Shown: piece after piece, positions 1 through 64,000 of the stretch
Position numbering within the stretch: position 1 is the stretch's first letter
Layout of the letters: each line of letters begins with the position of its first letter
NCBI GenBank assembly: GCA_963665115.1
Contig: OY762007.1
Span: 1,472,001-1,536,000 of the forward strand
Length of the DNA: 64,000 nucleotides
From: an uncultured Rivularia sp.
GTDB lineage: Bacteria; Cyanobacteriota; Cyanobacteriia; Cyanobacteriales; Nostocaceae
Direction of reading: 5' to 3'
Notes under the pieces: model-generated
Database searches by the model: none
What the model was told of the DNA's origin: nothing
The model's input: the letters and a program-made list of their open reading frames with translations, nothing else
Position numbers and translations under genes: made by a program

Positions 1-200
1 CCATAATATTGAGTCATATAAGGTGACTTTGTTTCACCTTTAGCAGAGTCATCATAAATCATGTAACCATCCACTCCTTCACCATTGAAAGTGAACTTGT
101 ACATAGCAGCTTGAGCGGGAGTCGTGTTAAATGTTCCTTGAACTAGTAACACTGCAAAACTAATCGCAACCACAATAAATAATCTTTTCCAAAAAGCCAT
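1..200 (-). CDS. Secreted hypothetical protein, 5' part only (runs off the window)
   Basis: Manual translation from ATG at 200: MAFWKRLFIVVAISFAVLLVQGTFNTTPAQA-AMYKFTFNGEG... It has a Sec-type signal peptide with an AQA site and an AGGAGA RBS upstream. The frame is open to base 1. Confidence 0.75.
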   Translation of the reverse strand, partial: MAFWKRLFIVVAISFAVLLVQGTFNTTPAQAAMYKFTFNGEGVDGYMIYDDSAKGETKSPYMTQYY

Positions 201-324
201 TTTCTTTATCTCCTGTAATCTTTTAATGATGGTGTGATGATATTTACTGACGTTTTATGCTCTGAAATAAAACATCTCTCTTTACCTCTTTCCTTCGCGC
301 TCTCCGCGCTCTCTGCGGTTATTT

Positions 325-490
325 AAAGTTTGTAGTAAGTGCTTTAGCGCTCCGAATTTCATACTACGAACCCATCAAAATTAATGTGGTATTGACAGTG
401 GTATTTTTCATTAGTTCTGAGGGATTAATTATTGTTTATACATGAGGGTTTTAGCCCTAAATATTTGGCGCTAAAGCGCAACTACGAACT
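325..490. repeat. Dispersed intergenic repeat (GTTCGTAGTTGCGCTTTAGCGCCAAA family)
   Basis: 421-490 is a near-exact reverse complement of 30811-30880. Related copies lie at 13243, 14131 and about 14480-14549. Confidence 0.75.
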
Positions 491-504
491 AATAATGAAA
501 TAAA

Positions 505-1257
505 CTACTTACTTGTGCCTTCTAATTTTTTTAGATTGAGAATTTTTTCACTAGGCGACAATTCTTTTAGAGGTAAAATGTTATATTCCTCTTTAATATC
601 TGCAAGAGGTCGATTCCACATCTCTTCCCAACGAATAGCCCAAAGAGGACGAGCAGCACGTCCGCGCTGCCAGCCTTCAAATAGCGCTTCTAAGGCTAAA
701 TCTAGTTGCTTTGTTTCCACGGTTGCAAAGTGCAGAACCAACGCAGTCATCAAAAACGTTTGGTAAACTGTTGCTCCTTGACCGTGATAAAAACCTTGAA
801 GCGCTAATTCTCCCAGCGTATCGGCATTGTAACCAGTAACAACGTGCCAGATATCATGAGTTTGCATCTTACGCAGTTTGATATAGCTTGCGTCATCGGG
901 GGATTCAAAAGCGGTATAGTCATAAGCGGGAATACCGTTTGCAATCATGTGATGATAATAAACATAGCCCAAACTACCCGGAGGACATTGATTTTTGAGG
1001 TCTTCTAATCTATACTCAGGTCCAAAATAGCGTTGCTCAATCATCTCTGCCATTCCGGGACTAAGACGCAATTGCTCAACGTATTCGCAAGTTTGTATTT
1101 CTTCCAAATGTCTTGTAACTTCTTCGAGCTTGAAATAATCTTGCAGTTCTGAATCGTTAGGATTTGCTGCTATAGATAAAAAAGCTCTGATAAAATTGGG
1201 GTCGTTGAGTAGAGATTGCGAATTGGGTAGGATACTAATTTTCTCTGTTATCTGCAT
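505..1257 (-). CDS. Coq4-family protein
   Basis: HDIWHVVTGY...GE (HDxxH-x11-E metal motif), PPGSLGYVY and the C-terminal WEEMWNRPL are typical of Coq4. Confidence 0.85.
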   Translation of the reverse strand: MQITEKISILPNSQSLLNDPNFIRAFLSIAANPNDSELQDYFKLEEVTRHLEEIQTCEYVEQLRLSPGMAEMIEQRYFGPEYRLEDLKNQCPPGSLGYVYYHHMIANGIPAYDYTAFESPDDASYIKLRKMQTHDIWHVVTGYNADTLGELALQGFYHGQGATVYQTFLMTALVLHFATVETKQLDLALEALFEGWQRGRAARPLWAIRWEEMWNRPLADIKEEYNILPLKELSPSEKILNLKKLEGTSK

Positions 1258-1364
1258 AAAAACTCCTTTGAAGATACGAGTAGATGTGAATTGGAATTAA
1301 CGGTGACTGGGAAAAATTAGAAATTACTTTTGTACCCAGTCACCAAAAATATCTAAAAATATGC

Positions 1365-2492
1365 TTAATGAGTCAGAAGAATCCTTTCCTGGGGTTGGGA
1401 AAAGCTCACTCCAGGAGCAGGGGCTGGTCCTAATGCAACATCACCCCAGCGCATTACGCTTGCACCGGCATTTGATGAGGAACCCATTGTATAAACAAGA
1501 ACTAAATCATTTTCTCGAATCTTACGGGATTCAGCGGCGTGATAAAGGTTCGCAATCGGAAATGTCGGCCCAATATTTGCATACAGGGGATTGAGGTTAA
1601 TTGTGCGGTCTGGGTCTATTCCTAATGCACGAGTACAAACTCTGGAATACCAAGCGCTGGGAGTGTTGAAGGCAAAAAAGTCAATTTCATCTAAGCTGAC
1701 ATCAGCAGCCGCAATCGCGCCATGACAGCACAACCGAATAAACTTGACTGTGGTTTCGTTAAACATTTTGCTTGCCCCTTTACCACCACGGATGAACATT
1801 TTAATGTTGCCTTGCTCGTCAGTGGTGAATTCGTTGTAAAAGGCACCGCAGGTAGCAGCGGTATTCGCAATTTTACTACCCAACACTCCCTGGTTTTCTT
1901 TTAAACTACCAACTACAAACGCTCCCGCACCATCACCCGATAAAAATGCCAGGGTATCATTTTCGTCAGTATAGCGAGAGTAAGTAGTTGAAACCACTAC
2001 CAAAACATTGCGGTATTCTCCCGTTCTGACCAGGGAGCAAGCAGTCTGGAGCGAAACTAACGCCGAAGTGCAGGTTGATTCTATATTCCATGCCGCATTT
2101 TGCAACCCTAATTTACCCGCGAGGAAAGCAGCATTCCCTGGTGTAACTTGTTCGGGAAACAGGGAAGTAACCAACATCAAATCAACATCTTCGGGTGCCA
2201 GCTTTGCCGCTTCGAGTGCATCCATCGCCGCGCGGTATTCTAGAGAAAGCGAGGTTTCATCCTCAGCTACCACCCGCCTTTCTACCGTACCGCGAAACGG
2301 GTCTGACATATAGGGTGCTAGTTCTTGCGACCAGATATCTGTGGAGCCGTCGGGTGCAAATAATCTTGCTAAAGTCTTCTTTTCGGCTACAGCCACCATC
2401 TCCGGATAATTCTCTCGATAATAATCGTTAGTGCGGATGATGCTGGGAAAATTAACGGCGATCGCCCGAATGCCAACTGGTTGTAAGTTCAT
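1365..2492 (-). CDS. 3-oxoacyl-ACP synthase III-like protein, putative furanolide synthase (CybF-like)
   Basis: KAS III motifs STCTSAL (catalytic Cys), GDGAGA and ANIG. The usual HQAN His position reads FNTP. Operon context supports the call. Confidence 0.8.
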   Translation of the reverse strand: MNLQPVGIRAIAVNFPSIIRTNDYYRENYPEMVAVAEKKTLARLFAPDGSTDIWSQELAPYMSDPFRGTVERRVVAEDETSLSLEYRAAMDALEAAKLAPEDVDLMLVTSLFPEQVTPGNAAFLAGKLGLQNAAWNIESTCTSALVSLQTACSLVRTGEYRNVLVVVSTTYSRYTDENDTLAFLSGDGAGAFVVGSLKENQGVLGSKIANTAATCGAFYNEFTTDEQGNIKMFIRGGKGASKMFNETTVKFIRLCCHGAIAAADVSLDEIDFFAFNTPSAWYSRVCTRALGIDPDRTINLNPLYANIGPTFPIANLYHAAESRKIRENDLVLVYTMGSSSNAGASVMRWGDVALGPAPAPGVSFSQPQERILLTH

Positions 2493-2581
2493 GATTTTTC
2501 TCCTTTAAATTTAATAGCTATCGGTAAATGAGGTATTGATCCAAACGGTTTAAGTCCCCCACCATGCGCCGCGATAACTGT

Positions 2582-4345
2582 TCACTGTTCGCTGTTAGCT
2601 GAAATAGCTCCTTGTTGGATGAGGCTGCGAATTCTAGCACCAATGGGAGCGGGTTGTGTGGGGTCTAAATTAATGTCAATTACAAAGGGAACTGTGGCAG
2701 CAAGGGCTGTTATTAAGGCTGCTTCGAGTTCCGACTCTCGGTCAACGCGGATACCGTCTGCACCCATTCCCCGCGCTAACTGAACAAAATTTGTACTCGG
2801 TATTTCAGTATCCACCCCTGTAAATCCTTGTAAATTCATACCTTGGGCGCACATATTGTAGCGTCCGTCATTAAGTACAATCCACACGGCAGGAATTTTG
2901 AATCGAACTGCGGTACTGACTTCGCTATTCATCAACATTGCACCGTCTCCCACAATGGCAACAGCTTTACCATTCCTTCCCCAAGCCGCTCCGACTACTC
3001 CGGTAACGGCATGACCCATTGCTCCCACACCAGTACTAATTCGGTAGCGCCCCGGTTGTTTAAAGCACAGTCGATTAGTTGCCCAAGCAAAGGAATTTCC
3101 GGCTTCAGCCAAGATTACAGCATCGCTACCATCAACGATAACCTGTTGAATTGTATCCATTAAAACTTCCGGTCTGACTAAACCATTATGGGAAGAAATC
3201 TGTTTTTGCTCTGGATGGGGCAGTGTTGGTAAATTTCCAGGACGTAGGGGAAAGTGAGATAATAGAGATTTCAGAAAAGCTTTGACTTCCGATTGAATTG
3301 AGAAAATTGATGCTTCCGGGTAAGCAACTCCAGGTACTTCCGGGTCAATATCTACATGGATAAACCCACCAGCAGGTACCATTTGCGGATTCCAGAACGA
3401 AGTTGGTTCTCCCAAACGGGTTCCCAAAACCAGGATGCGATGGGGTTGCTGCTCCTGCATATATGCGAGAACAGAACTATGACCGCTAAACCCAGTCACA
3501 CCGACAAATTGCGGATGATTTTCGGGAAAAACGCCTTTAGCACGGGGAGAACACATCACCGCAGCCCCAGTACGCTCCGCTAATTCGCGAATTTCCGCAG
3601 CTGCACCTCTAGCACCGAAACCAACCCAAATTGCAAAGGGTTCCTGAGAAAGTAAGCGCACGCATTCAACAGTTGTATGTTCGCTAGGGGCTAATTCCCC
3701 ACAAGTAAACCCAGTTTGGTACTTTACCGCGCATGGTGTAGTTTGAATTGGAGTCGGAATACTGATATGGGCAACAAAACCCCCCGGTTGGGATAAACCT
3801 CGTGCCAATCGTCGGGAAATTTCCGGGATTTCATCTCCATTCTCCACAATCGTAGCGTAGTTAAATAATGCTCCAGGGGTAAACAAACCCGAAATCGGCA
3901 TAGTATGAGCGCTTGTTTCTTGACAAGCCCAACGTCCGCGATTTCCCGTTGCAGTTGCCGCAGAGATTAGAATTACCTTGGCACCTTCTCCCCTAGCAGC
4001 CAACAATCCAGTCAGTACATTAGTGATACCCGGACCCGTAGTAACGAATACTACCACCGGACGATTGCTAGCAAAGTAAGCTTCACAAGCTGCAAAAGCT
4101 GCTCCCGACTCGTGGCGAAAATGGAGAACTTGAATATTGCTGCGGTTGAGCGCTGCCCAAAGTGGTCCAATACCACCTCCAGAAACACCGAATGCAGATT
4201 CCACCCCCATATCTTCCAACATTTTGACCGCAGTTTCTCCAACTGTCAGTTGAGTTGGTGTTAATTGGGTGATTTGTTCATTTCCAGGTGGGGAGAAAAT
4301 TGAAGATGTAGATGATTTTGTAATTTGATACGATTTGGTATTCAT
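2582..4345 (-). CDS. ScyA-related ThDP-dependent acyloin synthase (CybE-like)
   Basis: RHESGAAF catalytic Glu, TTGPG, and the ThDP-binding GDGAMLMN...LNDG motif. Confidence 0.88.
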   Translation of the reverse strand: MNTKSYQITKSSTSSIFSPPGNEQITQLTPTQLTVGETAVKMLEDMGVESAFGVSGGGIGPLWAALNRSNIQVLHFRHESGAAFAACEAYFASNRPVVVFVTTGPGITNVLTGLLAARGEGAKVILISAATATGNRGRWACQETSAHTMPISGLFTPGALFNYATIVENGDEIPEISRRLARGLSQPGGFVAHISIPTPIQTTPCAVKYQTGFTCGELAPSEHTTVECVRLLSQEPFAIWVGFGARGAAAEIRELAERTGAAVMCSPRAKGVFPENHPQFVGVTGFSGHSSVLAYMQEQQPHRILVLGTRLGEPTSFWNPQMVPAGGFIHVDIDPEVPGVAYPEASIFSIQSEVKAFLKSLLSHFPLRPGNLPTLPHPEQKQISSHNGLVRPEVLMDTIQQVIVDGSDAVILAEAGNSFAWATNRLCFKQPGRYRISTGVGAMGHAVTGVVGAAWGRNGKAVAIVGDGAMLMNSEVSTAVRFKIPAVWIVLNDGRYNMCAQGMNLQGFTGVDTEIPSTNFVQLARGMGADGIRVDRESELEAALITALAATVPFVIDINLDPTQPAPIGARIRSLIQQGAISANSEQ

Positions 4346-4357
4346 GTTTTTAATTAG

Positions 4358-4404
4358 TAATTGGGGATTGGGGATTGGTAATTGGTAATTGGTAATTGGT
4401 AATT
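4358..4404. repeat. STRR-type heptamer tandem repeat (ATTGGGG/ATTGGTA)n
   Basis: attggggattggggattggtaattggtaattggtaattggtaattg. Confidence 0.85.
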
Positions 4405-4487
4405 GTTACTCACTTCTGGCTTTAAGCCGACCTATTTTTCTCTATCTCTCCAACTCTTTCCTCTGCGGTTTTTTTAATCAGTAATCA

Positions 4488-6038
4488 TCAGAGCGGAAGC
4501 AGTAATTGGGAATTGGTAATCGCACATTCTTGCTGGCGCAAAAATCTTTTCATCACCTTCCCCGTCGGATTTTTTGGTAGTGAATTAACAAATTGAATTT
4601 TTTGGGGAATTTTATATGCTGCCATTCTTTGATTGCAAAACTGAATTATTTCTAATTCGCTAATTTGACTGTTGGCTTTGCAGACAATATTGGCTTTAAC
4701 TATTTCCCCTTTAATCGCATCGGGAACTCCATAAATTGCAACTTCTGCAACTGCATGATGTTGGTAAATTACATTTTCTACTTCTGTAGGATATACTTTA
4801 AACCCAGAAACATTAACCATATCTTTTAAACGGTCGGCAATGTAGAAAAAGCCTTCTTCATCCATACGACCAATATCACCACTATGCAGCCAGCCATTTT
4901 TAATTACTTCTTGAGTTTCTTCAAGACGCTTCCAATAACCGAGCATGACATTGGGACCTTTAATAATTATCTCCCCCAATTCTCCCGGTGATACCTGATT
5001 TCCATCACTATCAACAACTTGCATTTGGACATTTTCGATAGGCATTCCAATGGAACCAAACTTATATTTTAAATTGTGGTTATAGCTAGCGCAGGGTGAT
5101 GCTTCTGTTAAACCGTATCCTTCATGAATCACTTTTTTATACTTTTCTTGCCACATACGAGCAATTTCTACGGGCATGGGAGCGGCAGCGCTAAAATAAT
5201 AACGCAAGCTGCTAAAGTTATATTTAGAAGTGTCTTGATTCAGCAATCGGATAAATACAGTTGGTACTCCAAAAAACATTGTTACCTGATATTTATCAAT
5301 GCTTTCTAAAGCTACTTCTAATTCAAATCTTCTTTGTAAAATGATAGTCGCACAAACATTTAATCCAGCGTTGAAAATTGCATTTTGACCGAAGCAATGA
5401 AACAAAGGTACATATAGCAGCAATCTATCATGTTGATTCATCCCAGAACAGCGATTGTGTGCGGAGATATTAGAAATAATATTACCGTGGGAAAGAGTTG
5501 CACCTTTAGGAAAACCCGTAGTTCCAGAAGTATAGACAATACTAGCAGGAGAATCCCATTCCATCTCTACAGCGCGAGCTATGGGAGAAGCATTTTCAAT
5601 CAAAGCTGTAAATTCGATATCTTTATCTTTCTCTACCGTACCCTCAGCAATCAAAATATGCTGTAAATGAGGTAAATCGCTATCAACTAAGTGCAAACGT
5701 CCCGATGCTGTGGTCACAATTGCTTTAGCAGTACAATCATTCAGAACATAACTAACCTCAGCCGACTTAAACATTACATTCAGGGAAACTGCAATCGCGC
5801 CAATTTTCAAAATTCCTAAATAGGCAATAGCAAACTCCGGTATATTTGGCAAGAACAAAGCAACGCGATCGCCTTTTTCAATCCCCAATCCCCGCAATGC
5901 ATTAGCTGTACGATTAACTAATTGGTCAAAATGCTTGTAGGTATAAAACTTATCTTCGTAAATTATTGCGGTCTTGTTGGGAAATAGCCGATGACCGCGT
6001 TCGACATGATGTGCGATATTCATAATTTTAAAGGTCAA
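4488..6038 (-). CDS. Acyl/aryl-CoA ligase, putative 4-coumarate-CoA ligase (CybC-like)
   Basis: AMP-binding motifs YTSGTTGFPKG, EGYGLTE, SGDIG and PKNPTGK. The likely start is ATG at 6023. Confidence 0.9.
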   Translation of the reverse strand: MTFKIMNIAHHVERGHRLFPNKTAIIYEDKFYTYKHFDQLVNRTANALRGLGIEKGDRVALFLPNIPEFAIAYLGILKIGAIAVSLNVMFKSAEVSYVLNDCTAKAIVTTASGRLHLVDSDLPHLQHILIAEGTVEKDKDIEFTALIENASPIARAVEMEWDSPASIVYTSGTTGFPKGATLSHGNIISNISAHNRCSGMNQHDRLLLYVPLFHCFGQNAIFNAGLNVCATIILQRRFELEVALESIDKYQVTMFFGVPTVFIRLLNQDTSKYNFSSLRYYFSAAAPMPVEIARMWQEKYKKVIHEGYGLTEASPCASYNHNLKYKFGSIGMPIENVQMQVVDSDGNQVSPGELGEIIIKGPNVMLGYWKRLEETQEVIKNGWLHSGDIGRMDEEGFFYIADRLKDMVNVSGFKVYPTEVENVIYQHHAVAEVAIYGVPDAIKGEIVKANIVCKANSQISELEIIQFCNQRMAAYKIPQKIQFVNSLPKNPTGKVMKRFLRQQECAITNSQLLLPL

Positions 6039-6048
6039 AGGTTGAAGG

Positions 6049-7765
6049 TTAAAGGTTAACTGATTTCAAAGCGGATAAAACTTCTGAGATTGCAGTAACA
6101 ATTTGTCCGCCACGAGTAACATCGTCAGCAATTTTACTAATATGAGAATCTAAACCTTGCTCGTTGTCATCCCATATATAAGGACGTTCTTTACTTGGTG
6201 GTCTGCCAACAACATTCCGAACTGCCATGTATAAATCTTGAGTAGCGGGTGATAAAGTTGCACGAGCATCATAATGTCCCGCAACTGCATAGGTACGCAA
6301 ATCCACCGATTGCACCCCAAACATCAAAGCTAAAGCGATATATTGTTGAAAAATCTCTACACTGGTTCGCGCTAAATTAGCTGAAGCAAACCCCTGACTA
6401 TTAATATTCTGGTTGTATTGTTCTGCATGGGTAGGAAATCTGTCAGCAATAGAATTTCCATAGAAGGTTAACAAAGGCATAATCGAATTACCAGTAATTT
6501 GCAATCCCTTTAAACCCATATTCACAGTACGCTGTTGATTTCCAACTAGGGACGGAGACAATCCATTATTAAACTCCGGAGCCACTAAATAAGCGATTTG
6601 TACATCTAAATGTTTGGCTAACATTCCAATGTGATAGCGCAATCTATCCATTCCCACACCAATGTACTGTCCCAGAAAATTGCCCCCATGATAACTAGCT
6701 TGATTTTCTACATCAATTAACGGGTTATCGGTGACAGAATTTATTTCTATCTCCACCTGTTTGGCAATATCTTCGATACCGTCTACAATCGGTCCCATAT
6801 ACTGTGCCAGACAGCGTAATGAATAACGATCCTGAATGGGATTTTTACCTCGATAATTGTGGGAACCATCTAACTCATCGCGAATTAACCCAGAAACCTG
6901 CCAACAATTCCAGCATTTGGGAAGCAGCCCAAACTTGCCCGGAATGGGGTTTTAGTTTATGAATATATTCGTGAAAAGATTGATTAGTACCTTCCAAACC
7001 TTGAATTGTTAAAGCATGGGTTCCGACGCTCAAAGCTAATAAAATTCTCGTATCTTGGACGCAATTAGCCGCAATTCCAGTCATTACAGAAGTCCCATTC
7101 ATCATTGCTAATCCTTCCTTGGGAAGTAATTGCAACGGCTCTAAACCCAGCTTTTGCAGTGCTGTTGGTGCATCCATTTCTTCACCGTCAAAATCTACGA
7201 TGTAGCTGGAATTTAAACCAATTAATGCTCCAGAAATATACGCTAAAGGTGTTAAATCCCCACTAGCACCAATCGAACCAAATTCGGGTACATGAGGAGT
7301 AACACCAGCATTTAAGAATATCAGCATCCGCTTGATGAGTTCCAGACGAATACCCGATGCACCAGCAACGTGAGAGTTAGCACGTAACAGCATCGCAGCC
7401 CGAACATCAGCTAGAGGTAACTTGTTTCCCGCACCCACCTTGTGATAGCACATCAAATTATTTTGTAGTAAAGTCGCAGATTCCGGCGAAATTACCACAT
7501 TTGCCATCCCACCAAAACCAGTAGTCACCCCATAAATTGGCTCCCCCGATTCAACAGCATCGCGGATAAAATCGCAGGATGCTTGAACATTGGCTAATTT
7601 TTCCAGATTTTCAGTTAAACGTACCCGTACTCCATAACGCGCTACACTTACCACTTCCTCAATCGTAAGTTGGCGATCGCCAACAATTACCGCAGCATCC
7701 GAATTATTTAAAAAAGTAAACTGTTTTGAGGAGACATTGTTTTGAGTTAAGCGAGTTGCATCCAT
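6049..7765 (-). CDS. Aromatic amino acid (Tyr/Phe) ammonia-lyase (CybB-like), split by a +1 frameshift near 6894-6896
   Basis: GASGDL MIO motif and YGVTTGFG. The two ORFs are collinear halves of an Anabaena-type PAL. Removing one base restores ...LLAGSGLIRDELDGSHNYRGKNPIQDRYSLRC... Confidence 0.92.
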
Positions 7766-7798
7766 GTTGTTGACCTAATATTTTTTACAAGAGAGGTT

Positions 7799-8914
7799 TT
7801 AGCGTAAACAAAGACCAGATACTTCTGAATCTATAGATAGTTGTTTGGAAGTAATGCAGGGCTGATGCTGTTCCCAGCGACCGAAAAATTGACTCAAATG
7901 ACTTATTTCCCGCATTAATTGGGCAAAACTAGCAAAATCAAGTGACTGAGGACCATCTGAAAGCGCTTTTTGAGGATTGGGGTGAACTTCCACCATCAAA
8001 GAATCGCAACCAGCCGCAATAGCAGCCTTTGCCATTGGACTAACCAGTTCAGATTTACCAGTAGCGTGACTGGGATCAACGACAATTGGCAGGTGAGTTA
8101 GATTGCGTAAAACAGGAATTGCAGATATATCTAAAGTATTGCGAGTATACTTCCTGTCGCAAGTTCTAATTCCCCGTTCGCAGAGAATCACATTGGGATT
8201 TCCCGCTGCCAAGATATATTCTGCTGACATCAGCCATTCCTCAATCGTGGCTGATAAACCTCGCTTCAGCAACACCGGCTTATTAGTTGCACCGATTTTT
8301 TTCAAAAGTGAAAAATTTTGCATATTGCGGGCACCAACTTGGAGTATATCTGCAACCGATGCGATCGCCGATAATTCAGAACCATCCATCACTTCAGTAA
8401 TAATTCCCAAACCAGAAACTGACCTAGCAGTTGCCAACCATTCCAAAGCAGTCTCTCCATGTCCTTGGAAAGCATAAGGAGAAGTTCTGGGTTTGTAAGC
8501 ACCTCCCCGGAGAAACTTTGCACCTGCGGCTTTAACTTGCAGCGCAGTTTCCACAATCATCTCTTCGCTTTCCACAGAGCAGGGACCAGCAATTACAACT
8601 AGAGGATGATTTTGACCGAAAGTAACATTCCCAGAAGGAGTCGAAACTTTAATATTACTGGGTTCACCATAGCGAAACTCCAAACTAGCTCGTTTGAAAG
8701 GCTTATTTATCCGCAGCACCTGCTCAATATAAGGACTTAAATTTTGCACCTGTTGTAAATCGATTTCCGCCGTATCACCAACCAAACCAATAGCTACTTT
8801 ATTTTTCCCTCTAGATACTTCTGGTAAAATATTCCAGCGTCGAAGTTCCGTACATAATAATTTAATTTCTTCTTGAGGACAACCAGATTTAACGACGATA
8901 ATCATTGTTTTCAC
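7799..8914 (-). CDS. aroF: DAHP synthase (type I-beta, with N-terminal regulatory domain)
   Basis: IAGPCSVES, GGAYKPRTSPYAFQG, GARNMQN, DPSH and ALSDGPQSL motifs. Confidence 0.95.
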   Translation of the reverse strand: MKTMIIVVKSGCPQEEIKLLCTELRRWNILPEVSRGKNKVAIGLVGDTAEIDLQQVQNLSPYIEQVLRINKPFKRASLEFRYGEPSNIKVSTPSGNVTFGQNHPLVVIAGPCSVESEEMIVETALQVKAAGAKFLRGGAYKPRTSPYAFQGHGETALEWLATARSVSGLGIITEVMDGSELSAIASVADILQVGARNMQNFSLLKKIGATNKPVLLKRGLSATIEEWLMSAEYILAAGNPNVILCERGIRTCDRKYTRNTLDISAIPVLRNLTHLPIVVDPSHATGKSELVSPMAKAAIAAGCDSLMVEVHPNPQKALSDGPQSLDFASFAQLMREISHLSQFFGRWEQHQPCITSKQLSIDSEVSGLCLR

Positions 8915-9234
8915 CTTCCCCTTAAATCTATAATTTGCTATTTACTTGTAAAAACTTGAATTTGTGTAATTACTGAGTTGAAAAATCAGCGGAATAATTG
9001 GCGCTCAGTAATATTGCTGTTGTCGATAATTTACACATTAAATCGGATTCAAATGTTACGCATCAGCCTTTTATGCTTATTGAAGTGCAGTATTAATACC
9101 TGGTGGATGCATGAATGTGAATGGGGAATTGCAGAAAAGTGCATTGTATTTTTTATTCGTCAAGATTTAATCCATTTCTTAAATAAAACGCTAATATCAT
9201 TGGATACTCTATAATCAATATAAATACGTAGTCT

Positions 9235-12200
9235 ATGACCGTAAATAAGTATGTAAAATTAGCATTAGTGGGATTTTTCAGTTGTTTGAGTACAAGCTTG
9301 ATCGCGTCTAAAACCCTGGCACAGCAAAGTAATATCATCCCCGACAATACTTTAGGTGGAGAAAATTCTCGTCTAAATTCCAATGTCGAGATTAACGGAA
9401 TAAATGCAGACAAAATTGATGGTGGAGCAAGACGCAATAGTAATTTATTTCACAGCTTCAGCGAGTTTAATATTAACAACACTCAAGCGGTTTATTTTGC
9501 TAATCCCGATGGTGTACAGAATATATTGAGCAGGGTAACTGGTGGGAATCAATCAAATATTTTCGGTACCTTGGGAGTTGATGGTGCAGCGAATTTGTTT
9601 TTGATTAATCCTAACGGAATTGTATTTGGAGAAAATGCGAGTTTAGATTTAAAAGGTTCTTTTGTTGGAACAACTGCTTCGGGGTTACAGTTTGGTGAAC
9701 AAGGTAGTTTCAGCGCTACAAATCCAGAAATACCAGGTTCATTAACCGTCAATCCTTCGGCTTTGTTTTTCAATCAAGTAGAAGCGAGTGGGGGAATAAT
9801 TAATAAGTCTCAAGCACCAGCAGGAATCAATCCTTATGGATTTGAAACTACAGGATTAAGAGTACCCGATGGTAAAAGTTTGTTGCTTGTAGGAGGTGAG
9901 ATTAATTTTGATGGAGGTCGATTAAGAGCTTATGGGGGGAATATTGAATTAGCTGCTGTAACTGTTCCGGGAACGGTAGGATTAAATATTTCTGGTGATA
10001 ATTTTAGTTTAAATATTCCTGAAGATGTTGAGAGAGGATATATTTCTTTAACAAATGAATCTTATTTAAGTGTTATTGGTGCTGGTGGGGGAAATTTTAC
10101 GATTAACGCTCGTAATTTAGAAATTTCCGATTCAATTATATTTGCTGGAGTTGTTGGAAACTCGGATAATCCCGACGTACAAGCTGGAGATGTGAACCTT
10201 AATGCTACGGGTTCAATTGAACTCAAAAATAATGTTTTGATTGATAACAGTGTTAATAGTCAAGGTAATGCTGGAAATATAAATATTAATGCTAATTCAC
10301 TTTTTATAAGTGAAGGTTCTGCAATAAGTAATGACACCTTCGGAATCGGAGATGCTGGTAATATAAACATAAATACTCGTGAGAATATTTCCTTACAGGG
10401 TAGTGGTAATCTACCTTGGTTTAATAATAGTAACGATGATATTCAATTAACTGCAATCTCTAGTATGGTATTACCGGAAGCTACAGGTAATGCAGGTAAT
10501 ATTCAATTAACTACTGGAACTCTTTCTCTTACGGATGGAGCTTATATTTATAGCGATACTACTGGGAAAGGTAACGCAGGCAATATTACTATCAATGCCC
10601 GCGATACTGTTAGTTTTGATAATGTTAGTAGCGTTACTAGCAACGTCTTTATTGGGGTAGTGGGTAAAGGGGGAGATATTCGGGTGACAACCGGAAACCT
10701 TAGCTTAACTAATGGAAGTAGTCTATCGACATCAATGTTAGGAGAAGGAAATGCAGGTAATCTCTTTATCGAAGTTAGCAATAATGTGAAATTGGATGGC
10801 GTTTTGAGGAATCCAAATGCTTCTTCTTCAAGTGGTAATGTATTCGATGGAATTATTGCATCCAGTCGTATTACAAGCGATTTACTAAGTGGTGTGGGTA
10901 AAGCTGGAGATATTCAAATAACAACAAAATCGCTTTCCGTAAGCAATTTTGCAGAAATATCTGCTGGTACGAGCGGACAGGGAAATGCAGGTAATATTAC
11001 TATAAATGCTAGCGATAAAGTTACTTTTAGCGACTTAGGAAGGGCTGGCAGCGCGGCTACATCTACTGCTGTAGGAAATGGTGGTGACATCCGTATTAAA
11101 ACAGGTGAATTACTATTAAAAAATGGTGGTTTGCTGCAAACTTTTAATGGTAAAGCAGGAAATTCGGGTAATATTTTTTTAGATGTTCGGGACACGATTA
11201 CTTTTGAGGGTGTAGCTATTAATGGTATGGAAAGTGGTGCCCAAACTGTTGCAGATAATGGTAATGCGGGAAATATTGAAGTAAAAACTGGCTCGCTATT
11301 TTTAACAGATGGCAGCAGCATGGCTACCACATTAGTAGGAGAAGAAAATTCTGACAACTTTAGTGCTGGTAAGATCGCAATCAATGCCCGCGATACTGTC
11401 AAGATAGATGGTAAATATAGTGGATTACTTACTCACCTATCTAACGGTAAAGGCAAAGGTGGAGATATTGAAATTGCAACGAAGTCACTTTCTGTAATTA
11501 ACGGTGCTTACTTATTCGCCATAACAAGTGGGGAAGGGGATGCGGGTAATATCATAATTAGTGCTAGCGATACCGTTACTTTTGACAAGGAAAGCTTTGC
11601 TTTTACCTCAGTAAATACAAATGCTATTGGTAATGGTGGGAATATCGAAATTACAGCAGGTTCGCTTTTTATTACTAATAATAGTAAAATTTCTGCTGAT
11701 ACCGTTGGTCAGGGAAACGCAGGTAAAATTCAAGTAGATGCTGCTGACCTAATTTCTTTATCTAATTCTGGCTCTATACTCAGCACTGTAAATCAAGGAG
11801 CAGAAGGAAAAGGTGGTGAAATTAAATTAAATACTTTCAGTGTAGATTTAAATAATGGTGGTCGAATTTCTGCTACTACTTATGGTACGGGAGACGCAGG
11901 AAATATTAAAATTAACGCTCGCGACTTGGTGTCTTTATCTAACACTGGCTTAATTGACAGCAATGTTTATGCTGGAGCAGAAGGAAAAGGTGGTTTGATT
12001 GATATCAATACTCAAGCTCTAACATTAACTAATAGTTCTTTTATAGGTGCTGCTGTAGTTAATGAATCTAATAATCTTCCTGGTGGTAAAGGAAACGGAG
12101 GAGATATTAATATCAATGCTTCCGAATCAGTTAACCTTTCAAATAGTGGTATATACAGTTCAACACGAACAGGTGCTTCCGGTGATGCAGGTAATATAAC

Positions 12201-13242
12201 CGTAACCACAGGCAACTTTAGGATTACAGATGATGGGATTATATCAGCAGAAACCTCTAATGATGGTAATGCTGGAAGCATCACTTTTAATGCTAATACT
12301 TTTGAAGCAGTTAACGGCGGACGAGTTTTAACAAGTACCTTCAGTAGCGGTAAAGCTGGTAATATCAACCTGAATATAAAAGGTAAAATTATTCTTTCTG
12401 GAAGCGAACAAGGTTTCACTGGTTTAGTTGCTGGTACTTCTGCCGAATCAACCGGCAAAGGAGGTAGTATATTTATCGACCCACGATTAGTAATTATAGA
12501 AAATGGTGCGGGGATATCAGTTGAAAGTAATGGTAGCAAAGATGCAGGGGATATTACTTTACAAGCAGGAACTCTTCAATTAGATAACGGTTTTATCACT
12601 GCCCAAACAGCAAGCACCCAAGGTGGAAATATTGATTTACAAATAAGTGATTTATTACTGTTACGGAACAAAAGCCAAATCACCACAACCGCAGGAACCG
12701 CTCAAGCTGGGGGAGATGGAGGTAATATCAATATAAATTCTAAATTTATCGTCGCACCACAAAACGAAAACAGCGATATCACTGCAAATGCTTTTAGCGG
12801 TAATGGTGGACAAGTCAATATTAATAGTAGCGGTATTTTCGGTATTGAAACTCAACAAAGCTTAACTAATAAAAGCGATATTACCGCAAGTTCAGAAGAA
12901 GCTATTTCAGGTGAAACTAATATTAATACAGACGATACCAGTTCAATTCAAAACAGTTTTACCGAACTACCTCCAACCATTGATACCAATGCGATAATTG
13001 CTAATAGTTGTATAGCACAAAGTAATAAGCGACAAGAAAACTCTTTTACGATTACAGGTGCTGGTGCTTTATCACCAAATCGTCCCGGTAATGTTTTTGT
13101 TTCTAACTATACGACTGGTGAAGTTAGAACTATTGAAAGTAAAAATCAAAGTTGGAAAAAAGGAGATCCAATTATTGAACCCCAAGGATTGTATCGGTTG
13201 AATAATGGAGAGTTGTTATTGAGTCGGGAATGTTCTAATTAA
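9235..13242 (+). CDS. Filamentous haemagglutinin N-terminal-domain (TpsA) exoprotein, tail class A
   Basis: Signal peptide, NLFHSF and NPNGI TPS domain, GNAGNI beta-helix repeats, C-terminal IANSC...LSREC. Confidence 0.93.
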   Translation: MTVNKYVKLALVGFFSCLSTSLIASKTLAQQSNIIPDNTLGGENSRLNSNVEINGINADKIDGGARRNSNLFHSFSEFNINNTQAVYFANPDGVQNILSRVTGGNQSNIFGTLGVDGAANLFLINPNGIVFGENASLDLKGSFVGTTASGLQFGEQGSFSATNPEIPGSLTVNPSALFFNQVEASGGIINKSQAPAGINPYGFETTGLRVPDGKSLLLVGGEINFDGGRLRAYGGNIELAAVTVPGTVGLNISGDNFSLNIPEDVERGYISLTNESYLSVIGAGGGNFTINARNLEISDSIIFAGVVGNSDNPDVQAGDVNLNATGSIELKNNVLIDNSVNSQGNAGNININANSLFISEGSAISNDTFGIGDAGNININTRENISLQGSGNLPWFNNSNDDIQLTAISSMVLPEATGNAGNIQLTTGTLSLTDGAYIYSDTTGKGNAGNITINARDTVSFDNVSSVTSNVFIGVVGKGGDIRVTTGNLSLTNGSSLSTSMLGEGNAGNLFIEVSNNVKLDGVLRNPNASSSSGNVFDGIIASSRITSDLLSGVGKAGDIQITTKSLSVSNFAEISAGTSGQGNAGNITINASDKVTFSDLGRAGSAATSTAVGNGGDIRIKTGELLLKNGGLLQTFNGKAGNSGNIFLDVRDTITFEGVAINGMESGAQTVADNGNAGNIEVKTGSLFLTDGSSMATTLVGEENSDNFSAGKIAINARDTVKIDGKYSGLLTHLSNGKGKGGDIEIATKSLSVINGAYLFAITSGEGDAGNIIISASDTVTFDKESFAFTSVNTNAIGNGGNIEITAGSLFITNNSKISADTVGQGNAGKIQVDAADLISLSNSGSILSTVNQGAEGKGGEIKLNTFSVDLNNGGRISATTYGTGDAGNIKINARDLVSLSNTGLIDSNVYAGAEGKGGLIDINTQALTLTNSSFIGAAVVNESNNLPGGKGNGGDININASESVNLSNSGIYSSTRTGASGDAGNITVTTGNFRITDDGIISAETSNDGNAGSITFNANTFEAVNGGRVLTSTFSSGKAGNINLNIKGKIILSGSEQGFTGLVAGTSAESTGKGGSIFIDPRLVIIENGAGISVESNGSKDAGDITLQAGTLQLDNGFITAQTASTQGGNIDLQISDLLLLRNKSQITTTAGTAQAGGDGGNININSKFIVAPQNENSDITANAFSGNGGQVNINSSGIFGIETQQSLTNKSDITASSEEAISGETNINTDDTSSIQNSFTELPPTIDTNAIIANSCIAQSNKRQENSFTITGAGALSPNRPGNVFVSNYTTGEVRTIESKNQSWKKGDPIIEPQGLYRLNNGELLLSRECSN

Positions 13243-13274
13243 AGGTTCGTAGTTGCGCTTAAGCGCCAAACACT

Positions 13275-13478
13275 TTGTTTATTAACGTACCATTTCAAAT
13301 AACGTGGTGCGTTACGAGATTCTATAACGATAAAGAATGTAGATGTGGAATTTTTTGTATATCTAGTGTTTGGAGTACCCTAAAAAATGCCGGAAATCAT
13401 GGGAAGCAGATTCGTCGGATAGTGGATAACTGTACAAGACATAACATTACAGATGATTCTTGCGAAGAAGAGGGATAA
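13275..13478 (+). pseudogene. 5'-truncated small Cys-rich (HicA-like toxin?) gene remnant
   Basis: YNDKECRCGIFCISSVWSTLKNAGNHGKQIRRIVDNC resembles, from recall, the C-terminal half of a family found upstream of this kind of DNA-binding protein. Its 5' part is replaced by repeat sequence. Confidence 0.5.
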
Positions 13479-13481
13479 CCA

Positions 13482-14010
13482 ATGAAAGAGTATGATTTTA
13501 CTTTAAAGTTTAATCTCCAAAATTCTCAAGCTGACCCCGATATTCATGTTGAGAAGTTATATGAAGGTGGTTGTGACGATGCTTTAATTGGAATTGGGAA
13601 GAAAGGATATATTTCGCTGAATTTTATTCGTGAAGCATCATCGGCTTATGAGGCTATTTCTAGCGCTATTATTGAAGTCAAAAGAGTTATTCCATACGCG
13701 ATTTTAATTGAAGCTACACCCTCCAACGGTTGGTTTAACAGATGCAGCTAAAATCCTTGGATTTACTCGACAAAATATCAGGAAGCTCATCATAACAAAT
13801 GAACCATTTGCTCCAATTCCTGTTTACGAAGGTACACCTTCTATTTGGCATTTGGCAGAAATATTAATATGGTTGAGAGGAGCCAAGAAGTATGCTATTG
13901 ATGATGCGTTAATAGAGGTTGCGAAAATCAATATGAACATTAATATTGCTAATAGTTGGCAAAAAGTAGAGCCAAATCTTCAAGAAAATATTAAATCTTT
14001 GGTTGGTTAA
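13482..14010 (+). CDS. HTH DNA-binding protein (antitoxin-like), frameshifted near 13720
   Basis: The YDFTLKF...GCDDAL N-domain joins the VGLTDAAKILGFTRQNIRKL HTH if one base is removed from acaccctcc. Confidence 0.7.
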
Positions 14011-14214
14011 ATAAGGGATATCCAATTAAAAAAAATATACCACTCCTCTGGGCGCACGTCGGTGCGCTCCTACCAGAAAGAAATAAATACTAAGTATTCT
14101 CTACAGAGGATTTATTTTCATCATAAATTAAAGGTTCGTTCGTAGTTGCGCTGTCTTCGCCAAACACTTTGTTTATTAACGCACCATTTTACTTTGAAAA
14201 TTCAGGAATCGTAG

Positions 14215-14549
14215 AATCGTAGGTTGGGTTAGACGATGACGATAATTTGGGGTTTAATTACCGAATCTATATAGCGTCGTAACCCAACATCTTGCAACTA
14301 TATCCATAACGGTAGTGTTGGGTTACGACACCATAAGTAAAGATGCTCGTTATTCTCAAGTTTGATTTTGGTGTCTAACCCAACCTACGAACTTGATGGT
14401 GCGTTACGGCATGATTTAATTAGTAATATCCATCGAATTTACGAGCGCCGTAACACACTCTACAAACTAACCCAACCTACTAACTACGAACTACGAATTT
14501 TGGCGCTGTGAGCGTTAGCTTTCTCGCAGAGTAGCGCAACTACGAACTT
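14215..14549. repeat. Cluster of REP/SDR-like palindromic repeats (GTAGGTTGGGTTA...TAACCCAACCTAC)
   Basis: Several inverted TTGGGTTA/TAACCCAAC units, plus GTTACGGC...GCCGTAAC, between convergent genes. Confidence 0.75.
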
Positions 14550-14550
14550 A

Positions 14551-16275
14551 TTAAAATGGTTGATATCTGACTGAAAAATTAAAACCATTTTCTTGCAGGG
14601 AATTACCACTATCACCTCTTCCTACTAATGGAATACCGTAGTCTGCACGCAATCCTAAACCTCTTGTAGGTTGCCACTGCAAGCCTAACCCTAAACTAGC
14701 AAGTGTTTGTGGATCGGGATTATCGCCGCGATTATTCCAACCCGTACCGATGTCAAAAAATGGGATTAATTGTAGGGTTTCGACTTCCGATGCCAGGGGA
14801 ATTCTGACTTCCACACCTCCAACTATTCCGCTGTCGGTAACGAGTTGATTTTGACGATAACCACGGACTGTATCTACTCCCCCAATGCTGATTTTTTCTG
14901 CTGAAAGTAAGGAATCACCTGTCAGTTGAGTGTTAACTTTGGCAAGCATCAAAACGCGGGGAGATAATCTTTGTACCCATTGGAATTGTCCCACCCAAGC
15001 GAAAAAACGCCCATCTGTGCCGCTGTCGTTAACCGTAGCATCAAAAGCATCGATGCCAACGCTAAATTGCGATCGCGCTGCTAAAACACTATTAGTATTG
15101 CGCTGTAGCCAATCTTGGGAAAAGCGAATGACGCTGAGTTTTGATTCTCCGTCTTCTGGTCCTTCGGTGAAGGAAAAGGGGATATCATCGAGTATGAAGG
15201 TTTGAGAGCGTCGTAAGTCGAATGCTAAACCCAGAGCAAGTTCGCTGTCTGGTTTATTAACTAAGGGTTGACGCAGGTTAAAGGATAGGGTTTCGGTTTC
15301 GCTACGGATATCTAAGTCGTTAAATTCGTCTTCAATTATTTTGCTATCGCTGTTGCTGAAACGCACACCAACTGTACCATCGAGAGCGTTAATGGGAACG
15401 GAATAATTGATATCGTAAACGTCTAAGCCTTCGGTGATGGAATATTCTGCACTTAATTTATCGGCAAATCCTAATACGTTATCGTGAGCGACAAAAACAC
15501 TTGCTTGTTCGGAACCAACGCTGGGTGATTGATTATTTGCAAATGTAACTCCAGCGTGGAATGCTGGAGCTTCGGTAATTTGTATCTGTAAAATATTGTT
15601 TCCGGGAACGCTACCTGCGGTTAACTCTGCATTGACTCGTTTAATAACGGGATCTATTTGCAATAATTGCAGTGCTTGTTCGAGATGCTGTTGATTTAAA
15701 GGCTTCCCCGCAAGTCTTTGAATTCGGGAGCGTACATATCCTTTACGCAATCTTTGTAAACCTGAAATGGCGATATCTTCAAGTTCACCTTCCACAACTT
15801 GGATTTTGACGATACCGCTGGCAACATTTTGGTTGTTGGGAATAAATGCACCGCTGGTGATGTAGCCGTTGTCAGCATAAAGTTGGGTGATTTGAGAGCG
15901 TAATTGTAATAGCTGCTCAAATGTGATTCTTTTCTGTTCTAATAAAGGCTTTATTAACTGATTGATTTCATCTTCTAAAACAGAGTTTCCTTCAACTTGA
16001 ATTTCTGTGACAGTGAAAGTTTCACCGCTAGGAAAGGTTGTATTTGGAATATTTTGCTGTGGTGGTGATGGAAGTATAGGAACGGTTGGTGTAGGTGGTT
16101 TCGCTGGTAAAGTTGGTGATGGTTGAGGAATAATTTCTTCTATTTTCTCTGGTGTATTAGGAGGAATTGTCACTCCCGATGGAGGTGTTGATTGTGCGAA
16201 TACAGCTACTTGATTGATGCTAATGCAGGAAATGAACGTTAAAAAGAAGTGTTGAAACCGAAAGTAGGAACCCAT
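14551..16275 (-). CDS. ShlB/FhaC/HecB (TpsB) outer-membrane transporter
   Basis: Signal peptide, Pro-rich linker, POTRA (YADNGYITSGAF), VRGY motif and a C-terminal aromatic residue. Confidence 0.95.
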   Translation of the reverse strand: MGSYFRFQHFFLTFISCISINQVAVFAQSTPPSGVTIPPNTPEKIEEIIPQPSPTLPAKPPTPTVPILPSPPQQNIPNTTFPSGETFTVTEIQVEGNSVLEDEINQLIKPLLEQKRITFEQLLQLRSQITQLYADNGYITSGAFIPNNQNVASGIVKIQVVEGELEDIAISGLQRLRKGYVRSRIQRLAGKPLNQQHLEQALQLLQIDPVIKRVNAELTAGSVPGNNILQIQITEAPAFHAGVTFANNQSPSVGSEQASVFVAHDNVLGFADKLSAEYSITEGLDVYDINYSVPINALDGTVGVRFSNSDSKIIEDEFNDLDIRSETETLSFNLRQPLVNKPDSELALGLAFDLRRSQTFILDDIPFSFTEGPEDGESKLSVIRFSQDWLQRNTNSVLAARSQFSVGIDAFDATVNDSGTDGRFFAWVGQFQWVQRLSPRVLMLAKVNTQLTGDSLLSAEKISIGGVDTVRGYRQNQLVTDSGIVGGVEVRIPLASEVETLQLIPFFDIGTGWNNRGDNPDPQTLASLGLGLQWQPTRGLGLRADYGIPLVGRGDSGNSLQENGFNFSVRYQPF

Positions 16276-16524
16276 TGTTTGTATGTAGTATGTAAGATAA
16301 TTTTGTAAAAGTTATGAAATTTTAGATATTATTACTTAATCAAAATATCATAATGCTTTGGTTAATGATTGCTTCTTTATGCAATCATTAAATTTCCATC
16401 CAATTGCAGTAATACTTAATATTTGTTAATGAAGATACTTGTCTTTTTGCTCGTATTTAATACTACAAAGAATAGATATTTCGCTAGTTTTTACTATCAC
16501 CAAACAAGACACCTTGACAAACAT

Positions 16525-18111
16525 CTATTCAAGAAGGACAAAATTTGAACTAAAGATAAAATCGCGTTCAAAGTTGACGTTAGTAGAGTCTTGCACTATA
16601 GCAATTGCATCATTTCCAAAGAAAATACCAGTATCTTCGGCAGAGCTACCAAGCCAGTTACCAGTTGCTAGAGAATATTGACTAAAATTACCTTGAACCT
16701 GGATGTAATCATACTGCCAGTTAAAGTCAGTAATTACCGCATATTCATCTCCTTGATAGAAGACATTTGAAGATTCTCCCAGAACGAAGGTATCATTTCC
16801 AGTTTCTCCCGTTAAGATATCATATCCAGAACCGCCAACTATAGTATCATTACCACTTCCACCAATCAGCGTGTCACTACCCGCATTATCCACAAGGTAA
16901 TCGTTTCCGGAACCACCATAGAGATAGTTATTAGCTGTATTGCCAATGAGGATATCATTTCCTGCACCCCCCACAGCATTTTCGATAGTGACTCCATAAG
17001 CGATCGCCAAATTATTACTGGCTCTGTTAGAACTTCCATCATCTTGAGGACCAATGTTACTAAAAGTTCCAGAATTGAGATTAATCGTAACAGAAATCCC
17101 TTGATTGCTTGCATTAATAGTATCAATACCACCACCATCCCAAATTGTCTCAACGAAGGCTTGGTTCGCATCCCAATCATATGTAGTATTACCTGCGCGG
17201 GTATTATCGTTAACCCCGTAAAGATGCTGTATTGCAGCAATATCGTAGAGCATAGGTGTCTGAGGATTGGCAACACTACCTGAATGGTCGTTGTATGACA
17301 TTACCGTGTATTGATTGTTATCTAAATCAGAGTATAAATAGGGACCCTCAGCACCACCCCCACCTGCATTATAATTACCTGGATGTTTCAATCCTAATGC
17401 ATGACCGATTTCGTGGATTAAGGTATGAAATCCATAGGAACCATTAGTTTGAGTTAGATTTGAATTATGAATATTATTTAACCAGACATCACCTCCGACT
17501 GAATGATTACTTGGAAGGTAAGCATGAGCGCTACCATGTTCCATATTCGCCGTTCCAAACCGGATAGTTCCCCCTGCCCCAGCATCTGGTACCTCAACAA
17601 AGTTTAGTCCTGAAACTTCGCTGTAAAGTTGCAAAGCTTGTCTTGCTGCTGCTTGTTGAGTTTCATTAAAAGCAATGAATTGATTCCGCTCCTCAGCATT
17701 ACCAGAATAGTAATTTGGAACTCTAGTCATAAAGCTATAGTTTATAGTTTGACTAGTCCAATAGTTTGTTCCTATTAAAGCCTCAATTCCACTGGTATAA
17801 GATGCAGCAGCTTGAGGAATTAAATCTGTATTTGTTTCATCATTGGACATATGGTGGCTGCAGTTGCATAAATGAGTCGTGGTGAGATTATGGTCAACAG
17901 CATTGTGGTACGTAGTAGAATTTGGTAATAAATCATCGAAGGAAGCTGGTTGATTTAGAGTTTCTTGGAATATAGTTGAAGAAAAAGCTTCTTCCGTAAT
18001 TCCCCTGTAACTGAAATAAACTTGATTAGCTAAAGTTTCAAAAAGGGGATTAGATTCATCGGTGACGAAATCGGAATTAGTTTGAGAAATAATTGTTGAA
18101 GTATTTGTCAT
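16525..18111 (-). CDS. M10 (serralysin-like) zinc metalloprotease with RTX repeats
   Basis: HEIGHALGLKH zinc motif, TVMSY Met-turn, GGxGxD Ca-binding repeats and CNC in the pro-region. Confidence 0.93.
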   Translation of the reverse strand: MTNTSTIISQTNSDFVTDESNPLFETLANQVYFSYRGITEEAFSSTIFQETLNQPASFDDLLPNSTTYHNAVDHNLTTTHLCNCSHHMSNDETNTDLIPQAAASYTSGIEALIGTNYWTSQTINYSFMTRVPNYYSGNAEERNQFIAFNETQQAAARQALQLYSEVSGLNFVEVPDAGAGGTIRFGTANMEHGSAHAYLPSNHSVGGDVWLNNIHNSNLTQTNGSYGFHTLIHEIGHALGLKHPGNYNAGGGGAEGPYLYSDLDNNQYTVMSYNDHSGSVANPQTPMLYDIAAIQHLYGVNDNTRAGNTTYDWDANQAFVETIWDGGGIDTINASNQGISVTINLNSGTFSNIGPQDDGSSNRASNNLAIAYGVTIENAVGGAGNDILIGNTANNYLYGGSGNDYLVDNAGSDTLIGGSGNDTIVGGSGYDILTGETGNDTFVLGESSNVFYQGDEYAVITDFNWQYDYIQVQGNFSQYSLATGNWLGSSAEDTGIFFGNDAIAIVQDSTNVNFERDFIFSSNFVLLE

Positions 18112-18177
18112 GATTGTTTACCACTATTACAAAGTTTTATTCTCAGACACAACTTATTTAATTTGAATCCTGATAAT

Positions 18178-18268
18178 GCTTAGATTAAAGTAAATAAATA
18201 GGTAATGCATTCACCAATCATGCAAAACTGATTGCAATAACTTGCTTGCGATTTTGCAGAAAACTGCA
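18178..18268 (-). promoter_or_regulatory. Conserved upstream block with TGCAG-N4-CTGCA palindrome
   Basis: TTAGATTAAAG..GGTAATGCATTCAC..ATGCAAA..TGCAGAAAACT is shared with 19603-19670. Confidence 0.5.
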
Positions 18269-18491
18269 TATGCTATTTTTACCGTGAGTGCAGTGTTGCT
18301 TTTCAAAAGTTATATTCAAGAATGCTAATAGTATTGGCAATTCAGCTAATATTTTCATAGTCTGTACCGTTGCCACTATCATCAAAATTCTGTTGTCGGA
18401 AATTATGCAAAAAAAAAGACGCTGAATAATTGCGTCGTCAAAAAAGACTTTAGGGATGTTTTAAAAATGAAGACTTTTATATGGATTTGCA

Positions 18492-18992
18492 CTAAAGTCT
18501 TTGAATAACCATTCGGCGAATTTGACTATTAGTATTAAGTAGAATTAGGGGAATAGTGACATACACACGTTGCCTTGGCTGAATAGAGCCAGCAGGATTA
18601 ATCTCAACTGGAACAAAACCTAATTCAACACCATTTTTATCGTAGAAGTGTGCGGTATATCCTAGAGGTAAGACAAATTGCTTTGCTTCAACACTAAATT
18701 GGATTGCATCTAGAGGATTATTTTGATTGAACTCATCTTGCGAATTAACTGTAACTTTTTTCGGTCGGGTAATTAAATTAAAGTCATATCCTAGTTCCCC
18801 AATATCTATTTGAAATTTAGCTTGAGCTAAGAGATTTGATTTATCAAAAATATCAGCATTTTCTTTCTGCTGACTTATATTTTGTATTTTATTTTCCTGA
18901 ATTGAATAGTTTTTGACACTAATTGCAGGATAATTGTAAACAATAGTACTAGTTATGGCAATTGTATGACAAAGTAAATTTTTATGAATCAT
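18492..18992 (-). CDS. Hypothetical, probably exported protein
   Basis: 166-aa ORF with a signal-like N-terminus and a GGGG RBS-like sequence upstream. Confidence 0.6.
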   Translation of the reverse strand: MIHKNLLCHTIAITSTIVYNYPAISVKNYSIQENKIQNISQQKENADIFDKSNLLAQAKFQIDIGELGYDFNLITRPKKVTVNSQDEFNQNNPLDAIQFSVEAKQFVLPLGYTAHFYDKNGVELGFVPVEINPAGSIQPRQRVYVTIPLILLNTNSQIRRMVIQRL

Positions 18993-19221
18993 TTGATGAT
19001 TGCCCCTAATTGATTAAAACGATTTAGCAGTGGTTTATTTCTGATTTATTCCACTCGGTTTAATTAATAAATTAGAGGAAAATAATAATAGACACAACAA
19101 ACATTTATGCCTGTTAAGTTGCTGTTTATTGATAAAGTAATTGCATTTTTCGGCAACTTTAGCCGCAACAAACTTAATCTATAACTGATTTGGATGTAAG
19201 AAAGGAATTTTAAACAATTAC

Positions 19222-19246
19222 AAAGCCCGCTGTGGTAGCGAGCTTT
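19222..19246 (-). terminator. Rho-independent terminator candidate
   Basis: AAAGCTCGCT-ACCAC-AGCGGGCTTT hairpin followed by a U-rich stretch, just downstream of the 19293-19544 gene. Confidence 0.55.
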
Positions 19247-19292
19247 ATTATTGGTATTAGCTTAAATGTAATTGTTAACAAAATATTTCTGT

Positions 19293-19544
19293 TTAATTAT
19301 CTGCAAGAAAACACATAGCCTTAAAACGCAAACCCACCAGTTCATCATACAAAGGATTTAACTTACACATAGGAGGGATATGGATTTGCTTGCGTCCAAA
19401 TATGATATTGCGTTCAAAGGGACATTGGGAAGGAATAAGTTTGCACAGAAATTGAGCTAGTTTAGTATTGTGGATTTCGATAGTTTCCAACCACTGGCGA
19501 ATTGGATATAGTAAATCATGCTGTGTTTGGGTAAAGTCAGTCAC
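19293..19544 (-). CDS. Mo-dependent nitrogenase C-terminal-domain protein (small cyanobacterial family)
   Basis: IPSQCPFER...IPPMCKLNPLYDELVGLRFKAMCFLAD signature. Confidence 0.88.
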   Translation of the reverse strand: MTDFTQTQHDLLYPIRQWLETIEIHNTKLAQFLCKLIPSQCPFERNIIFGRKQIHIPPMCKLNPLYDELVGLRFKAMCFLADN

Positions 19545-19602
19545 GATTGCTCTCCTAAGTAATTTTTATAAATGGTTTGTTGAAGATTGAACTTCTATTA
19601 AT

Positions 19603-19670
19603 ACTTAGATTAAAGGAGAGTAATTGGTAATGCATTCACTAAAGATGCAAAGTTAATTGCAGAAAACTAC
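19603..19670 (-). promoter_or_regulatory. Second copy of the conserved upstream block
   Basis: TTAGATTAAAG..GGTAATGCATTCAC..ATGCAAAG..TGCAGAAAACT, matching 18178-18268. Confidence 0.5.
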
Positions 19671-19674
19671 CTTG

Positions 19675-22600
19675 TTAACAAGCCCGACTCAAGAGCAATC
19701 GCCCATCAGGTAATTTATATAATCCTTGTGGTTCAATAATGCGATCGCCTTTCTTCCAAGCGCGAGAATTTGGTTGTATATTACCTTCAACACCACGCAC
19801 ATCACCAGTGGAATATTCGGAAATAAATCCATCCCCCGGACTATTGCGTAAACCACCAGAACCTGTAATTTGAAAAGAGTTTTCTTGGCGCTTTGTACTG
19901 CGTGAAATACAGCTATTAGCGATTAAAGCGTTGGTGTCAATTTGATTATCGGGTAAGTCGTCAAGGTTGTTTCGGATGCTGCTATCATCTGGATCGGTGA
20001 GATTGAGAACTCCGGGAACTCCTAATTCGGAACTGGCTGTAATATCGCTTGTTGCATCATTTTGTTGTTGGCGAGGTTCGATACCGAAGATTCCTTGGGA
20101 AAGAATGTTAACGTTTCCACCACTACCGCTGAAAGCATTAGCGGTGATGTCGCTGTTTTCTTGGGGGAGAGCAACGATGAATTTGGAGTTGATGTCAATG
20201 TCGCCACCGTCACCGCCTTTTTCGGCTGTACCGGCGTTTGTGGAGATTTGAGCGCCGCGACGCATGAGGAGTAAGTCGCTTGTGAGGTTGATGTTTCCGC
20301 CGTTGCCAGATGTTGAGTTGGCGTTGAGTTTTCCGCCGTTATCTAAGGTAACTTGAGGTGAGTTGACTTCGATATTACCTGTGTTGCCTGAGCCTATGGA
20401 ATTTACAAACAAGCCGCTGTTAGAACTAATATTTGTATCTTTTGCTGTCACCTTCACATCCCCTGCATCGCCTATTCCAAAAGTTGAGGCAATAAGTTGA
20501 GCGCCATCTCGTAATGAGAAGGAGCCAGAATCAATAGTAATATTACCTCCATTACCAACTGTCCCCCCGCACCTACAGAGCTAAAAATCGCACTGAAAGT
20601 ACCGTTTTTCACACCAGCGATATCAACTGAACCAGTAACTTTCACATTTACATTACCAGCATCTCCTTGTCCTGGTGGCTGGGTATCGGATGCTTCACGA
20701 GTAAGAGTTAACAATTGAGCGCCATCAGCTAGTGAAAGTGTTGCGGCATTAATATCGATATTGCCACCCTTACCCTTACCTCCTGCTTCCACTGTGCTAA
20801 AGATGTTAACGTTACCTGCAAGCGAAACAGCATTTCCGGTATTAAATGTCACATTTCCTGCATTGCCAATTCCATAAGTTGAGGCTTGAAGATAAGCGCC
20901 ATCTCGTAACAAGAAGGAACCAGAATCGATAGTAATACTACCTCCATTTCCTTCTGCTCCCGTATCCACAAAGCTAAAAATCCCACTGAAACTACCGTTT
21001 TTCTCCCCAGCAATATCAACTAATCCAGTAACTTTCACGTTGACACTGCCAGCATCCCCTCTACCTACTGCTTGAGTATTAAATGCACTACGAGTAATAG
21101 TTTGCAATTGAGCACCATCAGTGAGTGAAAGTGTTGCGGCATTAATATCGATATTGCCACCCTTACCCTTACCTCCTGCTTCCACTGTGCTAAAGATGTT
21201 AACGTTACCTGCAAGCGAAACAGCATCGAGTGCATTCACTTTGACATTCCCTGCACTTCCTTGTCCCAAAGTTGAAGCAGCAACTGAAGCGCCATCTCGT
21301 AATGAGAAAGAACCAGAATCAACGGTAATATTACCTCCATTGCCAACTGTTCCCGTACCTACAGAGCTAAAAATCCCACTAGCAAAAACGTCTTTCTTCC
21401 CAGCGATATTAACTGACCCAGTAGCTTTCACATTAACATTGCCAGCATCCCCTTGTCCTGCTAGTTGGTTATCAGATGCACTACGAGTAATAGTTTGTAA
21501 TTGAGCGCCATCAGTGAGTGAAAGCGTCGCAGCATTAATGTCGATATTGCCACCCCGACCCTTACCTCCTACTTCCACTGTGCTAAAGATGCCAGTAGGC
21601 TGACCTGCAAGCGAAACAGCACCGGGTGTATTTACTTTCACATTCCCTGCATCGCCCATTCCAAAAGTTGAAGCTTCAATTCGAGCGCCATCTCGTAATA
21701 AGAAAGAACCAGAATCAACAGTAATATTACCTCCATTGCCAACTGTACCCGTACCTACAGAGCTAAAAATCCCACTGGCAAAAATGCCTTTCTTCCCAGC
21801 AATATTAACTAACCCAGTAACTTTCACATTAACATTGCCAGCATTACCTCTACCTGCTAATTGGTTATCAGACGCACTACGAGTAATAGTTAACAGTTGA
21901 GCACTGTCAGTAAGAGAAAGCGTTGCCGCATTAATATCAATATCACCACCCTGACCGTCACCTCCTGCTTCTACCGTGCTGAGAATGTAAGCATTACTTA
22001 CAAGCGAAACAGCACCTAGTGTATTTACTCTCACATTCCCAGCATCGCCCATTCCACGAGTCGAGGCACCAAGTTGAGCACCATTTCGTAACGATAATGA
22101 ACCAGAATCAACAGTAATATTACCCCCTTTCCCTTTTGTCCCAGAACCTACAAAACTCAAAATTCCACTAGACAATCCATTTTTCACACCAGCAATATCA
22201 ACTAACCCAGTAACTCTCACATTGACATTTCCAGCATTACCTCTACCTGGTGGTTGAGTATCAGATGCACCACGAGTAATAGTTATCAGTTGAGCGCTGT
22301 CAGCAAGAGAAAGCGTTGCTGCATTAATATCGATATTGCCACCTTGTCCCACACCTCCTGCTTCTACTGTGCTGATAATGTTACCATCCATAAGCGAAAT
22401 AGCTTCTGTTGCTGTCACCTTGATATTCCCTGCATTGCCCATTCCACGAGTTGAGGCACTAAGTTCAGTCCCCTCAGTAAGAGAAAGGGTTGCCGTATTG
22501 ATATCAATATTGCCACTTTGACCCTCACCCTCTGCTTCCACTCCGCTATAGATGACAGTAGGATAACCTGCGAGCGAAACAGTTTCTGTTGCTGTCACCT

Positions 22601-23933
22601 TGATATTCCCTGCATTGCCAACTCCAGAAATTGAGGTAGCAAGTCCAGCGCCATCAGTAAGAGAAAGGGTTGACGCGTTAATATCAATATTGCCACCGTC
22701 ACCCACACCACTTGCTTCCACCGTGCTAAGAATAGCAGCATTACCTCTAAGGGAAATAGCATCTTTTGCACTCACCGTCACATTCCCGGCGTTACCTTTG
22801 CCAAAACTTGAGGCACCAAGTACACCGCCTTCTCCTAATAAGAACAAACCAGAGTCAATAGTAATATTACCTCCATTGCCTTGTGAACCGGAGCGTACAA
22901 AATTGCGAACAATACTCCCAGCACCTGCAACATTAATTTCCCCAGTAGCATTAAGTGTGATATCTCCTGCAACAGTTTCAGGTGTCCCCAAACCTCGCCC
23001 AATCCCAGCAAAAAGCTTACTTCCTTGCAAAATATCTAAATTTCGGGAATTGATAGCAATATCACCACCACCATCCGCTTCTACACGTACAAACGCTCGA
23101 TTAGTAAGCGATACATCTGAACGAGTGGCATTTTCAGGAAATCCTAACTTCAAATTATCCCCATCAGAGAGAAGATTGACATTTCCAGGTGCTGCTAATC
23201 CTCCTAATTCAACTCTCCCACCATAAGCATTTAATCTTCCTCTATCCATGCTGACATTACCACCCACCAACAGCAAACTCTTACCATCCGCTACTCGTAA
23301 ACCAAAAGCGTTACCACCTGCTGGATTTGTTCCTGCGGGTGCAATTGAGTCATTTTGAATCGCTGCTTGATTATTAACTGCATTAAAAAACAATGCAGAC
23401 GGGTTAACCGAAAGTAAATTACTTTTTTCAGGTTCCGTTGCACTAAATAATCCTGTCTCTCCCAAGTTAATCCCATTCGCAGTAGTCGCGACAAACGAAC
23501 CACCCACATCTAAACTCGCATTTTCGCCAAATACAATCCCATTGGGATTAATCAAAAAGAAATTCGGCTGAGAATTACCAAAAGTACCTAGAGTACCCAG
23601 AATTTCCGAAGGATTTCTACCCGTCACCCGCGTTAAAATATTCTGTATTTCTGCATTCGGACTGAAAAAATATGTTCCTCTTCCTTCGCTAACGTTGAAT
23701 TCTTGAAAGCTGTGAAATAAATTAATCCCTCGCTGCGCTCCACCAGTGATTGTTTCGATTTTGTCTCTAGAAAATGCTGGAGGTAATCCTTGGAAATTTT
23801 CATCAACTTGAGAAGATTCAGCCCCAAGGGAATTATCCGGAATAATATTACTACTTTGAGCAAAACATGGATTGATGAAAAATGCCTGAAATGAAGCTAT
23901 GCCCAAAAGTCCTAACCAGTAAATACCCTTCAT
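19675..23933 (-). CDS. TpsA/FHA exoprotein, tail class A, frameshifted in the C6 run at 20563-20568
   Basis: ORFs 20472-23948 and 19675-20457 join into one repeat-rich TpsA. TPS domain and class A tail are present. The likely start is ATG 23933 after a GAGGGG RBS. Confidence 0.9.
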
Positions 23934-23991
23934 TGTTAATCCCCTCATTATTAAAATCTAAATGTTAAAAAATAATATTTGATCTGAAAAT

Positions 23992-26900
23992 TTAAGAACT
24001 ACATCCCCGACTCAATAAAATTTTTCCATCTGATAATTTATAAACTCCTGTTGGTTCAATAATGCGATCGCCTTTTTTCCAAGCGCGAGAATTTGGTTGT
24101 ATATTACTTTCAACATTACGTACATCACCAGTGGAATATTCGGAAATAAATCCATCCCCCGGACTATTGCGTAAACCACCAGAACCTGTAATTTTAAAAG
24201 AGTTTTCTTGTCGCTTTGTGCTGCGTGAAATACAGCTATTGGCTATTAAAGCGTCTGTATCAATTTGATTTTCGGGTAAGTCGTCAAGGTTGTTTCGGAT
24301 ATTGCTATCATCTGGATCGGTGAGATTGAGAACTCCAGGAACTCCTAAATCAGAACTGGCTGTAATATCGCTTGTTGCATCATTTTGTTGTTGGCGAGGT
24401 TCGATACCGAATATTCCCTGAGAGAGAATGTTAACGTTTCCACCAGTACCGCTGAAAGCATTGGCGGTGATGTCGCTGTTTTCTTGGGGGAGAGCGACGA
24501 TGAATTTGGAGTTGATGTCAATGTTTCCGCCGTCGCCGCCTTTTTTGGCTGTACCTGCGTTTGTGGAGATTTGAGCGCCGCGACGCATGAGGAGTAAGTC
24601 GCTTGTGAGGTTGATGTTTCCGCCATTGCCGGATGCTGAGTTGGCGTTGAGTTTGCCTTGGTTATCTAAGGTAATTTGAGGTGAGTTGACTTCGATATTA
24701 CCTGTATCACCTGAACCGGAAGAACTAACAAACAAGCCACTGTTAGGACCAATATTTCGGACGCGATCGCCTTCTTGAGCTACCAGGTTATTGTAATTAG
24801 GGTAACTTCCATTAACAATCGCCTTCTGTATAACGTTAATTATAATTTTTCCAGCGCTTCCATTGCTCGACGTAGTTGTAATTAATTGTCCTCCTTCGAG
24901 TGCTTCAAAAATACCTGTATTCACTGCAATGTTGCCACCCTTATCATCATTTCTAGTACCCGCATCTATAAGAGCGCCATCTCGTAATGAGAAGGAACTA
25001 GAATCAATAGTAATATTACCTCCGTTCCCTTTTGTTCCCGTATTTACAAGGCTACCAATCCCACTAGGAGCACCGTTTTTTACTCCAGCAATATTAACTG
25101 ACTCAGTAACCTTCACATTCACATTGCCAGCATTCCCTTGTCCTGCTGGTTGGGTATCGGATGCTTCACGAGTAATAGTTAGTAATTGAGCGCCTTCAGT
25201 AAGTGAAAGTGTTGCTGCGTTGATATCAATATCGCCACCTTTACCCACACCTCCTGCTTCCACAGTACTGAAAATACCAGCATTTCCTGCAACAGAAACA
25301 GCATCTGTTGCTGTCACCTTGAAATTTCCTGCATCACCCTGCCCGAAAGTAGAAGCAGCGAGTTGAGCGCCATCTCGCAATGAAAAGGAACGAGAATCAA
25401 TCGTAATATTACCTCCATTTCCTCGCGACCCCTGCTTCCACGGAGCTAAAAATCCCACTTAGAAAACCGTTTTTCTCTCCAGCAATATCAACTAATCCAG
25501 TAACTTTCACATTCACATTGCCAGCATTCCCATTACCCACTGATTGAGTGTCGAATGCATTACGATTAATAGCTAGCAGTTGAGCGCCTTCAGTAAGTGA
25601 CAGCGTTGCCGCATTAATATCTATATTGCCACCCTGTCCCACACTCCCTGCTTCCACTGCACTCAAAATGCTAGCACCTGCAACCGAAATAGTATCTTTT
25701 GCATTGACTATCACATTTCCTGCATCACCCTGCCCAAAAGTAGAAGCAATAAGTTGAGCGCCATCTCGCAATGAAAAGGAACCAGAATCAATAGAAATAT
25801 TACCTCCATTTCCTTGCGACCCTATTTCCACGGAGCTAGAAATGCTACTGAAAAAACCATTTTTCTCTCCAGCAATATCAACTAACCCGGTAACTTTCAC
25901 ATTTACATTGCCAGCATCCCCTCTACCTGCTGGTTGACTATCAGATGCACCACGAGTAATAGTTAGCATTTGAGCGCCCTCAGTGAGTGAAAGCGTTGCC
26001 GCATTAATATCGATATTGCCAGCTTGAGCCTCACCCTCTGCTTCCACTGTACTTAAAATGACAGCATCTACAAGGGAAACAGCGTCTGCTGCTGTCACCT
26101 TGACATTACCAGGATTACCAATTCCTAAAGTGGAAGCAATGAGTTGAGCGCTATCTTCTAATAAGAAGGAATCAGAATCAATAGTAATATTACCTCCTTT
26201 TCCTTGTGAACCTGAGCGTACATTATTGCGAACATTACTCCCAGCACCTGCAACTTTAATTTCCCCAGTAGCATTGAGCGTAATATCTCCCGCAACAGTA
26301 TCAGCAGTCCCTAAACCTTGCCCAATCCCACCAGAAAGCTTACTTCCTTGCAAAATATCTAAATTACGAGTATTGATAACAATATCACCACCACCATCTG
26401 CTTCTACACCTACAAACGCTTGATTGGTCAGCGATACATCTGCACGAGCTACATTTTCAGGAAATCCCAATTTCAAATTATCCCCATCAAAAAGAAAATT
26501 TATATTTCCAGGTGCTGCTAATCCCCCCAACTCAACTCTCCCCCCAGGAGTAGATAACCTCCCACCATCCAAACTGACATCACCACCAACCAACAACAAA
26601 CTCTTAGCATCCAACACCTGCAAACCATTTATCGGGCGATTTGCATCACCATTCAAAGCAATTCCCAATACTGTACTTGTCGCTCTCGAACGATTTATGA
26701 TTCCTGCTTGATTATTAACAGCATTAAAAAACAACGCAGATGGATTCACTGAAAGTAAATTACTTTTTCCTGGTTCCGTTGCGCTAAATAATCCCGTCTC
26801 TCCCAAGTTAATTCCATTCGCAGTAGTCGCGACAAACGAACCACCCACATCTAAACTCGCATTTTCCCCAAAAACAATTCCGTTGGGATTAATCAAAAAG

Positions 26901-27253
26901 AAATTCGGCTGAGAATTACCAAAAGTACCCAAAGTACCCAGAATTTCCGAAGGATTTCTACCCGTCACCCGCGTTAAGATATTTTGTATTTCTGCGTTAG
27001 GACTGAAAAAATATGCTCCTCTCCCTTCGCTAACATTGAATTGTTGAAAGCTGTGAAATAAATTAATACCTCTTTGCGCTCCACCTGTAATTACTTCTAG
27101 AGGTAATCCTGAAAAATTTTCATCAACTTGAGAAGATTCAGCCCCGAGGGAATTATCGGGAATAATATTACTACTTTGAGCAAAACATGGATTGATGAAA
27201 AATGCTTGAAATGAAGCTATACCCAAAAGTCCGAGCCAGTAAATACCCTTCAC
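23992..27253 (-). CDS. TpsA/FHA exoprotein, tail class A, frameshifted at 25429-25432
   Basis: ORFs 25409-27253 and 23992-25458 join on removing one G. It is a tandem paralog of the neighbouring gene. Confidence 0.9.
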
Positions 27254-27561
27254 TGTTAATTCCTCCCCTGCTCTTAAAATTAATGTTAATTACTAATGGT
27301 TAACACTGACATAAATATTCATAAATGTTTTTTATTTACACGTAAAATAAAATTACCTTGAATCGCTATAGATTTGCAAGCAGCAGTTACATAAAGTTAA
27401 CCAAACTGAATTTTATCTAAAATCAATTATTTCAAACCCCTGTCGGTAAAAGTTGCATAAAACTGCATATTTTCTGTAAAGCTGAGTTATTCATGTCTAT
27501 TTCTGGTAACTTAAAAAAATAAAGCCTAAAAGGTGTTTTAAGAGTCTAATTTAATACTTTT

Positions 27562-27880
27562 CCTAGCGACTAGAAGTCGCTGCTACACAAACAAAACCCC
27601 TCCTGCTCGGGTTCTAACTTGACTAGTAGTCGTTTGCATTTATTCTGACGGCTTGTATTTTAGTCCTATTTATAGGACTTTTGCTATTAGCTCGGGGTTT
27701 GCAACCCCGAGCGGGTAACGGTTAAAGCTAGTCATATTTAATGAAGTACCAGTCCACGGAGGTGGTGAGAGCAGCCCCGTGCGGAGGTTCCCTCCGTTGA
27801 TCTGACTGCCGTTAGCGCAGCGTCTCCGGAGGAGATACCCGAAGGGACTTCGCTTGTATAGCAGCGGTTTAAACCGCCAG
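27562..27880. repeat. Nested small dispersed repeats / MITE-like cluster
   Basis: GC-rich hairpins (GCGACTAGAAGTCGC, CTCGGGGTTTGCAACCCCGAG, GGAGGTTCCCTCC, GCGGTTTAAACCGC) in an AT-rich divergent intergenic region. Confidence 0.55.
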
Positions 27881-27913
27881 ATACTTCTCATCTAAGTTTT
27901 CACTATTTAAATT

Positions 27914-30622
27914 ATGAATACCAAAAAATACCAAAAATTAAATCGCCATCAATTTCTTAAAGTATTATTTTTTGCAACTCTCTTAATCAGTTTATCTTTT
28001 GGACAAGTTGTATCGGCACAAGCTCCAAATGCCAGTTCGTTGGTGAAACAAGGAGTTGAAGACTACAAGGCTAAGAAGTATCGCAATGCGGTAGAACACT
28101 GGAAAGACGCAATCAAAGAGTATCAAAACAATCCCTCTGCTACGGCTGTTGTCAATGAAAATTTGGGACGTGCTTATCAAAAATTAGGAGAAGATAAAGC
28201 GGCAATTCAATCGCTGTCTGCGGCAATTCGGGATTATGGAGCGGCTAAAGATATTAAGCAGGTGGGACGAGTGCAGACAGAACTTGCTCAAGTTTATAGC
28301 AATTTGGGACAACCTCGAAAGGCGATCGCACTTGTGTGTGGCAAAGTCGCAAGTCAAGAAAATCTGCAAGTCAAATGTATGTCGGAAAGTGCCGCAGAAA
28401 TTGCGAATCAATACGATGATGCAGATGGTAAGGTTGCAGCTTTGGGTGTTCTCGGTGATGCATATCGGTTAATCGGAAATTACGATAGAGCAATTTATTA
28501 TTTAGATACAGCAAAACAAGCGGCTCCGACAAATTTTTTAGTTTTAAATAGTTTGGGGAATGCTTACAGAAATCGTGCCCAATTATTAGATTTAAGAGCT
28601 AATTCGGCAAAGCAAATTCGTCTTTCAAATAAAGCAAAAGAATTTAATCAAAAGTCTGAGGCAGATTACAATCAAGCCCGTAATTATTTCCAAGAAAGTA
28701 TCAATTTTGCCCGTCAGCGGAAAGAAAGTTTAGCTGAAATACGGGGATTATTAAATTTAATTCAGTTGGCTTCCCAGGCAAGTCAAATGAAAGTTGTTGA
28801 TGATGCAACTTTTAATAGTTCGTTGGCAGATGCTTTAAAAGCTCTGGAAGATTTACCAGATTCAACAACAAAAGTTTATGGATCAATTGATTTAGCATAT
28901 TTGCAACGCAATCAAAAAAAATCACCTTTAATTGGCTGCACAACTGAGCTTGTTTTACCGGAAAATCAATCTTTGAGTTTGCTGCAAAAGTCAGTGTTAA
29001 CCAGCAATAATTTAAAAGATAATCGCCTACAATCTTATGCTAACGGTGCTTTGGGACATTTCTGGGAATGCCGTCAAAATAACCAGAAGGCATTAACATA
29101 TACCCAAAATGCAATTGTTGCGGCAGACAGTAAGTTGGGTGCAAAAGATAGCTTGTATTTGTGGGAGTGGCAAGCTGGAAGAATTTTGAGCAAGCAGAAT
29201 AAAAATCAAGCTGCGGTTAAATCTTATCAGCGTGCATATGAAACTTTGGAAGATATTCGCCAGGATATTTTAACAGCAAAACGAGACGTACAGTTTGACT
29301 TCCGCGATGTTGTTAAACCACTTTATCGTACATTAGCGCAGTCGCGGTTGGAACTGCTGCAAAGTGGAGCAATTACTCAGAAAGAACGCCCAAATCAATT
29401 ATCGAAAGTAGTAGAAACTATTGATTCTTTGAAATTAGCAGAATTACAGAATTACTTTGGTAATGATTGTGTTTTGAGTGCTTTGAATCCCAAGCAGGTG
29501 GATGAACTTCTGGAGGATAAAAATAATAGTGCGGCGTTTAAAAACACCGTATTTTTAAGTTCGATAATTTTAGATGGTAAAACCGGGATATTATTGCAAT
29601 CAGCCAACCGAGAAACTAAATTTAAGTGGATTGAAGATGTTAATCAAGAAGGTAAAGACAAAATAGTTAGCACGAATAAGCTAGAGCAAAAAATTGCCGA
29701 ATTTCGTGATGGGTTAAAGAAAGGAAGAGAACAAATTAACTACGATACGACAACTGCGGCAGAGCTTTACGATTGGATAATTCGTCCATTTATAAAAGAT
29801 GGGGATATTTCACCCGATAAAGTCAAAACCCTGGTGTTTCTTCAGGATGGATTTTTGCGTAGCGTGCCAATGGCAGCACTTTATGACAGGGAACAAGAAA
29901 AATATTTAGTTGAAACCTACGCTATTGGCACAACTCCAAGTTTACGAATTACCACACCCAAACCACGCCGCAGCAAGCAGAAAGCATTAATTTTGGGTTT
30001 AACAAAATCAGCTACAATCGATGGCAAGAAATTTGAGGGGCTTTCTTGGGTTAACGACGAAGTTAGTGCAGTTAAAGAACAATTTCCCAATCATAGTTAT
30101 TTACAAGACGATAATTTTATTCCCGACAATTTTCGGCAGAAACTCCAAAAAACCACATACCCTATAGTTCATATTGCCAGTCACGCTCAATTTGGTGTGA
30201 TTCCCGAAGACACATTCATAGTCACGGGTAACAACAAAAAAATTACCATCAGCGAATTAGAAAACTCACTGCAAAATCTTAACAGCCCATCCGATAGCGT
30301 CGAACTTCTTGCCCTTACTGCCTGTCAAACCGCAGTTGGTAACGACCGTGCTACGTTAGGATTAGCTGGAGTAGCATTGCAAGTCGGAGTTAAAAGTGCG
30401 ATCGCCTCTTTGTGGAGTGTACAAGATGCATCCACATCCAGACTTGTAAAAGAATTTTATCAAAACTATCGTCAACAAGGAATGAGTGTTTCTCAAGCAT
30501 TGCAAAAAGCTCAAATAAAAATGATTAACGCTAAAAAATTACCTCCATCTGAAGATATGAATATCGCGTATGATAACCCCGCACATTGGGCACCGATGAT
30601 TGTTATCGGTAATTGGCTTTAA
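27914..30622 (+). CDS. Exported TPR-CHAT (caspase/HetF-like) protease
   Basis: Signal peptide, TPRs, YLWEWQAG, and a CHAT dyad in HIASHAQF and LTACQT. Ends in WAPMIVIGNWL. Confidence 0.93.
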   Translation: MNTKKYQKLNRHQFLKVLFFATLLISLSFGQVVSAQAPNASSLVKQGVEDYKAKKYRNAVEHWKDAIKEYQNNPSATAVVNENLGRAYQKLGEDKAAIQSLSAAIRDYGAAKDIKQVGRVQTELAQVYSNLGQPRKAIALVCGKVASQENLQVKCMSESAAEIANQYDDADGKVAALGVLGDAYRLIGNYDRAIYYLDTAKQAAPTNFLVLNSLGNAYRNRAQLLDLRANSAKQIRLSNKAKEFNQKSEADYNQARNYFQESINFARQRKESLAEIRGLLNLIQLASQASQMKVVDDATFNSSLADALKALEDLPDSTTKVYGSIDLAYLQRNQKKSPLIGCTTELVLPENQSLSLLQKSVLTSNNLKDNRLQSYANGALGHFWECRQNNQKALTYTQNAIVAADSKLGAKDSLYLWEWQAGRILSKQNKNQAAVKSYQRAYETLEDIRQDILTAKRDVQFDFRDVVKPLYRTLAQSRLELLQSGAITQKERPNQLSKVVETIDSLKLAELQNYFGNDCVLSALNPKQVDELLEDKNNSAAFKNTVFLSSIILDGKTGILLQSANRETKFKWIEDVNQEGKDKIVSTNKLEQKIAEFRDGLKKGREQINYDTTTAAELYDWIIRPFIKDGDISPDKVKTLVFLQDGFLRSVPMAALYDREQEKYLVETYAIGTTPSLRITTPKPRRSKQKALILGLTKSATIDGKKFEGLSWVNDEVSAVKEQFPNHSYLQDDNFIPDNFRQKLQKTTYPIVHIASHAQFGVIPEDTFIVTGNNKKITISELENSLQNLNSPSDSVELLALTACQTAVGNDRATLGLAGVALQVGVKSAIASLWSVQDASTSRLVKEFYQNYRQQGMSVSQALQKAQIKMINAKKLPPSEDMNIAYDNPAHWAPMIVIGNWL

Positions 30623-30674
30623 CAATTATCAATCATCTAGAGATGTTATAACTTCAGCCTAACGCACTATTTGA

Positions 30675-31198
30675 CTAGTAGTCCTTTTCATTAGTTCCGA
30701 TGGGTTGTAGAGACGTTATACATAACGTCTCCCGAAGGTTACGGGAAAAACGAACCCTTCATAATTTATGCAATCGACTACTAGTAGTACTCCGCCACAT
30801 TAATTATGATAGGTTCGTAGTTGCGCTTTAGCGCCAAATATTTAGGGCTAAAACCCTTATGTACAAACAATAATTTATCCATCAAAATTAATGTGGTGGA
30901 AGGGTTCCGGGAGTGCGAGCATCTTGCTCGCTGGTTGTCACGAGGGAGCGAGACGCTCCCACCACATTAATTTTGCGGGGTGAACATCAATTTTATTTGA
31001 AATCGAATAATTCTCTTTATTCTCTTCTTCCGCGCTCTCTGCGGTTTTTTTAACGTTGAAAACCCATCAAAACTAATGAAATGAACTACTAATAGTCGAT
31101 TGTACAAATTCTGAATGGTTTGTTTTCCCGGAAACCGTCGGGAGACGTAGCACTGCTACGTCTCTACAACCCGTCGGAATTAATGGAAAATACCACTA
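30675..31198. repeat. Composite MITE-like element bounded by about 105-bp inverted repeats
   Basis: About 30678-30780 is the imperfect reverse complement of about 31093-31198. Inside are a GTTCGTAGTTGCGC repeat copy and GCGAGCATCTTGCTCGC hairpins. Confidence 0.7.
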
Positions 31199-34100
31199 CT
31201 TACACTCGCGACTCAAAATTAACTCTCCCGAAGCCAGTTGATAAACTCCTTGAGGTTCAATAATTGGCTCTCCTTTTTTCCACTCAGAAGATTGATTGTC
31301 CTCTGATACATTTCGCACATCGCCAGTGGAATACTTGGAAATAAATCCATCTCCCGGACTGTTGCGTAAAGCACCGGCACCCGTAATTATAAAAGAGTTT
31401 TCTTGTCGCTTCGTGCCACGTGAAATGCAGCTATTAGCAATCAAAGCGTTAGTGTCAATTTGACTGTCGGGTAAGTCTGTCAACTCATCGTCAATAAACG
31501 TAACATCTGGGACTCCGGTAACTGCTCCGTTGACTGTACCGGATGCGTTCACATCAACGCGGCTGTTGTTGTTGAGGGCTTGAAGCGTTGTCGCATTGGC
31601 AGTTGGGGAACTGGGACGATACAGGGGTGTACTAAAGAAACCTTCTGTATTGAAGGTGATATCGCCACCTTTACCATCGCGAGCGAATGAGAGAATATCG
31701 CTGTCGTCAACAGCTACGATGGTATTGGCTGTGAGGTTGATATTTCCTCCTCCACCTGTTCCGTTGAAGACGTTGGTGCGGATATCGCTGTCGTCGAAAA
31801 GGCGGATGTCTTTAGCGGTGATGTTGATAGCACCACCGGAAGATTGTTCGGAGGTGGTTGATATTGTGCTGTTAGTAGCTGTTAAATTATCGCGGACATT
31901 TATAGAAATATTCCCTCTATTTTTGTCGGAACCGACTGATGTAGCTGTTGTGATACTTCCTTTATCAAGCGTGACGGAACTAGCATCAATACTCAAATTT
32001 CCTGGTGAACCAGTTCCGGGAGGACGTTGATTACTAGATTGAAAATTGCTTGCGCTTATTGTTGCTCCGTCTTGCACAATTAATTTATCGGTTTCTAGGA
32101 TTAAATTACCACCGTTTCCACTACCTTCAATTGCAGAAGCAAATAAACCACCATTTTGAATTCTATTTTCATCTAAACTACCAATTAATTGAATAATTTC
32201 TGATGCTTTTATTCTTAAAGTTCCTGCATCTCCTTCACCAAAAGTAATGGCTCCTAATTGTGAAGTATCTTCTAATCTAAAAAAATCTGTAATTATATTT
32301 AAATTCCCAGCATCTCCGGAACTGAAAGTAGTAGCTGAAACTCTTGCATCATTTCTTAGTGTTAAGTTGTTAGTTTTTATATTTATATTTCCTGCTTTAC
32401 CATCTCCGGAAGTATCAGAACTGATAAACCCGTCATCATTCAGCAAAAGTAAACCTGTAGTAATATCAATATTTCCTCCCTCTCCCACTGCATCAGACTC
32501 AACAGTGGTGCTAATTTGACTGGGAAATATATCAGTAGCATTAGCGAATGCTGAAAGACCTTCTCCCTCTACAACCATGCGATCGCGAACATTAATCGTA
32601 ATATTACCTGCTTTTCCAATATTTTCTAAATCGGCTAGCAATGAAGAACCGTCTTGAAGCAGTAAAGTCCCAGTGTTTATGTTAATATCTCCTCCTTTCC
32701 CAACACCGCCTTCCTCACTAACTTCGGTGATAATATCCGAATCTAATAAGAAAACCTGGTTTTGTGCGTTGATTGAGATGCTGCCTGCATTTCCCCGCCC
32801 CTGCGTAGCGCTAATTATTTGAGCGCGATTAGTCATAGAAAGAGAGCTTGTAGTAATATCAACATCACCACCGTTACCCACTGCTCCAACTTCGACTCTG
32901 CTAATAACTAAACTAGGAGAATCATTAGCGTTGCGACCGTCTAAGGACACTTGATCGCGAGCATCAATTGTAATTTTTCCTGAATTTCCTTCACCGTATA
33001 CAAGGGATTGTATCTGAGCGCCATCAGTGACGGCAAGAGAGCCTGTAGTAATATTTATTCCACTTGTATTACCCATTGCTTCAGAGCGAATATTATTGAA
33101 AATAAAGCTATTGTTATTTCCACCACTACTTTTTACAGATACTGTATTTTCACCAAGAATATTTATACTACCAGCATTTCCCATTCCATCAGTACTAGCT
33201 GATATTCTGCCACCGTCATTTATTTCAACAGATTTTCCTACTATATTTATATCCCCACTGTTACCAACAGCATCAGAATTAACATCATTATTAACTTCAC
33301 TTACGGGATTGGCAATAGTTATCTTTTCTGTTGCATCTAGGGTAATGTCTCCTGCTTGAACATCCACTGAACCCAGTTGGCTTAATATTCCAGCTTCAAG
33401 GCTACTCCCTCCCAAAATATCAATATTCTTTCCTTTAACGACAATATCTCCACCACCACCAGCAGTTACAATCACACCACCGTCGTTAGTTAAACTTATA
33501 TTTCCTCTTGATGCAGTATCTGCAAGGCTTAAACTCAAATTATTACTATCTTGATTGAGTTCTACTCTTCCTTTACCAGCGATACTTGCTAAATCAACTC
33601 TTCCCCCAGGAGCAAATAATTTCCCACCATCCAAACTGACATTTCCACCAACCAACAACAAACTCTTACCATCTAACACCTGCAAACCGTTAATCGGACG
33701 ATTTGCATCACCATTAAAAGCCCTTCCCAATAAAGTACTTGTCGCTCTCGAACGATTAACTATTGCTGATTGACTATTAACGGCATTAAAAAACAAAGCC
33801 GAAGGATTAACCGAAAGTAAACTACTTTGTTCCGGATTCGTCGCCCTAAAAACCCCCTGCTCCCCAAATTCAATCCCATCCGCAGTAGTTGCGACAAACG
33901 AACCACCCACATCCAAACTGGCATTTTCTCCAAACACAATTCCGTTGGGATTAATCAAATATAAATTGGGGTTAGAAGTAATTCCCGTTAAGTTAGAAAT
34001 CCCCAGAGTTCCCAAAATATTAGAAGGATTATTACCAGTAACGCGAGTCAAGATATTTTGCAGATTGTTATCGTTGTTAAAAAAATAACTACTACGACCT

Positions 34101-34357
34101 TCACCAACGTTAAATTCTTTGAAGCTATGGAAAAGATTACTTCCTCTAGTTGCTCCACCAGCAATAGCATCGATAGCTAAACCACCGGAATCTAAAGGTA
34201 CAACTATAGAATTTTCGCTACCCAAAGTATCGTCAGGAATAATATTACTTTGAGCAAAAACAGGATATCTGCTTGATGCAAATATCTCTAATATGGTTGT
34301 ACTTAAAAGTCCCAGAAAACCCAAGTAAGACCGTTTATAAAAACTTATTTTATTCAT
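31196..34357 (-). CDS. TpsA/FHA exoprotein, tail class A
   Basis: Signal peptide, NLFHSF/NPNGI, beta-helix repeats and IANSC...LSRECK tail. Confidence 0.93.
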   Translation of the reverse strand: MNKISFYKRSYLGFLGLLSTTILEIFASSRYPVFAQSNIIPDDTLGSENSIVVPLDSGGLAIDAIAGGATRGSNLFHSFKEFNVGEGRSSYFFNNDNNLQNILTRVTGNNPSNILGTLGISNLTGITSNPNLYLINPNGIVFGENASLDVGGSFVATTADGIEFGEQGVFRATNPEQSSLLSVNPSALFFNAVNSQSAIVNRSRATSTLLGRAFNGDANRPINGLQVLDGKSLLLVGGNVSLDGGKLFAPGGRVDLASIAGKGRVELNQDSNNLSLSLADTASRGNISLTNDGGVIVTAGGGGDIVVKGKNIDILGGSSLEAGILSQLGSVDVQAGDITLDATEKITIANPVSEVNNDVNSDAVGNSGDINIVGKSVEINDGGRISASTDGMGNAGSINILGENTVSVKSSGGNNNSFIFNNIRSEAMGNTSGINITTGSLAVTDGAQIQSLVYGEGNSGKITIDARDQVSLDGRNANDSPSLVISRVEVGAVGNGGDVDITTSSLSMTNRAQIISATQGRGNAGSISINAQNQVFLLDSDIITEVSEEGGVGKGGDININTGTLLLQDGSSLLADLENIGKAGNITINVRDRMVVEGEGLSAFANATDIFPSQISTTVESDAVGEGGNIDITTGLLLLNDDGFISSDTSGDGKAGNINIKTNNLTLRNDARVSATTFSSGDAGNLNIITDFFRLEDTSQLGAITFGEGDAGTLRIKASEIIQLIGSLDENRIQNGGLFASAIEGSGNGGNLILETDKLIVQDGATISASNFQSSNQRPPGTGSPGNLSIDASSVTLDKGSITTATSVGSDKNRGNISINVRDNLTATNSTISTTSEQSSGGAINITAKDIRLFDDSDIRTNVFNGTGGGGNINLTANTIVAVDDSDILSFARDGKGGDITFNTEGFFSTPLYRPSSPTANATTLQALNNNSRVDVNASGTVNGAVTGVPDVTFIDDELTDLPDSQIDTNALIANSCISRGTKRQENSFIITGAGALRNSPGDGFISKYSTGDVRNVSEDNQSSEWKKGEPIIEPQGVYQLASGELILSRECK

Positions 34358-34534
34358 TACAGTTGATAATTTTTATGTTACTAAAAAGTAGTTTTATGAA
34401 ATATCAATAATTTACCACATATTCAATTAATTTAGATAGGTAAAAAGAAACCCGATTTGTCAAAACCAGGCTTATAATTTCTCGTTTCAGAATTTAGGAT
34501 TACGATGTATAAGAAAAATTTGCATTTCTAATTC

Positions 34535-35281
34535 TTATAATCGAATATCTGAAATTTTCTGAAGATATTCAATTTGTTTGTTGATAATTTCAATTTTGTA
34601 TTTTGTTTCTGTATTTATAGAAGCCTCTACCTGTGCGAGTTCTTTTAATAAAATTGACCCACTTTGACTAAGTTTACCATCACCTGTTTTTTTTAAGGCT
34701 TCTTCAAGCGCTTCATACCACAAATCGTTTTCAGCATAATGTTTCACACTTTCGTGTATAGTGCTAAATCTTGTTTTAGAAAAGGATTGAGGAACAACAT
34801 CAAATTCTGCACGTCCAATTATTGGATTTCCACCTTCACAGTAAAGTGTAATCTGCCATAAATACTTTTTACCTGCTGTAAGTTCTGGATAATCGGTAGG
34901 AAGTTTTAATTTATTAATGCCTGCAATTGCTGATATTTCTTGGGGTTTACCAATTGTTTTAACTTCTTTGTCTGATATAAATTCCGCAAGTCGGAATCGC
35001 ACGTTTTGAGAATCCGACATATAGAAAGCAAGCATTGGACGTTTAGCAGTTGTTTTACCCACAAATGTCTTTGGTGCGAGTAGCGTCAGAGGTATATCAC
35101 TATCACTACTACCCGGACATCCACGAGAACCACCACCACGGGAATATCCGCTCGCGGCTTTGCGATTGCGAGGTTTATATTCAGCATATGCGGGAACTGC
35201 TGTAGCAAAGAAAAATACCGCTGCAATTAAACTTGTAAATCTGCGACTATTTTGCCAAAATCTTAAAGTGCGATGGCTCAT
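34535..35281 (-). CDS. DUF928 domain protein (exported)
   Basis: Signal peptide, GGGSRGC, LTLLAP, GKKYLW and YAENDLWYEAL. Confidence 0.88.
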   Translation of the reverse strand: MSHRTLRFWQNSRRFTSLIAAVFFFATAVPAYAEYKPRNRKAASGYSRGGGSRGCPGSSDSDIPLTLLAPKTFVGKTTAKRPMLAFYMSDSQNVRFRLAEFISDKEVKTIGKPQEISAIAGINKLKLPTDYPELTAGKKYLWQITLYCEGGNPIIGRAEFDVVPQSFSKTRFSTIHESVKHYAENDLWYEALEEALKKTGDGKLSQSGSILLKELAQVEASINTETKYKIEIINKQIEYLQKISDIRL

Positions 35282-35444
35282 GATGTTAGCTCAATGTATT
35301 TTTTTGTAAAAAGTAGACGGTGGAAATACAAACGAAATTATTATAAACAATACATGAGACGCAAGTAGTAATTAACAAAAATTATTAATATAAAGAACAC
35401 ATAAATTTTTAACATTAAATATCGGGTATTATATAAGCAATAAA

Positions 35445-37352
35445 TTAAAATCCTCTCATGGGTATCCAGCTAAGTTCGCAGATTGTGCCGCGAGGAGAAA
35501 GGGGTTCCCGGCGAAAATTTCCTCCTAATTTTTTTGCAAGTAATTTAGAATATTTTGTACCTTTATTTTCCAGTTTTGATTTAATTCCGGAGCCGTTATC
35601 TTTCACCCACAATTTATAATGACTTGCAGAATAGGTACCTGATGCCTGAATGCGTTTTACACCTTGAGCGTGTTTGCCAACATTACATAATGCTTCTTCT
35701 AAAAACAAGCAAATGCTGCGTTTTTGTTCCCTGCTTAAATATTTATCATCAATTGGGTCGAAATTACGAATTTTAACTTTTAAAGTTTTAAAGTGTTCAA
35801 AATCATGCCGTTCTAAGGTACTCGAATATACTTCATATAATAAATCGTGAAGTGGTCGCTTTAAATCTAAAATTAATCCACCTCCCAAACGCAAAACTTC
35901 TTTTTCACCTAATGCTTCTAACTTCAGAAATTCGCTAATTTCTCTAATTTTTTGGTTGAGCTTTTCAAACTGCCAAATCAGTTGTTCGTAGGGTATATCT
36001 TGGGCACGCATATGTCTTAATCCATAGGCAAGGGTTTGTAAGGGACCATTATGAATAACATCAAAAGTGTAATTAATCGTGCTTTGTCGTTCTTCAATTT
36101 GCCGTTTCAAAAACTTATCGTGCTGGTAAAATGCAAAAGCACTCAAACCAACTCCATTTACAGCAAATATCACAACATTAGGTGCAATGGGAATCCACAT
36201 ACCCCACAACCACAGCATCACATAGCCGTAGCCAAACAAACAAACAGATACGATTCCGACACTAAGTAAATTTTTCCATACAGATTGAGTTAATCGTCCC
36301 AAAGCAATCGGCACAAAACCCCAAATAAATATCCATAGGTACTCTTCGGTCTCTCCCCAACTGTTTAACATAGGACGATTATTAGGACGATTATTAGGAG
36401 GATTATCAATTACATAACTAAGAATCTCGCTAATGGCATGAGCGTGATAGTCAACACCATAAATTTGACCCTTTAATGGGAATGTTGGTGCGGCAGACGT
36501 GTAAAAAATATCGCCAGCACTAGTATTGCGATTACCTACTAAAATAATGCGATCGCGCAACCATTTTGGATTAACTTCCCCGTTGAGGACATTCCGCAGC
36601 GATACTACACGGAAAGGTTTATAACTGTTGCGAAAGTTCATTAAAATCCACAATCCACCATCATCAACATCAACGTATCCGCCAAAATTCTTGCTACTGA
36701 TGCGGGGTAATTCTTTACCGCGAATCGCGATTGGATCGGGGTAGTTTATTCTAGTTTCTTCTGCACTGAAGTACCGAGTCACTAATCGCAGTGCTAGAGA
36801 ATATTTATCTTTTTCAGGGTTTTGCGAATTTTTTGGGTCTGGTGTATATAACAAATAGCGGCGATTTTTACTATCCTCATCATTAAGTAAATCGGCGAAT
36901 CCAACTTGTTTGTGTGACAAACTCTTGTGTGGGGGAACTTCTCCGGGTGGTAGAATTTTATCGATACCAATTATATTTGTATTTTCCCGTAAAACTTTAG
37001 TTAGTTGTTCGCTCCCAGGTTCCACGGGAACATTTTTGAATAGATCCAAGCCAATCGCTCGTGGTTTATAGGTTTGCAGCTTGGTAAGTAATTCAGCAAC
37101 TTTTCCATCGGGGATTGGATATTGTTTTACAAAATCAATATCTTTTGCATCAATCCCGACAATTACTACTCGCTCGTCAACTGGTTCTTTTGGACGCAAA
37201 CGCAACATTGCATCGAGGAACATCCATTCTAAAGATTGCATTCCTCCAAGCATACGTATTAATATCACCGCAGCCAGCACAATCATTCCTGGAGGTGCAG
37301 CACGGAACCACAACTCGAATTCTTTGTTAATGCGTTTCCAGATTCTGTTCAC
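35445..37352 (-). CDS. CHASE2 sensor histidine kinase
   Basis: CHASE2 (VVIVGID, AIGLDLF, YGVDYHAH), three TM helices, HNGPLQ H-box and HATPase EALCNVGKHA/DNGSG. The likely start is GTG 37352, because the upstream extension is repeat-derived. Confidence 0.9.
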   Translation of the reverse strand: MNRIWKRINKEFELWFRAAPPGMIVLAAVILIRMLGGMQSLEWMFLDAMLRLRPKEPVDERVVIVGIDAKDIDFVKQYPIPDGKVAELLTKLQTYKPRAIGLDLFKNVPVEPGSEQLTKVLRENTNIIGIDKILPPGEVPPHKSLSHKQVGFADLLNDEDSKNRRYLLYTPDPKNSQNPEKDKYSLALRLVTRYFSAEETRINYPDPIAIRGKELPRISSKNFGGYVDVDDGGLWILMNFRNSYKPFRVVSLRNVLNGEVNPKWLRDRIILVGNRNTSAGDIFYTSAAPTFPLKGQIYGVDYHAHAISEILSYVIDNPPNNRPNNRPMLNSWGETEEYLWIFIWGFVPIALGRLTQSVWKNLLSVGIVSVCLFGYGYVMLWLWGMWIPIAPNVVIFAVNGVGLSAFAFYQHDKFLKRQIEERQSTINYTFDVIHNGPLQTLAYGLRHMRAQDIPYEQLIWQFEKLNQKIREISEFLKLEALGEKEVLRLGGGLILDLKRPLHDLLYEVYSSTLERHDFEHFKTLKVKIRNFDPIDDKYLSREQKRSICLFLEEALCNVGKHAQGVKRIQASGTYSASHYKLWVKDNGSGIKSKLENKGTKYSKLLAKKLGGNFRREPLSPRGTICELSWIPMRGF

Positions 37353-37362
37353 AATCTTATCA

Positions 37363-37460
37363 GGGGAGAGGGGGTAGAGGGGGTAGAGGGGGTAGAGGGG
37401 GTAGAGGGGGTAGATAATTATTAACTCATAACCACTAACAACTAACAACTAACCACTAAC
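37363..37460. repeat. 9-mer (AGGGGGTAG)n and 7-mer (CTAACAA/CTAACCA)n tandem repeats
   Basis: Directly visible in the spacer between the regulator remnant and the kinase. Confidence 0.85.
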
Positions 37461-37466
37461 AAATTT

Positions 37467-37723
37467 CTAATCAATTAAGCCTTCTTCTCTAGAACGAATT
37501 TCGGTTTGGATTCGCAGGTTTTTGCCGCTTTGCTTGCAGTCTTCAGGATATACTCCCAAAACATCCTGAATTTTTGTCCAGTAAGTCCGCACTGCTCGTT
37601 CTGATTTATACATTCGATTGGCGATTTCTTTATCTGTCAAACCATCTTCAAAAGCTAATCGCAAAACATCCACCCATTCGGGTTTGAGTTCGATTCCTGT
37701 TCCACACATCATGGTTAAATCCT
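37467..37723 (-). pseudogene. C-terminal HTH fragment of a response regulator (receiver domain lost)
   Basis: ELKPEWVDVLRLAFEDGLTDKEIA...NLRIQTEIRSREEGLID is typical of the regulators paired with CHASE2 kinases. Its 5' end abuts the IS right end. Confidence 0.8.
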
Positions 37724-37870
37724 CCGTTACATAAAACTTACCCAAAACTACCTATAACTAGACAAATCTAGACATATATGATTTTAGTGTTTACTTCCTG
37801 CTTCAAGCTGGGGTAGTCGGCTACTTCCCATCCACAGGCTGAAACTGTCTAACTGACAGCCTTAGATAAA
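37724..37870 (-). ncRNA. Putative TnpB omega-RNA scaffold (element right end)
   Basis: GCCTGTGGATGGGAAGTAGCCGACTACCCCAGCTTGAAGCAGGAAG follows the tnpB stop. The position matches known TnpB omega-RNAs, but the boundaries are inferred. Confidence 0.55.
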
Positions 37871-38937
37871 TTGATTGCAGCGTTTAAATCGCGGTCAATC
37901 GTAAAATTACAGTTCTTACAATCAAACACTCTTTCCAGAAGAGAGAGTACTTCCTTTTTATGACCACAATTGGAACAAGTTTTAGATGATGGAAACCATC
38001 TATCAACCACAACTAGTTTGGAGCCGTACAATTTACATTTGTATTCAAGTTGTCTTCTAACTTCATAAAATCCCATATCAGAAATCGATAAGGCTAGTTT
38101 ATGATTTTTCATCATACCCGATACATTTAAATCTTCTATCACTATCGTTCCGTGATTCTTGGCTAATAATGATGTCAATTTATGGATAGAATATGCTCTT
38201 ATATTGGAAATTCTTCTATGAAGTCTAGCTATTTTTAGTTGAGTTTTTCTCCAATTTTTAGAACCAATCACTTTATTGCGATTTAACCACTGCAATCGAG
38301 ATAATTTAGTTTTATTTTTACGATAGGCTTTCGCTCCTTCTATAACTTCACCTGTCGATAAGGTTGCTAGAGCCTTAACTCCTAAATCAACTCCTACAAC
38401 AGTTGTATTATTATTTTTTTGAATTTGGGTATCAATTTTAAAACTAATAAACCACCTATCTGCTTGTCGGGATATCGTTACAGATTTTATTTTATCTAGC
38501 TGGGGTAATTTCTCATATGTTTTTAATTTACCTATTCTTGGAACTTGAATTATAAAACTATCTATAGTCTTACAAGTTCCTTCCAAAGTAAATGAATCGT
38601 TTTTACCTTTCTTTTTAAACCTGGGTTGACCACTAACTGTTTTGAAGCATCTTTTCCAAGCAGTAGATAAATCTCTTAATGCTGATTGTGGTGCAGACTT
38701 TGAACACTCATAGTACCAAGGGTTTTCGGGTTTAACCAAAGCCACTAAGTATTTATGTAAATCAATCGCACTTGGAAATTTTATTTTAGAATCAGGATTA
38801 ATAAAATTGTTTTCTAATATTGCGCGGGTTAATGCTAATCCCCAATTCCAAGCATGTCTAGAAACTCCACAATGTTTGAGTAAAACAGTTTTTTGATTGT
38901 TATTTAATTTTAATTCTGTTTTAAATCCGAGTAACAT
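37849..38937 (-). CDS. tnpB: RNA-guided endonuclease TnpB
   Basis: RuvC residues VGVDLG, VIEDL and DRDLNAA, zinc finger CSNC...CKNC, and PRFKKK. Confidence 0.95.
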   Translation of the reverse strand: MLLGFKTELKLNNNQKTVLLKHCGVSRHAWNWGLALTRAILENNFINPDSKIKFPSAIDLHKYLVALVKPENPWYYECSKSAPQSALRDLSTAWKRCFKTVSGQPRFKKKGKNDSFTLEGTCKTIDSFIIQVPRIGKLKTYEKLPQLDKIKSVTISRQADRWFISFKIDTQIQKNNNTTVVGVDLGVKALATLSTGEVIEGAKAYRKNKTKLSRLQWLNRNKVIGSKNWRKTQLKIARLHRRISNIRAYSIHKLTSLLAKNHGTIVIEDLNVSGMMKNHKLALSISDMGFYEVRRQLEYKCKLYGSKLVVVDRWFPSSKTCSNCGHKKEVLSLLERVFDCKNCNFTIDRDLNAAINLSKAVS

Positions 38938-39249
38938 TGTATAAAATTTAGGTTTTCAAGTTTTATAAATATAAGGCATCTATCTTTTAGATTATTAGAT
39001 ATAAACATATCATTTTTATTACTATCATTAATAGTATAAATGTTAAATTTATTAATTCTTAAAATTTAATTGGCAGCCGTTGCCAACCATTAGTAGAATA
39101 AACAACCTTTAACCATCGCTTTACTGTAAAGCTCGCCGTGGGGATACTCCCCACGGCAGACTTTACGTAAATACGTATTACACACTTAACACGATATCTG
39201 GACAATATGGGTAAATATGTCTATTTATGGGTAGAAATTAGATAACAGT

Positions 39250-39601
39250 TACTACCCCTTGTTTTGTAAGCTGCATGAACTGATTTCTGGATTCCACACA
39301 CTACCAAACTCATCAAATCTACCTGAGAAGAAAATAGCAAATCTTGTTGATACTGTGCTTATGCATATTCTGTAAATAATCTATCCACGCGCTCCGGCGC
39401 AAATATATGTGACATTAATACCTGCATCATCACACTTACTGGACTTTCTTTTATAAATCGCTCAAAGATAGAGGACAACATTCTTAAACACCCTGGTACT
39501 CATATTGCCCAGAATACCTTGAATTCACTATCAATAACCTATACTGTGAGCGGGCTCCAGTCTTGACTTAAATAGTTCATATGTTCGCATTGAAAGGGCT
39601 G
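39250..39601 (-). mobile_element. IS4-family remnant (left end plus transposase N-terminus with internal stop)
   Basis: From ATG 39481: MLSSIFERFIKESPVSVMMQVLMSHIFAPERVDRLFTEYA*AQYQQDLLFSSQVDLMSLVVCGIQKSVHAAYK. A TIR-like CAGCCCTTTCAA lies at 39601-39590. Confidence 0.72.
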
Positions 39602-39900
39602 GGTTTATATGGTTCTGATAATGGTGCTTTAATATCTAAAATATTTAAAACCATAACTATACTTGCTACACCACAGTAAGCTTGATTAATTTGGGTAACG
39701 AAATGCATACTCAAAGGAAAGAAATCTTCCCTTGATTTGCTTTCAATAAGTAATTTTTCACCTTCGTTAGAATCAAAACTAATCAAGTTTGAAGTTAGAG
39801 GTAACGTTTGGGCAATACTACTTCCAGCGTTCAAGCATATACCTAAAATCAATGCTTTGGAAAGCAATTTTATATTTCTCAACTTTTTGCGATTCATCAT
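39577..39900 (-). pseudogene. Phytochelatin synthase (Alr0975-like), 3'-truncated
   Basis: SNEGEKLL...EDFFPLSMHFVTQINQAYCGVAS includes the catalytic Cys. Similarity stops at the IS4 end, so the His and Asp of the triad are missing. Confidence 0.85.
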
Positions 39901-40033
39901 ATAAATCCTGATAGAGCTTACAAATCATCTACAATATAGTGATTACTTGTCACTAAAATCTGTTTGACCTTGCTTACTATATAAATAAGGTATTCAATAA
40001 TCGAAGATAAAAACTGAAGATATTGAGTATCTT

Positions 40034-41101
40034 TTAAAGCTCAAATTGTTCCGTAATGCTGGAACTTTCTAAACTAACCTGTATGCTAAACTTTTTACCC
40101 GGTTCACCTTTAAAAACATTCAATTGGATGCAATTGTCTTGAACTCTTGAAGCCACTTCCTGAAGAACTTTACCCGCTTTAGAAATCAAAACTAATTTAA
40201 TATTTTGCGGCAAAGAAAAAAATCTGTCTGCTGGACGTAATTGAACCAAAACACTTATCTTATGTTGATTAGAACTATCTTTTTTATCAGGAAATATATG
40301 TATAATTAAAGCGAATTTATTGCTATCCAAATTTATTCCTAAATCAATAATTTTAGTTCTTTTTGTACCATTATCAAGAGTTCTGATACCAAAAGCTAAG
40401 TTTAGTTCTGATTTATAGAGAGAATCTAGCGTTTGCCAACTTTCGTCAAATACTCCCTGCAACCATTGACTTAATTTGGTAGTAGTAATATTTACAGTAT
40501 CAGATAATTTTTGATTTATTTGACTAACTTTATTATCTCCTAAAGATGGAATAAACTCTGATGAAGAGACATAACGCTGATAGAATAATAAATGATTCGG
40601 TTCCATATCAAATAACCATAGTGGAAATTCGTAATAACCATTATTTATTGACAATTTTAAATTGTTTTTGATGTCAACTAATTGGTTATAAGGTAAAAAT
40701 CCTCGAATTACAACTTGTTCCTCTTCTTCCAAAACCTCTAACAATACGTAAAAATGAGTTATTAATTCTAGCTTTTTAACAATTAATGAAGGTATACAAA
40801 CAGTCTGAGAAAGTACATTCTCGGTTGCGATCGCACAAAATCGGAAGTCATCGACTTGAAGAGTACCGGCTATTTCGATTACACTAATATCTTTAGTAAT
40901 AACTTTATCATTCAAACGTTTCTGCAACCATGCTTCAAAACCACTTAGCGCTAATGTATTAATATAAATTTGCCAAGAGGTATCGGGGTCAGTTTTGTCC
41001 GAGCGACTAGCCTGCTGTGCTGCATAAAAATGTTCAGCTTCTAACCAAACAGTTTCTGGTAACATGAGTCTCAGGTTTTGAGAAGAAGTTGAATTGAGCA
41101 T
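40034..41101 (-). CDS. DUF1822 family protein
   Basis: WQIYINTLAL, HFYVLLEV, KLSQWLQGVFDESWQ and C-terminal VLVQLRP...DNCIQL..FKGEPG. Confidence 0.88.
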   Translation of the reverse strand: MLNSTSSQNLRLMLPETVWLEAEHFYAAQQASRSDKTDPDTSWQIYINTLALSGFEAWLQKRLNDKVITKDISVIEIAGTLQVDDFRFCAIATENVLSQTVCIPSLIVKKLELITHFYVLLEVLEEEEQVVIRGFLPYNQLVDIKNNLKLSINNGYYEFPLWLFDMEPNHLLFYQRYVSSSEFIPSLGDNKVSQINQKLSDTVNITTTKLSQWLQGVFDESWQTLDSLYKSELNLAFGIRTLDNGTKRTKIIDLGINLDSNKFALIIHIFPDKKDSSNQHKISVLVQLRPADRFFSLPQNIKLVLISKAGKVLQEVASRVQDNCIQLNVFKGEPGKKFSIQVSLESSSITEQFEL

Positions 41102-41202
41102 TATTTAACCTCAGTACTAAATATAAATAGATGCGATTGAGACAAGCTTATCCAGTCTATTTAGATATTTAATAAATAGTTGATAGAAATATCTGATAAA
41201 TT

Positions 41203-42636
41203 TTAGGTGACTTCTTGAATATAAGAACAAATAGCTTGAGCATATACACTATTCATCCTTCGATTTGTTCCCGTTCTCATTTCTTCGCTAGCTTCTTGAA
41301 AAATTTCTTTATCAATATATAATTCAACTTGTTTAGTTAAATTTGCAATATAGTTTTCTGACGGTGGAATGTTAGTTAAACTTTTTTGTGTTGCTAGCTT
41401 TAAAATAGCTTCTAACATTAATTCTGTTGTTTTAGCACGTACTCCAGATAAAACTTCTCCTGGATTTAAAATTCGTTTTGCTTGATTCCAACTTGTCATT
41501 TTTAATATAGGAGCGATTTCTTTTAAAGTCATTGCATCATGATAGTAAAGCTGTAATCCCCAGATATATTTTTGAGCATAAGGTGCATAATTTCTGCTTT
41601 TTTGCAATCTTTGAATATTAGTCTCACACTGTTGCTTTATTGCTTTAGCTAAAGCTGAGTCAAGATGTTCTCGTAAAAATTGCAATAATTCTTGTTCTTC
41701 TATATTTATTTCATTAAAATCATCGGTATATAAATCAGACCTTGGAATGCTAGTATTACTTTGAGCATCGTATACATATAAATTTTCTCTATAAGTCCAG
41801 ATATCGTATCTTCTAAACAAAAGAGCAATTCGTTTGAGTGCTTCAAATAAGAGCAAAGTGGTACTAATCGAAACTTGCCGAGAACGTAAATAAACTAACA
41901 TCTCCTGTAATTGAGCAGAAGTTGGGTCGGGACACCTTCTAGAAACAGCACTGCGTGAGAGCTGTCTATCTCGACGATAAACAGCATGATAAGCTTCAAG
42001 TATATAGCGTTCTTGAAGCGACAAACGTTCAAGTTGCTCGGCTCTAGTTCGATTTAAAATAGCCCAATCACTAAGATGTTTTAAACCAAACTCAGACAAA
42101 ATTTTTTTTATTTGATAATTTCGTCTTGTTTGTAAATGTGCCCAATTATCCAAGCCCGTTCCTGATTGTAAATCAGCATTAAAAGTTTGTAGTATCTTTA
42201 GCGCAAAGCAATCAAATGTTGACTGCTTTAATTGATTATTTTGATCTACACTAAGTTGTGTTTTACCATCTTTATCCAAAACAATCAGATTTTTGCCATC
42301 ATCATTAAGAACAAAAGGTAATAAATCCCAATAACTAAATCGCTTTTCACCGCTATATAAATAATCTATTCTCTTACATTCAAGAAGTATTGCTTCAGAA
42401 ATATAACATCTAAGACAAAGACCTGCTTTAGCACGATCAAACAAATCAATATTGGGATTTTCGCCTTTAAACATAGATAATAAACTACTTTGAAGAGCAG
42501 TATTTTCGATATCAGCAAATTGGCTATTTACAAACTCTTGAGCCATTTCTACGTTGATTAGTTTATACCCTAATTTTCCCTGGGCAGGGTCGATTCGCCA
42601 AATTTTCCAGTATCTATCAGAAGTATTCATAGTCAC
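41203..42636 (-). CDS. Divergent sigma-70-like protein (partner of DUF1822)
   Basis: SDWAILN motif shared with 59115-60302 and a C-terminal HTH LYYHDAMTLKEIAPIL. It has the same gene order as the other pair. Confidence 0.6.
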   Translation of the reverse strand: MTMNTSDRYWKIWRIDPAQGKLGYKLINVEMAQEFVNSQFADIENTALQSSLLSMFKGENPNIDLFDRAKAGLCLRCYISEAILLECKRIDYLYSGEKRFSYWDLLPFVLNDDGKNLIVLDKDGKTQLSVDQNNQLKQSTFDCFALKILQTFNADLQSGTGLDNWAHLQTRRNYQIKKILSEFGLKHLSDWAILNRTRAEQLERLSLQERYILEAYHAVYRRDRQLSRSAVSRRCPDPTSAQLQEMLVYLRSRQVSISTTLLLFEALKRIALLFRRYDIWTYRENLYVYDAQSNTSIPRSDLYTDDFNEINIEEQELLQFLREHLDSALAKAIKQQCETNIQRLQKSRNYAPYAQKYIWGLQLYYHDAMTLKEIAPILKMTSWNQAKRILNPGEVLSGVRAKTTELMLEAILKLATQKSLTNIPPSENYIANLTKQVELYIDKEIFQEASEEMRTGTNRRMNSVYAQAICSYIQEVT

Positions 42637-42859
42637 TGAATCATATATACCAATTTACCTGACGCTACTTAGATATTTATCAAAAAGACATAGGATTATC
42701 TCAAGTAATTTTTAGATGAGATAAACTTTAAAGCCACGGGAGAGCGAAAGTTTATCTCTCTTCTTTTTTAATTGGTATTAGGGTTATGATTTTATTCAAC
42801 GTCAGTAAAGTGCATAATTTGATATTGCCAGCACCTATATATCTATATAATTAAATAAT

Positions 42860-43028
42860 TGGCGTTGCTGAATCTGAGTATGAATTTATTTTTTCCTTCA
42901 TAGTGATGCCCCCTAAATCCCCCAAAGAAGCGGGGACTTTCAATTATCTTGTTCCCCCATAATTGGGGGCTAGGGGGCAATTCATACTTTTATATGGCTA
43001 ACGCCAAGCTGCGCTAACAGCAACGCCA
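42860..43028. repeat. MITE-like CCCCCTAAATCCCCC element, copy 1
   Basis: TGGCGTTGCTGAAT...CAGCAACGCCA termini enclosing a CCCCC/GGGGG hairpin core. Confidence 0.7.
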
Positions 43029-43080
43029 AATAATTAAATCAAATCAGCAGTTAAATTCCTTTAATGGGAAGGTTTAAGTA

Positions 43081-46000
43081 ATGTGGAGTTATTCATGTTT
43101 TGCTACTGTAATTGGAAGTGTGATGACTGCAATAGTGGGGCTGAGTACACTATGTATAGATAGCTCGGTTGCTCAAGTTACTCCGGATAATACTCTTCTT
43201 AATAATTCTCAGGTTAATCGAGTTAATAAAAGTTTGAATATCTCCGGAGGAACTTCTTCGGGAGCAAATCTATTCCATAGCTTCAAGGATTTTTCGGTTC
43301 CTACAGGTTGGGAAGCAGTTTTTCAGAATAATGCAGATATTCAAAATATTTTTACAAGAGTCACTGGTAGTTCAATTTCTCAAATAGATGGTTTAATCAA
43401 GGCTAACGGTAGCGCGAACCTTTTTTTGATGAATCCCAATGGAATTGTATTTGGCGAAAATGCTTCATTAAATATTGGCGGTTCTTTTATTGGCACATCT
43501 GCTGAAAGTATGAAATTTAGTGATGGAAGTGAATTTAGTGCAATAAATCCTCAAGCACCACCATTGTTGAAGGTTAATATTACTCCTGGTTTGCAGTATG
43601 GAACAAGTCAGCCAGGAGCAACTATTAGCAATAACGGAAATTTAACATCACAGCAAGACTTGAAATTAGTAGCTGACAAACTCGATCTACAGGGAGAATT
43701 AAAAGCAGGAAGGGATTTGACGTTACAAGCACAAGATACTGTGAAAGTACGTGACAGTGTGACGACTCCGTTTTTAGCTCAAGCAGGTGGTAATTTAACG
43801 ATTCAAGGAAATCAAGGAATTGATATTTTAGCGCTTAATCACCCAAGTCAGTCACCGTTTGTGAGTGGGGGAAATTTAAGCTTAATTAGCGATGGAATTA
43901 TTTCTGGGGATGCTCGTTTTGCTAGTGGTGGAAATTTCTCGCTTGGGAGTGTATCGGGAAAGGTAGCAAATTTTGTTAGCAAATATGACCCCATAATCAG
44001 TAGTAATGGTGATGTGGATATTGCAGCTAACTATACAGGTGCATCTTTATTGGTTGAAAGTAAAGGAAATATTCGTTTTGGGGGTGATATAAATATTACT
44101 AGTCCGGATACTAGTAATTTACCTACGGGACAAGATACCGCAACTTTAAGTAATAGTACGGCGTTGATTGTACGTTCTGGGCAGAATACTTTGGCTTATG
44201 GAGGTGTTAATTCTGGTTCTGTAGCTGGATTTATGAGTGGAACCGTTACCCAGGGAATTACCATAGATGGAAATGTTTTTTTACAACCGTTTAATGGTGC
44301 TGGGGGGATAGTTGACTTATCGGCAGCGTTAGGGAATGTAACTGTTAAAGGAATCACAACTAATGGGGGTGAAATTAACATCAAAGCTGATAATGGTAGT
44401 ATTACCACAGGCATTTTAAATTCTTCCTCACTATCTAATTCCGACAGCAATCGAAAGGGTGGTGATATTACATTAAGCGCTAAAGGCAGCATTAACACTG
44501 GTAGTTTGTTCTCTGCTTCATTCTCTGGTTCTGATAATGCTGGAAATGGCGGTGCAATTAATCTTGAAAGCTCTGATAGTATCAACATCGCTGACACTTG
44601 GAACTCTCAACCTGGAGCTTTTGTAAGTGGTGCCTTGAATTCTTCATCATTCTCTCCTAATAACATAGCGGAAAAAGGCGGTGAAATTAACCTGGTTGCT
44701 AGCAATGGTATCAATATCACTGGTAATTCTTATGCTTACTCGCTGTCTTTTGAAGGCATCGCAGGAGATGGAGGTGATATTCGCCTTGAATCTAAAAATG
44801 GTATTATTACGGCTGGTAATTTAAACGCTAACTCCAGCTCTTATTCTGGCACATCTGGAAATGGCGGCGCGATCGCCTTAACTGCCGATGCCAACATTAC
44901 CACGGCTGGTATCAACTCAGAAGCATTAGGTAGTGGCAATGGTGGAGATATTACTCTTGCAAGTAATGCAGGAGCTATTGATACCACTAGAGGTACAGTT
45001 ACATCTCAAATTAAGAATAATTTAGTTAATAATCGCCGTGCAGGAAATATCTTTTTTAGAGCCAAAGGAGATATTCAAACCGCTAAAGTTAATGCATCCG
45101 CTGGAGAATTGAAGGAAAATTTTGGTAATGGTGGTGATATTAACTTAAAAGCTGACGGTAATATTACTTTGGGTACAGATGCTTCTATTTTTTCCGATGG
45201 CTTACTTGGAGGTAATATCACCTTTAATAGCAATGGTGACATCTCAATAACAGGTACTGCTACTGTTGAGCAGTTAAAAGGAATAGAGGAACGAGAAAAA
45301 GTGACTAATATCAGGAGCAGCAGTTTCTACTAATATTAGTTCTGAGGAGGCTAACGGTGGCGCAATTACTATTAACGGGGACTCTATTTTTATAAACAAC
45401 AGTCGAATCAACGGAGTAACTTATGGTAAAGCCAATGTTGGTTCAATTAACCTAAATGCTAATTCGCGCTTGCAATTAGAAACTAGCCATGTAGCTGGTG
45501 AAAATTTTGGTCAAGGTAATGTTGCTCCAATCAAAGTCAATGGTAGTCCGATTGTACTTAGGAATAGTAGCATTAACGGAATAAATTGGGGAAAAGGTAG
45601 TGTAGGTTCAATCAGCGTGACTGGTGGTGAAAAGTTTGAGCTTGAAAATAGCAGTATCTTTAATACGGATGTAAATAGTGGAAATGGAGTTGGAACAGTT
45701 ACGGTAACTGCTGAGTCAGTTGTGATGAAGAATAGGGGTAGTGTTAGCAGCCGGGGCAATAATCAAGGTAATGCGGGAGTTACAATCGCTGCAACCAATG
45801 GCTCAGTTGAAATTAATGATGGAAGTGTTACAGCAGATCGAGGCAACAAACCACTCAATATCACCGCTACTGATTCTGTCTCAATTACCAACAATAGCTA
45901 CATTGACACTCGTAGCTTTAATAGAGGTGGAGCAATTAACATAACCGCTAACTCGGTTTTGGTTGATAACTCCAGGATACGTAGTGGTGATAGCAGGCAG

Positions 46001-47408
46001 GGGGGTGGTTCGATAACCATTGATGCGGTTGATTCAATTAAAATTGCAAATAATAGCAAACTTACCAGCCGAACCTTTGGTAGAGGTGACTCAGGAGATA
46101 TTACGCTAGATGCTGATGCGATCTCACTACTAGATAGCGTAATCGATAGCAAAACTTTAGATGAAGGTAATGCTGGGCAAACTAAAATAACCGCTAATCG
46201 CTTCCTAGCTGATAATAGTGAAATTCTGACAACAGTAGGTGTTGATAGTGATGATAGAGCAGTCGGAAATGGTGGTAATATTAATATCACTACAGCTTTA
46301 TTTTCTGCTATTAATGGTACTGCTCTGCGTTCAAGTACCCTTAGAGAAGGAAATGCTGGTAATGTAAAAATTACTGCTCCTGATGGTGTCTTATTTAGTA
46401 GTGGAAGTAGTGTATTCAGCGAGGTAGAACAGACTGCGAGGGGGAATGGAGGTAATATTGATATTATTACCGACTCGCTTTCTCTCAATCAAAATGCTCA
46501 ACTGAGTTCTAGTACTTCTGGACTTGGTAAAGCAGGAGATATAAATTTAATAACTAAAACTCTTACTCTTGAAAGTGGAGGTAAAGTCTCCGCTACAGCG
46601 ACTGAAACCGCTAGCCAAGGAAAAGCTGGTGCATTAACAGTTAATGCTAATTCAATATTATTAGACAACCAAGGACAAATTCGTGCCGATACAACTGGAG
46701 GAGGTGGAGACGTTTTTGTTAACTCTCCTCTTTTAGTATTACGTCGTGGTAGCAGTATAACTACTAATGCCAGTGGTGAAAATATTACTGGCGGTAATAT
46801 TACAATTGATGGCGAAAATGGTTTTATCATTGCCCTTCCCTGGGAAAATAGCGATATCCGTGCAGATTCTCAAAACTTCCGTGGTGGGAATGTGACAATT
46901 AAAAATACTGCTGGTATTTATGGTATTCAGTCAAGAAAAGAACCATTGCCAAATTCAAGCGATATTACTGCAAAAGGAGCAACCCCAGATTTAAGTGGCA
47001 ATATACAAGTTAATCCACCAGAATTAGACCCCAACAACGGTTTAATAGAACTTCCCGTTAATCTTGTTGATGCTTCCAATCAAATATCCAACGCTTGTAC
47101 TCCCGGAGGTTCGCAATTTGATAACGAATTTGTGGTAACTGGGAGGGGTGGTTTACCAATGAGTCCGACGGAAATATTACAAGAAACTAATACTTTGTCT
47201 AGTTTCTTGGGTGAGATTAGGAATAACTGATGGGGATTTGGTCACGGATGGAAATTCACGTGAAAATAAAGTTAAGAAAAGAAGTCAAATTGTTGAAGCT
47301 ACTGGTTGGGTAGTTGATAAGGGTGGGAATATCGAGTTTGTTGCTCAAACCAATCGAGTTAATCCCCAAAGTAAAAAGCAAACTGCTTCTTGTAATGTAT
47401 CTAAGTGA
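43081..47408 (+). CDS. TpsA/FHA exoprotein, tail class B, with two +1 frameshifts (about 45325 and 47204)
   Basis: ORFs 43081-45333, 45470-47230 and 47211-47408 join on removing one T at each site. Tail reads [14 protein letters not shown]...IVEATGW...C. Confidence 0.88.
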
Positions 47409-47471
47409 AACACAAAAATATCAAAAATCTCTTTCAGCTGCTTTTTATTCCCTACTTCCTAAATTAATGAA

Positions 47472-50115
47472 ATGGCAAAATTTCAGGATCTCAAACATTT
47501 CTCAAAATTTACTGCTAAAAATATCATTCTATTTACTCTTGCTTTTTTATTAACTATTACTCCTAGCACTTTCGCTAAACAACCAGAATCAATTTTTTTA
47601 GGTCAAACTCAAACAATCAAATTCGCAGCTACCAATCCAGAGCAACTTCTCGAACAAGGAGAAGCACAATATCTGCAAGGAAACTTTAAAAGTGCGATCG
47701 CCATTCTTCAACAAGCTGCAAAGATATTTCAACGAGACAATAATAACCTGGGACAAGCCGCAGCGCTGACTAATCTTTCTACGGTTTATCAGAAACTTGG
47801 TAATTGGGAAGAAGCTAATGCAGTTATCAATCAAAGTTTAAATTTACTTGGTTGGGATAATTCTTTTTCGGAGCCGAATATTAACAAGAGCAATTCTGTA
47901 TTGTGGGAAGTTATGGCACAAACTCTCGAACTTCGGGCTGGATTATTACTAAAACAAGGAAAGCCTTCGGAATCTTTTGATATATCGCAGCATTCAGAGC
48001 AAATCTATCAGAAATTAAATAATAGTACGGGAGTAACGCGCAGTCTTATCAACCAAGCACAAGCTTTACGAGTTTCTGGTTTTTATCGTCGCAGCTTAAA
48101 TATATTAAAGCAGGTATCTCAAAATTTACAGGCTCAACCTGACTCCCCCGTTAAAGTCGCAGCCCTACGAACTCTGGGAAATACTCACCAACAATTAGGT
48201 AATTTAGAAGAATCCCAGAAAGTTTTACTACAAAGCTTAGAAATTGCTCGTCGTCTGCAATCACCCTCTGAAATAGCTTTAACACAATTTAGTCTCGGTA
48301 ATACTGCTAGGTCATTAGGTAATAGCGATCAATATAAACAAACTGCAATTAATTATTATCAAAAAGCTGCTCAAATTGCACCGAATCCTCTAACAAAAAT
48401 TCAAGCTCAAATCAATCAATTCAGTTTGATGGTTGAGAAGGGAGATTTAACACGAGCGAAAACATTAGTACCAATAATCCAATCTCAATTATCTAACTTA
48501 CCAGAAAATCAAATTGGTATTTATGCACGGATAAATTTTGCTCGCACTTTAATTAAAGCTAAAATTAGCAGTAAAAAAGATATTGCCAAGATTTTAGCAA
48601 CAAGCTTACAGCAAGCTAAAAATATAGGTGACGAGCGTGCCCAATCTTATGCTAATGGTAGCTTAGGAGAACTTTACGAACAAAACAATCAGTTAGAAGA
48701 AGCACGGAATTTAACTCAAAAAGCTTTATTTATTGCTCAAAAAAATGATGCTTCCGATATAGCTTATCTTTGGGAATGGCAGTTAGGACGATTGCTAAAA
48801 GCACAAAGCAATATTTCAGCAGCGATATCTGCATATGATAGCGCAGTTGCAACCCTTGATTCTCTTCGCAGTGATTTAACAGCAGTTAACCGAGAAGTAC
48901 AGTTTAATTTTCGCGATACCGTAGAACCGATTTATCGTCAGTCAGTAGAACTACTTTTACAGCCCAAAAGTGGAGCGAAACCCGATTTAGATAAAGTACG
49001 TAAGCGAATAGAAGCTTTACAATTAGCAGAACTAGATAATTATTTTCGAGAAGCTTGTTTAAACAATCAATTTGTTGTACTCGATGAAGTTGTAGACCGC
49101 GATAATATTAATACTGCCATCTTTTATCCAATTATTTTAGACGAACGATTAGAAATTATTCTGAAGCTTCCTAATAAAAAATTAATACATAAAACTTCTA
49201 CCATTAGCAGTAAAAAATTAGAGAAATTGATTGTACAAATGCGAGAACAAATAGTTGAACCCGATAGAATTTCACAGCTTCAACAAGCTTCCGTAGCTCT
49301 TTATAACTTATTGATTCAACCAGTAGAAACTGAGTTGAAAAATAGTAAAATTAAAACTTTGGTGTTTATCCCCGATGGTTCGCTGCGAAATATTCCAATG
49401 GCTGCACTGTACGATGGTGAAAAGTATTTAGTGCAAAAGTATGCTATTGCTATTAGTCCGGGATTACAGTTATTTACTCCCAAATCTTTAGCAAGACAAG
49501 AACTAACTGCTCTTGCTGGTGGATTATCAGAAATACCCAAAAGCGAAAAAGATAAATTTGCAGCACTTCCTAATGTTGTACAAGAGTTAAAATCAATTAA
49601 AGAATCAGGAGTATCAACGGTCACGCTATTTAATGACCAATTTACAAGTATTATTTTAGAAGAAAAAATCAACGCCAAACCTTTCGAGGGTCGTTCACCT
49701 TGCCACTCACGGACAGTTTAGCTCAAACCCAAATGAGACTTTTATATTAGCATCAGATAAACGTATTAAAGTTGGCGAATTAGACAATTTGCTCAAAAGT
49801 CGAGAGCAAAAACGAACACAACCAATCGAACTGCTTGTTTTAAGCGCTTGCGAAACAGCATCAGGAGATAACCGTGCTGCTTTGGGATTAGCAGGAGTAG
49901 CTTTAAGTGCGGGTGCAAGAAGTACTTTAGCTTCTTTATGGCAGATTGGAGATAATTCCACAGCTAGTTTTATTGATGAATTTTACCGTCAGTTAATGAC
50001 TGGTAAAACCACCGCAGAAGCTTTAAGAGAAGCTCAAGTGAAAATGCTTGCAACTCCAGAATACAGTCTTCCCATGTACTGGGCACCTTATGTTCTAGTT
50101 GGTAATTGGCTATAG
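47472..50115 (+). CDS. Exported TPR-CHAT protease, +1 frameshift near 49688-49690
   Basis: Signal peptide and TPRs. The corrected frame gives VVHLATHGQFS, then LSACET and WAPYVLVGNWL. Confidence 0.9.
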
Positions 50116-50129
50116 AAATTTATATTTAT

Positions 50130-50314
50130 GGGCATTGCTGAATAAAGATATGAACTCCTAATTGGTATCTAACAACAGCCCCCTAAATCCCCCAATTTTG
50201 GGGGACTTTAAGATATATTTCTCCCCCAGAATTGGGGGTTGGGGGGCTTTAAGATATATTTCTCCCCCAGAATTGGGGGTTGGGGGGCTATTCATATTTT
50301 GATTAAGCAACGCC
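50130..50314. repeat. MITE-like element copy 2, with two tandem 41-bp units
   Basis: (TTTAAGATATATTTCTCCCCCAGAATTGGGGGTTGGGGGGC)x2 between GGCATTGCTGAAT and AAGCAACGCC. Confidence 0.8.
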
Positions 50315-50468
50315 TATTTATAGATACTCGCGAGTATATTGTCAACAAAAAAATCATTCTCTCCCCTCTTCCCCCTACCTATTTTCAGCAATAATTTTTT
50401 GTGAAAGTGAATAACTAGATTTTCCTCGTACCTATATAGTTAATAGAAGATTCCATGCTAAATTTCCT

Positions 50469-53400
50469 GTGAAAGCGGAGAGAGCAATGTCTAGCAAAAG
50501 ATTTGTATTGGAAATAGCAATTGTAGTTGGGAGTCTATTCGCTTTTTATGCAAATAGTGCGATCGCTCAAATAACTCCCGATGCAACTCTACCAAATAAT
50601 ACCAATGTAAATGAAAATCTAGTTGACAAAACCTTCAACATCACCGGAGGAAGCGCTTCGGGAGGAAATTTATTCCATAGCTTCAAGGAATTTTCGGTTC
50701 CCACTGATTCGACAGCATTTTTTGATAACCGTGCAGATATTCAAAATATTATTAACCGAGTTACGGGTAGTTCGATTTCTAATATTGATGGTTTAATCAA
50801 AGCTAACGGTAGCGCGAACCTATTTTTAATTAATCCCAATGGAATTGTATTTGGTGAAAATGCGCGGTTGGATATTGGTGGTTCTTTTATTGGCACATCT
50901 GCCGAAAGTATGAAATTTAGTGATGGTTCTGAATTTAGTGCGGTAAATCCTCAATCTGAACCTTTGTTAACAGTAAGTGTTCCTTTGGGTTTGCAATTTG
51001 GGACAAATCCCGGTTCGATTCAGGTACGAGGAAACGGTGAAGGAGCAAGAGATTTTGATTCTCCGATTATTGAAATTATTGATACACAAGATGCATTGCG
51101 GGTAGAAGCCGACAAAACTTTAGCCTTGGTTGGTGGAGATATTAACTTAGAAGGAGCAACGCTGAAAACTGCTGGGGGAAGAATAGAATTAGGTAGTGTC
51201 GGGGAAAATAGTTTAGTTAATCTAGTGCCTACCAATAAAGGTTTTGTTTTGGATTATGGTGGTGTAGCAAATTTTCGAGAGATTCAATTATCCCAGCAAG
51301 CGAATATCGATGCAAGCGGAGAAGGTGCTGGGGATATTCAAGTGCAAGGTAAACGTATCACCCTTACGGATGGTTCGTGGATAGAGACAAGCACTTTGGG
51401 AGCAAAGCCGGGAGGAGATTTAGTCGTTAATGCAACTGAGTCAGTAGAAATAATTTCTCAAAGCGCCTTGTTTGCTAATGTTTATCCAGGCTCAACTGGG
51501 GATGCAGGAAATTTAAAAATTGAAACTGCTCAGTTACTTGTACGAGATGGGGGACAAATAAATGCTAGTACATTTGGTAGCGGCAAAGGTGGAAATTTGA
51601 ATGTCACCGCCACCGAAACTATAGAAGTTATTGGTACCTCTGCTGACGGTAAGTTTCGCAGTGGTTTGTTTGCTCAAACTCAGGGTTCAGAGGATGCAGG
51701 AGATTTAACAATTGAAACTGCTCGGTTACTTCTAGAAGATGGGGCACAAATAGGTGTTGGTACATTTGGTAGCGGCAAAGGTGGAAATTTGAATGTCACT
51801 GCTACCGAAAATATAGAAGTTATTGGTAGGTCTGCCGATGGTCTGTTTCCCAGTGGTTTGTTTGCTTCATCGGAGTCAGGCTCAACCAGTGATGCAGGAG
51901 ATTTAACAATTGAAACTGCTCAGTTACTTGTACGAGATGGGGCACGAATAAGTGTTAGTACAACGGGTGAAGGTAAAGGTGGAAATTTGAATGTCACCGC
52001 TACCGAAACTATAGAAGTTATTGGTGAGTCTGATGATGGTAAGTTTAGCAGTGGTTTGCTTGCTCGATCTGTTCGGGGTTCAACCAGGGGACGCGGGAGA
52101 TGCAGGAAATTTAACAATTAAAACTGCTCAGTTACTTGTACGAGATGGGGCAATAATAGATGCAGGTACATTTGGTAGCGGCAAAGGTGGAAATTTGAAT
52201 GTCACCGCCGCCGATACTATAGAAGTTATTGGTACCTCCGCTGATGGTAACTTTCCGAGTAGTTTGTTTACTTCGTCTGCGGGTTCAGGAGATGCTGGAG
52301 ATTTAACAATTGAAACTGCTCAGTTACTTGTACGAGATGGGGCGCAAATAGGTGCTAGTACATTTGGTAGCGGCAGGGGTGGAAATTTGAATGTCACCGC
52401 CACCGATACTATAGAAGTTATTAGTCAGTCTGCTAACGGCAATTTTGCCAGTGGTTTGTTTGCTCAAACTCAGGGTTCAGAGGATGCAGGAGATTTAACA
52501 ATTGAAACTGCTCGGTTACTTCTAGAAGATGGGGCACAAATAGGTGCTGGTACATTTGGTAGCGGCAAAGGTGGAAATTTGAATGTCACCGCCACCGATA
52601 CTATAAAAGTTATTGGTACCTCTGCTGATGGTCAGTTTGCCAGTGGTTTGTTTGCTTCATCTGAGTCAGGCTCAACGGGGGATGCAGGAGATTTAAATGT
52701 AAATAGCAATACTTTGTTAATCAATCAAGGAAAAGTATCTGTTGAAAGCAATGGGGCAGGAAATGCCGGGGATCTTAACATCAATGCTAACTCCCTGCGC
52801 TTAGATAATAACGCCATAGTTTCCGCAAATACCCAAAGTGTAAATAAAGACCCTAGTAATCCCCAGGCAAATATTAATATCAACTCACGAGATTTAATCC
52901 TACGTCGGAACAGTAACATTACCACTAACGCCACAAAAGAAAACGTCATCGGTGGCAATATTAATATTGATGCTGGAGCAATAGGGGTTTTTGAACAAAG
53001 CCGCATCAGCGCCAACTCCAGCAACTTTCGTGGTGGTCGAGTCACAATCAATACCCAAGGTTTATTTGGCACGCAGCTTTGGTATCCAGAAACTCTCAAA
53101 GGTTTTATCACCGCTACAGGAGCAACACCCCTATTAAGCGGTGAGGTGCAAGTCAACACGCAAATAGACCCCAGTAGCGGCTTAATAGAACTCCCAGTTA
53201 ATCTAGTTGATGCTGCCAACCAAATATCTAATGCTTGCACTCCTGGAGGTAGTCAATTTGATAACGAATTTTCAATTACAGGAAGAGGTGGTTTACCCAT
53301 AAGTCCCACCGAACCTTTGCAAGAAACTAATACTTTGCAAGCTTGGGTAAAATTAAAACCACAAACAACAAATACAACTATTAAACTGCGACCAAGAACA

Positions 53401-53559
53401 ACTAGTAATAACAATAAAGTTACTCAAATCAAACAAATTGTCGAAGCTACTGGTTGGATAGTTGATAAAGATGGAAATATCGAATTTGTTGCAGATGCAA
53501 ATCGAGTTAATCCCCGCAATCACAGCCAAACTCCCGCTGATTGCAAGGTGTCTGGATGA
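50469..53559 (+). CDS. TpsA/FHA exoprotein, tail class B, +1 frameshift near 52085-52090
   Basis: TPS domain, six repeats of about 65 aa (DAGDLTIETAQLL...SGLFA) and a class B tail. Confidence 0.9.
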
Positions 53560-53581
53560 TATTAGCGGATTATTGTAATCT

Positions 53582-53683
53582 ATAGCAATCCTAGATGAGT
53601 CGTGGAAAAGGTAGGTGCCAGAAACCCGGTTTTTCCAAAAAAACCGGGTTTCTAAAATCTCACAAATGATTTAGGAATGCAAT
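53582..53683. repeat. Short MITE-like element with a strong internal hairpin (possible terminator)
   Basis: ATAGCAATCCTAGATGAGTCGTG...CACAAATGATTTAGGAATGCAAT ends around AGAAACCCGGTTTTT-CCAA-AAAAACCGGGTTTCT. Confidence 0.6.
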
Positions 53684-53740
53684 ATATTTGATTACCTCAG
53701 AGTTTTTTTAATTTTGGATATTAAAGGATATTTGTAAAGT

Positions 53741-53938
53741 CTAAATCCTCTTAGACAGAAATTTTAAATAAGTCGCAGTTGCCTCCTTTGAATTTTCGAT
53801 TAGTAGCAAATGTCCAGCCTTTGGTAATCGGATGACTTGGGTTCGGGGAATACAGCGTTGCAATCGAGAGGCTCCACTAATGTCATAGATTTTATCTTCT
53901 GTACCCCAAATCGCAAGGGTGGGAAGTTGAGGCGATCG
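53741..53938 (-). pseudogene. C-terminal fragment of an alpha/beta hydrolase
   Basis: Manual translation: QLPTLAIWGTEDKIYDISGASRLQRCIPRTQVIRLPKAGHLLLIENSKEATATYLKFLSKRI* (Asp and His motifs). No start codon. Confidence 0.75.
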
Positions 53939-53941
53939 CCT

Positions 53942-54141
53942 TGGGGACTTTAAGATATATTTCTCCCCCAGAATTGGGGGTTGGGGGACTTTAATATCAA
54001 TTTCTCCCCCAGAATTGGGGGTTGGGGGGCTTTAAGATATATTTCTCCCCCAGAATTGGGGGTTGGGGGGCTATTCATACTTTGATATGGCTAACGCCAC
54101 GCTGAGCCACACGCTCCGCGTGAACGCTAACAGCAACGCCA
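53942..54141. repeat. MITE-like element copy 3 (left end lost), with three tandem 41-bp units
   Basis: Three TTTCTCCCCCAGAATTGGGGGTTGGGGG units, then CTATTCATA...CAGCAACGCCA. Confidence 0.8.
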
Positions 54142-54202
54142 AATTTCTAAACCTGTCTAACCCAACCTACTAACTCAAAAGCTGAAAATAATAGTTTTAA
54201 CT

Positions 54203-55023
54203 TTACTGTTGATTAATCGAATTCACCTCATGAGCGGTAGCGATACCATCTAAATTCACCGATTGCAATAAACTTTGCCAATCTTGTTCAACAGAGGGAT
54301 TTTGAGAAGATTTACGTAGTTGTGCTAGGGTATTTAAAGCATCAAACCATATACCATTTTGTGCGTATATAGCTACCTGCTGTTGAGGATTAGCTGTTTT
54401 CAGTTGCTCTCGAATGCGATAATCAAAGTTATTCCTTTGAATATATCCCGTTACGTAAATGGGAATGCTTGGTTTCCTATTGCTGCAACGAACTTTGAAA
54501 TACCAGCGATAATTTTGACCTGTTTTTAAAGCAACTGTATTCGGAAAAGAAATTTTAACAATACCGGGTTGAGTCGGTAGCGTAATTTTTTGTCTGTGAA
54601 CATCCATACGTTTACTGTCTAACAAGCTGAATTCAGCACTTGAGCCGGTTTTTTGAGTATATGGAACGTAGAATAAAAAATTCGGTCTTTCCAAACTGGT
54701 TAGTCCTCCAACAACGCTAGTATTTGATTTATTTTGCTGTTGTGTTTGAGGTGCTAAAGCAGTTAGTCGTATGGAAACAGCAGGACAATTATCTCGACTA
54801 CCCATTCCCGTTCTACGTCCCCCGGTATCGAAGTTAATCCTTTGGGTGGTTTTGGTGGAACAAAAACTGGTTTGCGAGAGGGTGTTTTAGGAGAAACAGG
54901 TTTCCTTGATGGTTTTTGAACTGGCTTTTGTGTAGTCGCTGGTTTTTTATTTTCAGCTATTGCTTGCGGTGCATACTGGATAATACTACTTAAAATTAGC
55001 AAAATTGTTAATATTGATTTCAT
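54203..55023 (-). CDS. DUF928 domain protein (exported), frameshifted in the C5 run at 54819-54823
   Basis: The signal peptide and Pro/Lys-rich ORF joins GRRTGMGSRDNC...LTALAP...YAQNGIWFDAL. Confidence 0.87.
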
Positions 55024-55150
55024 TTATCAGCTACCACTCTATAAAAAATCATCAGTAGTTTTACTACGTGAATCTTTAATTTATAGGAGACAACTGGTTT
55101 GAATTATGCAGAAACTGAGCGTTCGTAAATGATTAAGTTACACAATAAAA

Positions 55151-55290
55151 GCCCCCTAAATCCCCTGCCCCCGTGACCCCCAATGCTGGGGGTAATGGGG
55201 AACTTTGAAATATATTTCTCCCCCATAATTGGGGGTTGGGGGGCTATTCATATTTTGATATGGCTAAGTTTACGCTTTGCTAACAGCAAC
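55151..55290. repeat. MITE-like element copy 4
   Basis: GCCCCCTAAATCCCC...TCCCCCATAATTGGGGGTTGGGGGGCTATTCATA...CAGCAAC. Confidence 0.7.
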
Positions 55291-55391
55291 TTTAGTTTTT
55301 CTATTCCCTACTCCCTAATAACAATATTTTCTGTACCTTATTAAGATGAAATCTGTTGTAACTTAAGCTCATGACCGGAACAAAGCAACTA

Positions 55392-57749
55392 TCAGAACTT
55401 ATATGATTTAGAATTCTGAACAAACAACACCACAACACCACCTACAGCTAAACCAAAAGCTGAAGGAATAAACGGTACCCACAGTCCTGAACTTAGAAGA
55501 GCGATCGCACAAGTTCCATATAAAAAAACCTGTATTGCAGCGATAGTAAATCCTTGATGAGATAAGGAACTAATTTTTACAATCATCAAGCTTCCGATGG
55601 CAGACCATCCGCATATCCAGATAATATCAGCCCAGAAAGGCAAAACCCAAATAATAGGACGGTCTTCAAGAACTGCATTCAAAATTTGACTGACTTTTTG
55701 TGCTTGTATAATTACACCTGGTACATCGTAATAATTTTTTCTGTTACTGCTGTAAGGAGTAGACCAATTATCGCTTATACTGTTAGCTGTAACTCCAATA
55801 ATAACTACCTTATCTTTAAGCTGTTGGGGAGTAATTTTATCATTTAATACATCTGTTAAAGAAACTCCAAAATAAGAATCAGTATTACGGTAGTTGATTA
55901 ATATTTGATTTCCCCCTAAGCTGACAGTTTGATAGGCTCCGCTACGACCTTGTTTTAAACGTTTAAATTCTTTAGACCCAAATTTGATGTAATCATTTTT
56001 AAATGATAATGGAATATTTCTATCAAATAAATAACGACTTGCTAATTGCAACGCAAGTGAATAAGGTGTTTCACAAGATGAAGCAGGTTCTTGTTTCATC
56101 AACAAAATTTGACGACGAACAATACCATCGGGATCTTTAATTGCATCAGTAAAACCCTGACGCTCTAATGGTACTCCTTGAGGAGGTTTTATTCCTTGAG
56201 GGTCATATTTTTTATCTTTACCTTTACAAGCAGCAATAACGTTTTGTTTTTGAAGTTCGGTAGAAAGATTTATTGGATTTGATTTGTTTTTCCTATCTGG
56301 TAAATCTCTATAAATATCTATTCCAATTACTTGCGGTTGGTAATCTTGTAATTTGTTAAGTAACCTTGCTAGAGTACTATCGGAAATTGATTTAGCTCCT
56401 ACAGTAAGTTCCGGTCGAGATTGAATATCTTCCTCGGTGATTTCCACCACTACTACCTTTGGATCTATCTCTTCTTTGGGTTTGAGTCGTAACATTTGGT
56501 CAAAGGTTTGTAGCTCAATTTTTTCAAAAATTCCGAAGTATCTTAAGCCAATTGTGGAAAGAGCTACAATAAAAATGGTAGATAAAAAAGTAAAAAATTG
56601 AGATTTTGAAAACGAGATTTTATTTTGTACTGGTTTATCTATTAAATCTGTTTGGCTGCGATTATTAGATAATTCTTGCCAAGTGACTGGAACCGTTGTC
56701 GGATTTTGGTAAATAACTGGTAGCCAACTAGCACAAGGAAAATCATTTTCCAATCCTTGAAGTCTTTCTCGTGCTTCTCTTACTGCTGGGTAAAAAGGTT
56801 TATTATTACTAAAAGCAATTAAAAAGTTTTTCAAAAATTCCTGTGCGACAAAATCGGGTACACCAGTTCGCATAACAATCATTTGAGGAATATTCAATTC
56901 AGCTAAATTTCTTGCCAAACCAATTCCATCGCATGAATTAAAAATTGCTATATTTAAACCTTTACTAATTGCTGTATTTAGCGCATTTTTTAGTTGATAA
57001 ATTGTTAAACTTTCTGTCTGATTAATATAAATTTTTCCTATATTTTTATCTATAGAACTAACACTATGTCCTGCAAAAAAAAGAATATCCCAATTATGGT
57101 TCCACAACTGTTCGTCAAGTTCTTTTCTTGTTGGTTCTACTAAAAATAAGGTTTGAGTATTGCTTACATTCTCTAAAAATAATCTGTCTTTATCAATATC
57201 AATACCAGCTTTATTACCTAAAATTGCTAGAATTTTAACTTTACCTGTGGAATATTTTCGTAATACTTGAGGGGAAGCATATTCATGATTGCTCAAACCT
57301 AATTCCGCTTGAGGATAATCATCAAAAAAATCCCACAAATGCCAAGGTAGCTGATGCAGTTCGATTATATTGGTTTCAATAATAACCCTTACTTCATCAT
57401 CTCGATTAAGTAAAGTCCGCAGTTGTCGCTCTACATTCGCAAATGAATCGAATCTTAACCAATCATTTAGACTAGCTCGTAGCTGCTGACAAACTTCATC
57501 AAAATCACTCACAGAAACATTAGTAATATCTTCTTGATATACTTTTATACGCTGATTGTTTCCTAAACGCTGATGAATAGCTTCATGAAGTCGCTGCCAT
57601 GTTTGGTAAAGTTGATTTAGTTCTGGTGCTGCTGGTAAGCTTCCTGTGATTTTGAAAAATTGGTCGTGATGCCAAAGTTGAGCCGTAACAACAGGAAATC
57701 CTTTGTTTAAATCTCCCCCCAACAAGGTGTAGACTAGTATTTTACTCAT
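55392..57749 (-). CDS. CHAT-CHASE2 fusion: membrane receptor with an N-terminal cytoplasmic caspase-like protease
   Basis: CHAT dyad FFAGHS and FNSCDG, one TM helix, CHASE2 (VIGIDIYRD, PGVIIQAQ) and three C-terminal TMs. No kinase or cyclase output. Confidence 0.9.
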   Translation of the reverse strand: MSKILVYTLLGGDLNKGFPVVTAQLWHHDQFFKITGSLPAAPELNQLYQTWQRLHEAIHQRLGNNQRIKVYQEDITNVSVSDFDEVCQQLRASLNDWLRFDSFANVERQLRTLLNRDDEVRVIIETNIIELHQLPWHLWDFFDDYPQAELGLSNHEYASPQVLRKYSTGKVKILAILGNKAGIDIDKDRLFLENVSNTQTLFLVEPTRKELDEQLWNHNWDILFFAGHSVSSIDKNIGKIYINQTESLTIYQLKNALNTAISKGLNIAIFNSCDGIGLARNLAELNIPQMIVMRTGVPDFVAQEFLKNFLIAFSNNKPFYPAVREARERLQGLENDFPCASWLPVIYQNPTTVPVTWQELSNNRSQTDLIDKPVQNKISFSKSQFFTFLSTIFIVALSTIGLRYFGIFEKIELQTFDQMLRLKPKEEIDPKVVVVEITEEDIQSRPELTVGAKSISDSTLARLLNKLQDYQPQVIGIDIYRDLPDRKNKSNPINLSTELQKQNVIAACKGKDKKYDPQGIKPPQGVPLERQGFTDAIKDPDGIVRRQILLMKQEPASSCETPYSLALQLASRYLFDRNIPLSFKNDYIKFGSKEFKRLKQGRSGAYQTVSLGGNQILINYRNTDSYFGVSLTDVLNDKITPQQLKDKVVIIGVTANSISDNWSTPYSSNRKNYYDVPGVIIQAQKVSQILNAVLEDRPIIWVLPFWADIIWICGWSAIGSLMIVKISSLSHQGFTIAAIQVFLYGTCAIALLSSGLWVPFIPSAFGLAVGGVVVLFVQNSKSYKF

Positions 57750-57931
57750 TGTTCCTGCAACAGCTAATTGTAGTTAATTATTAATAACTTTAGCAATTGT
57801 GCATCATGAGTAAAATATAAAATTCCCTGAAAGATAAATATCCATTCATTTTATAAAGGTTCTTAATGGTTATTATTCAATATAGAGTATATATAATCAC
57901 ATTAAAATTGTATTAATTGTTAAGAGTATAA

Positions 57932-59094
57932 TTAAATTACAAAATGTTCTGCAATTTGATAACTATCAAACAAGACATTAATACTAAAACATTCTCCAAT
58001 TTCACCTTCAAAAAGCCTTAATTGCACGTAGTTATCTTGAATTCTTGATTGTACTTCCTGAATAATTTCTCCAGTTTCTGAAAGTAAAACTAGTTTAATA
58101 TTTGCTGGTAAATATTCATTGTTCAAAGGATGTAGCTGTATCCGAATAGCAAACTGTTCGTCGGCTGAGGGAATTAATTCAACTAGCATTACAACTTGTT
58201 GAGAATCAGTTTCGGTTCCCAAATGAATCGCTTTAGCTCGTTTTATATTATCAGTATTTAAACCTGCGCTGGTTCTAAAATTAAAAGCTAAATTATTGTT
58301 ACTAGAATTAAAAAATGAATCTATTTCTTGCCAAGCGGCTTGATAAATATCTTGGAGCCAAGCACTAAGATTAACTGTTTGTTGACGAGAAAGATATAAT
58401 TTCTCTCGATAATATTCGTTATCTAATAATGCTCCCCAACTGCTAAAAGGAATTTCCAGTTTGGGGAACATTGCTTTTGAATTACTTAATTGCTGTAGCA
58501 TGTTTTCGGCTTGACTGGTCGATAATTCTGCTAAGCTCGATATAGCAGCTTTAACATCTTCTTGAATAAATTGGTAAGCCATCCAAAAAGCATTTAGGTC
58601 TTTTGTTAAATGCCGTTTATCCATACAGTAGGTTCTATCTACTGAATCATAATGGGCTAGAGTTTTCAGTTCCTTGTGAGTTGTATAAGCCCAAAATCTG
58701 ATTTTTTCCCCTTCTGGTTCAACTTGGACTGCTAAATAAAAATCTGCTATCCAGCTAGGAATATCTACCCATTCTTGCGGAACTTCTAATTCCCTATCGT
58801 CAATTGCTTCAGTGGGAATCAAAACTACTCTTTTCTGATTAAATAAAATTGCCGTACCGTTGACAAATTCCCAAAAAGCAGGAATATCAGCAAAACTTTT
58901 CCAAACGCTTGCTTGTAAAGCATATTCAGTTTTTAACCAATTAAGGAAAACGTTTTGGCAAATTTGATTTATATAGGCACACCAGCGACTGCTGGGAGTT
59001 CCATAAACTTGACTTTGCTTCCAGGGGACTGTAACTGAATTTTTGAGGTCACTTCTAACGACCATTCTTTTGGATCTACAAACTCGCAGGTCAT
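57932..59094 (-). CDS. DUF1822 family protein (probable start 59094 with a frameshift near 59024-59027; ORF track start 59065)
   Basis: WEFVNGTAI, EVPQEWVDIPSWIADFYLAVQV, NLSAWLQ and DNYVQL motifs. MTCEFVDPKEWSLEV lies upstream in another frame. Confidence 0.88.
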
Positions 59095-59114
59095 TTTTTA
59101 CTACCTTATAAATA

Positions 59115-60302
59115 TTACGGATTTACGTTGAAATTTCCTAGCTGATTTCTCAACCATTCTTCTAGAGCAACGCTCATATCTTTTATTTGGTTGGAAGTTA
59201 CAGAAATATTCAATTCTTGACTCCATTTAACTAATGCTTCTAACAAAAATTCTCTACTTTTAACTAATTTACGAGATACTGTAGACTGGCTCATTTGCAT
59301 TTGCTGCATAATTTGCTGTTGAGTCAGTTCTTGCTGATAGTAAAGCTTGAATATTTCTTGGGATTTGACATCCAAGCTTTGTAAAGCCTTTGACAATACA
59401 TCAAACATTTGAGAAATTTGATTTTGTCGGTCTTGTAAATTCTCTGCGGCTATGATATCAGCTATTACCGAATCCGAAGCAGGGTCTGGTAAATCTAGTA
59501 TTGGATTGTCATCATCTGTTTTGATATCTAAAGATTTTACAAGTGGATGCTGGTAAGCACGGAGATAAATAATAGATTGATTCAACCAATTTTCAATTGT
59601 TTTTGCGGTACAAAGAGGAATATTTTCAGCCAGTTGATGACAAGAATTGTTGTAAAGATTGGCAATTTGCTGCCATAATTGAGCAGTTGGTTCCGGTAAC
59701 GATGCTGTACCTCCCGGTCGGGTTTGGAAATATAGTTGTTTGAAACAAGTCCAGGCTAAACGGTATTGTAAAGCATGTTTTGCTGATAATCCAGCATTAT
59801 AATGAGCTTCTAAAAATAATTTTTTACTAACTTTGCGTAATAAAGCCCAATCGCTACAAATATCGGCTTCTTTTCGCTGCCGTAAAATATCTCTCAATCG
59901 GCTTTTGATTGCCATCGTAGAATAAGCTTTTAAGCTAGAAGACTTTTTAGAATCAAAATCTTTAAGAATTGTCTCAATTTCGGCATTTGCCATTTGAAAA
60001 CAATCGGCTACACTATATTGAGTATTTTGTAACAAAGAAACTATTCTTCGCGATACGTGGTAGCATGGCTCTTGTAAATATGCCTGAATATGAATTCTGG
60101 CTAAATCGTTGGATTTTAACAGCCAGTGTTTGTGCCAGTAAAGCGCCCAAAAATGTTCTTGTCTTGAGTTTTGAGGCGAATGATTCAAGCAGTTTTGTAT
60201 ACTTTTATGTAGCCTGACATCAGTCAACCATTTGCTAAATTTATCTGCTTCTAAATCCATAAAAGTGGAGAACATTTGTACGATTTCTGTGCGACGGTAC
60301 AT
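59115..60302 (-). CDS. Sigma-70 family RNA polymerase sigma factor (atypical cyanobacterial group)
   Basis: Region-2-like AYLQEPCY...FDSKKSSSLKAYS, CSDWALLRK, and region 4 LYYQQELTQQQI...SQSTVSRKL. Confidence 0.85.
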   Translation of the reverse strand: MYRRTEIVQMFSTFMDLEADKFSKWLTDVRLHKSIQNCLNHSPQNSRQEHFWALYWHKHWLLKSNDLARIHIQAYLQEPCYHVSRRIVSLLQNTQYSVADCFQMANAEIETILKDFDSKKSSSLKAYSTMAIKSRLRDILRQRKEADICSDWALLRKVSKKLFLEAHYNAGLSAKHALQYRLAWTCFKQLYFQTRPGGTASLPEPTAQLWQQIANLYNNSCHQLAENIPLCTAKTIENWLNQSIIYLRAYQHPLVKSLDIKTDDDNPILDLPDPASDSVIADIIAAENLQDRQNQISQMFDVLSKALQSLDVKSQEIFKLYYQQELTQQQIMQQMQMSQSTVSRKLVKSREFLLEALVKWSQELNISVTSNQIKDMSVALEEWLRNQLGNFNVNP

Positions 60303-60377
60303 AACAAGTAAATTTAATTGATTTACTTATAAATCGTAGAATGGATTTAGATTATTATCTAGGTGTTAAGTATTTTA

Positions 60378-60538
60378 AAGTAATAAGTAATAAGTAACAA
60401 GTAATAAGTAATACCTCTTGCCTACGCAGAGGATTGAATAATTGAATTATATTTTTATTTTTCCGACGTGTTTGAGGAGACTTTATACTAACAACGGGCT
60501 ATAACTACTTATTACTTATTACTCATTACTTATTACTT
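60378..60538. repeat. Inverted heptamer arrays (AGTAATA)n ... (TTATTAC)n
   Basis: Arrays at about 60378-60413 and 60505-60538 face each other upstream of the sigma gene. Confidence 0.7.
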
Positions 60539-60572
60539 CAGCCCCAAGGGGACTGGTAAGTACAGCTAATAG

Positions 60573-62852
60573 TTATCTTCTAGGGAGTGGAACGGGAGAA
60601 TTACGAATCGGAGGAGCAATAATAACATTAGGAGGTGATGGCTTCTCTTTAACACTAATTGCAAAACCCTTTCGTTGAGGTTGTCGCTGGCCGGATTTAT
60701 CAGTTACTACAAGTTCAATTGGAGATGGAAAATTTTTAATTACCTCAAGCACCTGTTTTCCCTGTTTGGGAAGATTATATTGATAAGGGAGTAATTTTAC
60801 TTCGATATCTTCACCTTCTACTTTCCAGGTGAGTGTTACTTTGTCTCCTTCATTCAAAACTTGATTTAGCTGTTCGCTACCGTTAATCTTAAAAAACACA
60901 ATATTAAACGGTTGAGAAACTATTTGAATATTATTTTTAGTAGTTTCAGTACTAATACGATTTTTTTCATTACGAGAATAAGCTTTTAATTCATACATCA
61001 AAGTTCCAACGCTTCTTGCTGGTAAAGCGATTTTGCAATTAATTTGATTTGCTTCTTTTACACAATTGTCTTTAAACTTTGGATTTTCAAATGTGCCATC
61101 TTTAAATTTAAAGCTTGTTGGTGCAGCTATTTGGGTATTTTCATTTTCTTTGGCAATAATGTCTACTTTTTCTAATAATTCTGGACGTTTAACACTCCAA
61201 CTTACAAGTACGTCTTCTCCTTTTTGATATTTGGCTTTATCCGTTTGGACATTAATTATTTCAGCAATTGGTTTTTGTTTTATTTCGATTTCGTCTGTTT
61301 TAGTTTCGGTATTATTTTTTTGATAAAATAGCAAATGCCGCTGTCTGGATACCGCTTTAATTTCAAAAGTATATTTACCAGGAGATGTGATTCCTGTTTT
61401 GAATTGATTGCAGATTAAAACGGATTGTGTTGTGATTTGACAGGGAGTATTTTCACCGTTTTTATTACGAGAAAGTAACTCACTATTACGAATATTTGTT
61501 ACGCTCACTAAAGGCTCGTTGCGTGGTGGCTGTTTGGTTGTAATTTCTAAACTTTGTAGTTGTTTATAATTAGAAATTTTCCAATCCAAACGTACTTCAT
61601 CCCCTTCTGTAAGTACGGGAGATTGAGTAGTAAAACTTTCTATTTCTAAAGGGTCGGGATATAAAAATCTCCAAATAAAAAATCCCGCAGTTGCTACAAA
61701 GCCAAATCCTAATAATGTTAATAGAATTAACTGCCAAAAAGGACGCGATTTCCATTCTAAAACTCCTTCCAGCGATTGGTTCGAGATAGGTAGTTCTTGC
61801 TTATCTTCAATATCTACTTGAAAATTAATAGTTAAAGGTTTTCCTATCCAGGGTTGTCTCCACCAAGGTCGCGGTTTTACAATCAAACTTGCATCTACAC
61901 TTTTACTTGGTAATAGTTTTATTTCTTTTGGCTCAAACTGATATTTACAAAGTTCTTCTTCGTCTTTACTTCTTGCACTAAAAGACAATTCTCTGACTAA
62001 ATTCCCTTCATTGATTAAAGTTAATAAATATTTTCCAGGATTGCGTCTGACTTTACCTAAAATAGTGTTTAATTGAGCGCTAATTTGATAGTCTGGTGGG
62101 ACATCAATATAAACCAAATCTAACAAAACTAAATCTGGATTATTTGCCGAGTATAAACGAATAGTAGGTGAGTAGGTGCCCGCAAGAGTGCTAGATGGAG
62201 GACAAAATTCTAATAATATTTCCCCTTGAGAAGCAGGATTTAATTCTAATGCTTTTACCTCAACTAATCCTGCTGCTTCTACTCCAGTTTGTGGATAAGA
62301 TATTTTCAATGAATTTTCGTCTAATTCCGGACAAGTAACGTGGAAACGGTCTACCCTAGCGGAACGATTTTCAACTTTTAGTGCTACCTGTAGAAGACTA
62401 TCGGGTTTATAAATTAAAGGTTTATTAGGGTTTGTCGCTGGTTGAATAGAAAAGATTGGGTCGTTTGCTCGAATTACCGTTTGTTCTCTGAGCAGAACTT
62501 TGATTTGTCCGGGAAAGTTTATTGGGGTTTCTTGTGAATAGTGTTCGGGTGAGTCTACGACAAAAGTATAATCGTAAGTCCCCGGTAATGCATCGGCAGG
62601 AATTTCTAATTTAAATGTTACCTCGTTGCTGATTTCTCCTGGTGCTAATGCTAAACTTTCTCTAGGAGAATTAGACCAATTACTTACTTTTTGAAATATC
62701 TTATCAAATGTAAAAAATAAATCGATAATTGCGCTTTGTTTGCCTTCGTTACGCACTACTACATGAATTTCAATCGTCTCTCCCGGCATTCCGTATTGAA
62801 TTCCAGGTGGGTCTATAATTACAAATAATGGATTTAATTTAGCTTGTATCAT
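60573..62852 (-). CDS. Single-TM protein with Ig-like beta-sandwich (COG1470-like) domains
   Basis: Beta-rich repeats (VRNEG, PGTYDY), a central TM helix WQLILLTLLGFGFVATAGFFIW and a Pro-rich end. Confidence 0.7.
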   Translation of the reverse strand: MIQAKLNPLFVIIDPPGIQYGMPGETIEIHVVVRNEGKQSAIIDLFFTFDKIFQKVSNWSNSPRESLALAPGEISNEVTFKLEIPADALPGTYDYTFVVDSPEHYSQETPINFPGQIKVLLREQTVIRANDPIFSIQPATNPNKPLIYKPDSLLQVALKVENRSARVDRFHVTCPELDENSLKISYPQTGVEAAGLVEVKALELNPASQGEILLEFCPPSSTLAGTYSPTIRLYSANNPDLVLLDLVYIDVPPDYQISAQLNTILGKVRRNPGKYLLTLINEGNLVRELSFSARSKDEEELCKYQFEPKEIKLLPSKSVDASLIVKPRPWWRQPWIGKPLTINFQVDIEDKQELPISNQSLEGVLEWKSRPFWQLILLTLLGFGFVATAGFFIWRFLYPDPLEIESFTTQSPVLTEGDEVRLDWKISNYKQLQSLEITTKQPPRNEPLVSVTNIRNSELLSRNKNGENTPCQITTQSVLICNQFKTGITSPGKYTFEIKAVSRQRHLLFYQKNNTETKTDEIEIKQKPIAEIINVQTDKAKYQKGEDVLVSWSVKRPELLEKVDIIAKENENTQIAAPTSFKFKDGTFENPKFKDNCVKEANQINCKIALPARSVGTLMYELKAYSRNEKNRISTETTKNNIQIVSQPFNIVFFKINGSEQLNQVLNEGDKVTLTWKVEGEDIEVKLLPYQYNLPKQGKQVLEVIKNFPSPIELVVTDKSGQRQPQRKGFAISVKEKPSPPNVIIAPPIRNSPVPLPRR

Positions 62853-63068
62853 ATTATCTTCTTGTTATCTATATATTTCTAGAATTTTATCTATATTAAT
62901 TAACTTGAATTTAAAATAAAGCTTTTAATTAACTTAATTAATATAATCGCTGATTCTATTACATGACTTCTGATAATCTAACTGCAAAACATATGATTAT
63001 TTATATTTTTGACTACTAAAAATTTATAACTAACAACTTATAATTCATTACTCACCACTCATTACTCA

Positions 63069-64000
63069 TTACTTAATCCGATGTAGTCTAACTTCAGAAT
63101 CTTCGCTACCACTAACTGCAAATCCTTTATTACTTTTCAAATCAATACTATTGATCTTCTTTCTACTACGAAATACTGTTTTACCTTTCAATGATTTTAC
63201 TTTGTCGAGCGAATAGTCATCTTTTAAATACCAAACCACTACTTTTCCATCATCTCCACCACTGACTATATATTTATTATCTTGACTAAATGCTAAAGCA
63301 CGTATACTATTTCTAGATTCATCCTGCCAACGTTCTAATACCGTACAGTTTGAATTACTAAAAGTTTGCTCAATATTATTAGTAGGATTGCATTTATTTA
63401 AATCCCAAATTGTAATGTATCCCGACGAATCAGAAGTTGCCATTACTTTTTGATTATAATTAAGAGAAACAGGTGCAAAAGCTAATTTCCAAACATAATC
63501 TTCCTGACCCGTACTTTTATCAATTTCTTCAAATGTTTGTACGAATATATTTTTTAAATCTTGCAATGAACTACTAGATATAATCTGTTTTACAGGTATC
63601 ACTAAAAAACGCTTGAAATTACCAGCAATAACTAAATATTGGTCATCAGGACTTAAAGTTAAAGCTCTTATTTGAAAATCCGGTAATCCCTGTAGTTTCT
63701 TAAAATCAAAAACTTTTGGTTCCTGATTCCATCGCTGATTAATTGCTGCTCTTGACCATATTCGTAATTTACCGCTACCATAACCACCAAATAAATAAAG
63801 TGAGTTAGAAGTAAAGGCTAAGTCGAATACTCTATCCCCTCTATCAGCAAAAGCTTTGGTGTCTTGAAGCTGCTCTATTTTTGTACCTGTAGTACTTTCT
63901 CTTAACTCAATTACACCTTTATCTAAACCAACCGCAACCCGGTTATTCTCAACAGGAATAAATCGTAATACACTAACAACATCTTTCGCATTTGTTAAAA
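63069..64000 (-). CDS. WD40-repeat protein, 3' part (start lies outside the window)
   Basis: SGGDDGKVVVW, SDSSGYITIWD and GYGSGKLRIW. The frame is open from 64000. Confidence 0.85.
   Translation of the reverse strand, partial: LTNAKDVVSVLRFIPVENNRVAVGLDKGVIELRESTTGTKIEQLQDTKAFADRGDRVFDLAFTSNSLYLFGGYGSGKLRIWSRAAINQRWNQEPKVFDFKKLQGLPDFQIRALTLSPDDQYLVIAGNFKRFLVIPVKQIISSSSLQDLKNIFVQTFEEIDKSTGQEDYVWKLAFAPVSLNYNQKVMATSDSSGYITIWDLNKCNPTNNIEQTFSNSNCTVLERWQDESRNSIRALAFSQDNKYIVSGGDDGKVVVWYLKDDYSLDKVKSLKGKTVFRSRKKINSIDLKSNKGFAVSGSEDSEVRLHRIK

Follow-up and report, generated by a model that had tools for sequence, protein, structure and literature searches.

A furanolide-type gene cluster with a tyrosine-type lyase and predicted-exported barrel proteins in an uncultured Rivularia sp.

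What do six minus-strand genes at positions 505-8914 of this DNA make, and do the genes beside them share in the work? The DNA analysed, here called the window, is a stretch of 64,000 nucleotides from an uncultured Rivularia sp., and the assembly that holds it is designated G000. Compared loci carry L-numbers, among them those for cyanobacterin (cyb, L014), maculalactone (mac, L089) and nostoclide (ncl, L092). Open reading frames and family calls indicated that all six genes are real and belong to the families named in the initial annotation. The features of the locus are as follows.

7799..8914, minus strand: DAHP synthase (CybA/MacA-like), precursor supply; 71% identical to the cyb copy and 70% to the mac copy.
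6049..7765, minus strand: MIO ammonia-lyase, tyrosine type (CybB-like), read as two ORFs (6875-7765 and 6049-6798), the frame being shifted by one extra base at 6894; ASG, Y/H specificity pair, N/Q pair.
4488..6038, minus strand: aryl-acrylate CoA ligase (CybC-like); 67-68% identical to the cyb, mac and ncl copies.
2582..4345, minus strand: ThDP-dependent acyloin synthase (CybE/ScyA-related); 66/62/64% identical to the cyb/mac/ncl copies; own tree branch.
1365..2492, minus strand: KAS-III-fold furanolide synthase (CybF-like); 64/68/65% identical to CybF/MacF/ncl copy; Cys141, Asn276, Asn306.
505..1257, minus strand: Coq4-like metal-binding protein; HDxxH(x11)E at residues 134-150; Pfam Coq4.
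1..200 (first 200 bases of the window; whole gene G000:C1:1471595-1472200), minus strand: barrel protein 1, 201 aa; signal-peptide-like N-terminus, predicted eight-stranded beta-barrel, no C-terminal anchor.
G000:C1:1470902-1471498, left of the window, minus strand: barrel protein 2, 198 aa, predicted-exported; 33% identical to barrel protein 1.
G000:C1:1469473-1470663, left of the window, minus strand: TyrA-type chorismate mutase/prephenate dehydrogenase, 396 aa.
G000:C1:1465665-1469362, left of the window, minus strand: ABC exporter gene pair, the second gene split by one extra base.
G000:C1:1461834-1465593, left of the window, opposite strand to the cluster: MacAB-type exporter, cluster membership uncertain.

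The cluster had been described as minimal. It in fact runs on to the left of the window, on the same strand, with the two predicted-exported barrels, TyrA and the ABC pair; homologues of the MacAB-type exporter lie inside the operon in loci L007, L017 and L114. The gene order was found again in dozens of genomes, so the arrangement is not due to chance. The DAHP synthase was not found in the orthologous loci L088 and L093 and is thus likely dispensable. The earlier statement that no halogenase or methyltransferase is visible stood: neither occurred among ORFs of at least 90 aa in the 20 kb left of the window, and cybD-like and cybI-like (halogenase) queries had no match anywhere in G000 at E 1e-10. 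Promoter (41 vs 47.5) and terminator (12 vs 12.5) scans were at chance level.

A furanolide cluster is defined by four signature genes occurring together (PMC13288894), and all four, encoding the ammonia-lyase, CoA ligase, ThDP acyloin synthase and KAS-III-fold synthase, are together here. The core enzymes are 62-70% identical to those of cyb, mac and ncl and stand in the same order. The KAS-III-fold enzyme, on whose place in the CybF clade the initial annotation had staked its reading, grouped with the CybF family in a quick tree of 90 rows, split from FabH at SH-aLRT 100. It is 27% identical to FabH of the same genome, versus 64-68% to CybF, MacF and the ncl copy, with which it has the Cys-Asn-Asn set in common; FabH has His at the middle site. 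The ThDP enzyme scored 994.7 against NF035927, just below the cut-off of 1000. In a tree of ThDP enzymes it clusters with neither CybE, MacE nor the ncl copy, and its clade adjoins the ScyA-like copy of the same genome, with weak support (SH-aLRT 90, long branch). No substrate-selectivity residue could be read from the alignment or from BbmA (8X3X), the G484 site being Gly in the window, cyb, mac and ncl enzymes alike; two of the three arms of the product are therefore guesses.

The alpha arm can be approached through the lyase. Its two halves are 95% and 98% identical to the characterised TALrpc (UPI00029F3BB0), which is encoded at the orthologous locus L088 and was assayed as a tyrosine ammonia-lyase (TAL) with slight Phe activity. 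A Y/H pair is the signature of TAL and F/L that of PAL (PMC9321829), and this motif fits the known alpha arm in all three characterised clusters (Y/H in cyb, F/L in mac and ncl). By these sequence marks the lyase is a tyrosine ammonia-lyase. Judged by identity, gene order, tree and lyase motif, the core genuinely belongs to the cyanobacterin-type (CybBCEF) furanolide pathways, which supports the earlier view of a CybA/B/C/E/F-like core that would join coumaroyl-CoA and an acyloin into a butenolide.

The cluster matches none of the characterised ones throughout. With cyb it shares the DAHP synthase, Y/H lyase, CoA ligase, ThDP enzyme and KAS-III-fold synthase in the same order and at 64-75% identity, but it lacks the O-methyltransferases, NmrA-like protein, Rieske oxygenase, halogenase and tyrosinase of cyb. 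Conversely, L014 has no barrel, Coq4-like, TyrA or ABC genes, and its KAS and ThDP enzymes fall on separate branches from those of the window. The mac cluster of Nodularia sp. NIES-3585 (KAS, GAX38427.1) has the same five-gene run, extra shikimate-pathway genes and no halogenase, and MacF, at 68%, is the closest KAS from any proven cluster. In contrast, the mac lyase is of the F/L (cinnamate) type, and mac has a chorismate mutase, a tyrosinase, an exported protein of another kind, a reductase and PcyA; barrels, Coq4-like, TyrA and ABC genes are missing from it. The ncl subcluster of Nostoc punctiforme (lyase, PDB 2NYF) has lyase, ligase, ThDP enzyme and KAS in the same order at 64-72% identity; it differs in its F/L lyase, its adjoining fatty-acid/tetronate-type genes and its lack of barrels and a Coq4-like gene. 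The Y/H lyase thus sets the window's cluster apart from mac and ncl, which combine an F/L lyase with an unhydroxylated benzyl alpha arm. A native maculalactone cluster was considered, as Kyrtuthrix maculans belongs to the Rivulariaceae like the closest relatives here, and was rejected: those compounds are tribenzyl and diphenyl types (PMC13288894), which would need an F/L lyase. Identity of the barrels with mac orf1/orf2 was also rejected, since these seem to encode DUF7005 and an exported protein unlike the barrels. 'Nostoclide-like' clusters have been noted in silico in the lichen Nostoc 210A and 232 (PMC5987646), and loci L040 and L032, from records so named and presumably the same clusters, belong to the window's branch and carry barrels; they differ in an extra P450, a multicopper oxidase and tails on the barrels. 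The consulted passages of that paper report no product for these clusters, and the term PEP-CTERM is absent from its main text.

We lean, by a little more than even chances, towards a reading in which the four enzymes build a 4-hydroxybenzyl butenolide, the ABC pair exports it and the barrels bind it outside the membrane. Following established Cyb chemistry, the lyase (as CybB) would convert tyrosine to 4-coumarate and the ligase (as CybC) would give coumaroyl-CoA, while the ThDP enzyme (as CybE) would join two 2-oxo acids into an acyloin acid. The KAS-III-fold enzyme (as CybF) would then acylate the acyloin acid and close the ring by O-acylation, a Morita-Baylis-Hillman-type step and a hydride shift. 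DAHP synthase and TyrA would drive flux to tyrosine and 4-hydroxyphenylpyruvate, which makes 4-hydroxybenzylidene likely as the gamma arm; at the beta position an aromatic or a branched alkyl arm is conceivable. The neighbouring ABC pair would export the putative butenolide. Less firmly, the Coq4-like di-metal protein might oxidise the lactone or a phenol ring, and the barrels might act in the periplasm or sheath, carrying the hydrophobic product or serving as a sink for it. This scheme assumes an unbroken lyase gene in the living cells. The likely product would be an exported, tyrosine-derived furanolide.

The initial annotation expected this product to be a lightly tailored and possibly new furanolide that might serve as an allelochemical or signal. 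Light tailoring is plausible, but that view leaves the furanolide-specific Coq4-like protein out of account. The close subfamily of this protein was found in 12 of 389 family genomes, every time beside a CybF-type gene, inside and outside the window's branch. It is optional, being present in only 10 of the 40 genomes of the clade, and it is a candidate tailoring enzyme because its close relatives all adjoin CybF-type genes. It shares with COQ4 and Alr8543 (PDB 6E12) the fold family and the metal motif (E 5e-25) but forms a distinct subfamily (at least 64% within, at most 38% to the rest). Yeast and human COQ4 have been described as carrying out the oxidative decarboxylation of prenylated 4-hydroxybenzoate; activity of purified COQ4 could not be demonstrated in vitro (PMC10680789).

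The gene next to the six had been called an unrelated secreted protein. Contrary to this, the close family of the barrels was found in exactly those 40 of the 389 genomes that carry this CybF branch (KAS at 83% or above), on the KAS contig and next to the KAS gene in 39 of the 40, and no strong barrel match lay away from the cluster in any of the 389. The alignment used to search for barrels came from this very clade, and related genomes are not independent cases, so that the 40/40 match may stand for a single gain retained ever since. The two barrel paralogues are the most constant accessory genes of the branch, retained and duplicated across several genus labels (copy number 1 to 5), and the decayed cluster G488/L086 retains a partial barrel gene.

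Relatives of the barrels carry a hydrophobic, PEP-CTERM-like C-terminal tail in 24 of 34 loci, and one of two tailed relatives tested passed the TIGR02595 cut-off. The window's two barrels stop at the site where this tail begins, without the PEP motif, membrane helix and basic tail of a PEP-CTERM protein. The ABC pair is present in 9 of 10 loci with tail-less barrels and in 0 of 24 with tailed ones. Distant relatives, in the 3 inspected of the 14 genomes that have them, proved to be ordinary PEP-CTERM-like proteins encoded away from furanolide clusters. Pfam and NCBIfam have no family for the window's barrels, and the leads of an Atlas search were all below 0.9, the top one being a PEP-CTERM cluster at 0.86. 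Two barrel models were confident and nearly all-beta (pLDDT 85 and 95), and neither was matched by Foldseek at E 0.001 or better. The fold match was generic and points to no function: the best hits were 5jk2 (Z 7.5, rmsd 3.0, 95 aligned) and 4gdz (Z 7.3, rmsd 3.5, 96 aligned), and none reached Z 8. Dirigent proteins and allene oxide cyclase were absent among the 50 matches listed in either wide fold search.

These proteins may do more than bind the product. In a less likely alternative, drawn by analogy with ScyE, the barrels would act as late-stage catalysts or steering proteins: once a phenolic furanolide monomer has been exported, they would dimerise, cyclise or cross-link it on the outer side of the membrane, with an exported multicopper oxidase helping in many Nostoc strains, to give an undescribed sheath-bound UV-A pigment or larger scaffold, and the Coq4-like protein would be a COQ4 fold recruited to tailoring. 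The scytonemin locus likewise combines a related (ScyA-type) ThDP enzyme, aromatic precursor genes and three exported PEP-CTERM-type proteins (ScyD/E/F), of which ScyE is required for dimerisation of the monomer in the periplasm (PMC12188702), and the absorption of furanolides lies at 330-360 nm (PMC12395478). Of the 34 barrel-bearing loci, 20 also encode a multicopper oxidase that has a twin-arginine-like leader, together with one more tailed protein. The variable barrel copy number, the position of the ThDP clade next to the ScyA-like copy, weakly supported as it is, and middling fold matches to the pericyclase barrel domains 7dmo, 6kbc and 7e5t (Z 6.0-6.8) point the same way. Those matches are, however, no higher than for unrelated barrels, few polar residues stay invariant once distant relatives are added, and the window's own subgroup has neither the oxidase nor the anchor tail. 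Scytonemin also has other ring chemistry, and a barrel profile found no match at E < 1 among ORFs of the G000 scytonemin region, whose scy genes we take to be such from gene order.

Somewhat more doubtful still is that the four core enzymes alone matter and make a plain, possibly known furanolide (precyanobacterin-, enhygrolide- or hydroxy-maculalactone-like), with the barrel and Coq4-like genes as passengers. In E. coli, the products from macBCEF alone did not differ from those of the complete mac cluster (PMC13288894), CybE and CybF are very promiscuous (PMC12395478), precyanobacterin is made from exactly coumarate, 4-hydroxyphenylpyruvate and ketoisovalerate, and PEP-CTERM proteins are numerous in such genomes (35 in N. 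punctiforme; PMC12188702). Against passengers stand the confinement of strong barrel matches to the cluster, their retention, duplication and persistence in a decayed locus, and the constant pairing of the Coq4 subfamily with CybF-type genes.

It is most improbable that this strain has a dead cluster, with genuine breaks in the lyase gene and the second ABC gene. The extra base at 6894, which led the initial annotation to propose repairing the lyase, is real in the sequence. Contigs of run X1 have both extra bases at a depth of about 210-230, with no alternative contig listed at 1%, but runs X2, X3 and X5 lack the base in the lyase, and X2 and X3 lack both although no other letter differs over 14.5 kb. 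Split orthologues numbered 30 of 140 at the DNA level and 21 of 148 at the protein level, about one gene in six, counts that include whatever splitting is natural. Among them is dnaB, although G000 also has other dnaB-like copies (53-57% in best pieces). The split genes are scattered over the whole assembly, mostly through single added bases in short runs, the GGTTTCT context of the lyase break recurs in 4 of the 30, and the remaining cluster genes are whole. The lyase break is very probably a sequencing or assembly error, and a gene of this assembly that is broken by one base should not be called a pseudogene. Equally improbable is that the branch makes a non-furanolide such as an acyloin ester or another ring: CybF-like proteins do serve other pathways (18 of the 90 tree rows are longer and lie in loci that encode a chorismate-binding enzyme and mostly NRPS genes but lack a ThDP partner) and the literature searched names no product for any branch member, but all four signature genes are here, in cyb order and with identities like those to proven clusters.

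As the core chemistry is already known, the cluster alone is a modest find. Its branch, however, is common, present in about a tenth of the family genomes, and is the native context of a TAL already in biotechnological use. It brings two accessory families, the barrels and the Coq4-like proteins, seen only with furanolide genes. Work on the Coq4-like protein may yield a small-molecule substrate for a fold that has resisted assay of its reaction in vitro (PMC10680789). Should the barrels indeed complete or direct the product extracellularly, they would mark a second extracellular pathway of the scytonemin kind, which could be the reason that furanolides expressed in heterologous hosts get no further than simple lactones.

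The window spans positions 1472001-1536000 of contig C1 in genome G000. Six genes, all on the minus strand, were read at positions 505-8914 of the window, and their Pfam families (DAHP synthase, aromatic lyase in two pieces, AMP-binding, ThDP enzyme, KAS III and Coq4) agreed with the initial annotation. A divergent two-partner-secretion gene lies upstream. Reading of the adjoining DNA indicated that the operon runs past the left edge of the window, where the following features are located:

Left of the window edge: two ORFs of ~200 aa with signal-peptide-like starts
Left of the window, after the two ~200-aa ORFs: a TyrA-type chorismate mutase/prephenate dehydrogenase
Left of the window, after TyrA: two ABC exporter genes
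Left of the window, beyond the ABC genes and convergent to the operon: a MacAB-type exporter
Extracted stretch L001:415-7108 (on the left side, at 13-20 kb from the window): genes of a type III CRISPR-Cas operon, among them Cas10/Cmr2-like and RAMP genes

The cluster runs on to the side where the initial annotation had suggested looking. Neither a halogenase nor a methyltransferase, both first reported as absent from the window, was found among the ORFs left of it. CybD- and CybI-like queries gave no match at E 1e-10 in the whole genome (G000). Two-partner-secretion genes of the filamentous haemagglutinin-like kind form a long array at window positions 9235-62852, together with a ShlB-type transporter and CHAT-TPR, CHASE2, DUF928 and DUF1822 genes. 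This region also encodes a serralysin-like M10 protease (16525-18111) and an IS605-type TnpB (37849-38937). Short intergenic repeats common to many other places lie at ~445-489, ~4360-4408 and ~6028-6059, where the run contigs add up to a very high depth and have numerous loose ends.

A scan with the KAS protein returned 145 related stretches; the best 80 of 145 were taken as loci, and the nearest of these were Rivularia and Calothrix records (93-99%). The references were L014 for the cyanobacterin (cyb) cluster (record title UTEX 2349/Tol9009; KAS DAZ89846.1), L089 for the maculalactone (mac) cluster (KAS GAX38427.1; gene content checked against the published mac description) and L092 for the nostoclide (ncl) cluster, whose lyase is identical to PDB 2NYF; NclD is named in the ncl literature as a structurally characterised PAL. 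The Cyb-type core proposed initially was borne out by identities to the cyb, mac and ncl copies of 67-68% for the ligase, 62-66% for the ThDP enzyme and 64-68% for the KAS protein, compared to 27% between the KAS protein and the genome's own FabH. Cys141 and Asn306 are kept in the KAS protein, and Asn276 occupies the site of the FabH histidine, as in CybF, MacF and the ncl copy; a catalytic role for these sites in CybF is inferred by analogy with FabH. A quick 90-row tree placed the KAS protein inside the CybF family, which was separated from FabH (SH-aLRT 100), and within its own 38-row branch (SH-aLRT 100), with cyb, mac and ncl all outside. The ThDP tree (30 rows) gave the same pattern with support of 97. 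By the identities, the KAS residues and both trees, the window's cluster is, in gene content, a furanolide cluster that is predicted to work alike, yet it is none of these three; its KAS and ThDP enzymes form separate branches. Two lichen Nostoc strains, to which PMC5987646 attributes "nostoclide-like" clusters, have loci that fall in the window's branch. One contig labelled Acetobacteraceae (L030) carries a cluster that the KAS tree places within a group of Nostoc sequences, and the label is probably a binning error.

The window lyase contains ASG, a Y/H specificity pair and an N/Q pair, whereas F/L forms the specificity pair in the PALs of Anabaena and Nostoc. PMC9321829 gives Y/H as a TAL signature and characterises TALrpc (UniParc UPI00029F3BB0) as a TAL that also acts slightly on Phe. 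UPI00029F3BB0 is the exact lyase of L088, a locus orthologous to the window's cluster, and shares 95% and 98% identity with the two window lyase pieces. Since the motif also matches the known alpha arm in all three characterised clusters, the alpha arm is likely 4-hydroxybenzyl. The operon TyrA points the same way, favouring a 4-hydroxybenzyl-type gamma arm. The beta arm could not be predicted from the alignment or the ThDP tree; the product may accordingly be either a new compound or one already described, for example precyanobacterin.

The lyase gene is divided by one extra base at window position 6894, and it had been assumed that the enzyme needed repair. The extra base was present in sequencing run X1 and absent from the contigs of X2, X3 and X5, all four runs being from one study. 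Over positions 1500-16000 of the extracted stretch L003, X2 and X3 showed no other-letter difference; a second extra base, at G000:C1:1466347, which splits the second ABC gene, was also absent from them, while X1 carried both and is possibly the run from which the assembly was made. As a test for systematic error, the genes of 20 evenly spaced 20-kb stretches of genome G706 (L094-L113; 224 ORFs) were compared with the window's genome. A net frameshift with stops was found at the DNA level in 30 of 140 orthologues, some of these rows being alignment noise or wrong starts, and a split across frames at the protein level in 21 of 148, one row being an overlapping second match. Most splits came from a single base added within a short run; the GGTTTCT context of the lyase break recurred in 4 of the 30 frameshifted orthologues, and one split fell in a dnaB orthologue (89-91% identical). 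Because three runs lack the extra base and added bases in short runs divide ~14-21% of the orthologous genes in this sample, the lyase break is very probably a sequencing artefact rather than a defect to be repaired. Split genes in this assembly are to be taken as probable sequencing errors.

The gene following the KAS and Coq4 genes, previously described as an unrelated secreted protein, belongs to a family that we call barrel proteins. Of the 81 loci compared, 34 encode such proteins, 73 copies in total, with 1-5 per locus downstream of the KAS gene. A profile was built from 67 of the 73 copies; its source is the window's clade, and as the genomes are related the counts are not independent. 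Strong matches (best E ~1e-66 or better) occurred in 40 of 389 genomes of the family Nostocaceae, exactly those with a KAS match of at least 83%, which contradicts the earlier description. Both genes shared one contig in 39 of the 40, the remaining genome having them split between contigs, and a further 45 genomes, whose CybF-like genes are more distant, gave no strong match. Among 401 genomes sampled evenly across the order, the window's genome alone had a strong barrel match or a KAS match of at least 83%. Matches that were full-length but weak (E 1e-16 to 1e-20) occurred in 14 genomes, outside furanolide clusters in all three inspected, and one partial match lay in a decayed cluster of G488. 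This decayed copy of a window-type cluster (L086:7919-14045) has kept DAHP and KAS fragments, the partial barrel gene and the ABC pair. The wider relatives are generic exported proteins, mostly tailed (44 matches among 1.84 billion; nine read).

In 24 of the 34 loci the barrel proteins carry a terminal PEP-CTERM-like tail; in the other 10, including the window, they stop at the tail's start site. The ABC pair is present in 9 of the 10 tail-less loci compared to none of the 24 tailed, a contrast involving few evolutionary events and some loci that end early. Two structural models were confident and nearly all beta, and we read their strand order as a predicted eight-stranded up-and-down barrel. 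Fold searches returned generic barrels only (best Z 7.5 and 7.3); such a fold would suit the binding of small molecules but is no proof of it.

The motif HDxxH(x11)E is present in the Coq4-like protein, whose match to Alr8543 (6E12) has E 5e-25. Matches of at least 64% were found in 12 of the 389 genomes, in every case with a CybF-type gene no more than ~2 kb upstream, and the next class reached at most 38%. COQ4 performs an oxygen-dependent oxidative decarboxylation and contains a di-metal site beside a hydrophobic tunnel, according to PMC10680789. The Coq4-like protein is the sole candidate tailoring enzyme of the window's cluster; sister clusters have, instead or in addition, an O-methyltransferase, P450s or a halogenase.

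The core steps would follow the cyb chemistry given in PMC13288894, PMC12395478 and PMC8777810. The product would then be carried out of the cell by the ABC pair and bound by the barrel proteins. Predicted-exported proteins are encoded in other furanolide clusters too (L011:11751-15914, L014:16704-18152, L089:12112-14565 and L032:13006-15401), among them tyrosinases with signal-peptide-like starts (tailed in L011) and a multicopper oxidase with a twin-arginine-like leader; these regions also encode a further two families with tails, of which one has weak similarity to the barrels. Elsewhere in the window's genome, at ~6.516-6.542 Mb of contig C1, are a ScyA-like ThDP enzyme (60% to the window's ThDP enzyme) and a second TyrA, presumably a scytonemin-type region. 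A bolder and rather unlikely reading, by analogy with scytonemin, is that exported proteins finish the furanolide product outside the membrane. It draws on the cluster-encoded PEP-CTERM proteins that complete the scytonemin pigment there (PMC12188702) and on the presence, in 20 of the 34 loci with barrels, of a multicopper oxidase predicted to be exported; yet this oxidase is absent from the window's subgroup, and the barrels are unlike the ORFs of the genome's own scy region.

CybF-like proteins were also found in other settings. A branch of ~500 aa (L053, L055, L058-L060, L062-L066, L068, L069, L071, L073, L074, L076, L077 and L081) is accompanied by a chorismate-binding enzyme, an adenylating enzyme and mostly NRPS-like genes, without a ThDP partner, and the fold likely serves a second, different pathway there. 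Pairs of ThDP and CybF-like genes without lyase or ligase (L047-L049, L061, L070, L075, L078, L079 and L082) often adjoin a short-chain dehydrogenase and large WD40-repeat proteins, and two are on plasmids.

No product for the window's branch was found in the mainly open-access literature searched, and none of the papers listed there (15 of 21) combines "PEP-CTERM" with a furanolide term. Nostoclides were signals, not algicides, in the strains tested (PMC9324945). The window's cluster is real, and is a variant of the known furanolide pathway.
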